Made by a program: the position numbers and the translations under genes
Source of the DNA: a virus
Taxonomy: Duplodnaviria; Caudoviricetes
IMG/VR virus record: IMGVR_UViG_3300046167_000798
Direction: 5' to 3' (one strand)
Length of the DNA stretch: 64,000 nt
Shown: positions 1 to 64,000 of the stretch, in pieces
How the letters are laid out: every line of letters starts with the position of its first letter
Position numbering within the stretch: the first letter of the stretch is position 1
The notes under the pieces: generated by a model
The model's database searches: none
What the model saw: the letters and a program-made list of their open reading frames with translations, nothing else
Told to the model about the DNA's origin: nothing

Positions 1-3000
1 CTCTTTCAAATGAAACTCCTTTAAGTGATGGGTCTTTTTGTAACGCATCAAGTAATTCTTTATCTAAGTTACCACCTAACCTTGCTTGGAATCTTAAAGC
101 TCTTAGTTTTCTTAATGGGTCTTCATCAAATCTTTCTGATGCCTTACCAACTGTTCTAATGTTTTTCTTTTTAAGGTCTGCAATACCTCCAACTAAATCA
201 ACTATCTCTTTTCTATCAATATCATAGAACAAAGCATTGATAGTTAAATCTCTTCTTCGTACATCACCCTCTATATCTGTATAATCAACCGATGAAGGTC
301 TTCTACCTTTACCAATATCTTTTCTAAACGTTGCAATTTCATGTCCACCAACCATTACAACTCCGAATGATTTACCAACCTCAACAGTTTTCATTCCTAA
401 ATCTTTTGCAATCTTTAACACCTCATCTGGTTTTGCATCTGTTGCTAAATCAAAATCCTTTGGTGATTTACCAAGTATAGCATCTCTTACTGCTCCACCT
501 ACTACATAAAGTTTCTTACCATTCTTTTTAAATCCTTTTTGGATTTTAATGATATCAGATGGTACTCTTAATTTAAAGTTTTTACTTTCATCTAATCCAC
601 TTCTATCGTGTTTAGAGAATTTACCTAATTTATCAAATGCTCTAAATGATTTTAGTTTATTTACTTTTTTAGGTGTCATTACAGATAGTTGTTTATATCT
701 CATGTGGTTTTTAACAATGTAAAATACATTTGCTGGATTACCACCAACTGATTCTATAAACTTTTTATACTTCTTTACTAAAGATGCTGATACTTTCTCA
801 TGTCCAAAGTGTGTAATGTGTCCTTTCTTTGGATGAATACCTGCAGTTTCATCTTTTCCTATATCATGGAACATTGCTGCTATTGCAATATCAATGTCAT
901 CTTCTTTGATTGAACGATTTACAACTACGATTGTGTGTTTAAGAACATTTCCTTCAGGATGTTTATCTACTCTTTGACCAAAGTTTTTTAAATTGTAAAC
1001 TCTCTTTTGTAAATCAGAAGGCATCTTTTTAAATAAGGATTTGAAATCGGTGATTCCTAATTCTTTTAAACTTTCTTCAATTGGTTCGTATCCTCGTTTC
1101 TTAGTATCCTTTTCTTTTTCTTGATGTCCACCTAGTTTACCATCATCATCAAAATCTATTGTATCTGGTTCAGCTATTGAACCTCTTTTTGCATATGATG
1201 AATATGTATGATGTTTATTAAAATCTTTTTCAGCTTCTGATGAAGGTTTACTACTCTTTACAGATTTAAACTTATCTGTTACCTTTGTTGGTAACGATTC
1301 CTTTACTACATCTTCTTGTTTTTTACCTTGAAACTTATCAAATTCTTTTTGCCTAAGAGCTGGTAGAAATCTAAACTTAGCTCTTTTCATTATTCTACCC
1401 TTTTTTCTCACTACGTTCTTATGAACTACTTGTGATTGTTTGATAGTTAAATCAGATTTCTTTTTATCAGGAAATAAATCTTTCAAAAACTCATCATAAA
1501 CTTGTCTGTATGCCATTTTGTAAGCAATCTTTTTAAGTTTAGAAAGAGGTTTTCTTCGTTTCATTGTTCTGGCTCTTCTTCTTGCTATTTGAGCTTTCTT
1601 ACCAGCCATTGCCGCTTTTCTTCTCAATTTATCAGCAGGTCTCATTTTCCCTCGTTCATCGAGTTCTTCATTCAAACCCATTTTCTCTTTCCAAGAATCA
1701 AAAGCATCAAAATCGTACTCTCCTTTTTGAGAATCCCATCCACATGAATGACATAAATACTTTTCACTATCATCAGATTCTATTTCCCATTGGTGATTAC
1801 ATTTTTCACACTTAACTTCTGTTCCTGCAAGTTCTGAAATGAATCCTTCTTTAACCATTCTAAAGGTAACCACTTTTCTACCATTGATTGTTGGCATTCC
1901 ATGTTCATCTTTACCGATTGTTTTAACAACTGTTTTCTTGTTCTTAAATCTACCAGTCATAATAGTATCCCCAACTTTAATTGGTAGTACTATATTTTCA
2001 TTTAAAGATGCTTCGTATTCTTCTTGGGCTTTTTTATCACCTTTTTGAGAATCTAGTGATTGTTCTTTTTCATCTTTGTTAATATCCAATCCCTTTACCA
2101 ATTCGTAACCAACTAATGCCGCTTTACGAGTTACATGCTTAAACCATTTAGAATAAGCATCTGATGAATAGATATCAACTTGGTTAGTTGCAGTTGTTGT
2201 ACCAAGTACACCTGCTGGAAATGGAGTTACTGCTTTAACAGGTCCATTTGGGTATGTTGGATGGTCATAATAATCTTCTAATTCTTTAGTAGTAATCATA
2301 TTTACCACTTCGTATCCAATTCTCTTTGCTCTCTCTACATTTATCTTAGAGAAAACATCGTAGTTTGGAAACATGAAGTTTGGCCCATCATCTGCTTGAC
2401 CACTTCCCATTTTAGAACTCTCATTTAACAACCACTCTTCAATCATCTCTTTAGAAATTTCAATTCCCTCATCGAGTTTATCAGTAATCATACTGAAGAT
2501 AGTTGCATTAAACTTTCCATACGCTCTTTTCTTAAAGAAGTTCTTTTTCTGTTCATCAGAACCAACTGATAAACCATTTCTTACTTCTGTACCACTTACT
2601 GCACCACCAGACATTGGAGCTGCATAAACATATCCTCTATCTCTATATCCTTCCGATGGGTCTCCTTTATATGTTTGAAAGTATTTTCCACTATCAGGTC
2701 TTAATCTACTTTTATCTTTCTCGCCAACAACAGTTACAAATGCAGTTGTTTCTTCATCGAACTTTTTAAGAATTTCTGTGGGTTTGTATGGGTCTCTAAC
2801 TTTATGTATTTTGGATTTTGGAATTCCAAACATAGTAGTCATAATTTTCACCTTTTCTTTGAAGTTAAAAGGTGATTTAGGTAATTGTACCTTATCAGAT
2901 GTACCAACATAAACATTATCCTTACCGAACTTTTTGACAAGGTGTTGGTAAGTACCAGCATGTCCTTTGTGCATAGGCTGAAACCTACCCACATAGATAA

Positions 3001-3070
3001 CTACTGTTTTTTTAATAGGATTCTTATCCTCCATTATACTCTCTACGAGAAATTTGGAAAGTTCATTCAT
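1..3070 (-). CDS. Multidomain polyprotein, 3' end outside window (>1023 aa): NMNAT/cytidylyltransferase-like + unknown + Zn ribbon + Arg/Lys-rich + HD + CCA-type tRNA nucleotidyltransferase
   Basis: Translated by hand; the frame is open from ATG at 3070 to base 2 (not in ORF track). Motifs: GRFQPMHKGH and SGTEVR (HxGH nucleotidyltransferase), CEKC..CHSC, HPEGNVLKHT..MFHDIGK (HD), GGAVRD, DFDLATD, RRDLTINA, EDPLRKLRALRF (class II CCA/PAP head). Confidence 0.9.
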   Translation of the reverse strand, partial: MNELSKFLVESIMEDKNPIKKTVVIYVGRFQPMHKGHAGTYQHLVKKFGKDNVYVGTSDKVQLPKSPFNFKEKVKIMTTMFGIPKSKIHKVRDPYKPTEILKKFDEETTAFVTVVGEKDKSRLRPDSGKYFQTYKGDPSEGYRDRGYVYAAPMSGGAVSGTEVRNGLSVGSDEQKKNFFKKRAYGKFNATIFSMITDKLDEGIEISKEMIEEWLLNESSKMGSGQADDGPNFMFPNYDVFSKINVERAKRIGYEVVNMITTKELEDYYDHPTYPNGPVKAVTPFPAGVLGTTTATNQVDIYSSDAYSKWFKHVTRKAALVGYELVKGLDINKDEKEQSLDSQKGDKKAQEEYEASLNENIVLPIKVGDTIMTGRFKNKKTVVKTIGKDEHGMPTINGRKVVTFRMVKEGFISELAGTEVKCEKCNHQWEIESDDSEKYLCHSCGWDSQKGEYDFDAFDSWKEKMGLNEELDERGKMRPADKLRRKAAMAGKKAQIARRRARTMKRRKPLSKLKKIAYKMAYRQVYDEFLKDLFPDKKKSDLTIKQSQVVHKNVVRKKGRIMKRAKFRFLPALRQKEFDKFQGKKQEDVVKESLPTKVTDKFKSVKSSKPSSEAEKDFNKHHTYSSYAKRGSIAEPDTIDFDDDGKLGGHQEKEKDTKKRGYEPIEESLKELGITDFKSLFKKMPSDLQKRVYNLKNFGQRVDKHPEGNVLKHTIVVVNRSIKEDDIDIAIAAMFHDIGKDETAGIHPKKGHITHFGHEKVSASLVKKYKKFIESVGGNPANVFYIVKNHMRYKQLSVMTPKKVNKLKSFRAFDKLGKFSKHDRSGLDESKNFKLRVPSDIIKIQKGFKKNGKKLYVVGGAVRDAILGKSPKDFDLATDAKPDEVLKIAKDLGMKTVEVGKSFGVVMVGGHEIATFRKDIGKGRRPSSVDYTDIEGDVRRRDLTINALFYDIDRKEIVDLVGGIADLKKKNIRTVGKASERFDEDPLRKLRALRFQARLGGNLDKELLDALQKDPSLKGVSFER

Positions 3071-3090
3071 ATTTGGTACACCTTATCAGT

Positions 3091-3100
3091 ATATAAATAT
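3091..3100 (-). promoter_or_regulatory. ATATTTATAT motif, putative late promoter
   Basis: Exact 10-mer 20 nt upstream of ATG 3070; the same 10-mer precedes six other genes. Confidence 0.6.
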
Positions 3101-4149
3101 TAATTATATAAATTAAAGAAAGCATGTCCAGTTTTATCCAATTCTAAATCATGTGAATTGTTATTTAAAAACTCTAAATATTCTGGATTTGTAAATTTGT
3201 TTGTTTTAGCTATATTAAGTGCCGTTTGTCTGTTTCTTTCTAACTTGTTTGATATCAAATCATATAGTTTATTATAATCTTTATCTTTTAACCTATCTAA
3301 GTTTTCACAAATACCAATTATTCTTTCTGTTCTTGTTTCTTTTGAATCAAATGAATAATCAAATATTTCATCATACAACTCAAACCCAAATTCTTCTAAT
3401 GTTTTATGAAATCCCTTATATGAATATGTAATAAATGGCTGACCAACTAATAATGGTTTACAAGTTTTTTCAGATATACCTATTATTTCATCATCACTTT
3501 CGGTTACTAGATTTATCAAAGGATTTCCATAAGTTATATCGTGCCAATACCAAGACCATCCGTCTTGTTTAGAATCTGTGGTAAGTTTTTTATATTTGTT
3601 ATCAAAATACTTAAATTTATAATCATATACATCCCCATCCATTAACCAACTATAATTACCATAAGATAGTAAATCGTATTTAGATAAGGTATCCATCATT
3701 TCACATCTGAAATCATGTGGTTTATTATTTAAGTTTATAAATAAAGAACTTTTGGAATTGTTGGATATATTTTTAGATACATTATCAATATTGTAATTTT
3801 TGTTTTCATAATGTTTATAAACTAAAAAGTTTAAAAAGTAAAGTGGACTATCAAAAAACTTTATATTAGATAATTCTTTTCTATTGTACCAACTTGATTG
3901 TTTTTTGTAAAAAGAAAGTGCAAAAATTAAAGTTAAGTTATATCTTACTAATTTATTATTAATTTCTTCAAAATTTTCATGGCCAATTTCTCTTTCTTGC
4001 AAGTTTTCCATGTAAATATACTCACCCCCATCTAATATCACATTATGGATAAAAGAATTACTACAAGATGATTCATCATATTCTAGTATCATCTCTAGTA
4101 TTGTATCAGGAGAACCCTGCCCAATATACTGATGAACTGATTTACTCAT
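3100..4149 (-). CDS. GT10-like putative glycosyltransferase, paralogue 1
   Basis: C-terminal VTES..ISEKTCKPLLVGQPF..GFELYDEIFDYSFD block shared with six other ORFs; xTEK resembles the GT10 donor-binding motif. Confidence 0.5.
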   Translation of the reverse strand: MSKSVHQYIGQGSPDTILEMILEYDESSCSNSFIHNVILDGGEYIYMENLQEREIGHENFEEINNKLVRYNLTLIFALSFYKKQSSWYNRKELSNIKFFDSPLYFLNFLVYKHYENKNYNIDNVSKNISNNSKSSLFINLNNKPHDFRCEMMDTLSKYDLLSYGNYSWLMDGDVYDYKFKYFDNKYKKLTTDSKQDGWSWYWHDITYGNPLINLVTESDDEIIGISEKTCKPLLVGQPFITYSYKGFHKTLEEFGFELYDEIFDYSFDSKETRTERIIGICENLDRLKDKDYNKLYDLISNKLERNRQTALNIAKTNKFTNPEYLEFLNNNSHDLELDKTGHAFFNLYN

Positions 4150-4150
4150 A

Positions 4151-4282
4151 TTAATGATTTTTATAAATAAATGGGTCTCTTTTACGAAGTTCTTCTAATT
4201 TCTTTTTATATTGTTTTTGAAGCTTTCTTCTTTGTATTTTTTTTATTACCCAACCAAATAAAAAGTTATATATTTTTTTCAT
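4151..4282 (-). CDS. Small basic hypothetical protein (43 aa, MKKIYNFLFGW..RKRDPFIYKNH)
   Basis: ATG 4282 to TAA 4151 fills the gap between flanking genes; below the ORF-track length cutoff. Confidence 0.6.
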   Translation of the reverse strand: MKKIYNFLFGWVIKKIQRRKLQKQYKKKLEELRKRDPFIYKNH

Positions 4283-4286
4283 AATC

Positions 4287-4836
4287 TTAGTTTTTATAAT
4301 ATAATTCAGGATACTCTACTAGTATATGTATTCCCCCTTCGGATAAAGCCTTTCTTATATGCTGGTAATATCTTTTCTGCAGTATCTAATTTTTCAATAG
4401 TACAATTTGTAACCATTTGTTTAAAAGCATCTGTGTAATCTGCTTTGTGTTGATGACCAGGGTCTAATGGTTTATCAGAACCCTTACCAACTCGTATGAT
4501 TACATTTGGTTTCCATTGACCATCAGACATTACTTCTAACTTATCTAAATGATTAATTAATTGGTTTGCTGCAAGAATAACAAAATCCCATCTTGGATAA
4601 AAAGATATAACTTGATGGCCGGTCATTGCCAATCCAACTGTCATTCCCATTTGGGTTTCTTCCATTACTGGTGTTTCTATCATTCTTTCTTTTGGTAATC
4701 CCTCAATAGTTTTACTCATTGGGTTACCATAATAAACTATCTGTTGTCCGATGAATATTGTTTTATCATCTTCCATTGAAAGTTTCATTGCTTCTGTTAA
4801 AGCATCTAAGTACGGTGTAAATTCTGGTTGTGCCAT
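4287..4836 (-). CDS. TPP-dependent E1-beta/transketolase pyrimidine-binding-domain protein (short form); +1 indel near 4349
   Basis: IETPVMEETQMGMTVGLAMTG, YPRWDF..AANQLINH motifs. Removing one base at 4349-4350 gives the C-terminus KKALSEGGIHILVEYPELYYKN with TAA at 4287. Confidence 0.85.
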
Positions 4837-5765
4837 TAGTTGTTTTCTTTAAAATAGTTATATGTTCTTTTTACTCCTTCTTCAAATCCTGTTTGAGGAA
4901 GTAGTCCATTCTTTTCTTGTATTGTGGTATTCATTCTTCTTCTTGGTTCTCCATTTGGTTTAGAAGTATCCCAATTCACTTTTATATCTTTACCACTTAC
5001 TTTTATAATTGTATCAACCATTCGTTTGATTGATATTTCTTCACCACTACCTAAGTTTGTAGTGATATGTAATTTATCTTCATAACATTTGATTGTTGCA
5101 TCAGCTACATCTCCCGCGTAGATGAAATCTCTTGTTGGTGTTCCATCTCCCCATCCTACAATCTCTCCTTCTGATTCATAAACCTTTTTGATATTAGCAG
5201 GTAGTGCCATTGCCCACTCACCAAAGTTATCATACTCACCAAAGATATTTGCTGGTCTTACAACTGTCCAATTTTTCCAATTGTGTTGTACACCATATGC
5301 TTCTAAGTACAACTCTGGTACTCTCTTACTCCACGATGGATACCAATCATGTTGTGATGGTAGGGTTTTCCATACTGTATCTTCAATGAATTCTGGTGCT
5401 GATTCATATACACCAACTGATGACATGAATACTAACCAAACATCTTTTCTAAAACAGTTTTCAATAATGTTAAAGTTTCCTTTGATTGATGGTTCTAAGA
5501 AATCAACAGGATTTTCTTTTGCTGTTTTGGGAGTTCCTTTAATACCAAACGAATTTATACATCCATCAAAATCATGCCAATCAAACAATACAGATACTTT
5601 TTTTGTATCTCTTAAATCTATATTATGAAATTTAAAGTTTTCTCTTTTTTCTTTTGGTTCTTTTAAATCTACACCTACTACAAAGTATCCTTTACTTATA
5701 AGTTTATTTACAATGTGAGTTCCAACTAAACCACTACAACCTGTTACTAAAACTGTTTTACTCAT
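4836..5765 (-). CDS. NAD-dependent epimerase/reductase, GDP-fucose synthase-like extended SDR
   Basis: VTGCSGLVG, RPANIFGEYDNF, WGDGTPTRDFIYAGD, WDTSKPNGEPRR. Confidence 0.85.
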   Translation of the reverse strand: MSKTVLVTGCSGLVGTHIVNKLISKGYFVVGVDLKEPKEKRENFKFHNIDLRDTKKVSVLFDWHDFDGCINSFGIKGTPKTAKENPVDFLEPSIKGNFNIIENCFRKDVWLVFMSSVGVYESAPEFIEDTVWKTLPSQHDWYPSWSKRVPELYLEAYGVQHNWKNWTVVRPANIFGEYDNFGEWAMALPANIKKVYESEGEIVGWGDGTPTRDFIYAGDVADATIKCYEDKLHITTNLGSGEEISIKRMVDTIIKVSGKDIKVNWDTSKPNGEPRRRMNTTIQEKNGLLPQTGFEEGVKRTYNYFKENN

Positions 5766-6708
5766 TTTCTATTTTTTTTATAATTGATTTTGCCAAAACT
5801 TCATGACATCTTTTCGATGGGTGATTATCTTTAATTCTAGGATTAAATGTATCATCAGTAGAAATCATCATTTCTTCATTATCTTTCATTAATTTTTGTA
5901 TTGTATTATACCCATCTTTATAATCAAGTTTTATAATTCTATCAGTAAACCACTTATCATCCTTCATATAATCATAATTCTTATCAATCCAAATTAAAAT
6001 TCTAACTTTAATTCCATTTTGCTCATACTTGATTAATTCTTTTTTTAATATTTTAGTTTTTTCTTTATAGAAAGAATCTTGCCACTCATCCAAAGTTAAA
6101 TTATTTTGCATTAACCACTCTATAAATAATTTATGAATTACAGGTTGTGGATTTGCAACTGAAATTCTGAAGGTTTGAGTATCCTTGTTCCAAAAATCAG
6201 TTTCCCATAATGAATTATCAGAAGTAAAATGTGGCCCTACTGATTCAGGATTTTCTTGAATACTCTGTTTTTCTTCCCATGTAAGTTTAACATCTTTTAT
6301 ATTTAATTTAAAATCAAATGAATTTCTTTCAGTAACAGAAGTTTGAAATATTATATAATCTATATCATTATAATCTAAACAATCTTTTGGAGGATTCTTC
6401 ATGATATGAGTTAACCAATTAAAATGGCCGTGGTTTTTATAAAATTCTTTATCAAAACATAATTTTAAAAATTTATAAGAAATATCATCAGAACCTCCAT
6501 TTGTACGCTTACTATATTCAAAGGTATTAAAGTGATTTGTAACTAGCCTTGAAAATCTAATAGTATCTTTATATAAGATATGAGAAACCTTAACTTTATC
6601 TTCAATATACTCACAATTTTTTGGATAATATATATCATCTAAATTTGAGTAAAACCACAATCCTTGTCCCCAAGTAAATGAATCTCCTGTAAAAACTATT
6701 CCTTTCAT
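5758..6708 (-). CDS. SGNH/GDSL-fold protein
   Basis: N-terminal FTGDSFTWGQG and C-terminal DNHP. Confidence 0.6.
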   Translation of the reverse strand: MKGIVFTGDSFTWGQGLWFYSNLDDIYYPKNCEYIEDKVKVSHILYKDTIRFSRLVTNHFNTFEYSKRTNGGSDDISYKFLKLCFDKEFYKNHGHFNWLTHIMKNPPKDCLDYNDIDYIIFQTSVTERNSFDFKLNIKDVKLTWEEKQSIQENPESVGPHFTSDNSLWETDFWNKDTQTFRISVANPQPVIHKLFIEWLMQNNLTLDEWQDSFYKEKTKILKKELIKYEQNGIKVRILIWIDKNYDYMKDDKWFTDRIIKLDYKDGYNTIQKLMKDNEEMMISTDDTFNPRIKDNHPSKRCHEVLAKSIIKKIENE

Positions 6709-8018
6709 ATTATTTCGTATTTATCCAATACCCCATCTAAACTTAAATTATCAATTGAAGATATAATCTCAGTAATAGCATCTACTCTTCTTTGTTTAGG
6801 ATGTATTCTCTTTCTCCAAGTATTATGATTATGTTCAATTGTTGGTCTCATCTCTTCTAACATTTCAACCAATTCCTTTTCACTTTTTTTATTTAAATCT
6901 TCTAGTATTTTTATAATCATATTTAACCGAGTATCCAAATCCAACTCATCATCATAAGATTCATCCCACCACTTGTTAAATGTTTTATATCCTAATTTTT
7001 TAAGATATTTTAATGTATATGGTGAACTAATCATTAAAAAAGGCATATGTGCTGCTATTGGTTTAAATGTTTTTTCAGAAAAATATATTACGTTATGTTC
7101 TACGTTTGTTTCAGTAACAACCCATAAAAATGTATTTTTTGTATTTTTAAAATTCATTATTTGACCATGATAATCTCCTACTTCATTTCCATTCAATCCA
7201 TATTTTTCCCAATCTGACTCATCCAATTCAGGTAAATGCATTGGAGTAAGTTTAACAAAATTATTATATTCTTCTTCTGTAATTGAATAGTGTCTTGAAT
7301 CAAACAACTCCCACATTTCATCCGAAGGAGGTAATTCTATACTTTGATTTAAAAATGATACATTTCCCCTTTCTAATAAATTTTCTTTAACTAATTTAGA
7401 TACGAATAATAATCTACTAAGATGTCCTTTTCGATTATAACATACAAACAACTTATCTATATTTTCTTTTTTTTCATATTTTTCAGGTAAATTAAAACAA
7501 TTTATATGTGTCTCTGATGGTTGTGTAAATGGAATACAAACTAAATTAAATCTTTTCTTTTTACAAATTTGATTTGCTATTTGATTTTGATATACAAAAA
7601 ATACACTTCCTTTTGGTAATTTTAGATGTTTCATCATACTATTTAAATTTAGTAGTGAATATTCGGGCTCTCCCCATGGATGTAATCCACGACTTCCCCA
7701 ATAACCATCATCTCCAATTGTAATAACTATTTTAGCTTTTTTAGTTCTTATATCGTTTAGAATAGTTTCTGGTAAATTTTTAAAAACAGTAAATGGTTCA
7801 TCTTGTTTAAGAATTCTACTTGTCCAAAAATCTTCAGGCTTAAAAAATCCAAATTGACAAGAAAATAAAACAATGTAAGATTTTACAGAATTGATAAGAG
7901 TATCATTTATAAAAGTTGCGTTTCCTACATGCCTCATTCTTCCTCCTGAATCATTGATTAAGTTTGAATATTGAAACCCCTCAATAACTGCGGTTTTATT
8001 TTTAAAAATTACAGACAT
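6705..8018 (-). CDS. GT10-like putative glycosyltransferase, paralogue 2
   Basis: FVCYNRKGHLSR; VVTET..FSEKTFKPIAAHMPF..GYKTFNKWWDESYD. Confidence 0.5.
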   Translation of the reverse strand: MSVIFKNKTAVIEGFQYSNLINDSGGRMRHVGNATFINDTLINSVKSYIVLFSCQFGFFKPEDFWTSRILKQDEPFTVFKNLPETILNDIRTKKAKIVITIGDDGYWGSRGLHPWGEPEYSLLNLNSMMKHLKLPKGSVFFVYQNQIANQICKKKRFNLVCIPFTQPSETHINCFNLPEKYEKKENIDKLFVCYNRKGHLSRLLFVSKLVKENLLERGNVSFLNQSIELPPSDEMWELFDSRHYSITEEEYNNFVKLTPMHLPELDESDWEKYGLNGNEVGDYHGQIMNFKNTKNTFLWVVTETNVEHNVIYFSEKTFKPIAAHMPFLMISSPYTLKYLKKLGYKTFNKWWDESYDDELDLDTRLNMIIKILEDLNKKSEKELVEMLEEMRPTIEHNHNTWRKRIHPKQRRVDAITEIISSIDNLSLDGVLDKYEII

Positions 8019-8026
8019 AAATTAAT

Positions 8027-8671
8027 TTAAAATACTACCCATTTTCCAGTACCATAATGTGGGTACTTTGATTCATACTTATAATACATTACATCTTCTG
8101 GTAATTCTCTCTGAATACCATTCCAAGTATCTAATGTTGGTGTGTTTGTACTTACACCATTATCTTCTACAATAAAATGAATAGGTAAATCATAATTTCT
8201 TGCATACTTGTGAACTTCATAAAAGATGCCACTTTCAAATGACATATCACCTACAAAAACCCAAACTTTTTCATCACTACCTTTTAGTTTAAGTGATTTT
8301 GCAACACCTAGTGCAATTGGTAAAGTTCCAGTAACAATTGCAGATGCATAAAAATTAGAATCTTTATCTACAATAGTAATTGATTTACCATCTAATATTT
8401 TTTGTTTAAGAACTTGTGGTTCTACCCCATGTAGTAATGCATGGTAATGAGACCTCCAAGTTGAGAATACCCAATCGGTTGGAGATATTTTTTTGAACAC
8501 TTCTATAAGTTGTTCTTCATTTCCATTAGATAAGTGTATAGGCCCTCTAATATCCCCACCTTCCCAATGTGATATAATATCATCTTCAAAGGCGATTAAA
8601 TCTTCCTTTGACCAATTTCCTTCTATCCATCTATCTTCGTGGTAATCTAAATTTTTAATTTCTGTTTTCAT
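8027..8671 (-). CDS. TPP-dependent E1-alpha-like protein (short, 214 aa)
   Basis: GPIHLSNGNEE, STWRSHYH, TPP-binding VGDMSFESG..IVEDN. Confidence 0.85.
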   Translation of the reverse strand: MKTEIKNLDYHEDRWIEGNWSKEDLIAFEDDIISHWEGGDIRGPIHLSNGNEEQLIEVFKKISPTDWVFSTWRSHYHALLHGVEPQVLKQKILDGKSITIVDKDSNFYASAIVTGTLPIALGVAKSLKLKGSDEKVWVFVGDMSFESGIFYEVHKYARNYDLPIHFIVEDNGVSTNTPTLDTWNGIQRELPEDVMYYKYESKYPHYGTGKWVVF

Positions 8672-9797
8672 AAATATTTAAAATTTCGTTAGGTATGTGA
8701 TTACTACCATGTGTTATTTTGTGTATAAGTTGTTTATTATATTCAAGTGTTGGCTCCATTAAATCATAAAGTTCATTATAATCTTTATTTTTTAATTTTA
8801 TTAGTTGTTCAATAATTAAATCATATCTTTTAAAAACATCTTCTTCATCGTCAAAAGAATAATCCAAAACATTATCATACAATTTAAAACCATACTTTAA
8901 AAGTTCTTTGTTTTGATTTGTAGAACCAAATGCAATAAAAGGTTGTTTTAAAAAAATACATCTAAATGTTTTTTCTGTAATGTAAGGAACATCCATTGAA
9001 GTTTCACCTGCCAAATTAAATAAGGCCTTTGGTGTTAAAATTCTATCAGAAAACTCACCAACAAAATTTTTATTTTTATTAGATATATCATCTAAGTTTA
9101 AAATTTCTTCATTCCAATATATAAAATCCTTATAGAAAGAATCATCTTTGATTATATCATTACCTACTCCTTCGGTATATAACTGATTCCAAGAAGTAAA
9201 ACCACAATCAAACAAATTTGAATTATATAACTTATCAATCATAATTCTTCTATGAATTCTTGGTCTTAAGTTCATATTCAGATACAATTTTTCAAAATCT
9301 TTTTCAATTTCTAAATCATAAACTTTACAATCTAATTTTCTTTCATTAATAAAATCTCTTCTTAGTTGTATATATGTGTGTTCTACTAACCAAGTAGGCC
9401 AATATATTATTTTAAATCTTTTTAAATTAATATCTTTAAGAAAATCTTGATATAGTTTAGGATTATCTGAACCATATACAAAATAAAAATTGCAATCTAA
9501 TTTTTCTAAATTAGTATCAAATTCTATAATTTTTTTATGTGTTCCTTCATATGCCCATTCATTAATAAAATCAATAAAAAAAGAAGATTGACATTCGGTT
9601 GGTAAAAATTGATACATATTTTTACAACTATTTTTTGATATATATTCAAGTGTATTACTTTCAAAGGAACTACCATCCTTAGAATAAAAATAGTTTGGTT
9701 GAGCAAAATAATTTATTCCGTCTAAGGTTTTGGATTCGGAATTACATATTGTTAAGATATAATCAAAAACTTTATTGTAAAAACTTCTTTCATCCAT
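8655..9797 (-). CDS. GT10-like putative glycosyltransferase, paralogue 3
   Basis: YLNMNLRPRIHR; AGETS..ITEKTFRCIFLKQPF..GFKLYDNVLDYSFD. Confidence 0.5.
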   Translation of the reverse strand: MDERSFYNKVFDYILTICNSESKTLDGINYFAQPNYFYSKDGSSFESNTLEYISKNSCKNMYQFLPTECQSSFFIDFINEWAYEGTHKKIIEFDTNLEKLDCNFYFVYGSDNPKLYQDFLKDINLKRFKIIYWPTWLVEHTYIQLRRDFINERKLDCKVYDLEIEKDFEKLYLNMNLRPRIHRRIMIDKLYNSNLFDCGFTSWNQLYTEGVGNDIIKDDSFYKDFIYWNEEILNLDDISNKNKNFVGEFSDRILTPKALFNLAGETSMDVPYITEKTFRCIFLKQPFIAFGSTNQNKELLKYGFKLYDNVLDYSFDDEEDVFKRYDLIIEQLIKLKNKDYNELYDLMEPTLEYNKQLIHKITHGSNHIPNEILNIYENRN

Positions 9798-10371
9798 TTG
9801 GTTTATCTCTTTTAGATAATATTGGATTATCTGTTGGCCAATCTATGTTAAATCTTTTATCGTTCCAAAATACTGTACCTTGTTTATCATCATCGTAGTA
9901 TTCACCTTGATATGCAAGTTTGTATTGGAAAATGGAATTATCTTCCATTACATAGTGTCCATTTGCGAACATCGGTGGAATTAAAACTTGAGTACCTGTT
10001 TCAGGACCAATTATAAAAGATTCCCACTTACCATAGTTTGGTTGTTTTGGTCTTAAATCCAAAACCACAAGATATAACTTACCATGAGGACATGAAATTA
10101 GTTTCCATGTTTTATCATCCCAATGTAACCCTCTTAAGACATTTTGTTTTGATTTTGAATATCTATCGTGATTAAACTTCAACCCTTCGTTTCTTTCACC
10201 AGCTGGTAATAATCTATCGTAGAAATCAGAATGATATGTTGTAGTAATCATTCCTCTATATTCGTGATATATAGATGGTTGTATAATCTTTACTTGAGGC
10301 AAAACAGAACCATTGTAAAAGTGAAAATCATCCCAACTTCTTTCTTTGTAAAATATACTTCTATTTTTCAT
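9790..10371 (-). CDS. rfbC: dTDP-4-dehydrorhamnose 3,5-epimerase (RmlC/cupin) family
   Basis: NVLRGLHW..KLISCPHGKLYLVVLDLR, LIPPMFANGH, WNDKRFNIDWP..ILSKRD. Confidence 0.85.
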   Translation of the reverse strand: MKNRSIFYKERSWDDFHFYNGSVLPQVKIIQPSIYHEYRGMITTTYHSDFYDRLLPAGERNEGLKFNHDRYSKSKQNVLRGLHWDDKTWKLISCPHGKLYLVVLDLRPKQPNYGKWESFIIGPETGTQVLIPPMFANGHYVMEDNSIFQYKLAYQGEYYDDDKQGTVFWNDKRFNIDWPTDNPILSKRDKPNG

Positions 10372-11120
10372 TATAACAATTCTTTATTAATTATACTTAC
10401 TCCTTTTTGCTGAACAACTTGAGTTGAACATTTATTTGCAAATTCAAGAGATTCTTCAATTGAACGAGTCTGTATATATTTAAATATAAGACCTGCCAAA
10501 AAACTATCTCCAGCTCCAGCAACATCCTTTACACCAACATCTTTGGTTGGATAATTTTTTCCATTCCAATCACATCCATTTGGGCCTCGTGTAATAATTG
10601 TTTTTTCTTTTAATAATACATTACTATCTATCTGAGTTTTGCTTCTTAGATATTCATTATAATTTATCTTTATATAAGATATGTACTTACACCAACTTCC
10701 AAGTTTTTTCTTTGTATCTAAAAAAGTTGGACAATTACATTTTGATGATATTTCTTCTATATCGGATTTTGATAAGAATCCTTTATCATAATCTGCAAAT
10801 ACAACCAAATCAAATTCATCTGTATTTGGCAGTTCTGTTAAATTAAGATTAGAAACTTTATCATTTTCATCTATTCGTAATAAAATGTAATTATAAGAAT
10901 CATCAACATATCTTATTTTTGTAACTTCTTCAGTATTACAAACCAAATGAGTATCAACTCCAAGTGCTTTTAGATTCAATTGAACATTTTCAGCCATTCC
11001 TTTAGAATAAGTTTCTCTCAATGGTTTAATGACAGGTACTGGTGCCTCTGGTGATAATCTTAAAACATCACCATAAATAAAAACATCATCACAACTCTCT
11101 CCTATTACTAATACTTTCAT
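10371..11120 (-). CDS. PfkB-family sugar kinase, RfaE/HldE kinase domain-like (stand-alone)
   Basis: VIGESCDD..RLSPEAPVPV and DVAGAGDSFLAG. Confidence 0.85.
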   Translation of the reverse strand: MKVLVIGESCDDVFIYGDVLRLSPEAPVPVIKPLRETYSKGMAENVQLNLKALGVDTHLVCNTEEVTKIRYVDDSYNYILLRIDENDKVSNLNLTELPNTDEFDLVVFADYDKGFLSKSDIEEISSKCNCPTFLDTKKKLGSWCKYISYIKINYNEYLRSKTQIDSNVLLKEKTIITRGPNGCDWNGKNYPTKDVGVKDVAGAGDSFLAGLIFKYIQTRSIEESLEFANKCSTQVVQQKGVSIINKELL

Positions 11121-11122
11121 AT

Positions 11123-11984
11123 CTATCCTTTTATATATTTTACAAATGATGAAAAAAGATTTTCTAACTGATTATTTTCAAATTTATAATCTTTCATTCC
11201 ATCACTTCTAAATTGTTTTTTATATTCTATCTCTAATATGTTTTCTCTATCTGTTAATCCAATGTGAGATAAATCTATAATAGATAGTTTGTTATTTAAA
11301 TATTCAAAAGTATTTATAAACTTATCTATATCTAACTTCGGGTCTCCATTTTCATTAACATATGCATCATAGTACTTAATTTCATTTGGTCTTATATGAT
11401 GTGATTGAAATCCTTTCCAATATTTTTCCTCAAACATAGATAATAAATATAAAATCATTCCTTTATGTGGACCTGATTCGTTAAAGAATTCTGTGTTTGG
11501 TAAATTATCTGCAAACTTTTTTATCATCTCATGGCTACCAAAAAAAAGCATGGTCTGGAATATGTTGTAAGGGCTCACCATTATTGCTTAATTGACCTAA
11601 TGGATATATCTGATTGGGTACATTATTTAGTAATTTTTCTAAATCTTTTATATAAAATGTACTATCAACTCTTCCTATGAAAATACAATCATATACATCA
11701 TCACACTCATTCAAGTACTTAGATAAAAACCTAAAAGAATAATGAAGAACATGATTATCTGTATTTGAAAAATCTTTCCTATCGTATAAAAAAACCTTTG
11801 GATTGTTTAATGTATTAAAGTCTTCTTCTGTAACAGATTCAAAGTTTGATGAACCTAAATATTCACTTGTTGTATTTGGAGTGTGAATTACAATATCTAA
11901 GTTTGGGATATCTAATATGTTCCAAAACTTTCTTGCAGTTTCAAAGGTTCTCTTTTCCCCATATAAAAAATATAAACATTTCAT
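11123..11984 (-). CDS. Hypothetical protein (~286 aa), possibly glycosyltransferase-like; split by +1 indel in the A8 run at 11540-11547
   Basis: Two track ORFs join as ..IPDHAFFGSHEM.. after deleting one base. The LYGEKRTF, YDCIFIGRVD and DHAFFG pattern resembles small phage GT-like proteins. Confidence 0.55.
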
Positions 11985-12388
11985 TACCAACTAATTTCCC
12001 AATCCTTAAATTCTGCTGCAATACAATCTACCTTATAATCTTTTCTACCACCATCAACTTCTTGTATTTTATTTTTTGCTGTATTTCTGATTCCATTTAA
12101 TCCATGTGTTAACAACAAGTTATTTCCTACATCTTCACCATTTCTTGCATTATCTTCATTTACCCAAATATGAGTATTCATCTGAGCCAATACAATTATT
12201 GCTCTGATAAAATCACCATCAATTTTTAATTGTTTTGTGGTAGTTAAGATTTCTGTAATATCATGTACGATTTCTTCAATCTCTTTTTGATATTCTTTTT
12301 TGTGTTGTGGTATTTTAACTTCTTTAAGTTGAACAATTGTCAACCTATCAATTAGTTCTCCTAATGTTGGTAAATATTTTCTAGCCAT
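11984..12388 (-). CDS. Helical hypothetical protein, DUF6165-like
   Basis: LGELIDRLTIVQLK..NTHIWVNED..NGIRNTAKNKI pattern recalled from DUF6165; not verified by search. Confidence 0.45.
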   Translation of the reverse strand: MARKYLPTLGELIDRLTIVQLKEVKIPQHKKEYQKEIEEIVHDITEILTTTKQLKIDGDFIRAIIVLAQMNTHIWVNEDNARNGEDVGNNLLLTHGLNGIRNTAKNKIQEVDGGRKDYKVDCIAAEFKDWEISW

Positions 12389-13335
12389 TTATATAACTTT
12401 TTAATTCCTGTTTCTAATTTTTCTGTTGGCTCCCACTCTAATAATTTTTTTATTAATTTATTATCAGAGTTTCTTCCTCTTACTCCAAGAGGCCCATCTA
12501 TATTTTTTATCTTTATATTCTTATTACTAATTCTAATAATCATTTTAGTAAAATCATTTATGGATATCATTTCTTCAGAACCAACATTAATTGGAGTAGT
12601 TACTTCTGATTTCATTAATCTTCGTAATCCTTCAACACACTCATCTACATATAAGAATGAACGAGTTTGTTTTCCATCTCCCCAAACTTCAATAGTATCT
12701 CCTTCATTTGATTTTACAACTTTTCTACAAATAGCAGCAGGTGCTTTTTCTTTTCCTCCATCATAAGTTCCCATAGGGCCGAATATATTATGTAATCTTG
12801 CAATTTTTGTATCTATTCCATAATTTTTTCTAAATGATAAATACAATCTTTCTGAGTATAACTTTTCCCAACCATATTCCGAATCAGGATTTGCTGGATA
12901 TGCTGAACTTTCTTCACAATTAGGATTATCAGGGTCTAATTGATTGTGTTCTGGATATACACAAGCTGATGAGGTATAAAGAACTTTATCAATACCAAAC
13001 TCTGAACATACCTTTAATACATTTAAGTTAATTATAGATGAGTTGTGCATTATATCAGCATCATTTTCACCTGTAAATATGTATCCTGCTCCACCCATAT
13101 CTGCCGCGAGTTGGTAAACTTCATCAACTCCATTACCATCTATAATCAAAGAAGATTTTACAAGATTTAGATTTCTTAAATCACCTACAATAAAATCATC
13201 ACATATATCTTCGTGATTAAAATATTCATGTGATTTTATATCAACACATCTTACATAATATCCTTCTGATTTTAATCTTTTGGCTAAGTGTCCTCCAATG
13301 AATCCACCACCACCAAGTACTACTGCTGTTTTCAT
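12361..13335 (-). CDS. GDP-mannose 3,5-epimerase-like
   Basis: GGGGFIGGH, QLAADMGGAGYI, EYGWEKL, GGKEKAPAAICRK, GPLGVRGRNSDN. Confidence 0.9.
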   Translation of the reverse strand: MKTAVVLGGGGFIGGHLAKRLKSEGYYVRCVDIKSHEYFNHEDICDDFIVGDLRNLNLVKSSLIIDGNGVDEVYQLAADMGGAGYIFTGENDADIMHNSSIINLNVLKVCSEFGIDKVLYTSSACVYPEHNQLDPDNPNCEESSAYPANPDSEYGWEKLYSERLYLSFRKNYGIDTKIARLHNIFGPMGTYDGGKEKAPAAICRKVVKSNEGDTIEVWGDGKQTRSFLYVDECVEGLRRLMKSEVTTPINVGSEEMISINDFTKMIIRISNKNIKIKNIDGPLGVRGRNSDNKLIKKLLEWEPTEKLETGIKKLYKWLENIYQH

Positions 13336-14546
13336 ATTGCTAAACTTTTTATAAAATTTTTATCACTATCATCATTAATTATCTTTTTAATAACATTTCT
13401 ATTATATTCAAATCTTTGAAAATTATGTTTGAAAAAATCTTTAATTTCATTTTCTATTTTAGATAATCTGATTATTTCACTTTGTATCATTTTAAATCGT
13501 TTACTTGGATTTTCTTCCAAATCATATGAATGGTCAACTACATCATCGAACCAATCAAAATCAAACTTTTCTCTCATTCTTTTTATATGACCATGTGTTG
13601 CCAATATAATTGGTATCTGATAAAACCACAATGGTTGAGTAGATTTTTCCGTAATGTGTATTACATCCTTCCACTCATATTGAGTTTCAGTAACTATATT
13701 AATATAGGCATGTTTATATAAATTATTTTTATAAGTTAAATCATGTTGAGGTCCGTTTTTATCAAATTCAAAATTTTCAAATTTACTTTTTTTACTTGTA
13801 ATAGCATATAACCATTCAGCTTCTTTATCATATACTTCACTTTCTGTTTCATCAATGATTGGTGTATATGATGATTTAAAATAATCTATACAATCATTTT
13901 CTGTATTATAATAAGCTTTAAATTTATCTCCTTGTAAAAAACTATAATCTACTTTATCTAGTAAATTTTCTTTTTTTAGAAAAAGAATTAATGCAACTCT
14001 ATGTGATTTAAATGCTCTATTATAACATTGAAACAAACAATCTCTTTCTGTATCATATCCCCAACTCCCAGCTTCTTCAAATGTTCTTGCAATCCCAACT
14101 GGTATATGATTATTTGAATAAACATTTATATTACTATTTGCTTGTTGTTTTAAATTATCAATCAAATCATTTCCACAAAAAAGATAAAATTGTTTTTCAT
14201 CTATACCAATTGAATTTACATATTTTTTTATATCAATAATTGCATCTGGTGAATCACTTTCATGAAAAGTTACAAATAAAAACCTGATATCATATCCTTC
14301 TTTGTAAAGATTTATTATATCTAATGGTATTTCAAATTCTTTGTTTTCTAAATCCTGTGAAGGATATCCATATGTACGATAACATACATAATATGTTTTT
14401 TCTTTTTGAATATCATCTATATTACAAATAACATAATCATTTTTCATATCCCAATGACCAAATGTATCTAATATATTATCCTCAATATCCTCGTGCTGTT
14501 TTCTCAAAGAATCAGATAATAATATGTTAATTTTATTTGTACTCAT
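13332..14546 (-). CDS. GT10-like putative glycosyltransferase, paralogue 4
   Basis: FQCYNRAFKSHR; VTET..ITEKSTQPLWFYQIP..FDWFDDVVDHSYD. Confidence 0.5.
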   Translation of the reverse strand: MSTNKINILLSDSLRKQHEDIEDNILDTFGHWDMKNDYVICNIDDIQKEKTYYVCYRTYGYPSQDLENKEFEIPLDIINLYKEGYDIRFLFVTFHESDSPDAIIDIKKYVNSIGIDEKQFYLFCGNDLIDNLKQQANSNINVYSNNHIPVGIARTFEEAGSWGYDTERDCLFQCYNRAFKSHRVALILFLKKENLLDKVDYSFLQGDKFKAYYNTENDCIDYFKSSYTPIIDETESEVYDKEAEWLYAITSKKSKFENFEFDKNGPQHDLTYKNNLYKHAYINIVTETQYEWKDVIHITEKSTQPLWFYQIPIILATHGHIKRMREKFDFDWFDDVVDHSYDLEENPSKRFKMIQSEIIRLSKIENEIKDFFKHNFQRFEYNRNVIKKIINDDSDKNFIKSLAI

Positions 14547-14561
14547 GTTGTATATATATAT

Positions 14562-15770
14562 TTAAAAATTAATAATACTATTAGAAATATGAACATCTGT
14601 TTGTTTTGTAAATTCTAATATACTATTTTTATTATTTAAAAATCTATCTTTATTGTTTTTATAAAAATGTATTATTTCATTTTCCAATCTACTTAATCGT
14701 AAGCACTCTTCAATAATCATTTTTAGTCTTTTTGTATTATCTAATTCTTTATCATAATCATGATTAATAAAATCATCAAATAAATCTAAATTATAATCAT
14801 CTCTTAAAGTTTTAACATGATTGGGAGATGCAACAAATATAGGTAATATTGGTAAACAAAATGGTTTTAAAGATTTTTCTGTTATATGGATACCATCAAA
14901 CCAATATACTGATTCAGTAATTATATTTATGTAAGAATTTCTATAATCTTTATGATTAACTTTTCCTGCAAAATCATAACCTGTTTCAAATAAATTTTCA
15001 ACATCTTTAAAATCTGAACTGTGTGATTCGTAATCAGTTAATTTCGGTTTTTTCATTTTATTAACATGATTTTTTTTGTAAAAAGAAAATGACTTATTAA
15101 TGTTATTAAAATCACTTTCTCTAAACTCATCCCAGTCTGTTTTAGGTGGTGTTAGAAAAGAATAATTTGTATTATCTAAAAGTCCATACATATCTAATAA
15201 ACAAATTGTAAAAAATCTATGTTCTTTACCTTCTTTATTTACACATAAAAACATCTTATCTCTTTTTTCTTCATTCCAAACCAAATCAAAATACTTAAAT
15301 TTTTCTAATAATGTTTTTGCAGTATTCTTCCATAAAAAATTTGTTTTAAATGTTTTAACATTTGTTTTAGAGTTTAAATTTTTTAAATTGGAATCATTAT
15401 TAATTAAAATAATTTTTTCTTGATGATTATCAAATAAATTAAGTAATTTTTCTATTTGTTTATATGGTTGTGTTTCATGCATATCCATAAAAACTAATCT
15501 AAAATTATCTTCTTTTAATAATTCTTTTATTTTTTTTAGAAATACACTATCAGTAGAATATACATCTATAATATGGTCAATTGAAAAGAATGATATAAAA
15601 TCAATATAATAAAATTTTTCATCTGGATTAAAGATAATATCATCTGATAATCTTAAATTTATATCAACACTATTATCTGAAAACCACATAAAGTGATTTA
15701 ATGTATTTTCAATTGTTGAAGACTCATAAATACTATGCCTTAACTCATATAAATCTTCTAATATATTCAT
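14562..15770 (-). CDS. GT10-like putative glycosyltransferase, paralogue 5
   Basis: FLCVNKEGKEHR; ITES..ITEKSLKPFCLPILP..LDLFDDFINHDYD. Confidence 0.5.
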   Translation of the reverse strand: MNILEDLYELRHSIYESSTIENTLNHFMWFSDNSVDINLRLSDDIIFNPDEKFYYIDFISFFSIDHIIDVYSTDSVFLKKIKELLKEDNFRLVFMDMHETQPYKQIEKLLNLFDNHQEKIILINNDSNLKNLNSKTNVKTFKTNFLWKNTAKTLLEKFKYFDLVWNEEKRDKMFLCVNKEGKEHRFFTICLLDMYGLLDNTNYSFLTPPKTDWDEFRESDFNNINKSFSFYKKNHVNKMKKPKLTDYESHSSDFKDVENLFETGYDFAGKVNHKDYRNSYINIITESVYWFDGIHITEKSLKPFCLPILPIFVASPNHVKTLRDDYNLDLFDDFINHDYDKELDNTKRLKMIIEECLRLSRLENEIIHFYKNNKDRFLNNKNSILEFTKQTDVHISNSIINF

Positions 15771-16777
15771 TATCTATTCAAAAATTTTCTTCCCTTTTTT
15801 ATTTCATTTCTCCAATAATCTAAAAGGTCATTCATAGTTTCTTCAAAAGTATATTTTGGTTTCCATCCTGTATGTTTTCTGAACTTTTCTGTATTTGGTA
15901 CTTGTAAATCAGCATCAATAGGTCTTAACCTATCTTCATCTACTTCAATTGTAATATCATCTCTTGTAGATTGTGAAATTAAGTAGTTTAACATATCTCC
16001 AATCTTACAAGTGTACTCACCACCAATATTATAGTACTCACCACTAATTGGATTTTTAGTTACCAATAAATAATAGGCTTCTACTGCATCTCTAACATCT
16101 GCATAAGTTCTAAGTGAATCTAAGTTACCAACATATATTGTAGGTTCTTGTAATCCAGCTTCTATCATTGCTATTTGTTTTGCAAAAGTTGATTCTGAGA
16201 ATACATCACCTCTTCTTGGACCTGTATGTGTAAACATTCGTGTTGTCATTATGGTTATACCAAATGCTTCTGCATAATATCTACCTAATAAATCTGTTCC
16301 TACTTTTGATATTGCATATGGAGATGCTGGATGTATTGAACACTCCTCATCTATTGGTAATTTATCTTTTGGTACTCTACCAAATATTTCAGATGAAGCA
16401 CAAACATGAACTACAACATCATCCTCACCATAATCTCTTATAGATTCCATTAAGTTTGCAGTACCTATAATATTTGTTTGTAAAGTTTCAAGTGGAGCTC
16501 TAAAAGATGTTTTTGGATAAGATTGAGCAGCTAAATGAAATACATAATTTGCTTCAGATTGTTCTACTGCTTGAATTACTGATGGTAAATCATTCAAATC
16601 TCCATTGATTAAAAACAATCTATCTTTCTTGTTAATTCTATCAAAGTGGTGTTCTAAGTTATCTAATCTATCGTTCCATCTAATAAATCCATAGATATCC
16701 CAAGTTGTATTCTCAATAAGGTAATCTACCAAGTGAGAACCAACCATTCCTGTTATTCCTGTTATTAATACATTCAT
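15770..16777 (-). CDS. GDP-mannose 4,6-dehydratase / Rmd-like SDR
   Basis: LITGITGMVGSH, HLAAQS, ASSE, SPYAISK, FAKQIAMIEAG, VGNLDSLRTYADVRD. I cannot separate Gmd from Rmd by eye. Confidence 0.85.
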   Translation of the reverse strand: MNVLITGITGMVGSHLVDYLIENTTWDIYGFIRWNDRLDNLEHHFDRINKKDRLFLINGDLNDLPSVIQAVEQSEANYVFHLAAQSYPKTSFRAPLETLQTNIIGTANLMESIRDYGEDDVVVHVCASSEIFGRVPKDKLPIDEECSIHPASPYAISKVGTDLLGRYYAEAFGITIMTTRMFTHTGPRRGDVFSESTFAKQIAMIEAGLQEPTIYVGNLDSLRTYADVRDAVEAYYLLVTKNPISGEYYNIGGEYTCKIGDMLNYLISQSTRDDITIEVDEDRLRPIDADLQVPNTEKFRKHTGWKPKYTFEETMNDLLDYWRNEIKKGRKFLNR

Positions 16778-17730
16778 TTGTTTTGTTTAAACCATTCAAT
16801 TGTTTCTCTAATACCTTCTTCAAATGAATAACTTGGTTTAAATCCAAGATTATTTATTTTTTCGGTACTAACCATCCTAAAAGGTATAGTTGTAGGTTTA
16901 GAATTATCCCAAACAATCTTTGGGGAAAGGCCTGATACCTTTTGAATCGTATTTACTATATCTCCTACTGTAATTGGAGCTCCATATCCAACATTATACG
17001 GCTCCATTGGGTTACCATGTTCAATAATTGTTAATGCACCCTTAATCACATCCTTAACATACAAGAAATCTCTTACAACATCAGGTGAACCCCAAGCAGT
17101 GAATGGATTTTCACCTCCTAACATACGATTTATGATTGCAGGTATCACATGACAAGTTTTTACGTTAAAATTATCATTAGGTCCAAAGATTGCCGAACCT
17201 CTACCTAAGAATATCTTTAAATCAGAGAAGTTTGAAGTATGTTCCATCAATTTTTCTCTGTATCTTCTCATCCAACCATAACCAAAGTACGCAATGTAAG
17301 GTTCTTCTTCCCAAAATTCATCCTCCTTCACAGGATATCGTCTATCTGGATAACCAGTTGATGAGTTTAGGTCAAAAAACGAATCTACTTCGTTTCTAGC
17401 ACACGCATCAAGTACATTTCCAAGTAAAGTGATGTTTCCAAGTGAACCTTGTATATCGGTTCGTACTGAACCAGGATGTAAAACATGACCTGCACAATGA
17501 ATAACTAAATCTGCACCATTTGTGAGTTTGATTGCATCATCAAGGTTGTTTAAATCGATGTTTTCTAGTATTGTTATATCTTTTTGTATCTCTTCACTAA
17601 CTTGTAGTGGTGAATTGTAGGTGTGAGTAGTAATATTCGCACCTAACTTGTTTAATTCTGTGATGAAGTGTGTTGCAAGGAAACCTGCACCTCCTGTAAC
17701 TACAACTTCTTTGTTATTAAAGTAACTCAT
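16774..17730 (-). CDS. GDP-L-fucose synthase-like epimerase/reductase
   Basis: VTGGAGFL, FGPNDNF..HVIPAII, WGSPDVVRDFLYVKD, WDNSKP. Confidence 0.85.
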   Translation of the reverse strand: MSYFNNKEVVVTGGAGFLATHFITELNKLGANITTHTYNSPLQVSEEIQKDITILENIDLNNLDDAIKLTNGADLVIHCAGHVLHPGSVRTDIQGSLGNITLLGNVLDACARNEVDSFFDLNSSTGYPDRRYPVKEDEFWEEEPYIAYFGYGWMRRYREKLMEHTSNFSDLKIFLGRGSAIFGPNDNFNVKTCHVIPAIINRMLGGENPFTAWGSPDVVRDFLYVKDVIKGALTIIEHGNPMEPYNVGYGAPITVGDIVNTIQKVSGLSPKIVWDNSKPTTIPFRMVSTEKINNLGFKPSYSFEEGIRETIEWFKQNK

Positions 17731-18448
17731 TTAGTATTTTTTTTAATTTATTTGGTTCTACTTTTGGTTGATGTAATCCTAATGGATTTTCATAGTAAAT
17801 ATCTTCAACCGAAAACTTTTTTGCAACATCATAAGGTGCAATATCTTCATCTTTAAGGTATTTACAAAAATATATATCTTCCATAGTGATTTCATCATCA
17901 TTATATTTATCTGTAATCTCTATCATTCTTGATTTCTTACGAAATGATAATCCACCATTACCAACAATCTTTCCTTCTCGATATCTAATCCATGGTGCAC
18001 CTATATAATTGTATGAAGTAAACTCATCTATACCAAATCTTGTTAAGATTGTATCTGTTTGAAAGATTAAAATGTTTTCTGTTGGTAGTTTTTTCCAAAA
18101 CTCAGTACTTTTAAACATATCGTTATACAAAATACCATTTAAATCATCAACTTCTAAGTTTTCTATCTGAACATTGTTCCAATTTTGTGTAAAATCCTTA
18201 ACAAGTTGTTCATTTTTGTTTCCATGGTATATTTTCAATCCCCATTTTATATCAGAACTACTTTCATTTAGATAAAACATTACATTTTTACAAATAATTT
18301 CTAAATCTTTGTGATTTCTTGGTTCAACAATAACAGCATAATAATCACTATCATCAAAAATTATTGGAACATAGTTTTTTAATTTTTTCTTATATTTTAA
18401 AAGAAAATTATTCCATATCTCAATATGTTCTTTTGTTTGTTTTGGCAT
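17717..18448 (-). CDS. DUF5672-like protein
   Basis: AVIVEPRNH, ILIFQTDT, YNYIGAPW, VGNGGLSFRK, EDIYF. Confidence 0.7.
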   Translation of the reverse strand: MPKQTKEHIEIWNNFLLKYKKKLKNYVPIIFDDSDYYAVIVEPRNHKDLEIICKNVMFYLNESSSDIKWGLKIYHGNKNEQLVKDFTQNWNNVQIENLEVDDLNGILYNDMFKSTEFWKKLPTENILIFQTDTILTRFGIDEFTSYNYIGAPWIRYREGKIVGNGGLSFRKKSRMIEITDKYNDDEITMEDIYFCKYLKDEDIAPYDVAKKFSVEDIYYENPLGLHQPKVEPNKLKKILNELL

Positions 18449-19446
18449 TATTTTTTATTTTTCCAATAAGAATACATTCCTTTATCTAATTCATATTCAG
18501 ACCAAACAAATCTTTCTCTCATTGGTTGTTCTTTGGCCCATTCCCACATTTGTTTTAATCCATCTTTCATAGAAGTTTTATGTTCAAATCCTAATAAGTA
18601 AATTGATTTTTCAAATGTTGGTATTGAGTGTTTGACCTCATGTCTTGCTTCCAAATAACTTCGTTTTCCATTTCCTATAACTTGTAATAGTAACGAAGAT
18701 GCTTCATTTATGGATATCTCTTCTACTCCACCCAAATTAATAACTTCTTGACTTGCTTCTGGTCTTATAGCAGAATTCCAAAGGGGTTCTAATATATCAT
18801 CAATATAACTAAATGCTCTTGTTTGTTCACCATCTCCAAAAATTGTTATATCTTCGCCTTTTAAATACTGATACATCCATATTCCCAATACGTTTCTGTA
18901 CTTATCCCATATGTTTTGTTTAATACCATATACATTATGTGGTCTGATTATACAATAATCTAACCCATGTTGTTCGTTTGCTATTTTAATATCCATTTCA
19001 CAAGCATATTTTGCAACTCCATATGGGTCTATTGGTGATTGTTGTTGTTCTTCATCAAAAATACCACCTTCACCATGTCCATATACTGCAAGACTTGAAG
19101 TAAATACTAACCTTTTTACATTATGTTTTATACATTCATTAACAATCTTAGCAGTTGATTTTAAATTGTTATCATAATTGTAACAACGAATGAAAGGAGA
19201 TAATCCTTCAGCAGCATAAGCAGCAAAATGGAAAACATAATCTATTTTATTTGATTCAAAAATATTTTCTATTGGATGTTCTGTTAAATTCATTTGCCAG
19301 AACTTAACTTTTGGATTTATATTTTCTTCATACCCACCACTTAAATCATCTACTCCAATTACCTCAACTTCTGGTTTGTTTTCTATAATCCAATCTGCCA
19401 ATCTACTTCCAAGTAAACCTGCAACTCCTGTAATTAGTATTTTCAT
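18448..19446 (-). CDS. NAD-dependent epimerase/dehydratase
   Basis: LITGVAGLLGS, FTSSLAVYG, DPYGVAK, IFGDGEQTRAFSYIDD. Confidence 0.9.
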   Translation of the reverse strand: MKILITGVAGLLGSRLADWIIENKPEVEVIGVDDLSGGYEENINPKVKFWQMNLTEHPIENIFESNKIDYVFHFAAYAAEGLSPFIRCYNYDNNLKSTAKIVNECIKHNVKRLVFTSSLAVYGHGEGGIFDEEQQQSPIDPYGVAKYACEMDIKIANEQHGLDYCIIRPHNVYGIKQNIWDKYRNVLGIWMYQYLKGEDITIFGDGEQTRAFSYIDDILEPLWNSAIRPEASQEVINLGGVEEISINEASSLLLQVIGNGKRSYLEARHEVKHSIPTFEKSIYLLGFEHKTSMKDGLKQMWEWAKEQPMRERFVWSEYELDKGMYSYWKNKK

Positions 19447-20054
19447 ATCAAATCTTTTATTTCTTTATATATGTATTCTCCTATTAGTTTATAACCTTCT
19501 AAGTTTGGATGATAATCTCCTTCGTAGTAATTCTCTTCATCATTCCAAACCATTTTACTTCCATATTCCCAAACTGATTTTTTATTTACCATTTCTTCTA
19601 CTTGAAGCTGATAAGATAACGTTCCTTTTGGATTTATATAATATTTTGGAAAATTAAAATTATCATTTTCTATAAATGGATAAAATCCATTAAAGTAAAA
19701 CTTTTTATAACCATAAAGAAGTGTTTCAAATTTTTTAAATAACTCCTCAGGTGTGTATTTGTTGTACTTTTGATATCTATGAGGATATGAAAATACAATA
19801 ACGATTACATCTTCTTTATTTATAAACTTAAGATTCTCTTCTACCGCTTTATAAATGTATTCATTTCCAAATCCACAAACCCCAAGGTTAATATACGAAA
19901 TATTTAGCAAATTTCCAAGCCATTTTGGAAAAGAATTTTGTTCTCTTAGTTTTTCTATGAATTTTGGTGGTGTTGGATTCTCTTTATATTCAATTTCTGT
20001 TTCAACTCCATGCCCTGCCGTCCAACTATCTCCAAATGTAATTAATCTAATCAT
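19443..20054 (-). CDS. SGNH/GDSL-fold protein
   Basis: TFGDSWTAGHG, GFGNE, GDYHPNLEGY. Confidence 0.65.
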   Translation of the reverse strand: MIRLITFGDSWTAGHGVETEIEYKENPTPPKFIEKLREQNSFPKWLGNLLNISYINLGVCGFGNEYIYKAVEENLKFINKEDVIVIVFSYPHRYQKYNKYTPEELFKKFETLLYGYKKFYFNGFYPFIENDNFNFPKYYINPKGTLSYQLQVEEMVNKKSVWEYGSKMVWNDEENYYEGDYHPNLEGYKLIGEYIYKEIKDLI

Positions 20055-21406
20055 AAATTATTTATAAAATATTTAATATCTTGGTCGTTGTTTGGAAAAT
20101 TCTCAACTATTTTTTTATTTTTTTCAAACCGTTCTCTATTTGATTTAAAAAAGGTTTTAAATAAATCTTGATTATCATTTATCCTTTCAATCTCTTTTAG
20201 TGTTGCTTGAAATCTTTCTTTATCATTTTCTATATCATTGTATGAATGGTCTATAATATCTCTATAAAAATCAAAACCAAATTCTTCTTCCATAAATTTT
20301 ATATGGTCTTTAGTTGCAAATATGATTGGAAATTGATAGTAAAAGAAAGGTCTGATTGACTTTTCAGTTACATGAATAACATCATTTGGATAATCAAAGC
20401 AAGATTCGGTAATAATACTTACATACGAATCTTTATGAGTTTCATCTGTTTCAGGTATCATGAGTCCACCAGATGCTCCACCAGCTCCTTCAATATGAAT
20501 ATCAGGTCTTTCAAATCCAAAATAATTTAATTTAACATTTTGTTCATAATCACTTTTTTTAGTATCCATGACAATGAATTTCTCTATAATATCTTTTTTT
20601 GAATCTACATCATTTAATAAACAATCAAACTGAGTATAGTGAAAGTGCTCCCAAAAATCTTTTTTTTCATATGAGAAATTAAACAACATAGACCAATTAG
20701 TGTTTTTAAGAATATTTCTATCTTCTAGTTCTATTAATGTTGCAACTCTATGTGTTTTTGGTGTTTTATTAAAACAAGAAAAAAACTTATCACTTTTTTC
20801 TTTAAAATACGAAGAACCCAATTCATTCCAAATACTTGAAGATGTTATTTGTAAAAGATTTGTTCTAAAAAACTCAAAATTTGAATTTAACGATTCTCTA
20901 TACTCTTTTATTTTAGGATTGTTTGAAATGATTACTAATTTACTATCTGATATATTATTTTTTTTAAAATAGTTTACTACCGAAGTAATATCTTGTAAAT
21001 TTTCAGGTTCATGTTCTCTTATATATAAAAACTTTATATTATCACACTCACTTAAACATTTATTAATAGAACTTGGTAAATCAGTTTGAGAAAAAATATC
21101 ATGCAAACTCCAATGTGATTTTATAGCATAATAAAATTTAGTTTCAGGATTATTATATACTTCTGATACTTTATATTTGTTTATAGTAAATAAATTACGA
21201 GGATATCCTAATTGTTCATAGAAAAATCTTTCGTAAAAATCAAAGTAACCCAACTCATCTCTAAAATCAGTATCTCCTAAAAGATTTGCTAATGTATATT
21301 GAGGAGTATCTACTAAAACTGTTTCTAATTCATTTGAAGTTTCTTTTACTACCCAAGAATCATAAACAAAATTTAAAGTTTTTTTAATGTTTTCGTGTGT
21401 TCCCAT
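20051..21406 (-). CDS. GT10-like putative glycosyltransferase, paralogue 6
   Basis: FSCFNKTPKTHR; ITES..VTEKSIRPFFYYQFP..GFDFYRDIIDHSYN. Confidence 0.5.
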   Translation of the reverse strand: MGTHENIKKTLNFVYDSWVVKETSNELETVLVDTPQYTLANLLGDTDFRDELGYFDFYERFFYEQLGYPRNLFTINKYKVSEVYNNPETKFYYAIKSHWSLHDIFSQTDLPSSINKCLSECDNIKFLYIREHEPENLQDITSVVNYFKKNNISDSKLVIISNNPKIKEYRESLNSNFEFFRTNLLQITSSSIWNELGSSYFKEKSDKFFSCFNKTPKTHRVATLIELEDRNILKNTNWSMLFNFSYEKKDFWEHFHYTQFDCLLNDVDSKKDIIEKFIVMDTKKSDYEQNVKLNYFGFERPDIHIEGAGGASGGLMIPETDETHKDSYVSIITESCFDYPNDVIHVTEKSIRPFFYYQFPIIFATKDHIKFMEEEFGFDFYRDIIDHSYNDIENDKERFQATLKEIERINDNQDLFKTFFKSNRERFEKNKKIVENFPNNDQDIKYFINNL

Positions 21407-22547
21407 AATGGATAACTTTTACTGTATCTGATTTAAAACTTCTCCAAGGGTCAACTACAATAGAATCCTTTGGAAAATTAAAATCATGATGTTTACCCAT
21501 ATGTCCTAAAAGATACACAGCTTTGTACGGATGTGGTTGGTCGTATTCTGGTACAATTCCTTCTTCTTTACAGTAATGCCCTACAAGTATAGATGAAGAA
21601 CCATCTAAGTAGTGAACATCTGGTTTATATGCTTTACCAAGTATAACAATAGGAAGTTTATTTTCGTTAGCCAACTCTACTAACTTAAGTGCCATATTTT
21701 TTGCCTGTACTTCTCTTGCCAACATAATAGCATCAAATAAATCATAACCCAATCCTAAGTTTTCTGCCATATATCTTAATGCAATATTATCTCTTGGATG
21801 ACATCCACCACCATCTCCCATTCCAGCCTTCATATAAGCCGGTCCAAGTATTCTGTAAGTACTTCTTTCAAGTGCACCTGTTACAACATCAACATTCATG
21901 TTACCATTTTTTTCTGCAACATCTTGAATCATGTTTACTAATGCTACTTTTGTTGAAATAAAAGTATTATAGAAGATTTTAATTCCTTCTGCCTCATCCC
22001 AAGTACCAACTTCATATCGTGTACCTGGTTTAATGAATGTTTTATAGAAATCTAAAAGTATTTTTGCATCACCTGTCATTGAACCATCTTCTGTACCGAT
22101 GATTACCATCTCAGGATTAACCATATCCCATTTTACAGTACCCATAGCAATTAGATATGGATTGTAAATAAATCTTGTATTGGATAATCTGTCGATAAAC
22201 TCTCTTCTGATTGTACCAGGTAAAACTGTTGAAATAAGAACTACTAATTGTTCTTTATTTGTGTGTTTGTTTACTTCATCTAATACATTGTTAACGATTG
22301 AGTAATCGAAATCTTTATTTGGTAAATGTGATGTGGGTTCTCTTCCATCATAATCAGGATGGTGAGGTGTAGGAACAGCAATAAAGATTAATTCTCTATC
22401 TTTACAAACTTCTTCAATGGAACTAACCATTTGAAAATTAGCCGGTTCAACTTTTGTTACATCGTAACCTATTACTTCATGTTTTTCAGCCATTATTTCA
22501 GCTGATTCTTTTCCGAGTTTTCCAACTCCTATAAAACCTATTTTCAT
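21384..22547 (-). CDS. ugd: UDP-glucose/GDP-mannose 6-dehydrogenase family
   Basis: IGFIGVGKLG, IAVPTP, STVLPGT, IKIFYNTF, GDGGGCHPRD, LGKAYKP. Confidence 0.9.
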   Translation of the reverse strand: MKIGFIGVGKLGKESAEIMAEKHEVIGYDVTKVEPANFQMVSSIEEVCKDRELIFIAVPTPHHPDYDGREPTSHLPNKDFDYSIVNNVLDEVNKHTNKEQLVVLISTVLPGTIRREFIDRLSNTRFIYNPYLIAMGTVKWDMVNPEMVIIGTEDGSMTGDAKILLDFYKTFIKPGTRYEVGTWDEAEGIKIFYNTFISTKVALVNMIQDVAEKNGNMNVDVVTGALERSTYRILGPAYMKAGMGDGGGCHPRDNIALRYMAENLGLGYDLFDAIMLAREVQAKNMALKLVELANENKLPIVILGKAYKPDVHYLDGSSSILVGHYCKEEGIVPEYDQPHPYKAVYLLGHMGKHHDFNFPKDSIVVDPWRSFKSDTVKVIHYGNTRKH

Positions 22548-22566
22548 ATTGTATTATTTGTTTTAT

Positions 22567-22576
22567 ATATAAATAT
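22567..22576 (-). promoter_or_regulatory. ATATTTATAT motif, putative late promoter
   Basis: Exact 10-mer in the intergenic gap, 19 nt upstream of ATG 22547. Confidence 0.6.
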
Positions 22577-22581
22577 ATAAT

Positions 22582-24789
22582 TTATTTTATATCGTAAAAT
22601 ATATTTGCTAATATCTTAATAACTGAGTGTTGTGGGTTATAATCTCCAGCAGATAATTTATATCTTAAATCTACTTTATTATTAAAGTGTTGTTGATTGT
22701 AACGACACACCTCTATCATTTCATTTCTTAGTTCTTTCAATTCATCTATTGATTTATTTTCTAGTAATGCAAGTATATCAGCAACCTTCTGAATTCTAAC
22801 ATTAACATCAGTATCATTATCATAATCTTCATTCCACCATTTATCAAATGTTTTAAATCCTAATTTTTTAAGATATTTTAATGTATGTGGATTTCCTATT
22901 AATAAAAAAGGATGTCCTAAATATATTGGTTTCCATATTTTTTCAGATAAGAATAAAATTTTCTCATCAGCTAATGTTTCAGTTACCAATGATACAAATG
23001 TATGTGAAAAATCAGATATCGATATATCGTTTGCCCAATTTACATCCAATGTTCTATCAATAGTTAGTGGTGTTATTGAACTAAGTTCTTTCAAATTTGT
23101 ATAAATACGAGAATCACCTTCTTTTAAATCAAACTCACCAATACTAATCATTCCTCTCTTCAGTAAATCATATTCAAATAATTTTGAACAAATTCCTATT
23201 CTATGAGCTCTTCCCATATTTCTATTATAGGATAAATACAAGTTCATTGATTCATGTGGGTGATATGGAATTACATCATCTGGTCTAAATTGTGGATTTA
23301 ACCATATATCAAATGCAGATTCTCCGATACAATTAATTTTTAAACCTTTTTCTTTTGCAGAATCAGATATTTTTAAATTACCCGAAATATAATAAACCGA
23401 TTCTTCTTTTATTTTAGATTCATCACACCATTTTTTTATAATTTCCAAATCGTTGTTTTTATCTCCACCACTATATCCCTCAAGTGTATGATAGAAAACT
23501 ATTCTAGCTCTATTTTCCTTTACATCTCTTATAAATTTTTTAGAAACACATTTAAATCCAATATCTTTATTTAATTCAAAATAAGCTGGATTATAGATGG
23601 GGATTAAATATAGGTGTTTGTTATTTTTTATAGTTTTTCTATCATATAGTTTTACATTTTCACGCTTATTTATAGGAGCAACCATTCCTTTAAATGTTTC
23701 CTTGGTCATAAATTTTTTTGGGTCTCCATGTAGTACATTCCACTCCCCCCATAGTTTAGGAATACTAATTTTTCCTTCTTCTTCCAAGTACCATGTTTTC
23801 GATGAAGTTGCTGGTCTATTAAAATCTAATATACTATCATAATCTTCAAGAGTTATATTGATATCACCAACATACAAATCCCATATACCAGTATAATATG
23901 ATTTTGGAATAAGATTGGGATTTAATTTTTTAATTCTAGCAAAACTAACCGAATAATCTCTACTATCATTTACAACTTGAAAATCAGCATCTACTTTGGA
24001 TTCTATTACTTTTTCAATTTCACCAACTAACTCTCTTTTTGTAATATTTAATTCATCAAATCCAAGATTTAAAATTTTATCTTTATATGGAGTATTAATC
24101 AATCCAAATAAAAGTTCACACGCATCATCAATATGTAAATGAGGTCTATGTGCTTCAGGGTCCCAAATTTCTACTGACTTCCCTTCTTTAATATCTCCTA
24201 TTAAATTATTTATAAGAATATCATTTCTCTGAAAATCTCCTCTTCCATATAAAGTAGATAATCTAAATATTTTAAAAGAGTTGTTTTCTTTTAACATTAA
24301 CTTCTCACATTCTATTTTAAGTTTAGAATAATGTGAGGTTACCATTGGTTCAGTATATTCATTAACTGCCTCAGTTGTTTTTCCATATACACTACAACTA
24401 CTCATAAAATAAAAATGTTTTCCAGAATTTTCATTATCAATAGTATCACGAAACATTTCAATTACTTTAGAAAATCTATCTACTTCTTCAAGTACAGTTT
24501 TATCATCATTTATATCTTGTAATCTTGGGGATGCTAAATAAAATATTTTATCGTAATTTTCTAAGTTATTTACGTTGTTTTTTAAATTTAAAATATCATC
24601 TTCAATAAACTCAAAATGGTCTTGTTCTAATCCATTGTATATATTGAATTTATCTGATAACTTATCGATTACATCGTATGTATCATAATTCATATTATCA
24701 CATATGGTAACATGAAATCTATCTAACAATAATCTCTTAGATAATTTAAGTCCTAAATAACCAGCTCCTCCTATTACTAATATTTTCAT
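22582..24789 (-). CDS. Fusion of NAD-dependent epimerase and GT10-like paralogue 7
   Basis: N-terminal VIGGAGYLG, MSSCSVYG, YSKLK, RPHLHIDD. C-terminal YLSYNRNMGRAHR and VTET..LSEKIWKPIYLGHPF..GFKTFDKWWNEDYD. One uninterrupted 735-aa frame. Confidence 0.75.
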   Translation of the reverse strand: MKILVIGGAGYLGLKLSKRLLLDRFHVTICDNMNYDTYDVIDKLSDKFNIYNGLEQDHFEFIEDDILNLKNNVNNLENYDKIFYLASPRLQDINDDKTVLEEVDRFSKVIEMFRDTIDNENSGKHFYFMSSCSVYGKTTEAVNEYTEPMVTSHYSKLKIECEKLMLKENNSFKIFRLSTLYGRGDFQRNDILINNLIGDIKEGKSVEIWDPEAHRPHLHIDDACELLFGLINTPYKDKILNLGFDELNITKRELVGEIEKVIESKVDADFQVVNDSRDYSVSFARIKKLNPNLIPKSYYTGIWDLYVGDINITLEDYDSILDFNRPATSSKTWYLEEEGKISIPKLWGEWNVLHGDPKKFMTKETFKGMVAPINKRENVKLYDRKTIKNNKHLYLIPIYNPAYFELNKDIGFKCVSKKFIRDVKENRARIVFYHTLEGYSGGDKNNDLEIIKKWCDESKIKEESVYYISGNLKISDSAKEKGLKINCIGESAFDIWLNPQFRPDDVIPYHPHESMNLYLSYNRNMGRAHRIGICSKLFEYDLLKRGMISIGEFDLKEGDSRIYTNLKELSSITPLTIDRTLDVNWANDISISDFSHTFVSLVTETLADEKILFLSEKIWKPIYLGHPFLLIGNPHTLKYLKKLGFKTFDKWWNEDYDNDTDVNVRIQKVADILALLENKSIDELKELRNEMIEVCRYNQQHFNNKVDLRYKLSAGDYNPQHSVIKILANIFYDIK

Positions 24790-25796
24790 TCTCTTACTAA
24801 ATCAGTTGTTACACAATGGAATGAACCACCTAAAGTTCTTGAATGTCTAATCTGACAATCAAGTGTATCGATTCCATATTTCTTTAAATCTGTTATTAAT
24901 TGTTTTTGTCTATTATCTACAATTACTGTATTTTCATCTACTGATAATAAATTTACTCCAATCCATAAAGATGCTCTTATTGTTTGGTGGTATCCAATAT
25001 CTACCATCGGTGGACACCAAATTTTATCCCAAGATTTTAAGAACTCAGGCATATTGTTTTCATTTACTCTTTCAGGATTTAATAAACACAATCCTTCTCT
25101 CAAAACTGCAATAGTTGAATCAATATGAATATATGAATATACATCTTCAATGGTATGAACTCTATATTCACTACCTAAGAAGTTTTGCAACCACTTAGCA
25201 CCCTTTAAATTACCGGTGTTGGATACTAAGTACAAAATATCGTTATTACATCTTAGAATGTTTGCCGCATCAAATACAGGCTCGTGGTTATTTAAAGTAA
25301 TTTTAGATAAATCCTCTCTTTGATACATTGAATCTAATAATCTAGGTTTAGGAGCAGCTACCCAATTAGCACCTTGTTCCATTTTTTCTATAAAGATATC
25401 CTTGAAACAATCTGTTTCATATTGTCTTGACCTTAAAGACATTGCTGATTCAATTATATTATTACCAATTACTGTTACAGTATCTCTTGGACAGAAAGTA
25501 TAATACTGAGAAGTTTCCCAATGTCCATTTGATATTGTTTTAGTAGTATCGATAGGTGATGGTCTATAAACCTTAACACCAACATCAGTTAAAAGATTAG
25601 AAAGGTTTTCTAAATCTTCATAAGTTTCATCATATACTTTTTGGTCCCAAAATCCTAATTCGTTTTTTGGTATAGAATCTTCAGTAGCATAATTTATACA
25701 ATGTAAATCCTTACCATGAGTTGGCATATTTGCATTATCTACTGTTCCTACTATAACCTCTTTGAGTTTTCCCCACTCATTGTTTACATTAACCAT
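24786..25796 (-). CDS. Amidinotransferase (glycine/inosamine-phosphate amidinotransferase family)
   Basis: NEWGKLKEVIVG, CPRD, FDAAN, HIDST, GGSFHC; the Asp-His-Cys triad is intact. Confidence 0.9.
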   Translation of the reverse strand: MVNVNNEWGKLKEVIVGTVDNANMPTHGKDLHCINYATEDSIPKNELGFWDQKVYDETYEDLENLSNLLTDVGVKVYRPSPIDTTKTISNGHWETSQYYTFCPRDTVTVIGNNIIESAMSLRSRQYETDCFKDIFIEKMEQGANWVAAPKPRLLDSMYQREDLSKITLNNHEPVFDAANILRCNNDILYLVSNTGNLKGAKWLQNFLGSEYRVHTIEDVYSYIHIDSTIAVLREGLCLLNPERVNENNMPEFLKSWDKIWCPPMVDIGYHQTIRASLWIGVNLLSVDENTVIVDNRQKQLITDLKKYGIDTLDCQIRHSRTLGGSFHCVTTDLVRE

Positions 25797-25809
25797 ACTT
25801 ATTGTTTAT

Positions 25810-27720
25810 TTATTGTTTATTATAATTATAAGAACATCTCCAATATCTATTTTTTCTCTGATAGTGGTATGCTCTGTGATAAAATTCTAAAGGTTCTAAT
25901 TCTTCTTTATCATAATGGTCTAAAGTTATTGTTTCTGAATCTAATAAACCTAAAGTGTTTTGTATTGTATCTTGTTTATATGTTTTTTGAATTGGATAAA
26001 TATTAGTATAATCTCTACACATATCTAAATTAAATCTTACAACATCTGATAAATCTTCTTTAAATTTATGTTTACAAAATTCTGTTAGTTCTTCTTGTAA
26101 CCTATCTCTATTTTGTGAAAATACAATAGAAGTTGCTCCTTTATATTCCCAAAAAATATCATCATCTCCTAATACTTGTCTACCCCAAAATTCGGCTCTT
26201 TCAAAAACACCTCTCAACGAATCCTCACTCTCCAATAATTCTTCGCCAATTATAGTATCTTTCTTTGTATAAAAATATTCTAACATATCTTCAACAATAT
26301 CAATATGCTTAATACCATATTTGTTGTAAATATATTCTAAGAGATAGTGTCCCCATCCATAATAATAAAATACTATTAAAAGATGGGAAAACAAATTACC
26401 TTTAACAACAATATCTCGTGTTGTCGTGTTCGTCCCAACCACCGCTAACGTTCTCTCTACTATATAATCTTCTAAATCATCAACAGTTAAATAAAATGTA
26501 TCTAGGGGTACATCAACTGTTTTTAATTCATATTTTTTAATATATTCAGGTTGTCCCATTTCCGCATTGTAAGTAATAACAAGTGGATGTACCATTAAAA
26601 AATCTTTTTGTCCTAATTCTATTAATCTTTGAATACCATTTTTTAAAGTATCATAAGTTTCATTTGGCATTGGCCAAATTAATTCTGAATATGTTGGTAT
26701 ATCAACTTCTTGATATTTTTTTAAGTATGTAAGTGCTTCTTCTGTTTTAAGATTTAATCTTTTTGATGCATCTAGTGTTTCTTGATTCAAAGATTGCATT
26801 GCAAATGTTACTCCTTTAAATAATCGAGTACCTGCTTCTTTATCCATCATTGCTATTTCATAGATTCTATCAGAATTTGCCTTTGCCCAAGTTACATCCC
26901 AAAATTTTGGCCATCCTGTTTTCTGTTTTGTTTCAATTACATATTTTGTAATATCAACATCTCTTGGCATCAATCCCCAATTTGAATCACATACTGCAAC
27001 ATACTCAATCTTTTTTCTTGCCATCCAATCAATCTCTGCTTTCACTCTTACCATATCAAACATTTTGATTTTCTGCCAATATGCATCTCCGATATCACAA
27101 AATGTACATTTGTAAGGACAACCTCTTAAAGTTTCATAAGTTACCTGCCACATTTGAGGCCCATGTTCCTTTTCAACTCTTTCCATAATCCAATCATAAA
27201 AACCTGAAAGGATTGGTGATGGAATAATATTCAAATCTTGTACTCTTGTTGGAAGTGGACAAAGTTCTCCTCCTTTTGGAAAAACATGAGGAATATCTTC
27301 AAACGTTTCTCCTTTATGAAATCGTTTTAATAATTCTTTTGATGCAAATTCACCCTCTCCTAAAACGGCAACATCAAACATTGGATAATTTGTAAAAAAC
27401 TCTTTATCTCGTTTATCAACATGAGGTCCTCCTGTGATTGTTAAACAGTTTGGATATTTTTCTTTTGTTCTTTTTGCTAATTCTTTATTATATTCCCAAT
27501 TCCAAACATAAGAAGATAACATCATTACATGAGGTTCATCAACCATATCATCTACATATTGTTTTGGTGGTTTTTTTTCAATCAAAACATCAGAAACTTG
27601 GTAATTTTCTTTTACCATTTTACTTGTACTCGCAAACATCCATTGGTAACTTATCGCAATAGGTAAGAAACTGTTTGGTCCGTATTTATCCGCTACTTGT
27701 ACAAGATATAAGTTTTTCAT
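25810..27720 (-). CDS. Cobalamin-binding radical SAM protein
   Basis: B12-domain motifs SSYVWN, ITGGPH, GEGE; ETLRGCPYKCTFC (CxxxCxxC). Confidence 0.9.
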   Translation of the reverse strand: MKNLYLVQVADKYGPNSFLPIAISYQWMFASTSKMVKENYQVSDVLIEKKPPKQYVDDMVDEPHVMMLSSYVWNWEYNKELAKRTKEKYPNCLTITGGPHVDKRDKEFFTNYPMFDVAVLGEGEFASKELLKRFHKGETFEDIPHVFPKGGELCPLPTRVQDLNIIPSPILSGFYDWIMERVEKEHGPQMWQVTYETLRGCPYKCTFCDIGDAYWQKIKMFDMVRVKAEIDWMARKKIEYVAVCDSNWGLMPRDVDITKYVIETKQKTGWPKFWDVTWAKANSDRIYEIAMMDKEAGTRLFKGVTFAMQSLNQETLDASKRLNLKTEEALTYLKKYQEVDIPTYSELIWPMPNETYDTLKNGIQRLIELGQKDFLMVHPLVITYNAEMGQPEYIKKYELKTVDVPLDTFYLTVDDLEDYIVERTLAVVGTNTTTRDIVVKGNLFSHLLIVFYYYGWGHYLLEYIYNKYGIKHIDIVEDMLEYFYTKKDTIIGEELLESEDSLRGVFERAEFWGRQVLGDDDIFWEYKGATSIVFSQNRDRLQEELTEFCKHKFKEDLSDVVRFNLDMCRDYTNIYPIQKTYKQDTIQNTLGLLDSETITLDHYDKEELEPLEFYHRAYHYQRKNRYWRCSYNYNKQ

Positions 27721-28409
27721 TTTGAGAATATACTATTTTTTGTTATATCTTTATAGGACTCCGAAGAATGAGTATCTTCGTGTTCTACATTAAGTTGATT
27801 AAATAAAATCAATCCTCTTGCTGCATCTTCTGGTGTCATATACATATGATACCCAAATAAATCAATATCATCTTCTAACTGAGATTTATTTAAATCTCTA
27901 CCATCATATCTAATCTTTTTTAAATACTCATATGCCCTTTTATCATCAGTTAGTATAATCCCACCTCTACCAATTGGTAATCTTTTTTTAATCTGAAAAG
28001 ATAAAACTTGCAGTGAGTTATTACCAACATACATATCTTTTGTAAATCTACCCGCAGAATCCCAAATATTAAAAGGTTCTAATTGATAAATACCTTTCCA
28101 TTCTGTATTTTCAAAAAATACTCTATATCCTGCATTTATAATTTGTTTAGGTACTGATATGTAAGTGTGTTTTGGTATTGATATTACATTACCTTCCTTA
28201 CGAATATATTTTAAACAAAGAAATAATCCATTTGTACAACAATCAATTGCAATTGCATATTTAGAACCAGCATATTCTGATATTTCTTTTTCAAACATTT
28301 CCACAATCTCGTGTGGTTTATTCCAATCGTAACCAAGTTCTCTAATTTGGTCTGGTTCAGGTCTTTGGAATTCTTTTGGTATTTTTCCGAGTGGCCAAGT
28401 ATTATGCAT
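27717..28409 (-). CDS. DegT/DnrJ/EryC1/StrS PLP aminotransferase (short, 230 aa)
   Basis: FEKEISEYAGSKYAIAIDCCTNGL, WDSA, SFQIKKRLPIGRGG (PLP Lys), GYHMYM. Confidence 0.85.
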   Translation of the reverse strand: MHNTWPLGKIPKEFQRPEPDQIRELGYDWNKPHEIVEMFEKEISEYAGSKYAIAIDCCTNGLFLCLKYIRKEGNVISIPKHTYISVPKQIINAGYRVFFENTEWKGIYQLEPFNIWDSAGRFTKDMYVGNNSLQVLSFQIKKRLPIGRGGIILTDDKRAYEYLKKIRYDGRDLNKSQLEDDIDLFGYHMYMTPEDAARGLILFNQLNVEHEDTHSSESYKDITKNSIFSK

Positions 28410-29566
28410 TATATGTAAGGTGTTGTATCATTATTTAATTTACTATTTTTATATACTTCAAGAATTTCTTCTATATTATTATCTCGAACATTTACAACAG
28501 GTTTATTTCTATCTTCATTATTATAATATTTTGCAAATTCACTCCAAGTTGAATCAGGATTTGCTATAAGCATTCCACAGTAACTAAGACCGAATAAGTC
28601 AATAATATTAGCAAAAACATTACCATATGTTTTCATAAATTCTATATCCATTCCTGCTCTATATGCATTTTCTTCCATTGCATATCTAAAAAATACTTTT
28701 TCAGATATTCTATCCTTATATCTTAATTCATATGGCCTTAGAAATACATCAGGTAAATCATGTGAAATATAAAATTTTTGTTTTGGATTTATTTTTAGTA
28801 TTTCATCAATTATATCAAAATACATAGTATCAGGATAAAATTTATAATTATCGTTAACTGATTTTAATCCATGAATTTTTTCTTTATACATTTTGCCTAA
28901 ATTTGGGTCTGTATCATCCCATGTTTTTATTTCTTCATCATTTACTTTAACTCCATTAAATCTCCTTATATGAATACCAACACAATCATGTAATGAAGAT
29001 GATAAAGTTTCTTCCATATATGAGTGTCTTAATCTTATCTTAGTTAAAGGTCTATTATATGGGTCATATGAATCCTTTATTGATTTTGATGCATATTTGT
29101 TAACTACATCTTTTAAAGTTTCATATCCAAAATCAGAATGATAATGGTCTTTATCTAATATTCCTTTATTATTAAAAATTTTAGCCACATTCGATAGTTT
29201 TAACTTTTCTGATAAGTAAACATTTTCATTTGGTAAATCATATACTGTTTTAAATGATAATGTTTCATAATCAAAATTCCAAGTCCAATCTTGTTTTTGT
29301 AAATTTGATACAGATGGAAATGTGTTTGGCATATCAATCAGAGGTAATTCTGGCCAATGTTTTTGTTGTATTTGTATTTTATGAGAGTTTTTATTTATCT
29401 CAGATAAAAAATGTGCAATTTCCCAATGGAATATTCTATTACATAATCCTGTATCATTGTTACTAAGTGAAACATTGAAATTATTAAAATAATTATGAGC
29501 CTGTCCCCACCCTCCAAATGGTTCAATCCATCTTAGGGTTTTTTTAAAAATATCATGATTATTCAT
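28409..29566 (-). CDS. GT11/GT23-like fucosyltransferase-fold protein
   Basis: TGLCNRIF, VGIHIRR, FYISHD, DLFGLSYC..STWS follow the GT11/GT23 motif order. Confidence 0.55.
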   Translation of the reverse strand: MNNHDIFKKTLRWIEPFGGWGQAHNYFNNFNVSLSNNDTGLCNRIFHWEIAHFLSEINKNSHKIQIQQKHWPELPLIDMPNTFPSVSNLQKQDWTWNFDYETLSFKTVYDLPNENVYLSEKLKLSNVAKIFNNKGILDKDHYHSDFGYETLKDVVNKYASKSIKDSYDPYNRPLTKIRLRHSYMEETLSSSLHDCVGIHIRRFNGVKVNDEEIKTWDDTDPNLGKMYKEKIHGLKSVNDNYKFYPDTMYFDIIDEILKINPKQKFYISHDLPDVFLRPYELRYKDRISEKVFFRYAMEENAYRAGMDIEFMKTYGNVFANIIDLFGLSYCGMLIANPDSTWSEFAKYYNNEDRNKPVVNVRDNNIEEILEVYKNSKLNNDTTPYI

Positions 29567-31034
29567 CTATTGTGAATTATTAGGATTATATACACCATCT
29601 TCAAAGTGTGTAATTTCACCTGATTTCATTGGTACATCGGGTATTGTTTGGTCAACATCTATTCCTTGATACCAAACTGCTAGTTCTGGAAATGTTTTAC
29701 AAAAATCCTTACCTCTTCGTTTATCATATTGTTCATAGAATGATTTGAAATCATGAAAGTGAGTATCGTTCTCATCTTCAGTAGTAACATGACCTGTTTT
29801 AACTACTTCTATATAATCTACCAATCTTTCTATTTGTGCAATTTCACCCTCACTAAATAATTCGTAAAAATCTTTATCTTGTTTTCTTGTTTCAAACCAC
29901 TTTGATAGTTTTTTGTGTAAAAATACTTTTACATCAGTTGGTAAAGATAATGGAGACATAAATGCAGGCCATCTTAAGATATTAAAATCAACATTAGGTC
30001 TATTTGGTCCATATTTTCTTTTTAACACAATCATATCATCTAAGAATTCATCTATTGAGAATAAACATAGTGAGTTAATTGTCATCATTACTGTTAAAGA
30101 ACGAAATATATCTTTATTTACCCCTTCAAGAAACGCAACCATATGACTTCTCCATTCAGGATAAATCAACCCATCTCTAATATAATCAGCATGAGGCCCA
30201 TAAGCTTCATTTGAAGTATATAAATCAAATTCTTTAATTGGTAATTCATAAGAAGCATCAATTAATCTTTGGATTCTTTTAAAGTTACCACCTAAGTTAG
30301 AATTTACAGCCAATCTAAGTTTATCAGAAGGATATCCTTTCATTTTATCTAAGAAACTCCAAAAGTTTGGAGATGCACAAGGTTCACCACCTGTAATTCT
30401 TATTTCTTCCAATCCTCCTTCAATCAAATCAGGCCACCACTTTAGAAATGCCTCTACATAAGGATTTTGTTCGAGGTATTTACCATTTGCATCCGCCCAT
30501 GAACCATTGTTTTGATATGCACCAGCTGATACTGATTTAAACTTTTGATAAGGTCCGAACTTATCAATATCTTTACCCCAAGTAGTGGAGTATCCAGCAT
30601 TACAATAAGAACACGCAAAATTACAAACTCTATCAAATGAAGCTTCTATTGTTTTTGGAATAATATCAACATCTGCTCCTAGTTCTTTAATCTTTGCAAT
30701 ATCTTCTTCTTTATAGATTTTAGATTTGTAAACCCTATCACCAATATTATCTCTACCAATATCTTCAATCTTCCAACAATAAGAACATTCAGCAGGTCGT
30801 GTTCCTTCCAACATCATTTTTCTCTGTCTTTTAGAGAAGTCTGTATTATGTAGTTCTTGTGGTCTATCTTTTAACTTTTCTGCATCGATTGGATGTGGTA
30901 AAGGTAAATGACATGAGTTCTTAAAACCCATGACCTAAGTGTAACGATACATTGTACCATTTAGCTGCACAAAAACTTGGTGATATACTGTTGAGATTTT
31001 TATCTCTCCATTTTCTTAAATTATCTGTTGACAT
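29567..31034 (-). CDS. Radical SAM protein with N-terminal twitch/SPASM-like Cys cluster, paralogue 1; +1 indel at 30927-30929
   Basis: True start ATG 31034 (MSTDNLRKW..FCAAKWYNVSLHLGH) joins GFKNSCH after deleting one base; CSYCW, CNFACSYC, ITGGEP. Confidence 0.85.
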
Positions 31035-31050
31035 ATATTATTGTATAAAT

Positions 31051-31782
31051 TCAGTTGGTGTCTTTTCTAAAAAATATGTATTTTCCTGAATTATCGAAAA
31101 TTATATCTTTATTGTTCTTATCTAATGTATAATTAAATATTATATTTTTATATTCCGGTAACTTGTTTAAATCAGTTACTTCTGTATTTTTTATTTTTTT
31201 AATAGTTTCGATATCTATGATATCTTCTACAAAGAATAATGAATTTAAATGATACGAGCCATGATATCTATGTTCGGGTACTTGTGTACCTGGATTTCCA
31301 CTTCCTATCAATAACCCCTCTTCTCTATAATCATCTATTAGATTTTTATCAAAATCTTTATCACTATTTCTTTCCCAATTAAAATAACAAATGAATTCAT
31401 CATCATTTCTTACTATGGTTACATTATTATATTCCTTTAATTGCTCATAGTTTATATTATAAAAAGGAACATAATGAAATTCATCACCAGCTACTTTTGT
31501 AGTTGCTTCTGACCAGAATTCTAAAGCAAGTGCATCTGCTTCTGTATTATAGGTTAACCCAAAGTTCTTTCCTGGCTTACCAAAGATACAAAAAATTTTA
31601 TCACTTTCCAAATTTTTATCCAATTTAAATTCAATATTTATTGCATATTGTTTTTGATGGAATAAATTTTTTATTTTTTCTGATTCTATTTTATTAAATT
31701 CAGTTACATATTGGTCATCTTTATGGTCAGATAAATCCCACTCATATTTAACCCAATATGGTTCTTTATAGTTTATAATCAT
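31051..31782 (-). CDS. Stand-alone LamG/concanavalin-like domain protein
   Basis: CIFGKPGKNFGLTY aligns with PILRRPGYDYGLSY and PIVSIPGYNIGLFY of the GT7 inserts. A possible +1 indel near 31081 would move the stop to 31038. Confidence 0.55.
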   Translation of the reverse strand: MIINYKEPYWVKYEWDLSDHKDDQYVTEFNKIESEKIKNLFHQKQYAINIEFKLDKNLESDKIFCIFGKPGKNFGLTYNTEADALALEFWSEATTKVAGDEFHYVPFYNINYEQLKEYNNVTIVRNDDEFICYFNWERNSDKDFDKNLIDDYREEGLLIGSGNPGTQVPEHRYHGSYHLNSLFFVEDIIDIETIKKIKNTEVTDLNKLPEYKNIIFNYTLDKNNKDIIFDNSGKYIFFRKDTN

Positions 31783-33199
31783 TTTAATTCATTTATAAAT
31801 TTTCTTAATTCAGGAAATGTTTCATAACAATCCAAATCTCTTCTTTTTTTGTAATCACTAATATAGTGTTTAAATTTTTTCTTTCCTATATCAAATGTAA
31901 TATCTGATTTATTATCTTCTATGAACATATCCTTTATTCTTGATATCTTTTCAATTTCTTTTAATGAAAATCCAGTATCACCTATTTCTTGCATATCATA
32001 TGAATTTAAACTTCTATACGTTGAAAAAAACTTCATATACTTTTCTATCTTTCTCAAAGTATGAAATATCTAAATATCCTTTCAACAATCTAAAACTTAA
32101 AAAATCAGGATATCTTAAGTAAGAAGTATCAAGTATTATTGGAGAATTCCAATATCTTTCAGTATTGAAAGTGTTTTAGTTTGTGTTGATAAATTTTTCT
32201 AACTAATTTTTCATAGTTGAATGGAGAAAATATATTGAAAGTTGACATTACAACAATAGTAACCTTTGGTAACTTTTCTAGTATCTTATCTATATTATCA
32301 AATAGTTGTTTAAAATCTAAACCTGTTCTGATAAACTCTGCTTGTTCTCCATATGTATCAACTGAAGTATATATAATAAATTCTTTTACTCTTTTTTCAT
32401 TGATTATTACAGATGCCTTTTCAATCAATCTATCTATTAGTTTATCATCAACACAAAGATTACTATTAATAGAAAGTTTTAATTTTTTATTTGGTGTTTC
32501 GGTTTCTATTATTTTATCTAACACTTTAAACGTATCTTTTGATAAAAGAGGTTCACCACCTGTAATTCTAAAAGTATCCATACTCTTATATAATTCAGGC
32601 CACCATTTCCAAAATGCCTCCACATAAGGATTGTGGTCTTTTTGAAGAATCGGCACCATATCTTCTTTTTTTAGTTGTTCTAATGAATTAAATCCATCAC
32701 CAGTAGAAAACTCTCCATGTTTTTTCATCTCCTCTACCCACTTAGAAGAATATGATGGGCCACAATACCCACATTTAAAATTACAAGTATTAGAAAATGA
32801 TGCCTCTACATACTTAGGTAAATAATCAGCTTTCCAATCTATATTTTTAATTTCTTTAAAATACGGTTTTGACCAATCTTCCTCTGATTTAAAAACTCTA
32901 TCAGAATATGAATTAGAATTATCTTCTACTTTCCAACAATAACCACATTCTTTTGGTCTTTTGTTTTCCAACATTTCTTTTCTAGCTTTTTTCTTTTGAG
33001 AACTATTATGAAGAGCTGTTGGATTTCTTTGTAATTCTCTTAATCCTATTTTATGAGGTGCAGGATGATGACAAGAATGAGTAGAACCATCATGTAAGTG
33101 CATTGTAACTTGTGTCCATTTTGCTAAACAAAATCCACAACCAACCGAATCTAAATTCTTTTTAGTTTCTTCAAAGTTATTTCCGATAACTTTACTCAT
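31779..33199 (-). CDS. Radical SAM protein with N-terminal twitch/SPASM-like Cys cluster, paralogue 2; +1 indels near 32169 and 32051
   Basis: FCLAKW..SCHH..CGYCW, CNFKCGYC, ITGGEPLL. Repair gives ..KHFNTERYWNSPIILDTSYLRYP..YFEKIEKYM..TFPEL, matching the C-terminus of paralogue 1. Confidence 0.85.
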
Positions 33200-33900
33200 T
33201 TTTTAATATTTTTTATTAACAGTTCAGACCACAATTTATGACCATCTGATAACCAATGGTTACCTTTACTTTGTGATACTTTATTTTCAAATAAATAATC
33301 AACCATATTTTCATCTATACAATTATTTGTATATTTTTTTATTGAATAACTATTATTAAATGTATCTGATATAAAATATGAAATATTTAAGTTTTCTAAA
33401 AGTAAAACTATATATTCAATTAATCTTTCATTCTTATAAACAAGTTCATAATCGTTTAAGAAAAAATCTCTACAAATTGAATGCCATTCTTTAAATTTTT
33501 CAATAGATGTACTTTTAAAATTTTTAGTAAAAAAATAATCTCCATGTGCATCATAACTTGTATAATTTATGTTGATAAGATTATCTTTAAAGGAATGTAG
33601 TTTCCTAGATTCACCAGATAAATTTATTAGTACAAATTTTGGATAATTATCAGTATTTTTTATATAATCAATGATATCATAAATAATCTTTTCATTTGAG
33701 TTTCCTTCACATCCAATATTTACATAATCTAAATTTAAATGTTTAGATATTAAATATGGAAATGTTTTATCATATCTATATTCATATATGGATTTTTCAA
33801 CTTTAGGATTATGTCCATCTTTATATAAATCTAATCCTATTTCTTCTTCAATTTCCCATCCTATTGAATGTGAACATCCTGATGATAACAAGTAACTCAT
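33196..33900 (-). CDS. SGNH-like protein (GCS variant)
   Basis: SSGCSHSIGW, GNSNE, GNHW; same layout as the other two SGNH-like ORFs. Confidence 0.5.
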   Translation of the reverse strand: MSYLLSSGCSHSIGWEIEEEIGLDLYKDGHNPKVEKSIYEYRYDKTFPYLISKHLNLDYVNIGCEGNSNEKIIYDIIDYIKNTDNYPKFVLINLSGESRKLHSFKDNLININYTSYDAHGDYFFTKNFKSTSIEKFKEWHSICRDFFLNDYELVYKNERLIEYIVLLLENLNISYFISDTFNNSYSIKKYTNNCIDENMVDYLFENKVSQSKGNHWLSDGHKLWSELLIKNIKK

Positions 33901-35345
33901 AACTTAATATTTATGAATTTTGCCTTAGGTGTAATTTCTTCTATACTAACTAATTCATAATTAAGTGAGTTCATTCCATCAGATTTATAATCCCAAGTAC
34001 CACCTTGCATTTCCTTTACAAATCTTCTTTCATTTCTTGCAGTAGTTTCTCCTTTTGCCCAAACATCTTTACCATGTTCATTTTTTACCAATCCTTCATC
34101 TTTATGGTCTAAACAATACATTCTACCCTCTACTCTATGTGGTACAACTGTGTATGGTATTTTAATATCATCTTTATTAAATTCACAATTAAAATTTATC
34201 CCATCGTTATCATTGTCGGATTTATCCACCACTAAACCATCTTCAAAATCATAATGAAGGGATAACCCATCATCTGAATAATCTTCATGTAAAGTACTAA
34301 CCTCATCTGCAGTTAATGCTCTATTCCACATTTTTAAATCTGCAATATCTCCTTTAAACCATTTAGATGGGTCATTATCTGAAACTGATGTTGTTGTTCC
34401 TAAATAATAATCAGTATTACCATATCTTTTTAACATACCTTCAAATTCAAGAGGTGAATGTGTACCAGTTCCCCATCGTGCATCTGATTCTTTTCCATTC
34501 ATATACAAGTGAATATTATTTTCATCAACTACTAAAGTAATCCAACTCCATTGGTTTTCATATCGCTTCATCCATGAATATAAATGTTTTCGTGAATTAT
34601 TCCATAGTTGAGATGTATATGCTCTTGAATTATTATAACTCAATCCATAATCATATCCTGGTCTACGAAGTATTGGATATTCACAAAATCTCCTATCCAT
34701 ATCACCAACTAACCAAACAGGTACTTTTTCTTCTTGTTGGTGTGCTCTAACTAATACTGAAATTGTATGTGAACGAGATGTTAAATTTCTAAGTTTTCGT
34801 GTACAAGGAATTTGTACATATGAATTTTTACCATTAAATGAAATGTAGTTTTGTGTATTATTTTTAAAATCTAAATGGGTTTGATTGGCATATCCTTCCA
34901 AATTACATCTCCAAAATAAATCATCATCTTCCATACCCCAATCCCAATAATCATTACTGTATCCATTGGTTTTCTCAACTTGTTCTTTTGAAAATACAAT
35001 TGCTCCTCCAAAATATTCTTCATATTTTAGTTGGTAGTTCATTTGTGAAATATTAGTTGCAATATGTCTTGGGTTTTCTTTTGGAAAACTATAATCTGCC
35101 CCACCACCTTCTTCAGGTATCATATCGATATCATGCCAAACAACATAATCACATCCATCTTCAAATGCATACTTTGCCGCAATGTTTTTTGTTGCTCCTC
35201 TGTTAAATAGTTTATCATCAACTTGATGTCCAAAATAGATATGATAATCTATACCCTGTCCATCAAGATATTTACCAATCTTTGGTATAAACTCTTTTAA
35301 GTGAGCTTCTCTATTTCTATATGGAACACAAACTCCTAACTTCAT
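33897..35345 (-). CDS. GT7 galactosyltransferase-like enzyme with inserted LamG domain, paralogue 1
   Basis: VPYRNR, FNRG, HDIDM (DxD), YFGG, WGMEDDD; ~240-aa LamG-like insert (ISFNG..WITLV..IHLYMNG..KGDIADLKMWNRAL); then GRMYCLDH..DGMNSLNY. Confidence 0.85.
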   Translation of the reverse strand: MKLGVCVPYRNREAHLKEFIPKIGKYLDGQGIDYHIYFGHQVDDKLFNRGATKNIAAKYAFEDGCDYVVWHDIDMIPEEGGGADYSFPKENPRHIATNISQMNYQLKYEEYFGGAIVFSKEQVEKTNGYSNDYWDWGMEDDDLFWRCNLEGYANQTHLDFKNNTQNYISFNGKNSYVQIPCTRKLRNLTSRSHTISVLVRAHQQEEKVPVWLVGDMDRRFCEYPILRRPGYDYGLSYNNSRAYTSQLWNNSRKHLYSWMKRYENQWSWITLVVDENNIHLYMNGKESDARWGTGTHSPLEFEGMLKRYGNTDYYLGTTTSVSDNDPSKWFKGDIADLKMWNRALTADEVSTLHEDYSDDGLSLHYDFEDGLVVDKSDNDNDGINFNCEFNKDDIKIPYTVVPHRVEGRMYCLDHKDEGLVKNEHGKDVWAKGETTARNERRFVKEMQGGTWDYKSDGMNSLNYELVSIEEITPKAKFINIKL

Positions 35346-35752
35346 AGTGTATCTGCAATTAGTTTTTTAAATTTGGTTGTACTCCAACCATGGTCTCTGT
35401 TTAAATAATGAATTGGTATATCTAATTCGAAACCTGTATATGTTTTACCTCGATAATCATCTCCTAAGAATCTGATATCTGGTGATAATCTTTTTAATAA
35501 ATCTACCAATTCTTTTTCATAAGTATAATATGCAATTCCATTTATAAATCTGATTGATGTTAGGATTTCTGTTCTTTCTTCTTTAGTAAGAATTGGTTTC
35601 AGTTTATGTGGTCTTTCTATTGATGGGTCTGTATGTAATAAAACTATAAATTGTTTACAATATGATTTACATTCTTTAAACATTTTTATATAACCTGGAT
35701 GTATTACATCAAAGTTTCCAGCAATTACTCCTACATCGTATAATGGCTTCAT
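35342..35752 (-). CDS. Cytidylyltransferase-like (TagD/HldE domain II)
   Basis: AGNFDVIHPGY, LGDDY, HGWSTT. Confidence 0.85.
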   Translation of the reverse strand: MKPLYDVGVIAGNFDVIHPGYIKMFKECKSYCKQFIVLLHTDPSIERPHKLKPILTKEERTEILTSIRFINGIAYYTYEKELVDLLKRLSPDIRFLGDDYRGKTYTGFELDIPIHYLNRDHGWSTTKFKKLIADTL

Positions 35753-37200
35753 ATCTCTATCGATAGTTTAGTTACTAGTTCGTTTACATCTATACTAATT
35801 TCTTCATATCTTAAAGTATTTAATCCTTCTATTCTAAAATCATCTATATCATTTCTAACTTCATTATAATACTTTATTTGGTTTTTTCTAGTTTCTTTAT
35901 GTATCCATTTATTACCAGTAGAAGAGTTAGTTTTATGTTTCAATGATTTAAAACGAGAATTTCTACGATATGGCTTTGGTAGAAATGTTTTAAACGATTC
36001 ATTTGTTTTATATAAATATATATTGTTTAAATAAACATCATATTTTCCACCCAAATCAATTGAAGTAGTTGATGATGAGGTCTGTGGTAAAATCTGAGTA
36101 TATAAAAATTCACTTGATTTGAAATTACCAAAGTTTCTAAGTTTTGGTTTTGTTGGATTTTTTGATATTTCAATTATCTCATCATCAGTAAGAGCAATAT
36201 CGTATATCTCGATACCAGATATTAATCCATAAAAGAAATCTTTATTTGTTGGTTTACCATTTCCAATTCCAACATATATTTCATCAGATGATAATTGTAA
36301 TATTTCATTATTCATTTTTTCAATACCAACCAATTCACCATTCATGTAAAATTTTAATGTATCTGAGTTTTCATAAACCATTGTTAGATGTACCCATCTT
36401 TCACCAACAACTTCAGTTGCAACAGAATATGGTTTTTTATCTGAATCATAAGCCTGACAGAAGAATCTACGAAAGGAATTGTAAAATAATCCAATGTTGT
36501 ATCCTGGTATAGATACTATTGGAAATTCATCATAATCTTTATTTTCACTTAAACTTATATCACTTGGTTTTACCATTACTGATATTGTAAACTCATCTTC
36601 AAGTAAATGTAATTTTTTATTTGATGAAAATTTTATAAAAGAATCGTTTCCATCAAATTTAAAAGATTCAATTTCTCTAATATTTTCATCTCCCAATGAT
36701 TCACTATCTAATTCCAAATTAGATTCAATACATCTTATTAATAAATCATCATCTTCAAATCCCCACCCCCAATATTCATTAGAGAACCCATTGATGGTTT
36801 TAAAATCTTCTTTAGTAAACATAGTTACTCCACCAAAGTAATCAAAAAATGTTGTTTCGTAATCGTGTTCTTGTAAGTGTGTTGCTAAATGTAGAGGTTT
36901 ATCTGAATAAGAATAATCTACATCTTCAGGTAACATATCAACATCATGAAATACAAAATAATCGCACCCTTTATCTAAGGCATACTTATATCCTGCATTC
37001 AGAAGCTTACCTCTGTTAAAAGGTTTATCATCTGCCTGTTCAATGATGAAGATTTCGTAATCAATATCCTTAATATAATCTTTCATATGAGATAAGAACC
37101 TTTTCAGTTGAGTTTCTCTATCTCTATATGGAACTATTATACCAAGTTTATGATTTACTTTCTTCTCCTTGAGTTTCTGTATTCTCTTGGATTCTTTCAC
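35749..37200 (-). CDS. GT7 galactosyltransferase-like enzyme with inserted LamG domain, paralogue 2 (start uncertain)
   Basis: VPYRDR, FNRGKLLN, HDVDM, YFGG, WGFEDDD; LamG insert (FKFDG..WVHLTMV..FYMNG); EGLNTLRY. Confidence 0.85.
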   Translation of the reverse strand: MKESKRIQKLKEKKVNHKLGIIVPYRDRETQLKRFLSHMKDYIKDIDYEIFIIEQADDKPFNRGKLLNAGYKYALDKGCDYFVFHDVDMLPEDVDYSYSDKPLHLATHLQEHDYETTFFDYFGGVTMFTKEDFKTINGFSNEYWGWGFEDDDLLIRCIESNLELDSESLGDENIREIESFKFDGNDSFIKFSSNKKLHLLEDEFTISVMVKPSDISLSENKDYDEFPIVSIPGYNIGLFYNSFRRFFCQAYDSDKKPYSVATEVVGERWVHLTMVYENSDTLKFYMNGELVGIEKMNNEILQLSSDEIYVGIGNGKPTNKDFFYGLISGIEIYDIALTDDEIIEISKNPTKPKLRNFGNFKSSEFLYTQILPQTSSSTTSIDLGGKYDVYLNNIYLYKTNESFKTFLPKPYRRNSRFKSLKHKTNSSTGNKWIHKETRKNQIKYYNEVRNDIDDFRIEGLNTLRYEEISIDVNELVTKLSIEI

Positions 37201-37414
37201 TACCTCTTTCTGGTCTGTTTGTTGTTCCTACTGTTTTAGCTTTTGCAATCTGATAGAATTCGTTCAAATACCATTCCAAACGTTCCTGCCACATATCTGC
37301 ATCTAGTTCATAAACCCAATCGTTTATATCACCAATTGAACCAGCTATTGATTCAAGAGCTTTAACCCCTCTTTCTTCGAGTGATTTATTGTTCGTTGTC
37401 TCTTTCTTTGCCAT
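37148..37414 (-). CDS. Hypothetical protein (88 aa)
   Basis: Open frame with normal codon use; no motif recognised. Confidence 0.65.
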   Translation of the reverse strand: MAKKETTNNKSLEERGVKALESIAGSIGDINDWVYELDADMWQERLEWYLNEFYQIAKAKTVGTTNRPERGSERIQENTETQGEESKS

Positions 37415-37943
37415 AATTGTAATTTAGTTTTTTGTTGTAAATTAATTCTTGTTTTAGTTTATCAAATATAAAACCTTCTAATCCTTCTTTATCAATAGGG
37501 AATGAAGTTTCTTCTATCCAATCTTTTAATCTTTCGGGTTCCCATTTTAAGTTTTCTAACTCATCATCTATTTTTTGAGGCTCCCATTGTTTAGTATCTA
37601 TTTCTGCATTTATTTCTTGTAATCTATATTCTATTTTTTCTTTTTCTACTTTTAAATCATCTAAACGAAATTTTATATCATCTCGTTTTACAGTTTTCAT
37701 TTTAATATCTTCATTGATATCATCAATAGTAGTTTGTTTATCATGCCATCTTGCAAAATATTTTCCTATATTTGCAGTTTTTGAGTTCCTATTTCTTAAG
37801 AATAGTGTTTCAACTATTAATATAATTTTTAAAAAAATTGATTTATCTTGTTGACCTGGTTCTGTTAAATCTTTTAACTGAGTATCGATATCTTCAAGAT
37901 GTCTTACAACCTTTTCGTTATGTAACAATTCTAATAAGTTCAT
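37386..37943 (-). CDS. Hypothetical coiled-coil protein (start uncertain)
   Basis: Heptad-like K/E-rich C-terminal half with a WEP..WEP repeat. Confidence 0.6.
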   Translation of the reverse strand: MNLLELLHNEKVVRHLEDIDTQLKDLTEPGQQDKSIFLKIILIVETLFLRNRNSKTANIGKYFARWHDKQTTIDDINEDIKMKTVKRDDIKFRLDDLKVEKEKIEYRLQEINAEIDTKQWEPQKIDDELENLKWEPERLKDWIEETSFPIDKEGLEGFIFDKLKQELIYNKKLNYNYGKERDNEQ

Positions 37944-39378
37944 AATTTTTTTTATTTTGTATATCTAATATACTGTATTTTAAAGTATTTAATCCTATTT
38001 GTTTATAATCTAAACTATTAGTAACAACATCGTGAAAAAAAATATCCGCATTTTCAGTTATATCAGGATTATAATCATAGTATTTTTTTATAATGTTACT
38101 ATCACCCTTATGTACCAATGATTTATATTCCGAATCTAATCGTATTGGTAAATATATTTCATTTGGAGTATATGTTATAGTATTATTTGATAACTTACCA
38201 TATATTTTTAAATGATTTTTAAATTTTCCAGAATCAAGTATAAGTGTATTTTTATATGTAGAATTATAATTTAAATTTATAGATGGAATAATTCCATATT
38301 TTGATTCAATATCATCTAATGATGAATTTCCTTTGTTATATAAAAGAGTAATGATATCTGAAGAAATACATAAATCAAAAGAAAGTATATTTGAAATAGA
38401 AAGAGATGTTTTATCATCTGATATTTTTATACAATGTTTTCTGTAATCATATATTTCAAAATCTTCTTTTAATTTTATTTCTTTGGTTTTGTTATTTATT
38501 GATAATCTTAAAGTTTTATCAGTAGCATCATATGAGTAAACACAATGATTCCATCTATTTCTTGAATACGATAATATAACCTCATTGTGATTATTATTAA
38601 TATCCCAAATCTGTGCAATTAGTTCGTTTCCATTACTAAGAAACAATCCACTATCACATCCTTCAAAAACAAATAAGTTCTTTTTCGGTTGTCTATTTGT
38701 ATCATCATTAAACCAAAAAGATATACTAAATGAATCTGTTAGCATTTTTTGTGATAAGCTGTTTAATGTTCCATAAATATAATCAGATTTTCCAAATTTA
38801 TTACAATGTATTTGTTGAATTCTTTTTTCTGCAGATGGAGATACTTTTTCTATCCTATATGGAAGAATATCTAATTCATCATAATTAGAGTAAACATTAT
38901 TTAAATCATAGAATTTTTCTAAATAAGCACCACTTCTTTGTAATCTATAAAGTAAATCTAAATCTTCAAAACCATAACCCCAATATTCATTTGAGTATCC
39001 ATTAGCATTTTCAAAATCTTCTCTACTGATAACGATAACTCCTCCAAAGTATTGTGGATAAGGTAATTCACCTCCATGTGCTTCTACATTACTTGCTAAA
39101 TGTGTTGGTGATTCAGGATAACCATAATCACACTCATCATTCATTGGCAACATATCTACATCATGAAAAGCAAAGTAAGTATATTCTTCTCCAACTTCTT
39201 TAGTAACTACATTACATAGTTTACCATAGTTAAAGGGTCTATTATCTGTTTGTTCTGCGATAAAAATAGTGTAATCGATTCCCTTATCTTTGAGGAATTC
39301 GTACATATGAGGAACAAATACATCTAAGTGTTCTTGTCTATCTCTATATGGAACTATTATTGCTAACTTATCTTTCAT
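37918..39378 (-). CDS. GT7 galactosyltransferase-like enzyme with inserted LamG domain, paralogue 3
   Basis: VPYRDR, FNYGKLCN, HDVDM, YFGG, WGYGFEDLD; LamG insert (FSISFWF..WNHCVYSYD); GLNTLKY. Confidence 0.85.
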   Translation of the reverse strand: MKDKLAIIVPYRDRQEHLDVFVPHMYEFLKDKGIDYTIFIAEQTDNRPFNYGKLCNVVTKEVGEEYTYFAFHDVDMLPMNDECDYGYPESPTHLASNVEAHGGELPYPQYFGGVIVISREDFENANGYSNEYWGYGFEDLDLLYRLQRSGAYLEKFYDLNNVYSNYDELDILPYRIEKVSPSAEKRIQQIHCNKFGKSDYIYGTLNSLSQKMLTDSFSISFWFNDDTNRQPKKNLFVFEGCDSGLFLSNGNELIAQIWDINNNHNEVILSYSRNRWNHCVYSYDATDKTLRLSINNKTKEIKLKEDFEIYDYRKHCIKISDDKTSLSISNILSFDLCISSDIITLLYNKGNSSLDDIESKYGIIPSINLNYNSTYKNTLILDSGKFKNHLKIYGKLSNNTITYTPNEIYLPIRLDSEYKSLVHKGDSNIIKKYYDYNPDITENADIFFHDVVTNSLDYKQIGLNTLKYSILDIQNKKNYELIRIVT

Positions 39379-40221
39379 TTAGATTTTTACTATAACATTT
39401 GAAAGTTCATTCCACTTTGTATAATCAAAGTAAGAATTATCTTCCATTTTTTCAAACATAAATTCAGGATTATTTATATCGATTTTCCAATCGTTTACCT
39501 GAATTCCTCTGTACATTTTTTTGTATTCCTTCCAAAAGGAATAATCTTTTTTTGTTTCAGATACTTCTTTTAATCTTTCAAGAACTGTCGAATCCCACTT
39601 GAAGTGATGAACTTGGATAAATCCTTTTTCAAGTGGATATCTTTTAGGATGATTCCATCCTCGTTCTCTCCAAGTATCCGTATCACCAATCACAGCAAAG
39701 TGTTGACCAGGTGTTACATCCACAGAACCTTTCATTACACAACATTTGTTTGGCATCGCTCCACTCATAGGATATCTAAAAAATCCTGCAAGTGGAAACG
39801 ATTTCCAAATATTAGTTTCTTTTGTTACCAAAGGAAACTCTCCATCCTCTCCTATCCTATCGAGGAATCCTCCTGTGATGAACTCCCATCCATTCTTATC
39901 ACAATCTGAAATCATCTCTCTAATATCAGCTGGATAAACATGAAGTTCATCATCGTCCGAAACCACCCACCATTCATCGGGTTTAGTTTGCTTTACTTCA
40001 TTATATAATTGAGTAACTCGTTCCCAATTAAATTTTTCTTCTGTTACTATCTTGTGGGGTTTAATACCAAGATTAATTACATCTTCTAAAATACCATCTA
40101 AGGTATGTTGTCTGTAAACTACTACATAAATTTCATCTACAATATCTTTGTAGTGATTTATCATATGTGGTAGAAGTGTAGTGTTGTGTCCAACAACTGT
40201 AACCAAATTTACTTTTTGCAT
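39379..40221 (-). CDS. GT2-like (GT-A) glycosyltransferase
   Basis: LLPHMINHY, WWVVSDDDE (DxD), KCCVMK..GQH, HHFKW. Confidence 0.65.
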   Translation of the reverse strand: MQKVNLVTVVGHNTTLLPHMINHYKDIVDEIYVVVYRQHTLDGILEDVINLGIKPHKIVTEEKFNWERVTQLYNEVKQTKPDEWWVVSDDDELHVYPADIREMISDCDKNGWEFITGGFLDRIGEDGEFPLVTKETNIWKSFPLAGFFRYPMSGAMPNKCCVMKGSVDVTPGQHFAVIGDTDTWRERGWNHPKRYPLEKGFIQVHHFKWDSTVLERLKEVSETKKDYSFWKEYKKMYRGIQVNDWKIDINNPEFMFEKMEDNSYFDYTKWNELSNVIVKI

Positions 40222-40988
40222 CTTTGTAGAATTGTTAGACCTGTTGATGCTGGTTTAGATTTAAATATACCATTATTAAAAAAGTTGAAAATTTCCCAAT
40301 CACTATCATCACTCAGTTCTTTTATTAATTTAGAAGGGCCGTTGGTTATTTCTTGATGGTCATCTTTTTTTATTTCATCTGTAACTATTAATTCTTTTTC
40401 AAATGATTCATCTGTATCGTGTATTGATATAATACCATTTGGTGAAAGTAGTTTAGAATATAAATCAAAATCTTGTTTTACATCTTTATAAGTATGTCCA
40501 GCATCTATATGTAAATAATCAATTTTAATATCTTCTTTAACGAAAAAGTTATAATATGCATTTTCAGTTGTTTCTAAAATTACTCTTGGAAAAAATGTTT
40601 TTCTAAAAAATGAATCCTCATTAATCCAATCAGTATTACCACCAACTCCATTAGAAGCATCTACTAAGTAAGTTGCTCCTATATCTCCCCAATTATAATC
40701 TCGGTTACCTTCAAATATTTGTGAATCATATAAATCAACTCTTGCCTGTGTCATTATTCTTGGAATAAATCCACCACCACTTCCTAAACATACACATACT
40801 TTTGCTCTCATGTAATGTATAATAGAATATATTAACAACCCATCACCCAAAGATAAATCAGTTGCACCATGTGTCCATCTATATGGAACTTTTTTTAGTT
40901 CAATATATTCCTTTTCATTAGTGTCGTATTCTTTAGATTGATTGTGTGTAAAAAAATCTTTTATAAAGTCAAGATTTAGAAGTGTCAT
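40209..40988 (-). CDS. Class I SAM-dependent methyltransferase (Methyltransf_24-like)
   Basis: VCLGSGGG, IDYLHIDAGHTY, ISIHDT. Confidence 0.85.
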   Translation of the reverse strand: MTLLNLDFIKDFFTHNQSKEYDTNEKEYIELKKVPYRWTHGATDLSLGDGLLIYSIIHYMRAKVCVCLGSGGGFIPRIMTQARVDLYDSQIFEGNRDYNWGDIGATYLVDASNGVGGNTDWINEDSFFRKTFFPRVILETTENAYYNFFVKEDIKIDYLHIDAGHTYKDVKQDFDLYSKLLSPNGIISIHDTDESFEKELIVTDEIKKDDHQEITNGPSKLIKELSDDSDWEIFNFFNNGIFKSKPASTGLTILQRCKK

Positions 40989-41001
40989 ATCTTTAGTATA
41001 T

Positions 41002-41011
41002 ATATAAATAT
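41002..41011 (-). promoter_or_regulatory. ATATTTATAT motif, putative late promoter
   Basis: Exact 10-mer 13 nt upstream of ATG 40988. Confidence 0.55.
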
Positions 41012-41018
41012 ATAGTTA

Positions 41019-42215
41019 TTATCTTTCCAATAATTTTTTTACAGCAGTTACCCACTTATCTTTATAATCATATCTCATCATATAGGATTTTATTTTATTA
41101 AATTCAAATAATCTTTCTTCGTGTGTATCAAATAATATTTTTTTATAAGCTTTATCAAACTCATTTTTAGTTGATGCTCTATATTTGTAATCTAATTCTT
41201 TTCCCCAATCTGTGTGTATTATTGGCAATTTACCGAAATCAACTGCCTGAAAAATAGAATATCCAAATGGTTCTTTAAAATAAGCTCCATGAAATATTCC
41301 AAAATCTTTTTTCATAAAAGTAGTATGAATACCAGGATTCCATTGAAAAAATTTTGTATTGGGGAAAGTATAAGTTGTTGAATCTTTTAAATTTTGAAAA
41401 TCATAGTAATCAGTTAATACATATCCCTCATATCCATGCATCCAATGAATACACTTTCTTGATTCACATCTTGATGCAAATCCTATCTTACCATTATCCA
41501 TATCTGTATTTAAAGAGAGGTTGTGTTTAAATTCATAATAATTTGGTACTTTGTAAGTATAATTTGGAAACCTATCTACAATCTTAGATGGATTATTTCC
41601 AATCCAAACTCTTTCTTTAAATGTTTCAAAGTAATCATCACAAAATTTCTCATCTACTTCTGTATTGAATTGTAACCTTTTTAATTCAGGATATTCATCT
41701 AATACTTCTTTCATTTCAGTTGGATATGCATGTACAAAACATAATTCAAATTTATCTTCATGTTTCCATATATGTTCTCTTTTGTGATAATGAGAGTGTA
41801 ACGAGTATATATAATCACAATCAACCAACCACTCCTCTGTTATATCTACATCATCAAAATGAAAATGATATTCTAATCCTTCAGGTAAAGAAGATGGATT
41901 AAAATTAGGTGGTCTTTTAGAATCTATTAATAGTTTCCATTTATTTCTACCTTTTAATTTAGTCCATACATTTTGTAAAAAATTATTTACCCAAATATCA
42001 GCACCACCCTTTATTGTATTTCCCGCTCCGGTACATACTAATATTTTTTTAGTAGTTTCTTTTTTATTTTTTACAGGAACAATATGTGAATTTTCTGGTA
42101 ATTCTCTATTGATTATAGAAAGTATTTCTTCTAAATTTATAATATCCCCCATATCGGTAAGATAATTAAATAACCTTTTTTTAATATTTTTTGCTGGAAC
42201 ACCTTTTATTATCAT
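41019..42215 (-). CDS. GT-B (GT4-like) glycosyltransferase
   Basis: GGADIWV near the N-terminus; EPFGYSIFQAVDFGKLPII (E-x7-[E/Q] motif). Confidence 0.7.
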   Translation of the reverse strand: MIIKGVPAKNIKKRLFNYLTDMGDIINLEEILSIINRELPENSHIVPVKNKKETTKKILVCTGAGNTIKGGADIWVNNFLQNVWTKLKGRNKWKLLIDSKRPPNFNPSSLPEGLEYHFHFDDVDITEEWLVDCDYIYSLHSHYHKREHIWKHEDKFELCFVHAYPTEMKEVLDEYPELKRLQFNTEVDEKFCDDYFETFKERVWIGNNPSKIVDRFPNYTYKVPNYYEFKHNLSLNTDMDNGKIGFASRCESRKCIHWMHGYEGYVLTDYYDFQNLKDSTTYTFPNTKFFQWNPGIHTTFMKKDFGIFHGAYFKEPFGYSIFQAVDFGKLPIIHTDWGKELDYKYRASTKNEFDKAYKKILFDTHEERLFEFNKIKSYMMRYDYKDKWVTAVKKLLER

Positions 42216-42216
42216 A

Positions 42217-42444
42217 TCAGTCTTTATTTACATTTCGTATCTCTTGACCATCATAGTACATTTTAATTGATTTTACATATCTTTTAAGTTCACTATTATT
42301 TTTATTAAATACAACTATATACTCATGAATGTAATTATCAATATCATTTTGAATTTCAATATTATGAAAATCTTTTTCATTTGTTAAAGTTTGTTCTACT
42401 TTATGACCAAGAGAACACTCTACTATCATTTTTAGTTCTGTCAT
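42217..42444 (-). CDS. Hypothetical protein (75 aa)
   Basis: Fills the gap between co-oriented genes. Confidence 0.55.
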   Translation of the reverse strand: MTELKMIVECSLGHKVEQTLTNEKDFHNIEIQNDIDNYIHEYIVVFNKNNSELKRYVKSIKMYYDGQEIRNVNKD

Positions 42445-42448
42445 TTTA

Positions 42449-42922
42449 TTATGGTTTAGTTGGCCAGGTTATATTAAATGGGTCTGGTTGATTTGTTATA
42501 TCTCTTAGTGATTGTCTATATGTACTCCATTCCTCACTAAGTGTTGGTGTATCCTGTAATGCCATATAATCGGTTTCTGAAAGAAGTTTATCTCTTTTTT
42601 CTCTTAAGTAATCCCACCTACTTTCATTAACCTGTGCAATTTCTTCTGCAGTAAGGTCTACAACAGAGTATGTTCTAACATATACAGAACCACTTTGTGT
42701 TGGTGTTACTTCTATAACATCTTGATATTCACTACAAGATGGATATGAATTTGAATCAACTACACAATAAATACTTGAGGATATTAAGCTTTCAGTAGTT
42801 TCATCATCAAACGAGTATAAATTATCAAATGTACTAGGATTATTCGCAATATATTCACCTATATCGTAAGGATAAATTACATCTGAGCCTGATACTTTTA
42901 AAAAAATATTATTTATTTCCAT
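42449..42922 (-). CDS. Phage tail fibre assembly chaperone
   Basis: C-terminal W..LREKRDKLLSETDY..W.TYRQSLRDIT..WPTKP; directly downstream of the fibre gene. Confidence 0.85.
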   Translation of the reverse strand: MEINNIFLKVSGSDVIYPYDIGEYIANNPSTFDNLYSFDDETTESLISSSIYCVVDSNSYPSCSEYQDVIEVTPTQSGSVYVRTYSVVDLTAEEIAQVNESRWDYLREKRDKLLSETDYMALQDTPTLSEEWSTYRQSLRDITNQPDPFNITWPTKP

Positions 42923-42944
42923 TATTACTTTTTATATTATATTA

Positions 42945-45900
42945 TTACCATGAGTTTCTACCACCATCATCATGTCCTACTATAATCCAACCACCTTCAC
43001 AATTTTTGGTAGTATTCCCATTCCTAAGAGTTTGTTTATTAAAGATAAATTGAACACAATGTCCACCACTTAAGGTGTACCATCCGTTATTATCTCCTTC
43101 TCCTGATAACCCTTCTATATATGCATTTCTACCATGGTTAGTGTTGAATATATAGACTACCGTACCATCAGCTATATCTTCAACATCATAAATATCAGTA
43201 CTGTATTGATAATTTCGTGCTGCTTTTGGAACAGAACTATCATTACTTCCGTTAGTAAATTGTCTATGTGGAAGTGCATAGTACTGACTTGAAGCTGAAG
43301 AACCAGGAGATAATGTAAAGAATGCACCTTTCATTGGATTTATATATGATGGACTAGTTGAACTCCCACCACTTGATGGAATACTATATCTCCTCATTTC
43401 AGGTCCACTGTAAAGTTGAGGTCTTGCCAGTCCATAAAATGCACTACTTCCTCCATAATCTTGGCCTAAGATAGTACGGCCATAGAAATTAGCTCTACCA
43501 GTTGATGTAATTGTTGAATCATCTTTATCATCTTGATTAAGAGAAACTGTTCCTCCCTCTACTTGTAAAAGTGTAGAGGTATAACTACCAGGTGATACTC
43601 TATTAATTTTTACATACTGGTCTGAGTTTGTTACGGCCTGGAATCCCCCACCTGATAATTCTACAAAGTTTGATGGTTGTGCAAGTGTAAATGATTCATC
43701 AAACCCACTAACTGCTTCTGCACGTTGTGTGGAATTTTGAACATATGTAGTGGTGGAGTTAGTACTAGTTCCATCTAATAAGTATTTTGTTCCTGTTCTT
43801 GCCAGAACTTTTGATTTATGTATAAATCTATAATCTCCTGTACTTGTAATATTAATAGTAGAAGTAATTGGTGTGGCAGAAGCATAATGATAACTGTTAG
43901 CAGATGTAGTATATCCTGAAACTGTTTGCCAGTCATAATTATTTGAATTTCCGGTTGCCGTATAATAAGTACCTATTGTTGTTGCACCTCGTGAGTACGC
44001 ATATCCTAATTGAATCTCAGAAACCGTATCCCATGTACCTGAATTATCTTTCTGAAGACATAAATAAACGTAATGGTAAGTATATGCCGCAGATGCATAA
44101 GATTGATAATTGTAAGTAGGATATGGTGGAACTAGGTTTCCAAATGGACTTCCTGTTGTTACTGAAACACTCGGTGGGCTGGTATTTAATGTCCAAGTTG
44201 GCATAGTTGTCCCACCACTATATAAATCAGATAATTGATACTCACCTGTTGTGGAAATTGTTATATCAGTACTATCTGGTGTACTAAAAGCTGTTGCTTC
44301 CCCTTGTGCACCTGTTCCACTATTTGAAGATACATACGATGTAGCGGGTATTGAAGAACCAGGTTGATTACTATTGTAACTAGCAATGTAAATATTTCCT
44401 GCACCAGCTGAAGTTAAAGTATCATCTGCATTAATTTGTGCTTTAAGTTCATTACTTGAATTAAATAATTGAATCTTCTTAGATGTTGGATTTAAAATAA
44501 TTCTACTATCAACATCTCGAAGTTTACCTTCATTTTCAACAGTATCAACAACCCAGCTACCAAGAATTCCACTTTGTATATTAAATGAACCTGAAATGTT
44601 TGCATCTTGTGCTGACATGTTTCCATCTGAATCTACATGGAATTTAGGATTTCCTTCTGTTGGTACACTTAATGTACCACCAATTACAGAACCACCTGAT
44701 AGAGTTCCTGTAAATGTACCACTACCATTAACAATCAATTCATCTGCAGAAGCATCCCAAGTAAGTGCACCTCCTGTTCCTCCAAGGAAAAAATCACCAT
44801 TATTGGCCATGTAGGTTGTAAAATTACTACCATCATGATATCCTACAAATTGTGAAGTTAAATTTAATCCTGCAGCGGCTGTATTTGTTGCCAAAGCAAA
44901 TGCATTTGCACCACTTCCACCAAATGCATAAGATGTTGGATTTTCCAAACCACCTGTTGTTGCATTAATTGCATTTACACCACTTTGTGCATTACTAACC
45001 GCGGTATTTAATGAACCGGTTGCAGTATTTAATGAACTTACACTACTATTTAATGAACCTGTTGCACTGTTAAGAGAATTTAATTGATTTGCAGTTTGAC
45101 CTCCTGTTATATTAATAGTACCTGTTACAGTTAATTTTGCTTCAGAAGCATCCCAAGTAAGTGCTCCAGATGTTCCACCAAGGTAAAAATCACCACCACT
45201 ATCCATGTAAGTTGTGAAATCACTACCATCATGGTATCCCATATATTGTGAAGTTAAATTTAATCCTGCGGTGGCTGTATTTGTTGCTAGTGTAAATCCA
45301 TTCCCACCAAATGCATAAGAACTTGGATTTTCTAAACCACCTGTTGTTGCATTAATTGAATCTACACCACCTTGTGCATTAGTTACGGCGGTATTTAATG
45401 AACCGGTTGCAGTATTTAGTTCTCCTAAACTAGCTTCAAGTCCTTGGCCAGAGGTTAATGTTATTGCTCCTTTTATATCTAATGTCGAACCATTCCATTT
45501 TAAATGATTTGAACCACCTTTTAAAGATAATCTGTAACTTGGAGTTCCACTATTATCATGGTTACCTATAAAAATACCATCTACATCATATCCTTGGTTT
45601 CCTGCAGTACTACTTTGTCCTATTGAAATGTATGGATTATTAGTACCACCTGCTAAAGTAATATTAGCTGCAGAAATACCTCCACTATTGTTACTACCAA
45701 CATTTAATGTATTTTGAACAAATGAATCTTCAAACAATCCTATCTTTGCTGCCACAAAGAAATCTTGTGTTCCTAAACTTTCCCATTTATTTGCACTTGA
45801 TTGATGAGGTGCACCATTAGCAACATTACCAGTAGCAGAAGTATGACTTGATTTAACTGCATAATATTCATCATATGGTGCGTTACCACTTGATGACCAA

Positions 45901-48900
45901 AGTACTACATCTCTTCTTCCACTTGCTCCAGTCGAAAACTGATATGCTCGGCTATCTTCCCAAACTCCTGTAAATACTACACCTGGTCCATTTGTTCCAA
46001 CAACGGCGGTTGTGACTGGGTGATTAAATTGTTTACTACCAGCATTACCTGAACCATCCTTATAATCAATAGTATATGTTGTTGTAAGTCCACCTGGATT
46101 ACTTGCTGAAGAAGGTTGTGATGGTGTTAAAACTCCTGCTGAAGCTTCTGAACCATTTGTTATACTTGAGTTGATTTTAAATTGTGAATTTGATAATGTT
46201 GCACTACTAAGTACCGCGGTTAATGCCGAACCAGTTTCTTGAGCAGTTATGGTAATATTAGATACACTATCAAAAGTATCTCCATTATTTACATCTCTTA
46301 TAAGATTTTGAGTAAATAAACTTGGAGTTATATCTACTGCATTTGCACCATCTTGTCCAACAGTACCATCTTCACCTTGAATTGATTTTGTTAATGTTTG
46401 AGTAGTTGTTAAACTAAAAGCCGTTCCATCTAATCTTTGACCCGATATTGTATATGTTATAGTTGCCTGATTTGCAGTGAAAGCACTATGGTTACCAATT
46501 ACACAAGTTGTTGTATCTAGTCCTTGACTTGCAGTTCCTTCAGTTAATCCACTTTCATTAGAAATAGAAACACCATATTTTCCTGCAGATACAGTACCAG
46601 TTGTAAATGTTAAAGCAGTTACTCCTTCAAACACTTTAATGTTTGTACCACTTCCTGCAAAAGAAGTTGGTGTTCCACTAGGATTACAAGTAAAAGAATG
46701 ATTTGAATTATCATTAGATACTTGAATACTATCTAAACCTTCTTTTGATTTAGTTAAAGTTTGTACACTTGTTAGTGAAATTGCATCACCATTTAATCTT
46801 TTACCAGTTATTGTATATGTTATAGCTACTGTATCTGTACCATCAACCATTGCAGAATGAACACCAACCACTGCATCATTTGTTGAATCAGTTATAGTAC
46901 CAACTGTAATTGTTGAAGTGGGTGATTGTGAAGTTGCAACTGTCCAATGACCAGCAGTTGAACCATCATTATCATAATCTAATTGAGTTGCTCCTTCAAA
47001 TAAAGAAAGTGTAGTTCCACTATTTGCATAATCTAAAACTTCTCCACTTGAAGATGCTGGTAATGTATGTGATGGATTTGAACTAATAAGTGTTAATCCA
47101 TCTGTTCCTTCTTTTACTCTTACAATTCTTACTTCATCAGTAAAATCACCATCTTCACTAGCAGTTACAGAAAGTACAACTGAGGTATTTGAACCAAAGT
47201 TTGTTGCTGATAATGCTCTTGAATCACCTGTACCAGTTAGGGTTACCGAAGGGTCTGTATTGAATGTAGAGGAACCTGATATATTTTGTCTTATTGCAGT
47301 AAATGAAATTGATGATGGGGTTACTGTTCCATCTAATGCTTCAACAAATACTTGTGCATCATTTGTTAATCTTACACTTCGTGCATTTGTTCCATCTCTA
47401 CCATCCGATACTATAAAGAATGTTTCAGATACAGATGTTGTTTTACTTGTATTTGGGTCAACGAAAGTAGCATTAACAGTTAAGTCTTTTGTAGTTGTTG
47501 CAGTTGAAGAACCTAATGTAATACTTCCACCATCCCCATCGTTTGCAGTTAAGGTTATTTCTGAATCTCCTGTTGCGGTACTAATCTTCATTTTATCAAC
47601 AGTACCATTAAAACTTGGAGTAATCAATGCACTCTTTTGATACTCAGTTCCATTTGAATCAAAGAAAGAAGCAGTTAATGGTAAAGTTGCTGGTGTAAAT
47701 GAATTAGTAAGTCCTCTATTTGTATGTAATGAATTTGCTAAGAATGTTCCTCCACCTAAACCATCAGTTACATCTAATAAAGCAATAGTATCTAATAATG
47801 TACCATCATCTTCTTTAAGTGAAATTAATTTTGAACCACTTATTGCAGTATTAGCAAATACAGGATTATAAGTTACACCATTTCCACCATCACTAATACC
47901 GGTCATACTTGTAGTTAGTAAAGTACTTCCACTATAAAGTTGTGCATCTCCTTGAGCAGAACCACTTACATCAAATGAACCTGTACCATCCAATCTTACT
48001 ACTTGTAGTTGTAACGTACCTTGGTTATTTTTTATTTGTGTTCCATTTATTGGTTTAATGATAAATCGTGGTCTTGTATCAAGGCCTGGTTTTGTAAATA
48101 TTAAACTTTCTTGGTCACTATCTAGTTCATTATTTAAATTAACATTATTATCAGATACTCCTACTCTAAAAGTAAATGGAGTACTTGGAATTGTAGTTGG
48201 TGCAGTAAATACTCTACTCGTATGTTGTGAACCAGTTGAATCGTTAAAAGTAGTATCATCGACAAAACTACTATCTCCTCCTGTAAATTTGTAGTATGGG
48301 TCATTTATAGTAGATGAACCTGAAGCAATTAATGTTACTGTTGATGGAGTTGGGTTTGTTCCATCTGCATTATATTGTATAGTATTAGGACTTATAAGTA
48401 ATGTAACACTACGAGCATTTGTTCCATCAACACCAACTTTAGATACACTTACATCAAATCTTACTAATTTATTTTGTACTAATGTTCCTTCGGAATTTAC
48501 ATAATCAATTGATGCACTACCAATTGTTCCATTATATCCATCGTGAGTACCATATGTTGGTGTAATTATTTCATTAGAATTTGAACCTGAACTTACTGAG
48601 TTGATTTCAAATTTATAAGCTTCACTCAATCCTCCACTTAAACCACTTTGATAACTATATTCAGTCCCCACCTTCTTGTACCACAACTTCTATTGTTTGT
48701 GGAACTTCATATCCACTTGAACCAGAGTTTATTGTTTGAGAAGTTGGTGATGTTTTTGTTAAAACATTTGGTACTGCCTTTTTTGATTTTGTATAAGATA
48801 CAACCTTTTCAAATGATTGTGATGTTGTATTATCACCTGCAAGATATTCAATATTTAATGTTAACGAACCACTATCTTTACTAGTTTGAAATGCAGATAT

Positions 48901-51465
48901 AGAATAGTTAGAAGTATTTGGAGATGTATCAGTTGGTGTTACATTTGTACCACTAATTGTTTTTATATCAAATGTGTTTCTATTTCGTGAATTATCTGAA
49001 TCATAATCATCATGTGTAATTTGATTAGAACCAATAAACATCTGTACCGAACCACTTGATGCTGCAAATCCTCCAAGTATTTCACCAGTCGAGTTAGCTG
49101 GGAATGAGGTTGTTTCATTTGAAAGTACAAGTGAAACTGCATCAAAATTAACTACCTTGGATAATGTAATTTCATCGGTTTGGGAATTACCAAATACATC
49201 AGAACCGGTAAATGAATAAGTTACCTCATCAAAATTATTTGATGCAAATGATTGAGAAAACTGAGTTGATGAAATTGTGTATGAATCTATACCATTTACA
49301 GTTTCTACAAAATTAAGAGGAGGTCTATTACTTCCACTATTTACTTCGATTGGTGTTATCAATGAAGCTAAGTTTTTTCTTTGTGCTCTTACAGTTATAC
49401 TCTGTCCACTTGGTTTTGGTGAAAGAGTTGTTGGTTCGTATATAAATTGATTGGCATTAGAAGTTACTATAAGTTGAGGTGCATTATCACCATCTTCTAA
49501 TCTATATACTGTTTCAAATTCTTGAAAGTTTTCCAATGATGCAGTATAAACAACAGAACCAACGAATGGAGTTTCACTATTATCAGTTCTTGAACCAGTA
49601 AAATTATTTATTGTTACTATTGCACCTGCAGGAGTTATTGTTGTTAACTTACCTGGATATTGTGTATAATCACTAGGATTTAAATAATTACCATCAACAT
49701 CAAATGCCGATGAAGCAAATGTTGTAGAACCAGTTAAATTAGAAGTACCTATTTTAAATTGTATTTGTTGTCCTTTTGGATTTTGTACCGAACCACTTGA
49801 AAATCTAAAAGCATTTCTATCTGATTCAAATGTTAAAAGTTTTGTACTTGATGGAAAATCATTTCCACCATCAAATTCTTTTGTTGCAATTACATCAACA
49901 GGTATGTAATTATTATTTACATCATAAAACTCAAATTTGAAATCAAATGTTTCACTTGCAGTTTTTCTAGGAATATCTTGTATAATAGTAAACTCATCTG
50001 GTGAAAATGATGTATCTTGTGCATTTCTTAAAGATACATTTGAAATGTACCAATCAGACCCTTGAACCTCGAATACTAATTTTGCATCTCCAGTATTTTC
50101 TGATATAATATTTTTAGTTAAAGTTTGTTGTGATTGATAAATATCAGAACCACTTATTGATAAAAAATCTTGAGTAAAGTTTGAAGAACTTAAATATGCT
50201 CTTACTTTTTTATTAGAACTATCAACTGAACCACTTACTTTTGTTTTAAAATTTAAAGTATATTCAACATCTTTTGATATTGATATTGATTGAGAAGTTA
50301 TAAGTTCTTGAACACCACTTCCTGCATAATCTATTTTTACTGCTTGTGATAAAACACTTGAGTTGATTGTAGTGGGATGTGAGTTTGATGAAGTTACCCA
50401 ATAATTAGATAAGTTATATGAATCAAATCTACCATAAGATATTTCAGTATCTCTTGTTGTAGTTATATCTCTAAGTAATTCAGTAGATTCTAGTTTAGCT
50501 TCTTGTACAAATTGGAAATCCCCAACAGCGTTTCTTGATTTTCTAAATACCTTAACTCTGGCAACATCACCAACAAATGTTTTTAATTGTGTGATATCAA
50601 TTTTACCAAACGAACCTGTAAGTGCAGATTCACCTATTGTTTGATTTTGAATATCTTGGTATGTAACACTATAAGATTGTGAACTAAAAGATTGTACTAA
50701 ATTATTTGAATCAGTAAATGGAACATCAACCAGTACTTCTCTATCGTTTAAAACTTCTATAATGTTTGGAGAATAATTTAAAGAAGATATTGTTATTGTA
50801 TTTTCATCAACATCTCTATCCCAACTACCACTCGTTCTTTGTAATAAATAAGTAGTACCCGCTCTCCAATTAGAAATATCAAATGATTGAGGAGGATTCA
50901 TTGGGAATCCACTTATTTCTCCTGTTTCAGTTACATTAGTTATACTTTTTGAAAATATTGGTTTTACTAATTCAGTTATACTAACAATAGGTCTTTTGTA
51001 AAACCTTACAATACTTTCATTGTTTAAGTTTTTATTTATATTAAATGATTTTTCCCATTTAACATTGTAAACACCCTTCCATTCATCAGGTACATCTGTA
51101 ATTGCACCATCATTACCAATATATGTTTTTAACTCACCAAGTACTGTAATCTTACCAATACCAATTGGGGTATCTTCATAAACATGAACAGATACTAATT
51201 TTGAGTTACCTTCATAATATTCAGGCACACCACCACCTGGTTCAAAATATACAGGATTTCCCTCTACATCAAGAATTTCTATTTTTATTTCTGTTGATTC
51301 TTTTAAGAATTCAGAACCCTCGATAAGAAATCCATTCTTACCACCGGTAAATGTTTCATTAAATTCTGATATTCTAAAATACTCAGAATTAGGTAAATCA
51401 TCATTTTCAAATACTTGAAAGTTTGTTAAATTTAGAAATGGTGAGAATTTTTTAATTATAGCCAT
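42945..51465 (-). CDS. Giant tail fibre/baseplate-attached adhesin (~2839 aa); split by +1 indel at 48666-48669
   Basis: The 934-aa and 1913-aa ORFs join as ..VVQEGGTEYSYQ.. after deleting one base. S/T/G-rich beta repeats, DGTNA/G.DG linkers and coiled-coil LNTATGS repeats; followed by a chaperone gene. Confidence 0.75.
44749..45420 (-). repeat. Internal tandem duplication (~387-396 nt period) in the fibre gene
   Basis: GCGGTATTTAATGAACCGGTTGCAGTATTT at 45001 and 45388; GAAGCATCCCAAGTAAGTGC at 44749 and 45145. Confidence 0.9.
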
Positions 51466-51486
51466 ATATTGTATCCAATTTACTTT

Positions 51487-51496
51487 ATATAAATAT
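51487..51496 (-). promoter_or_regulatory. ATATTTATAT motif, putative late promoter of the giant fibre gene
   Basis: Exact 10-mer 21 nt upstream of ATG 51465. Confidence 0.6.
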
Positions 51497-51523
51497 ATCG
51501 AATTATTTTTTGTTAATATATAT

Positions 51524-51541
51524 TATATAGAAATCTATATA
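51524..51541. promoter_or_regulatory. Inverted repeat TATATAGA-AA-TCTATATA, candidate operator
   Basis: 8-bp perfect arms ending 2 nt before ATG 51544 of the RHH gene; the AT-rich context weakens significance. Confidence 0.35.
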
Positions 51542-51543
51542 TT

Positions 51544-51708
51544 ATGGGAAAATATACTACAATACAAGTTAAAAGGGAATTATATAAAGAATTACACGAT
51601 TACTGTTGTGAGAATGGTTATTCTAAAAGTGGATTGGTTGAGAGGTTAATTAAACAAAGAATTAGTAAACCTAAACCTACTAATGTACTTAGAGTTTCTA
51701 AAACTTAA
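51544..51708 (+). CDS. Ribbon-helix-helix (CopG/Arc/MetJ-like) DNA-binding protein, 54 aa
   Basis: MGKYTTIQVKRELYKELHDYCCENGYSKSGLVERLIKQ: alternating beta strand, helix, G-x-S turn, helix. Not in ORF track. Confidence 0.7.
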   Translation: MGKYTTIQVKRELYKELHDYCCENGYSKSGLVERLIKQRISKPKPTNVLRVSKT

Positions 51709-54700
51709 CTTGGGAAAATCCTTTTTCTTTTTTAATTTCAATAAGGCCATCTACAACATCTCTCATTGAGTCGATGTGTGAAATAATCATAACGAAATCA
51801 AACTGAGTTTTAAGGTATGTAAACAACATAAATAGGGATTGTAGGTTCTCACTATCTAATGTACCGAATCCTTCATCTATCACAAGGAAATTAGGTCTTG
51901 GTAGGTTACATACATTGATTAGAGCAACTCTAATTGCTAAACCACTAATAAACCTTTCCATTCCACTACACATTTCCAAACTCCATCTCTGGTCTCCATA
52001 CACTAAATAAGCATTAATGTTTTTACCATCAATTTCTAATTGCATTCCAAACTCTACGATTTGTGCAAGAATATTGTTTACCTCACCCTCAATCATTGGT
52101 AATGCTTTTTCAATCAATTCATAAGATACACCATCTTTGGAAAGAGCATTTAAGTAGAAATCAAATAATCTACTTTGAGATTCCATATCCTTAACCTCAT
52201 TGATTCTATCTTCAATAGTTTCTTTCTGATTCTGTAATGCTGATACTTTACCATTTAATTTAAGAACATCTGTATTTACTTTTCTTAAATCATCTTTAGT
52301 AACACTCAAGTTTTCTCTTACCGATTGTATATCAGTTCGTATCTGTTTGTTCTTTATAATTTGTTTCTCATTCTTATAATATTCCTTTATAAGTTGTTCC
52401 TGTTGAGTAATTTGTTGTTTATTTCGTAATTCCTCAGTTTCAATTGTTGATAACTTGTTGATAAGTTGTGATATCTCTCTATCAATTTTATCTTCTTTAT
52501 TCTTTGCTTCAATATAGTTATTCCATTCATCCTCATATCCTTTTAAAGAATCAATCACCAACATCAATTGTAATCTTGTCTTATCATTATCTGTAAATAA
52601 CTCTTGGTAATGAGATATATCGGCTTCTACCTTTTCTTTTTGTTGTAGAATAGTTTCAGAGTTTTCCATACAAATATCACACTCTTCATTATATTTGTGT
52701 TTATCTAAATGGTCTTTTCTTTCATATAAAGAATCTTTTTTAATATTGATTTTATCAATTGTAGATTCAATATCTCTTAGTTTATCTTTCGAATCTTTTA
52801 ATTTACCAATACCAGCTTCTAATTCTTCTTCATCAAATTTATCAACGATTTCATCTAAAGTGATTTGTAATTCTTCTCTATGGGTAATTCTATCTTGTGT
52901 AGATTTTTTATCCGATTGAATTGTATCTCGTTTGGATTCGAGTAATTTTAATCGTTTTTCAAGTTCTTCAATTGAAACTCCACTATCTGCATTTAACTTT
53001 ACGATTTTTTCATTTAGAGATATAATCTTTTTATTTAAAACTTCTTCTTCATCTTTGAGAGCCTTTTGATTCATCTCATAAAGTTTGTACTCGTTTTTGT
53101 TTGATTTTAAATCAGTGTCGATTTCCGCCAATTTTGTCGTAAAATCATCGGACTTGAATTTTCTGATAAGTGTTGCATTATCTCTATTCTCATCAGCTGC
53201 CTTCTGATATAGTTTATCAAAGATGTTTACACCTATGAATTGTGAAAGTATTTCTTTTCTTTCCGATTGTGATTTATCTATAAAGAGTGCATTGTTTCCT
53301 TGTAGGGAAAGAGCAGTTAGAACGAAATCCTCGAACTTACCTAAGTACTTTTCAATCTCTTTGTTTGTATCTTTTCGTTGTTCACCATTAAGTGATTCTA
53401 TAACTCCATTGTTATCTCTCCAAAAATCTACATCTACTTTTACTGATGTTGCTTTTCTAACATATTTGGCTCTTCTTTCAATATAGTAGTTAATACCATC
53501 TATCTCGAAGTTGAACTTACAATAGAAGTTTGTCTTACGGTTATTAATGATGTTTTTAGAGATGTTTGTACGAGAAGTCTTATCGTAGATACAAAATGAT
53601 AATGCATCGAAGAGAGAGGATTTACCTGAAGGCATTAGGAGCAAAGATACCAACGATACCTTGTGCTTTATCAAACCTTACTTTATTATCCTCACCATAC
53701 GAGAACATATTAGAAAACTGAAACTCTTTCGGTGTCCATAATATATTACCCATTTGACCAGATTCATCTATATGTGAATTCAATTCTGAGTTTATTTCTG
53801 CTATCCTATCTAATTCATCATCTTCTAAAAGATATTGTCTTTCTAAGTAATCTCTTATGAGTTGGTTTTGGAATGTTTCATTTTTAACATCACCAACTAT
53901 ATTTTTGTTTACCTTTTGATTTGTTTTTAATTGTCCGATTGTATCGGTTCTAGTTACAGTAACTTCAGCAACTTTGAATAACTTCTTTAGTTCAGTTATT
54001 CTTCTTTTCATATCAGAAGCTTCTGTCTTTGTAAATCGTAATCTTAATCTTGGATACTTTGGAAGTTTAGTACCAACTTCATCATATACCCATTGAGGTA
54101 TCTTACCATCAACTACATCTACTGTTAGAATCCATAATCATTATGTAAGTGATGTTCTGTAAAAGTTCTTGTAGGAATATCCCAAAGTAGATATCCATGA
54201 TTTTCTAGTAACTCACCATGATTCTGTTGAACCATAGAACCAGCATATGCAATATGTTCATACCCTTCACCAAAGGTTTGTCTTTTGTGAATATCACCCA
54301 ACATGGCCATATCGAATCCATCAAACATATCTACTTGAAATGAGTTTGAAGAAACGGTATAGCCGATATCTGTTTGAGCTTTGTTTACCGGTCCATGAAA
54401 AAGACAGATTGTATTTTCTCCATCAATGGTATTTCCTTTAGGCCAATTCTCCTTGTTATCCAATATAGAATAGACAACAAAAGTAAGATTGTGGATATTG
54501 TAAACACCAGTATCACGAAGATAATGAATTCTATCGTTTCCAAGATTTTGGATAATAGGTGTGAGTACATCGAGTCTGTGTGAATTATTTAAGTTACAAT
54601 CATGGTTACCTGTGATTAATACAGTTTCTCTTAACTTAGCACACTCTGTAAGAAACCAACTTATTTCGTGTACGAGTTCTGGTGACATCTCAGTTTTTGC

Positions 54701-54856
54701 GTGAGCAATATCACCGGCAATATAGATTAGAGAATCCTCTATATTGTCTTGTTTAACTTGTTTTAAGAATTTTTTGAATACTAATCTGTATTCCTTGTGC
54801 CTTTGGAGATTTCTAATATGTAAATCTGCCAAATGGTAAACCTTATTTATTATCAT
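51698..54856 (-). CDS. SbcD-SbcC (Mre11-Rad50, gp47-gp46-like) fusion, ~1052 aa; indels near 54129 (-1) and 53631 (+1)
   Basis: Nuclease motifs DLH, GD, GNHD, HG, GDIH. Walker A GIFAPNASGKS (after repair), Zn-hook CDIC, signature CSGME, Walker B VIDEGFGTLD, IISH. Confidence 0.85.
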
Positions 54857-55801
54857 AAACCTTTTAACTTTTGTGATATAATATCACCGAATCCTGTTTT
54901 CTTAGATTCTTTTAATTTATTATTTACTTCTGTGAACCCCATTTCAGATGCATCTTTATCTGTGGGTTTAATATTTTTTGTAGTGATTCCTTGATTTTGG
55001 AATTGCATAGTATAACGTAACGCTTGTTCTTGAGCATCTTCATCTAATAAGATGTTTATAGAAGATACTCCATTTTTAAATATAGCATCATTTAATTTTT
55101 TAGGAACAAACTTACCCAATATAGGAATAGAATTTCTTTTAACTGCCATTGCATCAAATACACCCTCTACTAAGGTAATTGGCTCATTCCAATTTATTTG
55201 ATTTTCAAACATTATAACATTTTTAGAAACTGGTGGATTCTTTGTATTTAAACTTTTCCTCAGAGTGTACAGACCGTCGCGATGAAGTAATTGAGTCTAT
55301 TATCCAAATCATAGGAAGGAATAATAATCCTATTAGAATACATACCACCATCACAATACCCAATATTATATTTAGTAATATCTTCTTTAGTAATACCTCT
55401 ATCTTCAGCATACTTAAGAGCCTTTCTGTACACAGGATTTACTTTACCCTTTGGTACTTTTAGTAATGATTTAAATTCACTTGGTAATCGTAACTCTACC
55501 CTTTCATCAACAGTATCTTTATTATAAACTACATAATCATCACCATAGATTTCGTATAACTTTTCTTTATTTACGAGCATCTACATGAAGTCTTTTAAGT
55601 AATCTCTGTATTTTTCTTCCTTTTGCATCACAAACCCAACAATGCCAATATTGTGTTTTAATATTAACTTGTAGTTTTTTCTTATGATGATGACAAAAAG
55701 GACAATAGTGTGCCTGTTCATCATTTTTCATAGATGTACCAGGCCCCTAAAACATCATTTAATATATTAATAACTTCTTGTTTCTCGTGATGTGAGAGCA
55801 T
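54853..55801 (-). CDS. DNA primase (Zn finger + Toprim), ~314 aa; four +1 indels near 55745, 55567, 55278 and 55242
   Basis: HYCPFC..WHCWVC, RIIIPSY, YFIARS..KYKNPP (repaired), LVEGVFDA, LDEDA, DKDASE. Confidence 0.85.
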
Positions 55802-55820
55802 AATTACACTTTTAACAATA

Positions 55821-55852
55821 CAAATATACGAAATTATTCCGTAATTTCCAAG
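55821..55852 (-). promoter_or_regulatory. Bacteroidota-type housekeeping promoter (CTTG-N20-TATATTTG)
   Basis: TAnnTTTG -7 element 19 nt upstream of primase ATG 55801, with a TTTG-like -33 element at consensus spacing. Confidence 0.65.
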
Positions 55853-56286
55853 TCTTTTCTAAAAAACTTTCCTAATAGGTTATCATTTAGAGATAATTTA
55901 TCAGCAAGTACATTATGAGAAAACTGTTCCTGTAACTCATAATATGTTAATGCCTTCTTAGTTTTACAAAATCTAAGTATCCTTAGTTCTAATCTATCAT
56001 TTATTTCTCCTCTCGGTTCTTGTTCCATAGATAAAGTGTTCGAATGAAACCATAATTGTACTGAGGCATTTGATGAACGATAATCTTGCCACTTAGATTC
56101 TTTTATCACCTTTCTTTTTCTTTTGTAACCTTTTAATGGTGGTAAAGTTCTATGTGAATATAAGGATTTTTTTCCTATATAATATTGACCAGTTTGGCCA
56201 TTTGTAATCTTGTATATAAATCCGATAGTCCCCTCGGGCATATCTGATATTTCTGTTATTGGTCTTCCGTTAAAATTCCATCCCAT
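55834..56286 (-). CDS. GIY-YIG-like protein
   Basis: GFIYKITN..YYIGKK; likely start ATG 56286 (MGWNFNG). Confidence 0.65.
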   Translation of the reverse strand: MGWNFNGRPITEISDMPEGTIGFIYKITNGQTGQYYIGKKSLYSHRTLPPLKGYKRKRKVIKESKWQDYRSSNASVQLWFHSNTLSMEQEPRGEINDRLELRILRFCKTKKALTYYELQEQFSHNVLADKLSLNDNLLGKFFRKDLEITE

Positions 56287-56839
56287 AGTTAAAAATCTTG
56301 AAATCATTATAATACCTCTCTCTCACCCACTCCTTCATCCACTCTTCAGAATAATAATATTTGTAATATTTTTCCTGGTTTAAGTTTGGATGATTGTTGT
56401 GTATTGGATTATTATTTAGATGTGGTAACTTTTCTTTATAATTAAGTTTTTTAAATAACACAGCGGTATCTTCTAATAAGTTTTCATATCTTCCTATAAA
56501 AGATACTTCTTTAGTATTTGTTTTTCCTTCGTTAATATAATAACTTTGAGGTATAATCCATGTATCGTTTTGATTTATTGTTTCAGTAAACTCACGAAAA
56601 TTACTTGAATAAATACCTTTTCTAACTCCATGTTGCCATGCAGACATCAATCGTGTAAAAGGATTCCTTACTATTGTAAATATAAAATATTCATTATCTG
56701 GAACTGCACGTATAGAATCATGTGAAGTATATATTTCCACAGATTCCTTAGTTAGTAATACTTTGTTAATTGATGTTCCTCCGGTTTTAGGGACATGAAT
56801 AAATGCCCATTTTTCAGAGTGATTTAGAAGTAAACTCAA
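56270..56839 (-). CDS. Carbohydrate sulfotransferase (Sulfotransfer_2 family)
   Basis: 5'-PSB FIHVPKTGGTS, 3'-PB VRNPFTRLMSAW, FIGRYENL, YYNDFKIFNY. Confidence 0.85.
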   Translation of the reverse strand: MSLLLNHSEKWAFIHVPKTGGTSINKVLLTKESVEIYTSHDSIRAVPDNEYFIFTIVRNPFTRLMSAWQHGVRKGIYSSNFREFTETINQNDTWIIPQSYYINEGKTNTKEVSFIGRYENLLEDTAVLFKKLNYKEKLPHLNNNPIHNNHPNLNQEKYYKYYYSEEWMKEWVRERYYNDFKIFNYGMEF

Positions 56840-56855
56840 AATTAATTGATTTAAG

Positions 56856-57035
56856 TTATTTTATTGTATCTGAGTACTTTTTCAGATTCAATTTACCACC
56901 TCTTGCTTGTGCAAGTGCCTTATTATCTTTGTGTAATTTGTTTTGATTATCAGCAGATATAGGTGTTTTATCTTTTCCTTTGTCCGCAAGTTTTGCGAAT
57001 TCGGACTTGTTGTATAAATCTTGTATTGATGCCAT
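56856..57035 (-). CDS. Small hypothetical protein (59 aa, MASIQDLYNKSEF..YSDTIK)
   Basis: AAGGAG ribosome-binding site and the ATATTTATAT motif upstream; not in ORF track. Confidence 0.75.
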   Translation of the reverse strand: MASIQDLYNKSEFAKLADKGKDKTPISADNQNKLHKDNKALAQARGGKLNLKKYSDTIK

Positions 57036-57055
57036 ATTAGTATCTCCTTGTTATT

Positions 57056-57065
57056 ATATAAATAT
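57056..57065 (-). promoter_or_regulatory. ATATTTATAT motif, putative late promoter
   Basis: Exact 10-mer 20 nt upstream of ATG 57035. Confidence 0.6.
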
Positions 57066-57068
57066 AGA

Positions 57069-58172
57069 TTAAGTATCGAAACGAACAATAAAGTTCATAT
57101 CATAATCTGGTAAATTCTTTATTGGTTTAGGTAATTTAGCAACCGCAATCATATTATTATCATCATCATATAAACCAATTGTTGTAATAAATGGTGCTAA
57201 ATAAGAACCAGTTGGGTCTATTGATGCAGATGTATGATAATCATCCCAACTACCACTTACTGATGGTAGATGTGAACCTGTTATTGATGATTTTAATTTT
57301 ATATCTCCTACCTCTTTAATCTTAACAGTTTCCGCTGGTTTAACATTTGGTATAGCCGTTGTTGTAAAATCATATGAGTTTGTTAATACAACATCTACAG
57401 CAGATGGACTTTGTGAAGTATTAAATTCACCAGCCTTAGAACTTACTAAAACTTCTGTTTCGTAAATTGTTTTAGTACTTCTATATTCTAATGAATAACT
57501 TGTAATCAATTCAGTTAAAACTATTAAACCATCTTCATAGAAAATATTACCAAATTGAGAAGCATCGATTGATAGTCCATCGAAATCTAATACTTCAGAT
57601 ACTTTCATCAATCCTGCTTGTAAATCAAATGAAACTATATTTACTACATCTGTATCTGTACCAAACGTTACTGTCATTTCACCTGATTCTAAATCAGTTG
57701 GAGAACTAGGATGTATTGTTCCAGTAAATACCTCACCATCGTTATCAGTTATAGTAATTTGACCTAATTCAAAATCAATACTTGTAAGAGTATATTCAGG
57801 AACACTTGAGAATATATTACCACTACCATCATCACTATAAATACTATCATTATCGTGATTTACTATTTGAACTGATTTGGATTTTATAGCTTCACCATAT
57901 AATTCTTGAGGAACTGCAATGGTATAAATAGTATTAGCTATCTTTCTTTCTGCACTAAGATTAGATAAATCAGAAACTTTACCAAATAAAGTAATGGCAG
58001 TTGCATCTGAATTATAAAACTTAGAATTTATAGAATTCCAAAGAGAATAATTATCACTTCCATAACTATTTGAAGCAGATACAACAGCATAATCAGAATT
58101 ACTTATAGACCATTCTTTATAGACCTTAAAGTTTCTTTTACTTATATTCGATTTTGGTATAGTTTTTAACAT
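57069..58172 (-). CDS. Putative baseplate/tail-collar structural protein
   Basis: C-terminal FITTIGLYDDDNNMIAVAKLPKP resembles tail-collar fibre (DUF3751-type) motifs; paralogue of 58256-59485. Confidence 0.6.
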   Translation of the reverse strand: MLKTIPKSNISKRNFKVYKEWSISNSDYAVVSASNSYGSDNYSLWNSINSKFYNSDATAITLFGKVSDLSNLSAERKIANTIYTIAVPQELYGEAIKSKSVQIVNHDNDSIYSDDGSGNIFSSVPEYTLTSIDFELGQITITDNDGEVFTGTIHPSSPTDLESGEMTVTFGTDTDVVNIVSFDLQAGLMKVSEVLDFDGLSIDASQFGNIFYEDGLIVLTELITSYSLEYRSTKTIYETEVLVSSKAGEFNTSQSPSAVDVVLTNSYDFTTTAIPNVKPAETVKIKEVGDIKLKSSITGSHLPSVSGSWDDYHTSASIDPTGSYLAPFITTIGLYDDDNNMIAVAKLPKPIKNLPDYDMNFIVRFDT

Positions 58173-58189
58173 ACAAAGGTTTCTCCTCT

Positions 58190-58199
58190 ATATAAATAT
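58190..58199 (-). promoter_or_regulatory. ATATTTATAT motif, putative late promoter
   Basis: Exact 10-mer 17 nt upstream of ATG 58172, followed by GAGGAG. Confidence 0.6.
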
Positions 58200-58202
58200 A
58201 TT

Positions 58203-58232
58203 GAAATAAAAAACCCCACTCGTGGTGGGGTT
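58203..58232 (-). terminator. Intrinsic terminator
   Basis: Stem AACCCCAC / GTGGGGTT with a 5-nt loop, followed by a T-tract on the minus strand, just after the stop at 58256. Confidence 0.85.
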
Positions 58233-58255
58233 ATTTAAAATTATAAGTTTATAGA

Positions 58256-59485
58256 TTAGAAATCAAGTTTTACTTTGATTAATACTTCCTTATCAAATGA
58301 TTTTGGAACTGGTTGTGATGTTTTAGCCACCGCAATAAGTTCGTTAGCATCACTATATAATCCAACTGTTGTAATAAATGTTCTTGGGTCTTTTTCAAAA
58401 GTTGATTCTGCAAAAGAATTATCTGAACCAGTTACGAATGTTGGGTTATTAGAATAATTATATTCTCTGTTTGTTGCTCTTACGAAGTAATGTGAAGTAG
58501 AAACGTTTTCTGTTCTTCTTGCTTCAAAATCATTACCACCTTTAATTGCATTGTGTAATAAGAAATGATTTTTAGCTTCTGCATTTACTGCCAAAGAAAC
58601 TGATGCATTATCTGCATTATCTTTATCAATTGATGTTCCTATTAAACTATGAACAGCAGTTGGGTTAAGAACAACTAATCCTTGTTCTGGATAGAATAAA
58701 CCTAAACCTTGACCATTTGAAGCCGTAAGTGAGTTTACAGTTGCTGCATTTTCTGTTCCTAAATTAAGTGAACCACTACCTACATTAAATACTCTTCCTG
58801 CCTTTCCAACAGTATCATCAAATTTCTTACCACTATCATCAATTAATGTAGAGATTCCAGCAGAACCACTAAGTTTTAATGACCAGTTTCCTGCATCCAT
58901 TTTCTCTTTGTAACGGGCACGAGCTACATTGATTACATAGATACTATCGGAATCGTGTGTTCCAGCTGCAGATGAAGAAAAGAATGTAAATTTACTATCA
59001 TCTTGGTCTAAAAGAATTGATTTGTATTGAGCATAAGTTGCTTTAGATGCTAATGTAGATGAATCAGAGTTTGCTAATGATATAGAACCCTTTCCTTCTC
59101 TGTGTCCATAAGCAACTGCATATTGTATTGCTGCTGATGAATCAGATGATGGATTTTTATCATATACATTTAAGTAATAGTTTGAACTTGCTGCTGATGC
59201 CTGAGTTGATGAAGTAAAGAAAGTATTTAAACTTCCAGTATCTCCACTCCAAAGACCAGTAGTAACAACTTCTACTTTACCTGTAATTTGGTCGAATTCT
59301 CCAAATCTCTTATAGATACCATTGGTGATTTGTCCACCACTTGCACCTAATTTATCACCACCACTTAAGTATTGGTTAATGATTTCTGTTAATTGTTCAG
59401 AAGTAAGGTTACCTTGATTACCGGATAAATAATTCGATAATTCTGCTGATAAATTTACTCCTGCTTGTCCGTTTATTTGTGCCAT
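58256..59485 (-). CDS. Putative baseplate/tail-collar structural protein
   Basis: FITTVGLYSDANELIAVAKTSQP C-terminus; paralogue of 57069-58172. Confidence 0.6.
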   Translation of the reverse strand: MAQINGQAGVNLSAELSNYLSGNQGNLTSEQLTEIINQYLSGGDKLGASGGQITNGIYKRFGEFDQITGKVEVVTTGLWSGDTGSLNTFFTSSTQASAASSNYYLNVYDKNPSSDSSAAIQYAVAYGHREGKGSISLANSDSSTLASKATYAQYKSILLDQDDSKFTFFSSSAAGTHDSDSIYVINVARARYKEKMDAGNWSLKLSGSAGISTLIDDSGKKFDDTVGKAGRVFNVGSGSLNLGTENAATVNSLTASNGQGLGLFYPEQGLVVLNPTAVHSLIGTSIDKDNADNASVSLAVNAEAKNHFLLHNAIKGGNDFEARRTENVSTSHYFVRATNREYNYSNNPTFVTGSDNSFAESTFEKDPRTFITTVGLYSDANELIAVAKTSQPVPKSFDKEVLIKVKLDF

Positions 59486-59500
59486 TTTATTTTCCCCTTA

Positions 59501-60128
59501 TTAACTAGATACATATGTTACTGTTACAGGAATAGTTTGTGAACCACCTGTTTCGTTACCATATACTGTAATTGTTGATTTAATTGTTGCCGTTATATTA
59601 GGATTAGGAATAAACGTAAATGTTAATCCTGTTTCAATTGCAGCGGTTGTTGTAATTTCATCACCTAGGAATGAAGGTACTGTTCCTGCTGAGTTTGATA
59701 ATCCTGTACCAACGATTGAACCAGCATTCTTGTTAGAAAGAATGATAGTATATCCACTCTGAGTGTTACCACTTGGTGAAGTTGTTGGTGTAAGTGAAAC
59801 CTGTCCACTTTCTTGGTTTACTGATATTGAAGGTACACCAAATTCTACTTTTGGAATTTTAGTTGTTCCTTTTGGTAAAGTTACCAATTTATATTTTAAG
59901 ATTTGAGTTTCATCTGGTGAAGCCCTCAGTAATCGGAATCGCTTTGATTGCCGCATCATAATATGCACTTCCTTTTGGATGTGCTGGTTCGTAAAGTGTG
60001 TAATCTACCTCATCATCACCTAGTGCGAATTTTGAGATATTTAAACCTTCACCAGATGCTAATTTTTCTCTACCCTTTTTGGTAAGAATTGCATCTACTG
60101 TTATTTCTGTGTTATTTAAATAAGCCAT
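59501..60128 (-). CDS. Putative tail-collar/baseplate protein (~208 aa); +1 indel at 59923-59925
   Basis: AILTKKGREKLA..ISKFALGDDE; joins ..ITEASPDETQILKYKLVTLP.. after deleting one base. Confidence 0.65.
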
Positions 60129-60155
60129 AATTAAATTTTCCTCTTGTTATTCAAT

Positions 60156-60165
60156 ATATAAATAT
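60156..60165 (-). promoter_or_regulatory. ATATTTATAT motif, putative late promoter
   Basis: Exact 10-mer 27 nt upstream of ATG 60128. Confidence 0.6.
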
Positions 60166-60206
60166 AAGTATTTTATAAAAATATATTATTTCTAATCTTT
60201 TATTCG

Positions 60207-63200
60207 TTAATCAACTTCTAAAATTGGTTCTCCACTACCTCTTCCACTATCAGAAACTCTCAATGTATTAGGATTCGTAGTAAATGTTACAACAGGTGAA
60301 CCACCATCTAAAGTTGTTTTACTTGTTTGTGATGAACCATTAAAAAATGAATTTTCCAATCCACTTGTTAAATCACCAACGTTACTATAATGTGTTTCAA
60401 AATTACCATCTAATGGAGTAACTTGTACTATGTTTCCTGCTACGACTGGGTCAGTTGTTTCACTTCCATCTGAACCTGTGAATGGTAATATATTTACAAA
60501 TTGTTTGTATTTAGTTATAGAAACAAATTCTCTTCCCAATGATTCATCACTTGAATTTATATTCTGTGGTACATCTTCTGAATAAGATTCTTTTAATAAA
60601 AATACTTTTACTCTATCTTTTACGAAATTATTATTTTTATCTAATCGTGTTCTAATAGAATGAGAATCTTTTCCATATAATCCAAATCCTAATCTTGATA
60701 ATGATTCAGCACCCATTCCTATTTGTTGATACGCAGTTGAATCATACGCACCTTGTACTGAACCAGTAAATTGTGCATCTACACTAATACTAATACCACC
60801 CATATCAGAACCACTATTTACTGTGATAAATCCTGTCTGATTTATATCATCAGAAGCGGTTACTTCTGATTCATATACATCATATGAACTTGTAACAATT
60901 ACATCATCTGATGCAGTTACTTCTGCATTAAATGTATTTGTATTACTAACAAGAGAAACTTCTTGTGATGAAGTTATACTTGCTAATATCATATGATTAT
61001 CAGAAGTGATAGATATATCTTCTTGAGTATCTACTTCACTATTGTATTGATTATTTTGTGCAGTAGTTGGTTTTAATTCTAATTTACTTCTTTCAAGTAT
61101 ATGTGGTTCAATTAATAATCCACTTATTACTTTCGCTCTACTTGGTATAAGTGATTCTAAAGTAGTAAATAATGATTTATCAATATATCTAACTAACTGT
61201 ATGTACTCTTGGAAATTTAAATTATATCTATCAAAATAATAATTTCTAAGATTTTTTAGTTTAGTGTATGAATCTTTATAATCATCACTTGGGTCTCCAA
61301 TATAATCATCTATACTAAATGAACCAAGAGATTTCATTATATCCATATTGATTTCTTTTATAGGAGAAAAGAATAATCCTAATTTATTAGAATCAATAGG
61401 AGATTGGTCATATGATTTTTTAGTTGCTCTACTTCTATAATTTAAATTAGATTCTAATGTTTGTGTTTCAAATCTAACTTTATTTCCAAAACTAAATCCT
61501 GTTTGTGGAACTTTAGCAGTTACTGTTCTTTCGTATGGTTGATATTGATAAGGATACTCAGATACACTTAAGAAATTAGATGCGGTTGCAAACGGCTCGT
61601 AAGTGTTTATAACCGAAACATTTTTTATTTCAGTATCAGAATTTCTATCTTTTGGATATTCAAAATCCAATCTTAAAATTAAATCATCTGTTGATGAAGA
61701 AACATGGTTACCATCAATTGCATCAGGTAGTAATGTGTGATTGGTAACTACCGATTCACTCAATGGAGATGTCCATAATCTAAACTCATCTAATGAAGCA
61801 GTTAATGTGTTTCCACCAATATATAATTCACTTCCACTATCCCATGCCTTTGTAGTAGTTGTAAGTGTCGTACTTACTTCATTTCTAATTCTTCCTTGAA
61901 ATCCTTCTTTAACATATAAGTTAAAGTTATCAGATGCACTTCCACTTTCTCTTGAAACTACTATTTGAGTATATTCTTCATTAAATAATGGAGTTAGTGC
62001 TGTACTTGCAGATTCTTCACCTACTGTTAATTTTACACTTGCAAGTGAACCTGTATTTTTTATAATATCTAAAGACCAATTTGATGCACTTATTATTTGT
62101 TGGTCTTGTTTTTGATTTGTGTTTACTCTAACCTCAACTGCGTTTGGAAAAGTTGATGAGTATTCTTTCCAAGGTACTATAATAGAAGAACTACCACTAA
62201 TATTAATTGAACTAGTTCTATCTTCAAATGTAAAATCAGTTGCTGCACTTTCACTAGATACATCTTGTGGTCCACCAAATTCCATTATAGTTAATAATGA
62301 TGCAGGTACACCATAACAACTCAATGCAGCATGTACAGCTCTCTTAGTACCTTTATTTTTATATAAGTAAGGTAAGTTATTTAGTAATCTTCTCCATACT
62401 TCATTTTGTCTATCCTTACCACTCATTGATGATACTGTTGTACCATCTGAATGTTTACCAAATGCATATTCCCACAAGAATTGTGATTGTACTCCCATAT
62501 CAGCATCCCAACCAAGAGATTCTAACATATGATATACAAGTTCACTTGATACACCAATTTCTTTTTTATGTTCTGTTTTTTTAGATTGAGATACTCCTCT
62601 GATATAAGTCCATATTGTATCAAAGTGTTGTCCAATCATATCAAAGAAAAGAACATATTCACTATTTTTAAAATCATCAGTAACATGAGCGGGTAGGTTA
62701 TAACTCAATCGTGATGTATTCTGTTTATCAAATTCATGTGCACTAACAACCGCACTATCGTACCAACTTGTTACTATAGCATCACTAGATGTTATTGCAG
62801 TTCCATTTACATTAAAAGGATATGTCCATGAATTTGCATCATTTGTTGTAAACTCAGATGATGAAGTGAATAAGAATTTTTCAAATGAATCAAATCCTCT
62901 TTTTGTTTCATTTATTTTGTTTAATTGAGAATTTGCTTCATTTAATACAGATAACGAACCTGTCCATCCTGTAATACCTGAACCTGATGTTAGTTGATTA
63001 TATCTATATTCATAATTTTGAATTAATTTTACTTTATAAACAAAGTTTTCTACTCTTTCTTCAGCAGATGAGTATTTTACAAAATCTTTCCAATTATATT
63101 CTTGTATTCCTGTTTCTTTGATTATATTTCCTGAACCAGAGTATTCTTCAAAAAGGTCTGTTGAACTAGATACAAATAAAATATCAAGTTTATCTTGTGT

Positions 63201-64000
63201 AAAGTTAGAAGAAGATACAAATTGATTAACCAAATCACTAGATGTAGTTGAACCACTTGTAATTAAATCATCAAGAATTTGATATCCAATATCATCACTT
63301 ACATCTAAATCAAAATTAGGAGTAAGTGGATTACATACTTGTATAGAATTATCTACAATAGTAATCTGGTCTATAATTGGTATAGATTGTATTTTAGAAA
63401 GCCAAATAGAATCATTTACATTAACTGCTTTATCTAATGGTTCATATAATTTTAATACTACTGTTTTTTCTGTTGATACCTTAACATCTTTATTAATATC
63501 TTCCTGATATTCGTATTTAGAAAAAGTTTCTTCATCGATTCCCCAAGTTGAAACTAGTTCATTATTACCATTTCCTAAATGTAAGTAATGAGTTAAGAAT
63601 TTAGATTCATCTGATTTAAGGGAATCAACATCTACATCAGCTAAAAAGGCTTTTCTTAAATCAGCAATCAATGTACCTCTTCTAAGTTTTAAGTCTCCTT
63701 TATCAAAAGTAATATTTATTTTTTCATATTTACCTTCTGTTACTTCATTACCTTCAAGATTAGTTGGAATAAGTACTAAAGTGAATTGTACTTTATCTAT
63801 ATTCTCTTGTGGTTTATTTTTTAATTTATTTAATACATCACCTACCTTAAACTCTGCTATTCCTGATGGTTCAAATTGTCCTAATAAGTTTGAATCTTCT
63901 TTTTTATCAATATAAATCTTAACAAAGTTAGTGTTTACTGATTGCCAAGATATTTTGAAAGGAACATCATATTCTTTGAAATCAGCTCCCTTTATATTTT
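60207..64000 (-). CDS. Large baseplate wedge-like structural protein, 5' end outside window (>1260 aa)
   Basis: The frame stays open from 63671 to the window edge. MIGQHFD, WRRLLNNLPYLYKNKGTKRA..CYGVP..EFGG resemble contractile-tail baseplate wedge proteins; LamG-like middle region. Confidence 0.6.
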   Translation of the reverse strand, partial: NIKGADFKEYDVPFKISWQSVNTNFVKIYIDKKEDSNLLGQFEPSGIAEFKVGDVLNKLKNKPQENIDKVQFTLVLIPTNLEGNEVTEGKYEKINITFDKGDLKLRRGTLIADLRKAFLADVDVDSLKSDESKFLTHYLHLGNGNNELVSTWGIDEETFSKYEYQEDINKDVKVSTEKTVVLKLYEPLDKAVNVNDSIWLSKIQSIPIIDQITIVDNSIQVCNPLTPNFDLDVSDDIGYQILDDLITSGSTTSSDLVNQFVSSSNFTQDKLDILFVSSSTDLFEEYSGSGNIIKETGIQEYNWKDFVKYSSAEERVENFVYKVKLIQNYEYRYNQLTSGSGITGWTGSLSVLNEANSQLNKINETKRGFDSFEKFLFTSSSEFTTNDANSWTYPFNVNGTAITSSDAIVTSWYDSAVVSAHEFDKQNTSRLSYNLPAHVTDDFKNSEYVLFFDMIGQHFDTIWTYIRGVSQSKKTEHKKEIGVSSELVYHMLESLGWDADMGVQSQFLWEYAFGKHSDGTTVSSMSGKDRQNEVWRRLLNNLPYLYKNKGTKRAVHAALSCYGVPASLLTIMEFGGPQDVSSESAATDFTFEDRTSSINISGSSSIIVPWKEYSSTFPNAVEVRVNTNQKQDQQIISASNWSLDIIKNTGSLASVKLTVGEESASTALTPLFNEEYTQIVVSRESGSASDNFNLYVKEGFQGRIRNEVSTTLTTTTKAWDSGSELYIGGNTLTASLDEFRLWTSPLSESVVTNHTLLPDAIDGNHVSSSTDDLILRLDFEYPKDRNSDTEIKNVSVINTYEPFATASNFLSVSEYPYQYQPYERTVTAKVPQTGFSFGNKVRFETQTLESNLNYRSRATKKSYDQSPIDSNKLGLFFSPIKEINMDIMKSLGSFSIDDYIGDPSDDYKDSYTKLKNLRNYYFDRYNLNFQEYIQLVRYIDKSLFTTLESLIPSRAKVISGLLIEPHILERSKLELKPTTAQNNQYNSEVDTQEDISITSDNHMILASITSSQEVSLVSNTNTFNAEVTASDDVIVTSSYDVYESEVTASDDINQTGFITVNSGSDMGGISISVDAQFTGSVQGAYDSTAYQQIGMGAESLSRLGFGLYGKDSHSIRTRLDKNNNFVKDRVKVFLLKESYSEDVPQNINSSDESLGREFVSITKYKQFVNILPFTGSDGSETTDPVVAGNIVQVTPLDGNFETHYSNVGDLTSGLENSFFNGSSQTSKTTLDGGSPVVTFTTNPNTLRVSDSGRGSGEPILEVD

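What the first reader, a model, noticed from the sequence alone, without database searches (positions are those of the whole stretch)
1..3070. Hidden enzyme polyprotein with prohead-protease-type [LIV]-x-E sites at module junctions
Seen: one frame of more than 1023 aa, absent from the ORF track, strings together unrelated modules: NMNAT-like (~aa 21-200), an unknown DDGP module, a small beta module, a CxxC..CxxC ribbon, an Arg/Lys-rich module, HD (~671-825) and a CCA-type NTase (829 onward). The junctions carry LVE10/IME14, LNE217, LNE358, VKE408/ISE413, LNE468/LDE472, VKE591, IEE666/LKE670 and LDE828. The gene also has the putative late promoter. Known: T4 gp21 cleaves after (I/L)-x-E, and T4 internal proteins start with a short cleaved capsid-targeting leader (MKTYQEFIAE), which MNELSKFLVE resembles. 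Inference: a cargo polyprotein is packaged into the head, cut into separate enzymes at maturation and injected. Caveat: such tripeptides are common by chance and some fall inside domains.
Basis: partly seen in the sequence, partly recalled or inferred. Interest (0 to 1): 0.88.

Follow-up and report, generated by a model that had tools for sequence, protein, structure and literature searches.

The report
Phage head-packaged enzyme polyprotein precursor
A marine T4-like giant phage encodes a 1621-residue chain of RNA-repair and NAD-type enzymes whose joints carry the cutting sites of the phage's own head-maturation protease, so it is probably packed into the head, cut into separate enzymes and injected with the DNA.

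Summary
Window 2..3070 (- strand) is the first 1023 codons of an intact 1621-aa gene, which missed the ORF track only because it runs off the window edge. Modules in order: a 10-aa leader, NMNAT-like, three small unknown modules with a Zn ribbon, a basic helical module, HD, a CCA-adding enzyme and, beyond the window, an RNA-ligase-like domain.

- **Motif placement:** 21 of 26 [LIVM]xE triplets lie in 106 junction residues. Domain interiors hold 4, against 14.7 expected.
- **Specificity:** only [LI]xE is depleted, not [LIVM]xD or the reversed motif.
- **Conservation:** sites persist at junctions across more than 30 shuffled architectures, with the middle residue varying.
- **Structure:** the sites fall in AlphaFold low-confidence linkers.
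- **Context:** the gene always lies just upstream of terminase, portal, a T4 gp21-type (S77) protease and a capsid protein with an LDE|A propeptide site.
- **Leader:** MNELSKFLVE matches leaders of three other head-module proteins and resembles the T4 capsid-targeting sequence.

Packaging, cleavage and injection are inferred, not shown (confidence about 0.6). I rate it a new variant of known packaged or "polyvalent" phage effectors. Other first-stage notes of this scan read the same gene similarly.

The parts
3092..3099 (-). Promoter-like motif TATTTATA(TA), 22-29 nt upstream of the ATG
   Evidence: The same motif with similar flanks lies in intergenic regions before head genes in L007 (9 sites against 3.7 expected, 0 of 100 shuffles). 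It is the reverse complement of the T4 late -10 box, so function is inferred only.
3079..3084 (-). Shine-Dalgarno-like AAGGTG, 8 nt before the ATG at 3070
   Evidence: Read directly. It supports Met1, not Met13, as the start.
3041..3070 (-). 10-aa leader MNELSKFLVE (capsid-targeting-like), ending in the first LVE site; a second site, IME14, follows
   Evidence: Conserved as M[NS][EK]LS[KNQ][FY]LV[ED] in homologues. The strict pattern M..h..h[LIVM].E is unique in the 64-kb window and recurs in 3 head-module proteins. T4 IPII/IPIII begin MKTYQEFIAE.
2477..3028 (-). M1, NMNAT-like nucleotidyltransferase (aa 15-198; GRFQPMHKGH and SGTEVR motifs)
   Evidence: Pfam CTP_transf_like 1e-05. The best NCBIfam and PDB hits are NMN adenylyltransferases but lie far below the curated cut-offs.
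2420..2476 (-). Junction 1 (aa 199-217): LDE201, MIE211, IEE212, LNE217|S
   Evidence: AlphaFold pLDDT is below 50 at 195-202 and 217-227.
2006..2419 (-). M2, unknown 'DDGP' module (aa 218-355); no internal [LIVM]xE
   Evidence: No family or atlas match. The model is of low confidence.
1997..2005 (-). Junction 2: LNE358|N
   Evidence: 65 of 65 distinct flanks keep [LIVM]xE here, with x = N, T, Q, K, E or D. pLDDT is below 50 at 355-359.
1856..1996 (-). M3, small beta module (aa 359-405)
   Evidence: Predicted beta strands. It recurs in 49 of 149 diverse relatives, in varied positions.
1832..1855 (-). Junction 3: VKE408|G and ISE413|L
   Evidence: Both are 100% conserved as a pattern in close homologues. 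pLDDT is below 50 at 407-419.
1676..1831 (-). M4, CxxC...CxxC zinc ribbon (aa 414-465)
   Evidence: The sequence is. Weak HypA and MJ0042 zinc-finger hits.
1655..1675 (-). Junction 4: LNE468|E and LDE472|R
   Evidence: In some homologues the CCA module is inserted here, after LNE|SK. pLDDT is below 50 at 464-473.
1307..1654 (-). M5, Arg/Lys-rich helical module (aa 473-588); no internal motif
   Evidence: pLDDT is about 90 and the module is all helical. No named relatives.
1061..1306 (-). Variable disordered linker (aa 589-670) with VKE591, IAE634, IEE666|S and LKE670|L. This is the cassette insertion zone in homologues.
   Evidence: pLDDT is below 50 at 584-661. GNAT, cupin, DUF5661 and unknown cassettes are inserted here in homologues. 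[IV]KEgLKE precedes the HD module in 50 of 50 flanks.
596..1060 (-). M6, HD phosphohydrolase (aa 671-825), homologous to the HD domain of multifunctional CCA/repair enzymes
   Evidence: Pfam HD 2e-07. NCBIfam tRNA_CCA_actino positions 251-346 and PRK10885 positions 215-329.
587..595 (-). Junction 6: LDE828|S, a precise recombination breakpoint
   Evidence: 100% conserved. Many homologue alignments break exactly at residue 828/829.
2..586 (-). M7, class II CCA-adding tRNA nucleotidyltransferase (aa 829-1023 in the window; continues to about 1181 off the window). The whole 353-aa module has no [LIVM]xE.
   Evidence: Pfam PolyA_pol 4e-30. NCBIfam CCA 1.6e-51. PDB CCA-adding enzymes 3e-33. Stand-alone phage CCA enzymes carry 7, 7 and 3 motifs.

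Best explanation
The gene encodes a 1621-aa precursor of several enzymes that travels inside the phage head.

Proposed mechanism:
1. A 10-residue amphipathic leader (MNELSKFLVE) directs the precursor into the assembling prohead. Leaders of the same form are carried by other head-module proteins of this phage.
2. The phage's T4 gp21-type (S77) serine protease, which cuts after [Leu/Ile]-x-Glu, removes the leader. It also cuts the exposed, often duplicated sites in the flexible linkers between modules.
3. This releases an NMNAT-like nucleotidyltransferase, several small modules (one a Zn ribbon, one basic and helical), an HD phosphoesterase, a CCA-adding enzyme and an RNA-ligase-like enzyme.
4. 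The pieces are ejected with the DNA and act before any phage gene is expressed. Their likely job is to mend tRNA damage (3'-end and anticodon-loop cuts), and perhaps NAD loss, inflicted by host defences.

Across relatives the string is a cassette holder: a stable N-terminal part and a C-terminal ligase-like domain, with accessory enzymes plugged in between protease sites.

Shown here: the gene, the domain identities, the site statistics and conservation, the linker disorder, the protease and capsid site, and the synteny.
Inferred: packaging, cleavage, ejection and the biological target.
For: - **Gene and domains:**. The C-terminal module is RNA-ligase-like. Its model has pLDDT 93.3, and every top structural hit is a ligase, most of them RNA ligases (Naegleria Rnl Z 9.2, T4 Rnl1 8.7, Trl1 8.2). 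KxDG, R, E, EG and K are invariant in 67 sequences.
- **Site placement:** 21 of 26 motifs lie in 106 junction residues. Interiors hold 4 against 14.7 expected (3 of 20000 shuffles), and against a background of 1.98 per 100 aa in 53 other ORFs of the window.
- **Specificity:** [LI]xE observed/expected is 0.23 in the interiors and 0.49 in 134 diverse M8 domains, against 1.22 background. [LIVM]xD (1.04 and 1.10) and Ex[LIVM] (1.50 and 1.63) are not depleted.
- **Clustering:** tandem sites, 0 of 5000 shuffles; other large proteins of the window show no such clustering.
- **Conservation:** junction sites persist whatever the neighbouring module, with x variable. In 135 diverse relatives 104 have [LIVM]xE directly before GGxxGH. 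Motifs flank the M1, M2 and M3 cores in 56-95% of cases (45% downstream of M2), against a 20-23% null.
- **Linkers:** 9 of 13 P1 Glu in residues 195-690 fall in pLDDT<50 segments, which make up 31% of those residues. LQE1223 lies in the disordered tail of M8.
- **Stand-alone M8 proteins** begin with short leaders ending LxE just before the domain, e.g. MRNIGPYLIE|GG.
- **Head context:** an S77 protease (3.6e-26; 33% identical to T4 gp21, with the residues aligned to T4 His85 and Ser140 kept), a capsid propeptide ending LDE61|A, and an E-rich scaffold with 37 sites.
- **Synteny:** TerL and portal lie downstream in 30 of 30 loci, and the protease within 10 kb in 23 of 30.
- **Leader:** the strict pattern is unique in the window and shared with 3 head proteins. 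The T4 capsid-targeting sequence was verified, and its rules (targeting by residues 4 and 7, processing by 8 and 10) are in PMC9026906.
Against: - There are no protein-level data. No virion proteome exists for this phage or for its only cultured relative.
- T4's own packaged Alt protein shows no LxE depletion (observed/expected 1.03), so depletion has no precedent as a marker of packaging.
- About a fifth of diverse relatives have LL[LQT][CM] instead of LxE right before the ligase-like domain. The hydrophobic part of that triplet may therefore also have a structural role.
- About 44% of M3 borders in distant relatives lack a nearby site, so not every joint need be cut.
- Junction windows in the first enrichment count were drawn with knowledge of the motif. 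The AlphaFold and alignment-breakpoint checks are independent, but they cover only part of the protein.
- The promoter-like motif also precedes non-head genes.
Confidence: 0.6

Rival explanations
1. It is packaged, but only the leader and perhaps a few sites are cut. The protein enters the host as one or two large multi-domain enzymes. The junction LxE sites are merely tolerated because cuts in linkers are harmless, while sites inside domains are purged.
For: Depletion inside domains needs only exposure to the protease, not productive junction cleavage. Some junctions in distant relatives lack sites. Module order in the N-terminal half is fairly constant among close homologues, which hints at some function in cis.
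Against: Tolerance alone does not predict about 14-fold enrichment, tandem duplication or strict retention of a site at every junction through module swaps with x varying.
Confidence: 0.17
2. It is an ordinary cytoplasmic, uncleaved multifunctional RNA-repair enzyme made late in infection. It would be like a fused Pnkp/Rnl/CCA system, and the LxE pattern would be a by-product of helical Glu/Leu-rich linkers.
For: HD, CCA and ligase make a coherent RNA-repair set that could work as one polypeptide. Fused RNA-repair enzymes are known from my own knowledge of bacterial Pnkp/Hen1 and the multifunctional CCA enzyme.
Against: It does not explain the specific avoidance of [LI]xE, with no avoidance of [LIVM]xD or of the reversed motif, inside domains. 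Nor does it explain the leader shared with head proteins, the leaders on stand-alone M8 proteins, the invariant position in the head operon, or why other large proteins of the same phage lack the clustering.
Confidence: 0.13
3. The conserved ligase-like protein is a morphogenetic factor rather than cargo. The precedent is T4 RNA ligase 1 (gp63), which also promotes tail-fibre attachment. The extra modules would ride along.
For: The T4 rnlA annotation records the dual role. M8 resembles T4 Rnl1 in fold (Z 8.7). The gene is fixed in a morphogenesis operon.
Against: A morphogenetic role does not predict protease-site architecture or N-terminal leaders. Catalytic ligase residues are invariant across 67 sequences, which argues that the enzymatic function is selected.
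Confidence: 0.05

Closest known systems
T4 internal proteins IPI/IPII/IPIII and Alt (capsid-targeting sequence, gp21-processed, injected)
   Same: It has a 10-residue N-terminal leader with hydrophobic residues at positions 4, 7 and 8 and Glu at 10. An S77 prohead protease is encoded nearby. The capsid propeptide site is at the equivalent place. The presumed role is counter-defence at the moment of entry.
   Different: T4 cargo proteins are single small proteins or one enzyme. Here up to about ten unrelated modules are strung together with internal sites. The cargo is RNA/NAD enzymes, not restriction inhibitors or an ADP-ribosyltransferase. T4 Alt shows no site avoidance.
Polyvalent proteins of phages and conjugative elements (Iyer et al. 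2017, PMC5512222)
   Same: Many unrelated effector domains sit in one polypeptide. The gene lies beside portal and terminase genes. Packaging and injection are predicted, and the architectures are highly variable.
   Different: None of the hallmark domains (MuF, ART, zincin-like peptidase and others) was found by Pfam. Processing would be by the prohead protease at linker sites, not by an in-built peptidase. [quoted passage not shown]
Ejection/inner-body proteins of giant phages phiKZ, 201phi2-1 and SPN3US, cut by gp21-like proteases at (S/A/G)-x-E or A-x-E
   Same: Head-internal proteins are cut after Glu at short motifs, with redundant sites in propeptides.
   Different: In those phages cleavage mostly removes propeptides from structural or unknown proteins. 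They are not known to release a series of recognisable metabolic or repair enzymes from one chain.
T4 tRNA repair (Pnkp + Rnl1) and the bacterial multifunctional CCA-adding/repair enzyme with an HD domain
   Same: The enzyme chemistry matches: an HD phosphoesterase homologous to the CCA enzyme's own HD domain, a class II CCA head, and an Rnl-like ligase fold.
   Different: The T4 enzymes are early cytoplasmic proteins, not virion cargo. Here the HD module precedes the CCA head and the two are separable cassettes. No polynucleotide kinase module was detected.

Membership tests
T4-type capsid-targeted, gp21-processed head cargo | The phage encodes a Peptidase_S77 (gp21-family) prohead protease | tested here: met
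   Pfam PF03420 3.6e-26 for L007:9219-9812. It is 33% identical to T4 gp21, and the residues aligned to T4 His85 and Ser140 are kept. That these two are the catalytic residues rests on my memory of the T4 structure.
T4-type capsid-targeted, gp21-processed head cargo | An N-terminal leader of about 10 residues ending in [L/I]-x-E, with the key positions 4, 7, 8 and 10 | tested here: met
   MNELSKFLVE against T4 MKTYQEFIAE. The position rules are in PMC9026906. The leader is conserved in homologues and shared with 3 head-module proteins.
T4-type capsid-targeted, gp21-processed head cargo | Physically present in virions, with termini created by cleavage after Glu | not testable with these tools
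   This needs virion mass spectrometry. The protease-linker co-fold gave no verdict.
Polyvalent proteins (Iyer et al. 2017) | Two to fifteen unrelated effector domains in one polypeptide of a portal-terminase phage, encoded with head genes | tested here: met
   At least 8 modules, with 32 architectures among 120 homologues. TerL and portal lie downstream in 30 of 30 loci.
Polyvalent proteins (Iyer et al. 2017) | Hallmark domains of that collection (MuF, ART, zincin-like peptidase, ArdC-N and others) | tested here: not met
   Pfam scans of 7 family members list none of them.
ATP-dependent RNA/DNA ligase superfamily (covalent nucleotidyltransferases), for the C-terminal module | Motif I KxDG lysine plus motifs III, IV (EG) and V (K) | tested here: met
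   K46, D48, G49, R65, E130, E376, G377 and K388 are invariant in 67 sequences at 39-83% identity.
ATP-dependent RNA/DNA ligase superfamily (covalent nucleotidyltransferases), for the C-terminal module | Adenylyltransferase fold | tested here: met
   The model has pLDDT 93.3. The top 40 structural matches are all ligases, mostly RNA ligases, at Z 6.4-9.2 over about 190 residues. Foldseek E-values are only 5e-3, and there is no sequence-level PDB or Pfam hit, so this is a distinct clade.
Class II CCA-adding enzymes | PolyA_pol head domain and a full-length match to the CCA models | tested here: inconclusive
   The head domain scores 4e-30. NCBIfam CCA gives 1.6e-51 but 175.6 bits, below the 290-bit equivalog cut-off, and PcnB scores almost the same. 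It is a CCA/poly(A)-type NTase whose exact specificity is not settled.
NMN adenylyltransferase (NadM/NadR type) | HxGH and SxTxxR motifs and a match to the NMNAT models | tested here: inconclusive
   GRFQPMHKGH and SGTEVR are present. The best NCBIfam and PDB hits are NMNATs, but they cover only about 60 residues and score about 30 bits against cut-offs of 127-449.

The most novel reading that the evidence does not exclude
A widespread family of uncultured T4-like phages (more than 1700 sequence clusters) uses the prohead protease as a polyprotein-processing enzyme, as eukaryotic viruses use theirs. A modular precursor with plug-in cassettes between [L/I]xE sites is packed into the head and diced. 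It is then delivered as a ready-made kit of tRNA-repair enzymes (HD, CCA, RNA ligase), an NAD-type enzyme and other enzymes (GNAT, cupin) that disarm RNA- and NAD-targeting host immunity before the first phage gene is read.
Probability: 0.5. Interest if true: 0.88.

Novelty: new variant of a known kind. Interest (0 to 1): 0.78.

Why it matters
If true, phages can deliver whole enzymatic repair pathways, not only inhibitors or single enzymes, as pre-made virion cargo. It would also show that the head-maturation protease doubles as a polyprotein processor.

That would explain how such phages survive abortive-infection nucleases that act faster than phage gene expression. It would define a simple, portable grammar (leader + module + [L/I]xE linker) for loading foreign proteins into T4-like heads.

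It also offers a sequence-only signature for finding virion cargo in metagenomes: junction enrichment combined with interior avoidance of the protease motif. The family is abundant in marine metagenomes, yet among 50,697 phage records it has only one cultured representative.

Tried and rejected
- **Protease-linker co-fold:** the S77 protease with a 40-residue linker (residues 1196-1235) scored 0.00, 'no answer'. This is not evidence either way.
- **Near-identical DNA in the INPHARED phage collection:** none.
- **Sequence searches of the C-terminal module:** against PDB, Pfam and NCBIfam these gave only spurious eS6/TetR hits or nothing. Only the fold search identified it.
- **Unknown modules:** atlas look-ups for M2 and M5 gave no usable lead. 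The AlphaFold model of 195-690 was too weak (pLDDT 61) for a fold search of M2-M4, so those modules stay unidentified.
- **Protease family versus junction class:** I tried to link it to the alternative 'LLxC/M|GG' class through the contigs of P0135 and P0201, but those contigs were too short.
- **T4 precedent for site avoidance:** T4 Alt, gp20 and gp24 are not depleted, so the avoidance argument rests on this family alone.
- **Rejected readings:** an assembly chimera, because the identical gene lies on at least 8 independent contigs. A T4-type TATAAATA late promoter on the coding strand, because the motif is on the opposite strand.
- **Whole-genome search:** not available for this window.
Full report
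**What is there.** The ORF listing and translate show one open frame on the - strand from the ATG at 3070 to the window edge (1023 codons). A good AAGGTG ribosome-binding site lies 8 nt upstream. The frame was 'absent from the ORF track' only because it has no stop inside the window. A search of 5.8 billion proteins found the complete product, 1621 aa and 100% identical, on contigs up to 273 kb. The gene was recovered intact on at least 8 independent metagenomic contigs, so it is not an assembly artefact. The window is AT-rich (about 29% GC). All genes lie on one strand, and a long sugar-nucleotide island lies upstream.

**Modules.**
- Pfam, NCBIfam and PDB searches give an NMNAT-like nucleotidyltransferase (HxGH and SxTxxR motifs). 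Its hits are weak and cover only the N-terminal part.
- The HD domain is specifically like the HD domain of multifunctional CCA/repair enzymes.
- A class II CCA/poly(A)-type nucleotidyltransferase follows (4e-30; 1.6e-51; PDB 3e-33).
- Between the NMNAT-like and HD modules lie an unknown 'DDGP' module, a small beta module, a CxxC...CxxC ribbon and a basic helical module. None of these four could be named.
- Beyond the window lies a 400-aa C-terminal module with no sequence-level relatives in Pfam, NCBIfam or PDB.
- With a 67-sequence alignment AlphaFold2 gave a model of this C-terminal module at pLDDT 93.3. All leading structural matches are ligases, most of them RNA ligases: Naegleria Rnl Z 9.2, REL1 8.7, T4 Rnl1 8.7, Trl1 8.2 and T4 Rnl2 8.0.
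- The ligase motifs KxDG, R, E, EG and K are invariant in this module. I read it as a new clade of RNA-ligase-like adenylyltransferases.

Of these, 21 end within 106 junction residues.
- The eight domain interiors (1443 aa) hold 4 against 14.7 expected from their own composition. Only 3 of 20000 shuffles reach 4 or fewer.
- The other 53 ORFs of the same window carry 1.98 per 100 aa, an observed/expected ratio of 1.25.
- The 353-aa CCA module has none. Three stand-alone phage CCA enzymes have 7, 7 and 3.
- The avoidance is specific. [LI]xE observed/expected is 0.23 in the interiors and 0.49 across 134 diverse C-terminal domains, against 1.22 background.
- By contrast [LIVM]xD (1.04 and 1.10), the reversed Ex[LIVM] (1.50 and 1.63) and [FYW]xE are not depleted.
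- VxE is not depleted in the 134 diverse C-terminal domains (1.38), which fits a Leu/Ile-specific enzyme; in P0002's own interiors only 2 occur against 4.5 expected, too few to judge.
- Thirteen of 22 [LIM]xE sites have a second site within 8 residues (0 of 5000 shuffles). Six other large proteins of the window show nothing comparable.

**Test 2: homologues.** Among 120 close homologues there are 32 architectures.
- The N-terminal modules and the C-terminal ligase-like module stay. HD, CCA, GNAT, cupin, DUF5661 and unknown cassettes come, go and change order between them.
- Alignment breakpoints fall exactly at residues 828/829 and 1220.
- A site lies within the last 10 residues before a module in 40/40, 65/65, 39/39, 55/56, 50/50 and 54/54 distinct flanks (M2, M3, M4, M5, M6, M8). 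It does so whatever the upstream neighbour.
- The middle residue varies freely: Q, T, K, M, N, A, S, I and L before the ligase-like module.
- An exhaustive profile-free search found 1775 clusters at 50% identity with the C-terminal module. It is almost always last in the chain, behind 0-1500 residues of other modules.
- In 104 of 135 of these, [LIVM]xE directly precedes the conserved GGxxGH. Most of the rest have LL[LQT][CM] there and a site 10-35 residues upstream.
- Stand-alone versions begin with short leaders that end in LxE right before the domain: MRNIGPYLIE|GG, MGFKQYLKESHFLTE|GG and MRFKEFYLVE....
- Motifs flank the cores of the NMNAT-like, DDGP and beta modules in 56-95% of distant relatives (45% downstream of the DDGP module), against 20-23% at random positions.
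- The only cultured phage with the family, Microcystis phage Mel-JY01, has a 639-aa core version. It consists of an NMNAT-like module, IAE|GG and the ligase-like module, at the same genomic place.

**Test 3: independent domain borders.** In the AlphaFold model of residues 195-690 the segments below pLDDT 50 include 217-227, 355-359, 407-419, 464-473 and 584-661. Nine of the 13 P1 glutamates fall in such segments, which make up 31% of the residues. In the model of the ligase-like module the first ten residues (SKLLQEGGAY) are disordered. The two retained internal motifs sit in a strand and a helix of high confidence.

**Test 4: the protease and its known substrates.** Directly downstream lie two small genes, TerL, a T4-type portal, several small proteins and a Peptidase_S77 protease. 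An E-rich scaffold with 37 sites, a Gp23-type capsid protein and gp13 follow.
- The protease scores 3.6e-26 against Pfam S77. It is 33% identical to T4 gp21, and the residues aligned to T4 His85 and Ser140 are kept.
- The capsid propeptide carries six sites. The last, LDE61|ATATG, lies at the place equivalent to T4 LTE65|AEIGG.
- This order is conserved. In 30 of 30 IMG/VR loci with enough flank, TerL and portal follow the gene. The protease is within 10 kb in 23 of them.

**Test 5: the leader.** T4 IPII and IPIII begin MKTYQEFIAE. According to PMC9026906, residues 4 and 7 direct targeting and residues 8 and 10 direct processing.
- The polyprotein begins MNELSKFLVE, and this is conserved in homologues.
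- The strict pattern M..h..h[LIVM].E occurs once among all ATG-started frames of the 64-kb window, in this gene.
- It occurs three more times in the 21-kb head locus: MISLKNLLNE, MIKLTDLLKE and MIKLTQLMNE, all between TerL and the scaffold.
- A looser leader, ending in LxE at positions 6-13, is present in 10 of the genes between portal and capsid, against 8 of 57 other window ORFs.

**Promoter.** The motif upstream of the gene is TATTTATA(TA) on the coding strand (window 3092-3099). The same motif with similar flanks precedes several head genes (9 sites in L007 against 3.7 expected). It also precedes some non-head genes in the window. It is the reverse complement of the T4 late box, so 'late promoter' is plausible co-regulation, not a demonstrated T4-type late promoter.

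**Interpretation.** The simplest model that explains all of this is that the precursor sits in the prohead while an [L/I]xE-specific protease is active. On that model sites inside folded domains have been purged, and sites in linkers have been kept, duplicated and carried along with each cassette. I therefore favour a packaged, protease-diced enzyme polyprotein (0.6). I cannot tell whether every joint is cut (rival 1, 0.17). A purely cytoplasmic fused repair enzyme (0.13) or a gp63-like morphogenetic role (0.05) explains much less. The enzyme set (HD phosphoesterase, CCA-adding enzyme, RNA-ligase-like, NMNAT-like) points to repair of tRNA ends and breaks, and perhaps NAD supply, but the substrates are inferred.

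**Caveats.**
- No protein-level evidence exists.
- T4 Alt shows no site avoidance.
- One fifth of distant relatives replace the Glu before the ligase-like domain.
- The first junction count used motif-informed borders.
- The co-fold gave no verdict.

**Relation to the known.** The closest concepts are the following.
- T4 capsid-targeted cargo processed by gp21.
- The 'polyvalent proteins' of Iyer et al. (PMC5512222). These lack RNA ligases and are thought to be self-processed by in-built peptidases.
- The multiply cleaved ejection proteins of phiKZ-like phages.

This family combines these ideas in a form not described in the papers I could search. Other first-stage notes of this scan on the same genome read the gene and the neighbouring leader-bearing head proteins in the same way. 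I re-derived those points from the sequences rather than relying on the notes.

Noticed in passing
L007:4410-4799, 10001-10876, 10887-11843, 11828-13255, 13255-13599 (head locus of the same phage, beyond the window start): Several unannotated proteins between TerL and the scaffold begin with 8-10-aa leaders ending in [LM]xE. L007:11828-13255 (475 aa) has only one further [LI]xE (observed/expected 0.31). L007:10001-10876 has a tandem pair at residues 168/173. These are likely further head cargo, some of them modular.
   Followed up: partly
L007:13653-13958: A ribosomal protein bS21 gene (Pfam Ribosomal_S21) sits inside the head module, between the protease and the scaffold. Mel-JY01 has one at the same place.
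   Followed up: no
window 4300-33200: A long island of sugar-nucleotide genes: several epimerase/dehydratase SDRs, a dTDP-4-dehydrorhamnose 3,5-epimerase, a PfkB kinase, and split E1 alpha/beta TPP-enzyme fragments. It is probably for virion or DNA glycosylation, or for host surface remodelling.
   Followed up: no
window 51698-54856: An SbcC-like (658 aa) and SbcD-like (243 aa) nuclease pair (PHROGs 77 and 100).
   Followed up: no
window 42945-48686 and 48661-51465: Two very large ORFs (1913 and 934 aa) with no PHROG match. The 1913-aa one has only 6 [LIM]xE triplets. They may be structural (fibre or tail) proteins.
   Followed up: no
window 3092-3099, 4162-4169, 22568-22575, 41003-41010, 51488-51495, 57057-57064, 58191-58198, 60157-60164: The coding-strand motif (a/t)TATTTATAta lies 13-30 nt upstream of many start codons. 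It is a candidate phage promoter and is shared with intergenic regions of the head operon.
   Followed up: partly
P0111, P0072, P0080, P0116 (homologues): Other family members carry GNAT acetyltransferase, cupin and DUF5661 cassettes in the variable zone between protease sites. P0135 carries a ROS/MucR zinc-finger hit.
   Followed up: no
window 42220-42444: A small ORF (75 aa) starts MTELKMIVE|C, a leader-like N-terminus outside the head module.
   Followed up: no

Follow-up and report, generated by a model that had tools for sequence, protein, structure and literature searches.

A phage glycan-synthesis island pairs a small DegT-type aminotransferase with a StrB1-type amidinotransferase: a possible route to guanidino sugars

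Introduction

The amidinotransferase StrB1 acts on 1-amino-1-deoxy-scyllo-inositol 4-phosphate (EC 2.1.4.2), in which the amine and the phosphate are para to each other on a six-membered ring. In the streptidine branch, formed by StsC, a kinase and StrB1, a keto group is converted to an amine by a DegT-family enzyme and then to a guanidine by the amidinotransferase, with arginine as the donor. We know of no glycan for which decoration with a guanidino sugar has so far been shown. Acceptor choice in the related enzymes AGAT, CyrA and AmtA is governed by the residues that immediately precede the catalytic His (PMC4887976). Among viruses, the cultured Synechococcus phage S-SCSM2R (PQ898602) carries a set made up of a small DegT-type aminotransferase, a radical SAM enzyme and an amidinotransferase (ORF305, ORF306 and ORF309), which its authors read as 'antibiotic synthesis genes' (BMC Biol 2025, PMC12801897).

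Here we analyse a triad of this kind within a 64-kb window, the term used below for the whole stretch of DNA studied. The carrier of the locus is a large uncultured aquatic phage. The amidinotransferase of the window is abbreviated AT, its 230-aa aminotransferase gene is called mini-DegT, and L followed by a number labels a compared locus.

Results

Organization of the locus

Three consecutive minus-strand ORFs of 230, 636 and 336 aa lie inside a 39-kb sugar-building gene island (Table 1). A DegT-type enzyme, a cobalamin radical SAM enzyme and an amidinotransferase with an intact catalytic triad had been predicted here in this transcription order. The ORFs are located exactly at the expected positions, and their Pfam and PDB matches agree with those identities. 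The stop of the upstream 385-aa gene overlaps the start of mini-DegT, mini-DegT and the B12 radical SAM gene share an ATGA overlap, a 13-nt gap precedes AT, and AT runs into the 735-aa gene through another ATGA overlap; the genes of the triad are translationally coupled.

Table 1. Genes of the triad and of its surroundings in the window
Feature	Coordinates	Strand	Description and basis
mini-DegT	27717..28409	-	230 aa, PLP-dependent sugar aminotransferase-like, large domain only; Pfam PF01041
Cobalamin (class B) radical SAM, TokK/CysS/KedN5 type	25810..27720	-	636 aa; Pfam, NCBIfam, PDB
StrB1-type L-arginine amidinotransferase (AT)	24786..25796	-	336 aa; phmmer vs PDB 1BWD
Fucosyltransferase-like 385-aa protein	28409..29566	-	Atlas feature search
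SDR domain + 400-aa domain of unknown family	22582..24789	-	735 aa; Pfam Epimerase
Ugd-like NDP-sugar 6-dehydrogenase	21384..22547	-	Pfam UDPG_MGDP_dh_N + central domain
Gmd-like NDP-hexose 4,6-dehydratase	15770..16777	-	Pfam GDP_Man_Dehyd
Twitch-domain radical SAM protein	29567..30931	-	NCBIfam NF033640
Second twitch-domain radical SAM protein	32159..33199	-	NF033640

The island holds many sugar-nucleotide enzymes and about 12 transferase-like genes, and it borders a tail-assembly chaperone and giant tail-fibre-like ORFs. One borderline hydrophobic segment was found among its 40 ORFs, and none of these encodes a clear membrane protein. From this all-soluble make-up and the tail-gene neighbours we infer that the product may decorate the virion surface. 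PLP enzymes, radical SAM enzymes and glycosyltransferases also serve phage DNA hypermodification, and Campylobacter phages with replaced guanine have distant AT homologues (23–30% identity). The triad might then modify phage DNA, by a hypermodified base or by DNA glycosylation, and not a protein or cell-surface glycan. Given a 39-kb locus so rich in sugar-nucleotide enzymes and transferase-like genes beside tail genes, and with the hallmark genes (DpdA, hydroxymethylase, kinase) not seen among the Pfam matches, we assign this reading next to no probability.

Amidinotransferase

AT has no match among Pfam profiles. By phmmer against the PDB it aligns end-to-end with StrB1 (1BWD; E 6e-96, about 50% identity), followed by SxtG (7e-60), HsvA (2e-57) and AGAT (3e-51), and it is StrB1-like in length and alignment, without the insertions of the latter three. 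Residues D105, D176, H224, D226 and C328 align with D108, D179, H227, D229 and C332 of StrB1. The tree places AT in a mostly viral clade (at least 451 IMG/VR contigs) inside a well-supported StrB1-type group, apart from AGAT, SxtG and HsvA-like sequences. The kinship to StrB1 on which the original prediction leaned is thus upheld at the level of the group but does not extend to the Streptomyces StrB1-like sequences, to which the phage enzyme is not sister. Constraint on AT is much stronger than that on its neighbours: across the closest loci (L002–L011) AT is 80–96% identical and the neighbouring genes are at 35–73%.

The acceptor is not fixed by 50% identity to StrB1, because equally distant cellular homologues sit outside sugar genes, and in this family overall similarity does not predict specificity. 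Just ahead of the catalytic His, the phage enzyme reads YSYI and StrB1 reads YAST. The neighbours of the 80 cellular homologues (42–52% identity) are ABC transporters, ATP-grasp ligases, Orn/Arg decarboxylases and asparagine synthases, and no DegT or glycosyltransferase genes were found near them. In the largest other viral subclade (18 loci, 45–49% identity) a MoxR-like AAA ATPase, a DUF2201/VWA protein and a metallophosphoesterase adjoin AT, and the neighbours are not glycan genes. Such contexts, cellular and viral, favour a different function, in which AT combines arginine with an amino acid, a polyamine or another small amine into a free guanidino metabolite such as homoarginine, guanidinoacetate or an amidinated polyamine, its position in the glycan island being incidental or AT supplying an aglycone. 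The characterised relatives other than StrB1 do use small amines, namely glycine for AGAT and CyrA and lysine for AmtA (PMC4887976), and the PDB matches next in rank are HsvA and SxtG. We nevertheless consider this function rather unlikely, since in the window's clade AT is always embedded among sugar enzymes and translationally coupled, its link to mini-DegT recurs across independent lineages and gene orders, and it has the length of StrB1 without the insertions noted above.

Mini-DegT aminotransferase

Mini-DegT matches Pfam DegT_DnrJ_EryC1 (PF01041) with 68 bits (cut-off 19.8). It retains the PLP Lys and Asp and lacks the C-terminal domain that every characterised DegT enzyme has. It is not a truncated pseudogene, because its family of more than 2200 clusters has this size throughout (all members about 220–250 aa), with D117, S137, F138, Q139, K141 and K142 (motif S137-F-Q-x-K-K) invariant. 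In the AF2 model (pLDDT 91.5) the predicted fold is confidently that of the large domain of sugar aminotransferases, and the best Foldseek matches are GDP-perosamine synthase (first), CalS13 and ArnB (TMq 0.6–0.68). A homodimer was modeled with a score of 0.79 (best control 0.00), at least 84% contact agreement between runs and partner pLDDT of at least 90. Among proteins of solved structure, 20 of 30 homodimers and 1 of 23 monomers reach the mark applied; the pass of mini-DegT may reflect likeness because DegT dimers are already solved.

In IMG/VR, a strong Gmd (PF16363, 382 bits) is present in 69 of the 70 mini-DegT loci that have no AT nearby, and a hexapeptide N-acyltransferase in 43; in 30 of 33 such loci examined Gmd is the immediate neighbour. 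A PglB-like acetyltransferase follows mini-DegT in the cultured Flavobacterium phage immuto. The gene content of these sets follows the canonical scheme in which a 4-keto sugar becomes a 4-amino and then an N-acyl sugar. Because it adjoins a GDP-mannose 4,6-dehydratase and an N-acyltransferase elsewhere, mini-DegT is predicted to be, probably, a perosamine-synthase-like 4-aminotransferase.

Pairing across viruses

Mini-DegT lies within 8 kb of AT in 26 of 81 viral loci; about two thirds have none so near. All three complete jumbo-phage genomes with AT and no nearby mini-DegT have one 21–29 kb away. The pairing occurs at five separate places of the AT tree, also in S-SCSM2R and in the metagenome contig L097, and the position of mini-DegT relative to AT varies (upstream at -787 to -3563; downstream at +1539 and +4314). 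In a second deep lineage (L226; AT 46% identical) the set of B12 radical SAM, Ugd, 2OG oxygenase, mini-DegT, AT and a twitch radical SAM recurs, the B12 enzyme being a distant copy that again stands alongside the pair.

The expectation that the triad is kept together in relatives holds for the mini-DegT/AT pair, which is constant in the window's own clade, but not for the B12 enzyme, found in 6 of 17 close loci (L002–L006 and L011) and absent from L007–L010 and L180–L186. SGNH-like genes stand between mini-DegT and AT in the examined loci without it.

B12 radical SAM enzyme

The 636-aa protein has B12-binding (35.8 bits) and Radical_SAM (43.6 bits) Pfam domains and the CxxxCxxC motif CPYKCTFC. 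Its nearest solved relatives are TokK (E 3.3e-75, residues 17–496) and CysS (E 5.6e-46). It scores 223 bits against the NCBIfam KedN5 subfamily, under the cut-off of 700, and its C-terminal 140 residues are divergent. It is probably a C-methyltransferase, and the module also occurs without it. If it is active, a need of the host for cobalamin would follow.

Neighbouring sugar genes

The upstream gene had been called fucosyltransferase-like. In the atlas feature search the 385-aa protein matched O-FucT, FUT8 and NodZ clusters at 0.94–0.95, a language-model lead, but Pfam and NCBIfam gave no match. It is kept in all 17 close loci (35–46% identity), in the clade always upstream of mini-DegT, and is a candidate transferase for a GDP-sugar. 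Of the epimerase-glycosyltransferase fusion proposed downstream, the N-terminal SDR domain is genuine (Pfam Epimerase, 77.8 bits, residues 3–243), with S-C-S instead of T-S-E or T-D-E and with YSKLK present; Foldseek matches this half best to UDP-GlcA 4-epimerase 6ZLA and the C4-dehydrogenase Cj1427. The C-terminal half gave a weak GT10 lead (0.77).

The Ugd-like protein scores 151 bits against TIGR03026, below the cut-off of 189.8, and retains the catalytic Cys in GGGCHPRD. Its gene is 77–95% conserved in the relatives that possess it, and Ugd adjoins AT in the distant lineages L095, L231, L235, L236, L243, L249 and L226. The Gmd-like protein, encoded about 8 kb downstream of AT, matches GDP_Man_Dehyd (248.7 bits) and, below cut-off, TIGR01472 gmd (157 bits). 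It has the motif STSSEIFG, shares 30% identity with the canonical phage Gmd of L101 and has homologues in all four related phage records. No canonical Gmd is adjacent in the AT-linked loci; the Gmd-like gene is a candidate source of a 4-keto-6-deoxy sugar.

Both twitch radical SAM proteins exceed the NF033640 cut-off of 170. The first (257 bits) occurs in every one of the 17 close loci at 64–95% identity; in L226 AT has a distant copy of it as neighbour. The second (284.8 bits) is kept in all close loci.

Discussion

Mini-DegT and AT would form a two-step nitrogen-tailoring module in a phage glycan-synthesis island. From the observed gene identities, catalytic residues, folds, synteny and co-occurrence we infer the substrates, product and target of the pathway. 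In the first step, a PLP-dependent mini-DegT homodimer would transaminate a nucleotide-activated sugar at its C4 keto group, producing a 4-amino sugar. The keto substrate may be GDP-4-keto-6-deoxymannose from the Gmd-like dehydratase, leading to a perosamine-type product, or a UDP-4-keto(uronate) sugar made through the co-conserved Ugd and the downstream SDR domain. In the second step, AT would load the amidino group of L-arginine on Cys328 and transfer it to the sugar amine, yielding ornithine and a 4-guanidino sugar with a permanent positive charge. By analogy, a 4-amino-4-deoxy-hexose 1-phosphate or NDP-sugar would present the same para arrangement as the StrB1 substrate. AT may thus fill the acyltransferase role, because an N-acyltransferase adjoins mini-DegT in the AT-free relatives. 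A neighbouring transferase, with the fucosyltransferase-like protein as first candidate, would then add the sugar to a glycan that is built up in the cytoplasm; the soluble acceptor carrying this glycan would most plausibly be a virion protein. The B12 enzyme would be an accessory, probably C-methylating an unactivated carbon on the same or a neighbouring sugar, and the product may thus be methylated. We put the route from an NDP-4-keto sugar through the 4-amino to the 4-guanidino sugar of a phage-built glycan at an even chance, its reach being limited by the non-sugar contexts of the cellular homologues and of the 18-locus viral subclade.

AT could also act after assembly, on an amino sugar of the glycan or on a lysine of a phage protein (giving homoarginine), and not on a nucleotide sugar. 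Fritsche et al. are said to have described in 1998 the StrB1-type active site as open compared with that of AGAT, which speaks for such an acceptor; however, we know of no family member that is directed at a protein or a polymer. A different second 'glycine amidinotransferase' (ORF266) was detected in purified S-SCSM2R virions (PMC12801897), and an all-soluble locus also fits. The tight pairing with a predicted nucleotide-sugar aminotransferase favours the monomer level, leaving post-assembly action a slim chance.

The original prediction had allowed a guanidino sugar or a cyclitol. The streptidine analogy holds, and comparative genomics supports the mini-DegT/AT pairing. For a streptidine-like guanidino cyclitol, mini-DegT would act on scyllo-inosose, as StsC does, and AT on an inosamine phosphate. 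StrB1 is indeed the closest characterised AT homologue, the best PDB sequence match of mini-DegT (7B0D, E 1.9e-7) was deposited as 'glutamine--scyllo-inositol transaminase', and a PfkB-family kinase lies within the locus. However, neither the locus nor four related phage records (one 100% complete) yielded an inositol-1-phosphate synthase or a Gfo/Idh/MocA dehydrogenase, while positive controls matched. Foldseek labels 7B0D merely a sugar transaminase, the kinase matches the heptose-7-phosphate kinase RfaE (113 bits) far better than IolC (36 bits), and the relatives of mini-DegT are linked to GDP-mannose dehydratase. With AT also standing apart from the Streptomyces enzymes in the tree, a cyclitol product is disfavoured and very unlikely.

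Comparison with known systems

The phage AT (336 aa) is colinear with StrB1 of Streptomyces griseus (348 aa) over the full length and retains the catalytic Cys-His-Asp together with the two Asp residues that bind the guanidino group. Its acceptor is probably other than that of StrB1, because it is encoded among nucleotide-sugar enzymes and without cyclitol genes. Compared with the streptidine branch, inositol dehydrogenase and inositol-phosphate synthase were not found in the phage locus, nor was a kinase or phosphatase of streptidine type recognised there; the aminotransferase is a single-domain protein of 230 aa, and the genes lie in a phage glycan island instead of an antibiotic cluster.

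The GDP-perosamine pathway (Gmd, Per/RfbE, PerB; PDB 3DR7, 3BN1) provides the top structural match of mini-DegT, and in most viral cases the genes flanking mini-DegT are Gmd and a hexapeptide acyltransferase. In contrast, the window's clade has AT and no acyltransferase, and the sole Gmd-like gene of the window is a distant one. The radical SAM enzyme shares the B12-binding and radical SAM domains and CxxxCxxC with the C-methyltransferases TokK, CysS and KedN5 (PDB 7KDX, 9N1B), but differs in its score below the KedN5 cut-off, its divergent C-terminus and its sugar context. In S-SCSM2R the radical SAM gene is short (266 aa) and annotated as a SkfB/NifB/PqqE-family maturase, whereas the mini-DegT (37% identity) and the StrB1-like AT (43% identity) are again found among glycosyltransferases.

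Organization of the locus and its phage setting

The aminotransferase, B12 radical SAM and amidinotransferase genes were confirmed as consecutive ORFs of the minus strand, which carries all ORFs of at least 150 aa in the AT-rich (G+C about 28%) window. The junctions along the triad are a shared-base overlap, an ATGA overlap, a 13-nt gap and an ATGA overlap into the downstream gene, and the triad together with that next gene fits a single translationally coupled unit. A scan for consensus promoters and terminators gave nothing above chance level.

The phage origin of the window is supported by a Phage_tail_APC chaperone followed by ORFs of 1913 and 934 aa just upstream of the glycan locus, by PHROG matches to an SbcC-like nuclease and a tRNA nucleotidyltransferase, and by dozens of related contigs in IMG/VR. 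The nearest records to the SbcC-like protein are from Microcystis phage Mel-JY01 (37%) and a 484-kb uncultured phage (35%), so the window belongs to a lineage without a close cultured relative. A DNA search of 50,697 phage records with the three triad genes gave no match.

Between 3100 and 42215, about 40 ORFs were scanned with Pfam and NCBIfam models, which identified six SDR domains, RmlC, three GT7-LamG proteins and further transferase-like genes, SGNH proteins and three radical SAM enzymes. Among the ORFs scanned, no flippase, polymerase or lipid-carrier transferase was found, and 40 ORFs of the glycan locus contained a single, borderline hydrophobic segment. An RfaE-like kinase and nucleotidyltransferase, 24 kb apart, hint at nucleotide-heptose synthesis inside the same island, and the two halves of a split transketolase-like pair, 3 kb apart, suggest that a sugar gains a two-carbon branch or has its chain extended.

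Features of the glycan locus in the window
Feature	Coordinates	Strand	Remarks
Mini-DegT aminotransferase	27717-28409	minus	230 aa; first of three in transcription order
B12 radical SAM enzyme	25810-27720	minus	636 aa; second in transcription order
Amidinotransferase	24786-25796	minus	336 aa; third in transcription order
Twitch-domain radical SAM paralogue	29567-30931		NF033640 above cut-off
Twitch-domain radical SAM paralogue	32159-33199		NF033640 above cut-off
NDP-sugar 6-dehydrogenase (Ugd)	21384-22547		Pfam/NCBIfam scan
GDP-mannose 4,6-dehydratase (Gmd)-like protein	15770-16777		Pfam/NCBIfam scan
RfaE domain I-like kinase	10371-11120		
RfaE domain II-like nucleotidyltransferase	35342-35752		
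Split transketolase/E1-like pair, TPP-binding half	8027-8671		
Split transketolase/E1-like pair, pyrimidine-binding half	4306-4836		

The amidinotransferase

A phmmer search against the PDB matched the amidinotransferase to StrB1 (1BWD) with an E-value of 6e-96, the two being colinear (residues 1-335 and 3-339) with two single-residue gaps; the next matches, SxtG (7e-60), HsvA (2e-57) and AGAT (3e-51), each require insertions. Residues D105, D176, H224, D226 and C328 stand opposite StrB1 D108, D179, H227, D229 and C332. The original prediction of an intact catalytic triad was therefore correct (C328, H224 and D176), and the Asp pair that holds the guanidino group (D105 and D226) is present as well; across 65 family members, conservation of H224, D226, C328 and D105 is 90% or higher. 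Curated family models are insensitive to this protein: there was no Pfam match at E<=0.01, nothing in NCBIfam beyond the tails of arginine deiminase and dimethylargininase (E 0.01-0.09), and a match (2e-34) to PHROG 25854, which has no function assigned. Its sequence nevertheless identifies it as a probable StrB1-type amidinotransferase of the guanidino-group-modifying (pentein) superfamily.

The trees were anchored by Streptomyces StrB1-like loci and PDB E-values rather than by the exact StrB1, SxtG, HsvA and AGAT sequences. In these trees the viral amidinotransferases are united in a single clade of 71 rows (support 95), which lies within the StrB1-type group (support 99) and stands apart from the Streptomyces StrB1-like sequences as well as from the more distant AGAT-like representatives.

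Residues just before the catalytic His govern acceptor choice in AGAT, CyrA and AmtA (PMC4887976). They read Y-S/A-aromatic-x throughout the viral clade, versus Y-A-S-T in the Streptomyces sequences. The position two before the catalytic His (region of residues 219-223) is an aromatic Tyr, Phe or Trp throughout the viral clade, Ser in the Streptomyces StrB1-like sequences, and mostly Gly, with a few Phe or Tyr, in other cellular homologues. The difference from StrB1 is compatible with another acceptor but is not diagnostic. This aromatic residue may be a determinant of the acceptor pocket in the viral enzymes.

Distribution of amidinotransferase relatives

Relatives of the amidinotransferase occur on at least 451 IMG/VR contigs, and it and the mini-DegT are each represented by more than 2000 protein clusters. 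In 26 of 81 viral loci, which occupy five separate tree positions and differ in orientation, the amidinotransferase has a mini-DegT no more than 8 kb away, and the pairing is present too in cyanophage S-SCSM2R and in the metagenome contig L097. Three complete phage genomes of 276-289 kb, whose amidinotransferase has no mini-DegT nearby, carry one 21-29 kb off. In another viral subclade, and in the compared locus L095, Ugd directly adjoins the amidinotransferase. The query for the genome scan was a six-sequence protein alignment, broader alignments being too divergent.

A role of the amidinotransferase outside sugar metabolism has to be weighed here. Eighteen viral loci (45-49% identity; L012:5183-10885 and 17 similar ones among L201-L225) always have the gene flanked by a MoxR-like AAA ATPase, a DUF2201 metallopeptidase/VWA protein, a 111-aa protein and a metallophosphoesterase, with no glycan genes near it. 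Eighty cellular homologues (42-52% identity), from Streptomyces, cyanobacteria, Vibrio, Paenibacillus and others, neighbour ABC transporters, ATP-grasp ligases, Orn/Arg decarboxylases and asparagine synthases; no DegT was found near them, and nothing in their surroundings points to a sugar acceptor. Because these viral and cellular homologues lie in non-sugar contexts, similarity to StrB1 is not enough to define the acceptor. Much of the viral clade lies outside a sugar context, which cautions against a universal sugar role.

The single-domain aminotransferase

The mini-DegT matched Pfam PF01041 (DegT) in two stretches with 68 bits, against a gathering score of 19.8. Classical DegT enzymes have two domains and about 360-400 aa, whereas the mini-DegT has the large domain only. 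Its family comprises 2219 clusters in the database search, and nearly all of the 120 matches listed are 220-250 aa long, so its shortness is a family trait and not a truncation. Residues D117, S137, F138, Q139, K141 and K142 are invariant in an alignment of 39 members; S137-F-Q-I-K141-K142 lines up with the SFxxxK motif, with K142 at the position of the Schiff-base lysine and D117 at that of the PLP-N1 aspartate. The confident AF2 model (pLDDT 91.5) aligns structurally with the large domain of GDP-perosamine synthase, CalS13, ArnB and PseC with TMq of 0.6-0.68; normalised to the target the TM values are 0.36-0.44, the large domain alone being covered.

A modelled homodimer scored 0.79 versus 0.00 for the best control, which would favor a dimer but may only reflect likeness to already solved DegT dimers; 20 of 30 solved homodimers and 1 of 23 solved monomers attained the mark for this score. 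The runs showed at least 84% contact agreement and partner pLDDT of at least 90, and the modelled interface takes in residues 140-148 and 181-198, including the lysine loop. A 156-aa neighbour at loci without the amidinotransferase was considered as the missing C-terminal domain of DegT, but gave no Pfam match.

At close range the mini-DegT is commoner than the amidinotransferase, which is nearby in only 10 of 60 viral loci having at least 4 kb on both sides. Loci without the amidinotransferase carry a strong Gmd (PF16363, 382 bits) in 69 of 70 cases, as the directly next gene in 30 of the 33 examined; in Flavobacterium phage immuto the mini-DegT is followed by a PglB-like acetyltransferase. 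A 324-aa gene after the mini-DegT at such loci, considered as a cryptic amidinotransferase, was rejected, as it is Gmd. Judged by gene content, this context follows a predicted perosamine logic, from Gmd to 4-aminotransferase to N-acyltransferase. IMG/VR loci L101-L178 (for example L101:5932-8709) combine the 156-aa protein, a hexapeptide acyltransferase or methyltransferase, the mini-DegT and a canonical Gmd in a cassette that is widespread in phages and looks like a compact N-acyl-perosamine pathway.

Mini-DegTs linked to the amidinotransferase share 52-58% identity with those linked to Gmd, and the two groups are intermixed in a tree that is not resolved. Of 70 loci without the amidinotransferase, 43 have a hexapeptide acyltransferase; the 23 mini-DegT loci with an amidinotransferase all lack it, so the amidinotransferase likely fills the role of the acyltransferase and caps the new amine. 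Such a substitution would be the simplest reading of the mini-DegT contexts.

Conservation of the module and the radical SAM enzymes

Joint conservation of the triad was assessed in 17 close loci with an amidinotransferase at least 72% identical. It held for the pair, the mini-DegT being 0-3 genes upstream of the amidinotransferase in every locus, and failed for the B12 radical SAM enzyme, found in only 6 of the 17. The fucosyltransferase-like gene is likewise present in all 17, the SDR fusion in 14 and Ugd in 11. In the closest loci the amidinotransferase (80-96% identity) and Ugd (77-95%) are far more conserved than their neighbours, such as the mini-DegT (52-73%) and the transferase-like genes (35-48%). 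A second deep lineage (L226-L230; amidinotransferase 46%, mini-DegT 43% and Ugd 63% identical) has a B12 radical SAM enzyme, Ugd, a 2OG oxygenase, the mini-DegT, the amidinotransferase and a twitch-like radical SAM enzyme, and thus makes the wider gene set recurrent. A small 2OG-Fe(II) oxygenase that adjoins the pair in two lineages far apart, at L226:6553-7371 and in S-SCSM2R (ORF308), and is not in the window, suggests hydroxylation as a further optional tailoring step.

The B12 enzyme matched the B12-binding model PF02310 in its N-terminal part with 35.8 bits (cut-off 32.1) and the radical SAM model PF04055 with 43.6 bits (cut-off 29.5), and its CPYKCTFC fits CxxxCxxC. Against the KedN5 subfamily model NF033712 it scored 223 bits over profile positions 13-387 of 624, under the cut-off of 700. 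Its domains and motif thus point to the class B (cobalamin-dependent) radical SAM type, outside the KedN5 subfamily. Among solved structures, TokK (3.3e-75) and CysS (5.6e-46) come closest; both are C-methyltransferases that act on sp3 carbon. In the loci without the gene that were examined (L007 and L010), one or two SGNH-like genes occupy its space. SGNH/GDSL-like genes with the motifs FGCS..G..G and DLSHNG lie between mini-DegT and amidinotransferase in L007:6470-8043, L002:7196-8008 and L010:7187-8008; L002 carries its copy on top of the B12 enzyme, and the window is without this insert.

The two twitch proteins of the window, possible sugar dehydratases or epimerases, accompany the amidinotransferase module in its relatives with 64-95% identity. 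By analogy with known radical SAM sugar dehydratases, they could yield a keto sugar by dehydration. Distant copies adjoin the amidinotransferase in other lineages (L200, L226, L234 and L240).

Sugar supply and flanking genes

Candidate sources of the keto sugar are the Gmd-like dehydratase, or Ugd together with the SDR domain of the 735-aa fusion downstream of the triad. The Gmd-like protein is 30% identical to canonical phage Gmd and has homologues in four of four related records. The fusion had been described as an epimerase-glycosyltransferase; its SDR domain is genuine, with UDP-GlcA 4-epimerase and the C4-dehydrogenase Cj1427 as best structural matches, and the top Foldseek matches all fall on this half, none settling the candidate transferase half. 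The domain has S-C-S instead of the T-S-E/T-D-E of decarboxylases and dehydratases, and from its fold it may be retained as a 4-epimerase or 4-oxidase option. A route to 4-amino-arabinose through Ugd and ArnA-like and ArnB-like steps was rejected, the SDR domain being without the T-S-E decarboxylase motif. The C-terminal domain of the fusion (22582-23800) shares a stretch of about 100-150 aa with ORFs 3100-4149, 6705-8018 and 8655-9797; this stretch is 25-33% identical to the same ORFs of contig L097, has no Pfam model, and defines a family of paralogues, possibly a new transferase family. The 385-aa protein upstream of the triad resembles O-FucT, FUT8 and NodZ clusters (0.94-0.95) in a language-model search, which is a lead only.

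The product had been predicted to be a guanidino sugar or a cyclitol. The latter is weakened, since neither inositol-1-phosphate synthase nor a Gfo/Idh/MocA dehydrogenase was found in the locus or in four related phage records (one 100% complete), in which positive controls worked.

Proposed pathway and comparison with known systems

In the pathway that we propose, the mini-DegT would convert an NDP-4-keto sugar to the 4-amino sugar, the amidinotransferase would convert this to the 4-guanidino sugar, with arginine as donor and release of ornithine, and the product would then be transferred into a glycan. C-methylation by the B12 enzyme would be an optional extra step. The natural acceptor of StrB1 (EC 2.1.4.2) has a six-membered ring with its amine and phosphate para to each other, and a 4-amino-4-deoxy-hexose 1-phosphate or NDP-sugar would present the same layout. 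As the locus is all-soluble and lies beside tail genes, we favor phage proteins, glycosylated in the cytoplasm, as the candidate target, for which mycobacteriophages reportedly provide a precedent in a widely cited paper. Our tentative view is that aquatic jumbo phages may make a 4-guanidino sugar (perosamine-like or 4-amino-uronate), C-methylated in some lineages, and build it into a glycan of their own particle. The original prediction is thus borne out in part: the pairing of mini-DegT and amidinotransferase and the StrB1 type speak for it, the B12 enzyme is not a constant member, and the cyclitol is disfavored. New are the putative perosamine-synthase-like assignment of the mini-DegT, the proposed substitution of amidinotransferase for acyltransferase, the optional B12 enzyme, the recurrent link to Ugd and the non-sugar context of many viral amidinotransferases.

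Among apparently functional members of its much-used enzyme family the mini-DegT would be the smallest, which gives it an interest of its own. The module is common, and at least one cultured phage, S-SCSM2R, has both partners, which makes the idea directly testable. The paper on this phage calls its AHBA-synthase-like, radical SAM and 'inosamine amidinotransferase' genes 'antibiotic synthesis genes', without data (2025; PMC12801897). Our literature search found no paper on amidinotransferase-made guanidino sugars in glycans or polysaccharides, and no relevant paper on phage cobalamin radical SAM enzymes. If the virion or infected cell bore a charged, methylated glycan, this could affect adsorption, particle aggregation, grazer recognition or resistance to host enzymes in the sea. 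If the proposal is true, glycobiology would gain a permanently cationic building block, and a glycoconjugate would for the first time contain a guanidino sugar; its makers would be a minimal aminotransferase of one domain and a viral branch of the streptomycin amidinotransferase family present on hundreds of phage contigs. To our knowledge, the guanidino-sugar group has so far been known only from aminoglycoside antibiotics; with such a product, amidinotransferase chemistry would be used by phages and not by actinomycetes alone.

Follow-up and report, generated by a model that had tools for sequence, protein, structure and literature searches.

Within the 64,000-nucleotide window analysed here, three genes encode proteins (P0001, P0002 and P0003, hereafter paralogues 1, 2 and 3) in which a LamG domain is confirmed, from sequence and predicted models, as a true internal insertion in the GT-A catalytic domain of a GT7 glycosyltransferase. 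Judging from conserved residues and modelled folds, the three proteins are probably active, soluble, metal-dependent GT-A glycosyltransferases of the GT7 (β-1,4-galactosyltransferase-like) family. In the literature searched, no description was found of an internal lectin-type domain in any GT7 enzyme.

Domain Architecture of the Three Paralogues

All three genes lie on the minus strand. Paralogue 1 (482 aa; 33897..35345) was assigned as a GT7 core with a LamG insert from its ORF, translation and Pfam matches, and the same organization is found in paralogue 2 (483 aa; 35749..37200), whose GTG start codon is preceded by an AAGAGG Shine-Dalgarno-like site, and in paralogue 3 (486 aa; 37918..39378), which contains the most diverged insert. 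Alignment with uninserted GT7 forms places the inserts, also on the minus strand, at 34134..34877 in paralogue 1 (residues 157-404, 248 aa), 35965..36702 in paralogue 2 (residues 167-412, 246 aa) and 38140..38913 in paralogue 3 (residues 156-413, 258 aa). The initial annotation had proposed three GT7 genes with LamG inside the catalytic domain, with the insert of paralogue 1 at 34161-34883; ORFs, Pfam and alignment all agree with the former, and the latter matches the alignment boundaries.

Pfam profiles Glyco_transf_7N (58.8-83.4 bits, cut-off 27), Glyco_transf_7C (64.9-74.5 bits, cut-off 23) and Laminin_G_3 (55.6, 68.0 and 29.8 bits for paralogues 1, 2 and 3, respectively, cut-off 27.6) were matched in the three proteins. 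In paralogue 1 the first two score 58.8 and 69.5 bits, and Laminin_G_3 spans residues 171-350. The Glyco_transf_7C match is limited to profile positions 1-61..65 of 78, its end coinciding with the start of the insert. Relative to uninserted GT7 relatives of ~220 aa, which show 0-2 residues at the site, the alignment reveals a single insertion of 246-258 aa. It separates the strand that follows the WGxEDD helix from the strand preceding the metal-binding lid-hinge His, entering the chain ~10 residues ahead of this His. The insert emerges at the tip of a β-hairpin placed before this His, whose B4GALT1 counterpart marks the N-terminal hinge of the lid (loop 345-365).

Predicted Structures

AlphaFold2 models were obtained for paralogue 2 (pLDDT 92.9, pTM 0.87) and paralogue 3 (pLDDT 93.2, pTM 0.82), while paralogue 1 was assigned by Pfam and full-length alignment; all structural findings derive from these predicted models. 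Paralogue 2, which also matches B4GALT1 in a PDB phmmer search (E 3.9e-34), superposes on 1tvy_A with Z 28.4 over 219 residues (model 9..483, chain 131..398), and paralogue 3 with Z 27.1 and rmsd 1.8 over 213 residues (model 1..486, chain 178..398). The N half by itself aligns just 152 columns to B4GALT1, versus 213-219 for both halves, and B4GALT7 is superposed with Z 26. The C-terminal segment is thus predicted to complete the GT-A fold in the two modelled paralogues, and the insert to be a β-sandwich, as had been put forward from the nucleotide sequence.

In the models, the insert is a complete two-sheet LamG/pentraxin jelly-roll sandwich of ~230 residues. That of paralogue 2 (175-405) matches PAPP-A LG (Z 22.6), 4dqa (Z 21.7), PTX3 (Z 19.9) and neurexin LNS (Z 17.7), and that of paralogue 3 (188-406), which has an additional linker as well as a long helix (340-361), matches PAPP-A LG (Z 21.1) and 4dqa (Z 20.4). 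Over their whole length, both sandwiches align with pentraxins (5-204/206), PAPP-A LG and 4dqa, with Z 17.6-22.6.

When compared with B4GALT1 and B4GALT7 (CAZy GT7; 1TVY, 1NF5, 2AE7, 4IRQ, 3LW6), both halves of the GT-A domain superpose with Z 26-28, and the N-core is 32-39% identical. The DxD, FNRxKLLN and YFGG motifs, the WGxEDD loop, the lid-hinge His and the G-L-N-S/T-L-x-Y tail are common to both groups. On the contrary, the phage proteins have neither membrane anchor nor stem, begin only ~45 residues into the animal catalytic domain, carry a lid that is ~10-15 residues longer, and contain a LamG domain of 246-258 aa in place of a short hairpin turn, putatively at residues ~334-338 of B4GALT1.

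The Catalytic Core

The core motifs are found at HDID71-74, YFGG111, WGMEDDD136-142, H414 and GMNSLNY457 in paralogue 1, at HDVD85-88, YFGG121, WGFEDDD146-152, H422 and GLNTLRY459 in paralogue 2, and at HDVD72-75, YFGG110, YGFEDLD133-139, H423 and GLNTLKY462 in paralogue 3. Regarding the C-terminal motifs that the initial annotation described as resuming after the insert, L.H (H414/H422/H423) and G[LM]N[ST]L.Y (457/459/462) do so, while the [DE] given at the head of the latter ([DE]G[LM]N[ST]L.Y) is absent in paralogue 3 (IGLNTLKY).

All three paralogues present the DxD metal/nucleotide motif (bovine D252-V-D254), the catalytic Asp equivalent to D318 (invariant in alignment A2) and the metal-binding His equivalent to H347 (kept in at least 90% of A2 and in all of A3). 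Among 57 diverse sequences, H85 and D86 never vary and D88 is present in at least 90%, HD[VI]D, YFGG and the Asp and His just mentioned being likewise invariant or at least 90% conserved. The M344 position is occupied by Cys or Ser in the phage proteins. Acceptor-side aromatics are retained at the Y286, Y289 and W314 positions, with paralogue 3 carrying Tyr for W314 as well as Leu at D319 (residue roles in B4GALT1 as described in PMC7565966 and PMC12074965). The Tyr equivalent to Y289, within YFGG, is the sole hint on donor and linkage from sequence; since it is kept in all three proteins, the donor is likely to be a UDP-hexose, for example UDP-Gal or UDP-Glc.

Distribution, Relatives and Divergence

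The GT7+LamG architecture is common in marine phage metagenomes, appears confined to phage or probable phage DNA in the database search, and was absent from the deposited phage genomes searched. Minimal GT7-like proteins of ~200-230 aa from microbes and phages (P0194, P0198, P0212; bacterial loci L021-L044), 40-47% identical to paralogue 2, resemble the phage trio in their truncated core and C-terminal tail but have no insert, and their sequences suggest that they are the probable ancestral form. Some exhibit terminal fusions to PqqD, RiPP radical SAM, FkbM methyltransferase, GT2 or a tandem GT7. Two bacterial fusions have cores 50-52% identical to the phage core: P0258 joins GT7 to a PqqD/RRE peptide-binding domain, and P0260 joins it to a RiPP-maturation radical-SAM C-methyltransferase (TIGR03975, 427 bits). 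The PqqD and RiPP radical-SAM fusions in bacteria suggest that the GT7 core has repeatedly been joined to substrate-recognition modules.

The paralogues are overall ~30% identical to each other, with 42-53% identity in core N and 26-32% in core C, whereas the inserts share only 19-25%. Orthologue dN/dS values point in the same direction (0.20, 0.27 and 0.60 for the inserts versus 0.06-0.12 for core N), although they are rough because dS is near saturation. The proposal that divergence is greater in the inserts than in the cores is therefore borne out, and sequence comparison supports the insert as the fastest-evolving part of the proteins; its faster evolution could instead simply reflect weaker constraint. 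The best tree found unites all inserted forms (lnL +50.9, p-AU 0.897). The trio is kept in identical order in the 14 of 14 related IMG/VR loci that cover it (L001-L014), with orthologue identities of 74-88%, 66-88% and 52-79% for the three paralogues in L001-L012; L013 and L014 are distant (identity ≤40%), yet carry three copies each. These comparisons support the three copies being ancient paralogues, each conserved in its own right, which would be in line with a different job for each.

What the Insert May Recognize

The structures nearest to the insert, at 7-18% identity, are PAPP-A LG, pentraxins, neurexin LNS and a dimethylformamidase module, mostly non-lectins. Ligands of the LamG fold include proteins and lipids besides sugars. 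When a family-wide conserved binding site was looked for in the insert, none was found, the conserved residues (F182, G184, N287, G311, F323, G325, I327, D382 and P410) belonging to LamG core motifs. An acceptor-selecting lectin would be a plausible role for the insert.

These data might also reflect a structural or scaffolding module, which would stabilize a minimal core devoid of the segment matching residues 131-177 in the animal catalytic domain, brace the lid or tether pathway enzymes. Such a role is considered unlikely. Consistent with it, the phage cores begin at the equivalent of bovine residue ~174-178, conservation in the insert is restricted to the fold core, the top structural neighbours include the non-lectins PAPP-A LG and dimethylformamidase, and pTM values of 0.82-0.87 would point to fixed packing on the core. 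Nonetheless, the truncated core needs no insert, since ~220-aa relatives with the same core exist widely without it, and a brace is not expected to evolve fastest or to differ so much among three conserved paralogues.

Genomic Neighbourhood and Possible Targets

The source phage is marine, T4-like and uncultured. The trio belongs to a cassette with a GT2-like gene (39379-40221, minus strand; Pfam Glyco_tranf_2_4, below cut-off) and two N-terminal-twitch radical SAM genes (29567-30931 and 32159-33199, minus strand; 257 and 285 bits to NCBIfam NF033640, cut-off 170). Between the latter lies an unannotated 243-aa ORF (minus strand, within 29567..33199), and a class I methyltransferase (Pfam Methyltransf_24) is encoded at 40209-40988, minus strand. 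The GT2-like and methyltransferase genes are found upstream of the trio in most related loci, including the distant L013, L014, L016 and L017, and both radical SAM genes are co-conserved downstream in 14 of 14 complete loci plus L016 and L017. A 136-aa nucleotidyltransferase of the RfaE domain II/TagD type (35342..35752, minus strand; Pfam CTP_transf_like) separates paralogues 1 and 2; its NCBIfam rfaE_dom_II and g3p_cytidyltrns matches are both below cut-off, and copies 52-88% identical keep this position in L001-L012. Between paralogues 3 and 2, a coiled-coil-like ORF of 185 aa (37386..37943, minus strand) shows weak SMC/Rad50 coiled-coil matches, no Pfam family being matched, and occurs in closer relatives only (L001-L006, L012). 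The count of the T4 late motif TATAAATA (21, versus 21.0 expected by chance) gives no expression timing.

The cassette is embedded in an all-soluble glycan island of ~40 sugar-pathway genes, in which sugar-nucleotide and GT genes predominate, and which adjoins tail-fibre genes. The cassette itself adjoins a tail assembly chaperone and a 1913-aa fibre-like ORF in a conserved arrangement. A hydropathy scan detected transmembrane helices in 0 of 40 ORFs (island genes and chaperone gene).

Instead of decorating the virion, the enzymes could assemble their glycan on precursors of the host envelope (O-antigen, capsule or a lipid-linked intermediate on the cytoplasmic side) and alter the surface of the infected cell, for example to keep out other phages. 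GT-rich host recognition clusters by the tail-fibre genes of pelagimyophages and cyanomyophages have been interpreted as altering the infected-cell surface (PMC7029224), and the neighbouring nucleotidyltransferase resembles the envelope-sugar enzymes RfaE and TagD. On the contrary, the hydropathy scan yielded no initiating phosphoglycosyltransferase, flippase, polymerase or ligase candidate in the island, and the cassette is kept across phages with probably different hosts, so that an envelope target appears rather improbable.

The co-conservation of two radical SAM genes with the trio, together with the P0258 and P0260 fusions, would fit an acceptor consisting of a peptide or protein side chain, modified directly or in a RiPP-like manner, with LamG docking the protein and the radical SAM enzymes tailoring the same substrate. 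LamG/LNS domains commonly bind proteins. This is nevertheless considered very unlikely given that (i) to our knowledge every characterised GT7 enzyme (B4GALT1-7, CSGALNACTs) extends a sugar rather than an amino acid, (ii) the aromatics at the Y286, Y289 and W314 positions are retained, and (iii) sugar-nucleotide and GT genes, not a precursor peptide, dominate the island.

Hypermodification of phage DNA with sugars, as by T4 Agt/Bgt and further DNA glycosyltransferases of viruses, with LamG anchoring the enzyme to DNA or to a glycan carried by it, seems exceedingly improbable. A 398-aa GT-B-fold protein neighbouring the cassette (41019-42215) falls near a cluster assigned PF11440 (T4 DNA α-glucosyltransferase), with a score of 0.95 from language-model features, and viral DNA-glycosylating GTs are diverse according to Pyle et al. 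2024, as cited in PMC12619734. The genes under study, however, sit in a structural, tail-fibre region, ~40 sugar-pathway genes far exceed known DNA glycosylation needs, and no nucleic-acid-binding feature was seen.

Comparison with Known Systems and Proposed Mechanism

In lactose synthase, α-lactalbumin is a separate module that docks by the closed lid of B4GALT1 and redefines its acceptor, the docking patch comprising F280, Y286, Q288, Y289, F360 and I363 (PMC7565966). In the phage proteins, LamG enters the chain ~10 residues ahead of the corresponding lid hinge; nonetheless, α-lactalbumin has a lysozyme fold and acts in trans, while LamG is a sandwich in cis whose lid or acceptor contact is putative. 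In ppGalNAc-transferases (GT27), which have a GT-A, Glyco_transf_7C-related core, a carbohydrate-binding module steers acceptor choice. These enzymes are retaining and located in the Golgi, and their lectin is a C-terminal ricin-type β-trefoil on a flexible linker, whereas the phage domain is internal, of LamG fold and unaccompanied by a C-terminal ricin lectin of that type, the likeness being functional only. A general rule that accessory GT domains are always terminal would be too strong, as the helix-loop-helix (HLH) subdomain of NleB/SseK lies internal to the GT-A fold. In these arginine GlcNAc-transferases the HLH is near the active site and aids protein-acceptor selection (PMC6191443). 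They share with the phage proteins a GT-A domain with an extra subdomain and a lid, although theirs is a short HLH rather than an autonomous domain, and their GT family and retaining mechanism are unrelated to the phage GT7.

Chlorovirus PBCV-1 glycosylates its capsid with virus-encoded enzymes. There, as in mycobacteriophages, soluble viral GTs encoded near structural genes build virion glycans in the cytoplasm; these systems use other GT families, have no LamG insert and involve far smaller gene sets, and the virion target is a proposal in the present case. Glycosylation of mycobacteriophage capsid and tail tube is attributed to Freeman et al. 2023 in PMC12619734.

Taken together, we infer the donor, acceptor, linkage and target (virion, host envelope or DNA), and give about an even chance to a LamG-assisted trio taking part in cytoplasmic glycan assembly, most likely on a virion protein; such a protein is the most likely target because the cassette adjoins tail-fibre genes without any membrane component. 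The core would bind a UDP-sugar and transfer its sugar to a sugar hydroxyl with inversion, while the LamG lobe, rigidly packed beside the lid, would act as a built-in module recognizing and positioning the acceptor, much as α-lactalbumin or the lectin domain of ppGalNAc-T guides its transferase; the ligand of the lobe may be the growing glycan or a glycosylated carrier protein. A single insertion event would have been followed by triplication, and the paralogues, kept as a set, would probably each take a different step in an assembly line for glycans in the cytoplasm, alongside the GT2-like enzyme, the methyltransferase and the twitch radical-SAM enzymes.

Domain Composition and Catalytic Residues of the Three Paralogues

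Nearly all the long ORFs of the window, whose G+C content is ~28%, lie on the minus strand, including those encoding the three GT7 paralogues, P0001 (33897-35345, 482 aa), P0002 (35749-37200, 483 aa, with a GTG start preceded by AAGAGG) and P0003 (37918-39378, 486 aa). Pfam assigns Glyco_transf_7N, Glyco_transf_7C and Laminin_G_3 to all three alike, the 7C match ending at profile position 61-65 of 78, and their pairwise identity is 29-32%. A 136-aa RfaE/TagD-like nucleotidyltransferase is encoded among the three ORFs, while a coiled-coil-like ORF of 185 aa (37386-37943), placed between paralogues 3 and 2, was found in the closer relatives only (loci L001-L006 and L012). No further LamG domain was detected when the six frames of the window, fibre-like ORFs included, were searched with the insert profile, and the T4 late motif TATAAATA occurs 21 times in the window versus 21.0 expected. 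Many database entries for P0002 orthologues are 445 aa long (92% coverage) instead of 483 aa, probably reflecting gene callers that missed the GTG start and placed it at Met39; such a start would remove the first beta-strand of the fold.

Catalytic residues are retained in the three proteins, and family-wide each is either invariant or conserved to 90% or more. They comprise HD[VI]D (bovine D252/D254), FNRGKLLN, YFGG with Tyr at the Y289 position, the WGxEDD loop with the Asp equivalent to D318, and the His equivalent to H347; in paralogue 3, W314 is replaced by Tyr and D319 by Leu. In B4GALT1, D254, M344 and H347 form the metal site and residues 345-365 the lid (PMC7565966, PMC12074965). Membrane anchor and stem of the animal B4GALT enzymes are missing from the phage cores, as are the first ~45 residues of the animal catalytic domain, and no transmembrane segment is predicted in any of the three proteins.

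The LamG Domain Interrupts a Complete GT-A Fold

Residues 16-163 of P0002 match B4GALT1 (2ae7_A) with an E value of 3.9e-34, and a weak match links residues 436-483 to the final part of that chain, DGLNSLTY included. Among 1.84 billion cluster representatives searched exhaustively, many uninserted relatives of ~200-230 aa were found, and alignment of the three paralogues with ten of them delimits a single clean insertion between '...RCxxxGxxxxR' and 'RxGRxxSLxH', where the short forms have 0-2 residues. The insert spans residues 157-404 in P0001, 167-412 in P0002 and 156-413 in P0003, the first in agreement with the position that the initial annotation had proposed for paralogue 1. By our mapping, the LamG domain presumably stands in place of the hairpin turn at bovine residues ~334-338, ~10 residues before the lid hinge.

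AlphaFold2 models of P0002 (pLDDT 92.9, pTM 0.87) and P0003 (pLDDT 93.2, pTM 0.82) were built from 57 and 62 aligned diverse members, respectively. Foldseek aligned the N half of the core alone (152 columns, rmsd 1.3 Å), too little to probe the discontinuous fold, so that the gap-tolerant VIA-align was needed. With it, residues 9..483 of the P0002 model matched chain residues 131..398 of bovine B4GALT1 (1tvy_A; Z 28.4, 219 residues), and residues 1..486 of the P0003 model matched 178..398 (Z 27.1, 213 residues, rmsd 1.8), B4GALT7 being matched at Z 26. Since these matches reach B4GALT1 residue 398, the C-terminal 70-80 residues are predicted to complete the GT-A fold, and the models of P0002 and P0003 thereby support, across both halves of B4GALT1, the initial proposal that the catalytic domain resumes after the insert.

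The inserted sandwich, modelled at residues 175-405 of P0002 and 188-406 of P0003, aligned along its whole length with the PAPP-A LG domain (Z 21-22.6), and also with BACOVA_03559 (4dqa; Z 20-21.7), pentraxins (Z 17.6-19.9) and neurexin/laminin LNS domains (Z ~17). Whole PAPP-A LG and pentraxin domains being aligned on both models, the beta-sandwich nature proposed for the insert is likewise borne out by prediction. A circularly permuted LamG was considered, as the 'YDF...D.S...N.G' strand comes after the Pfam match, and was rejected because the sequential structural alignments span whole pentraxin domains. As modelled, P0002 and P0003 thus combine a GT-A fold of the GT7 type, discontinuous yet complete and with its catalytic residues intact, with a whole LamG sandwich inserted into it; for P0001 the same arrangement is indicated by Pfam and by full-length alignment.

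Conservation and Divergence of Core and Insert

The three types occur in the same order in 14 of 15 related IMG/VR loci (L001-L014), the fifteenth (L015) being a 7.6-kb contig in which the N-terminal core alone was matched. Orthologue identities in L001-L012 are 74-88%, 66-88% and 52-79% for P0001, P0002 and P0003, respectively; the distant L013 and L014 share at most 40% identity with any paralogue of the window and nonetheless hold three copies each. The three paralogues are, therefore, anciently separated and jointly conserved.

That the inserts have diverged more than the cores, as first noted from the sequence, was confirmed, identities among paralogues being 19-25% in the insert versus 42-53% in the core preceding it; they are 26-32% in the core that follows. 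Within orthologue groups the insert also shows the highest dN, with dN/dS values of 0.20, 0.27 and 0.60 versus 0.06-0.12 in the preceding core, all of them rough because dS is ~1. In a core-only tree the inserted forms make three paralogue clades, with deep nodes unresolved, and a tree constrained to unite all inserted forms was the best found (lnL +50.9, p-AU 0.897), consistent with one insertion followed by triplication. P0231 and P0239, apparent 'minimal' forms within the inserted clades, were rejected as such, both being truncated fragments, and were taken out before the clade test.

Insert residues conserved family-wide are the LamG core motifs and nothing else, and comparison of the P0001 and P0002 classes at an 80% threshold left too few class-specific positions to define a specificity site. 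An insert with a purely structural role is a possibility that we consider unlikely.

Distribution of the Architecture

A word-indexed search returned 2443 relatives, the best 120 all carrying the same three Pfam domains, and the exhaustive search gave 10,269 matches at E <= 1e-3, of which the best 150 representatives include 55 complete inserted forms and 16 partial ones; at least 55 clusters at 50% identity carry the architecture among these 150 best relatives. The ESM Atlas labels the clusters that share this architecture as viral (Uroviricota). Across 185,579 species genomes, no more than three loci with the insert were found. One of them (L017, G001:C1:34794-36254) belongs to a 248-kb contig assigned to a 'Flavobacteriaceae' MAG. 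A T4-type Gp23 major capsid protein (240 bits) is encoded on this contig as well, which identifies it as phage DNA, namely a large and nearly complete phage genome that ended up in a bacterial MAG through binning, a placement that is possibly a hint of the host; the remaining two are on MAG contigs of 23 and 25 kb. Only 1 of 2.3 million AFDB fold clusters matches across both domains and none does in BFVD, and neither P0002 nor P0001 found a match by tblastn among 50,697 deposited phage genomes, even at an E value of 1e-3. At the DNA level, the small nucleotidyltransferase gene was the sole match.

Bacteria hold the uninserted core, at times with a terminal PqqD, RiPP radical-SAM C-methyltransferase, FkbM, GT2 or tandem GT7 domain. 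As many bacterial genomes contain similar minimal cores, a eukaryotic origin of the genes was rejected as not needed. In one Bacillota cluster of the Atlas, proteins of 605 aa contain GT2 domains along with Laminin_G_3.

In two bacterial proteins, P0260 and P0258, a minimal GT7 core 50-52% identical to that of P0002 is fused to RiPP-type modules: a RiPP-maturation radical-SAM C-methyltransferase (TIGR03975, 427 bits) in P0260 (L092:5001-7631, also in L021), encoded on a 3.3-Mb Desulfomonilaceae contig adjoining an ABC2 exporter and small ORFs, and a PqqD/RRE peptide-binding domain in P0258. Judged by their domains, such fusions suggest that some microbial GT7 enzymes may take part in peptide maturation. 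They also bring up peptides or proteins as acceptors of the phage enzymes, which we regard as improbable.

A Soluble Pathway Adjoining the Fibre Genes

A gene for a tail assembly chaperone and a 1913-aa fibre-like ORF lie directly upstream of the co-oriented island (~3100-42215) to which the three genes belong. Conserved neighbours encode a GT-B-fold protein, a methyltransferase, a GT2-like protein, the nucleotidyltransferase and two N-terminal-twitch radical-SAM proteins (29567-30931 and 32159-33199; NF033640, 257 and 285 bits against a cut-off of 170). Even in the distant L013, L014, L016 and L017, GT7-LamG genes have GT2-like and radical-SAM genes beside them. None of the 40 ORFs scanned (island genes and chaperone gene) has a convincing transmembrane helix, and the pathway adjoining the fibre genes is thus a soluble one.

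The 398-aa protein encoded at 41019-42215 has no Pfam match, and its Atlas model shows a GT-B (GT4-like) fold (TM 0.63-0.70). By language-model features it lies near a cluster with PF11440, the T4 DNA alpha-glucosyltransferase (score 0.95), and its gene, a conserved one, separates the fibre genes from the cassette. The 234-aa ORF at 33196-33900, which matches neither Pfam nor NCBIfam and which tblastn did not detect in the related loci, lies by Atlas features near viral clusters partly annotated as GDSL/SGNH hydrolase or DUF6071 (0.95-0.97); its product may be a glycan O-acyl esterase or transferase.

Possible Role of the Inserted Domain

GT7 is among the best-understood glycosyltransferase families, its acceptor choice being famously reprogrammed by a separate protein, alpha-lactalbumin. 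We found no description in the literature of a GT7 enzyme with an internal LamG, even though automatic Pfam annotation already assigns the three domains to thousands of metagenomic proteins. Both the enzyme family and the binding fold of the trio are known; what is undescribed is their internal, phage-specific combination. We infer that the donors are UDP-hexoses, that transfer is inverting and directed to a sugar hydroxyl, and that the LamG domain helps to recognise or position the acceptor; DNA glycosylation appears very improbable.

The insertion point beside the lid hinge recalls the docking of alpha-lactalbumin on the closed lid of B4GALT1 (PMC7565966), and the HLH subdomain of NleB/SseK illustrates that an extra subdomain near a GT-A active site can select acceptors (PMC6191443). 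It is conceivable, if rather doubtful as a whole, that the LamG domain acts in cis as a counterpart of alpha-lactalbumin, clamping the closed lid and making the acceptor site, that each paralogue would act on its own glycan-on-protein intermediate, and that the trio, together with the GT2-like, methyltransferase and twitch radical-SAM enzymes, would form a soluble line in which virion proteins, such as those of the tail fibre, directly receive a tailored glycan. Targets in the host envelope instead of the virion, in line with what has been put forward for host recognition clusters in pelagimyophages (PMC7029224), are similarly a reading in which we place little confidence.

A natural, widespread GT7 with a binding-type domain in the fold beside the lid would be a new acceptor-targeting solution in GT-A enzymes, and its design could be a template for engineering. 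In addition, the conserved trio marks a large glycan pathway, soluble throughout, that abundant marine T4-like phages encode next to their tail-fibre genes. The product of this pathway may be a virion glycan, a host-surface change or something else, a question that is directly testable since the three enzymes are small, soluble and easily synthesised. Should the assembly line with a lactalbumin-like LamG hold true, these abundant marine phages would possess a protein-glycosylation system of a kind so far undescribed.
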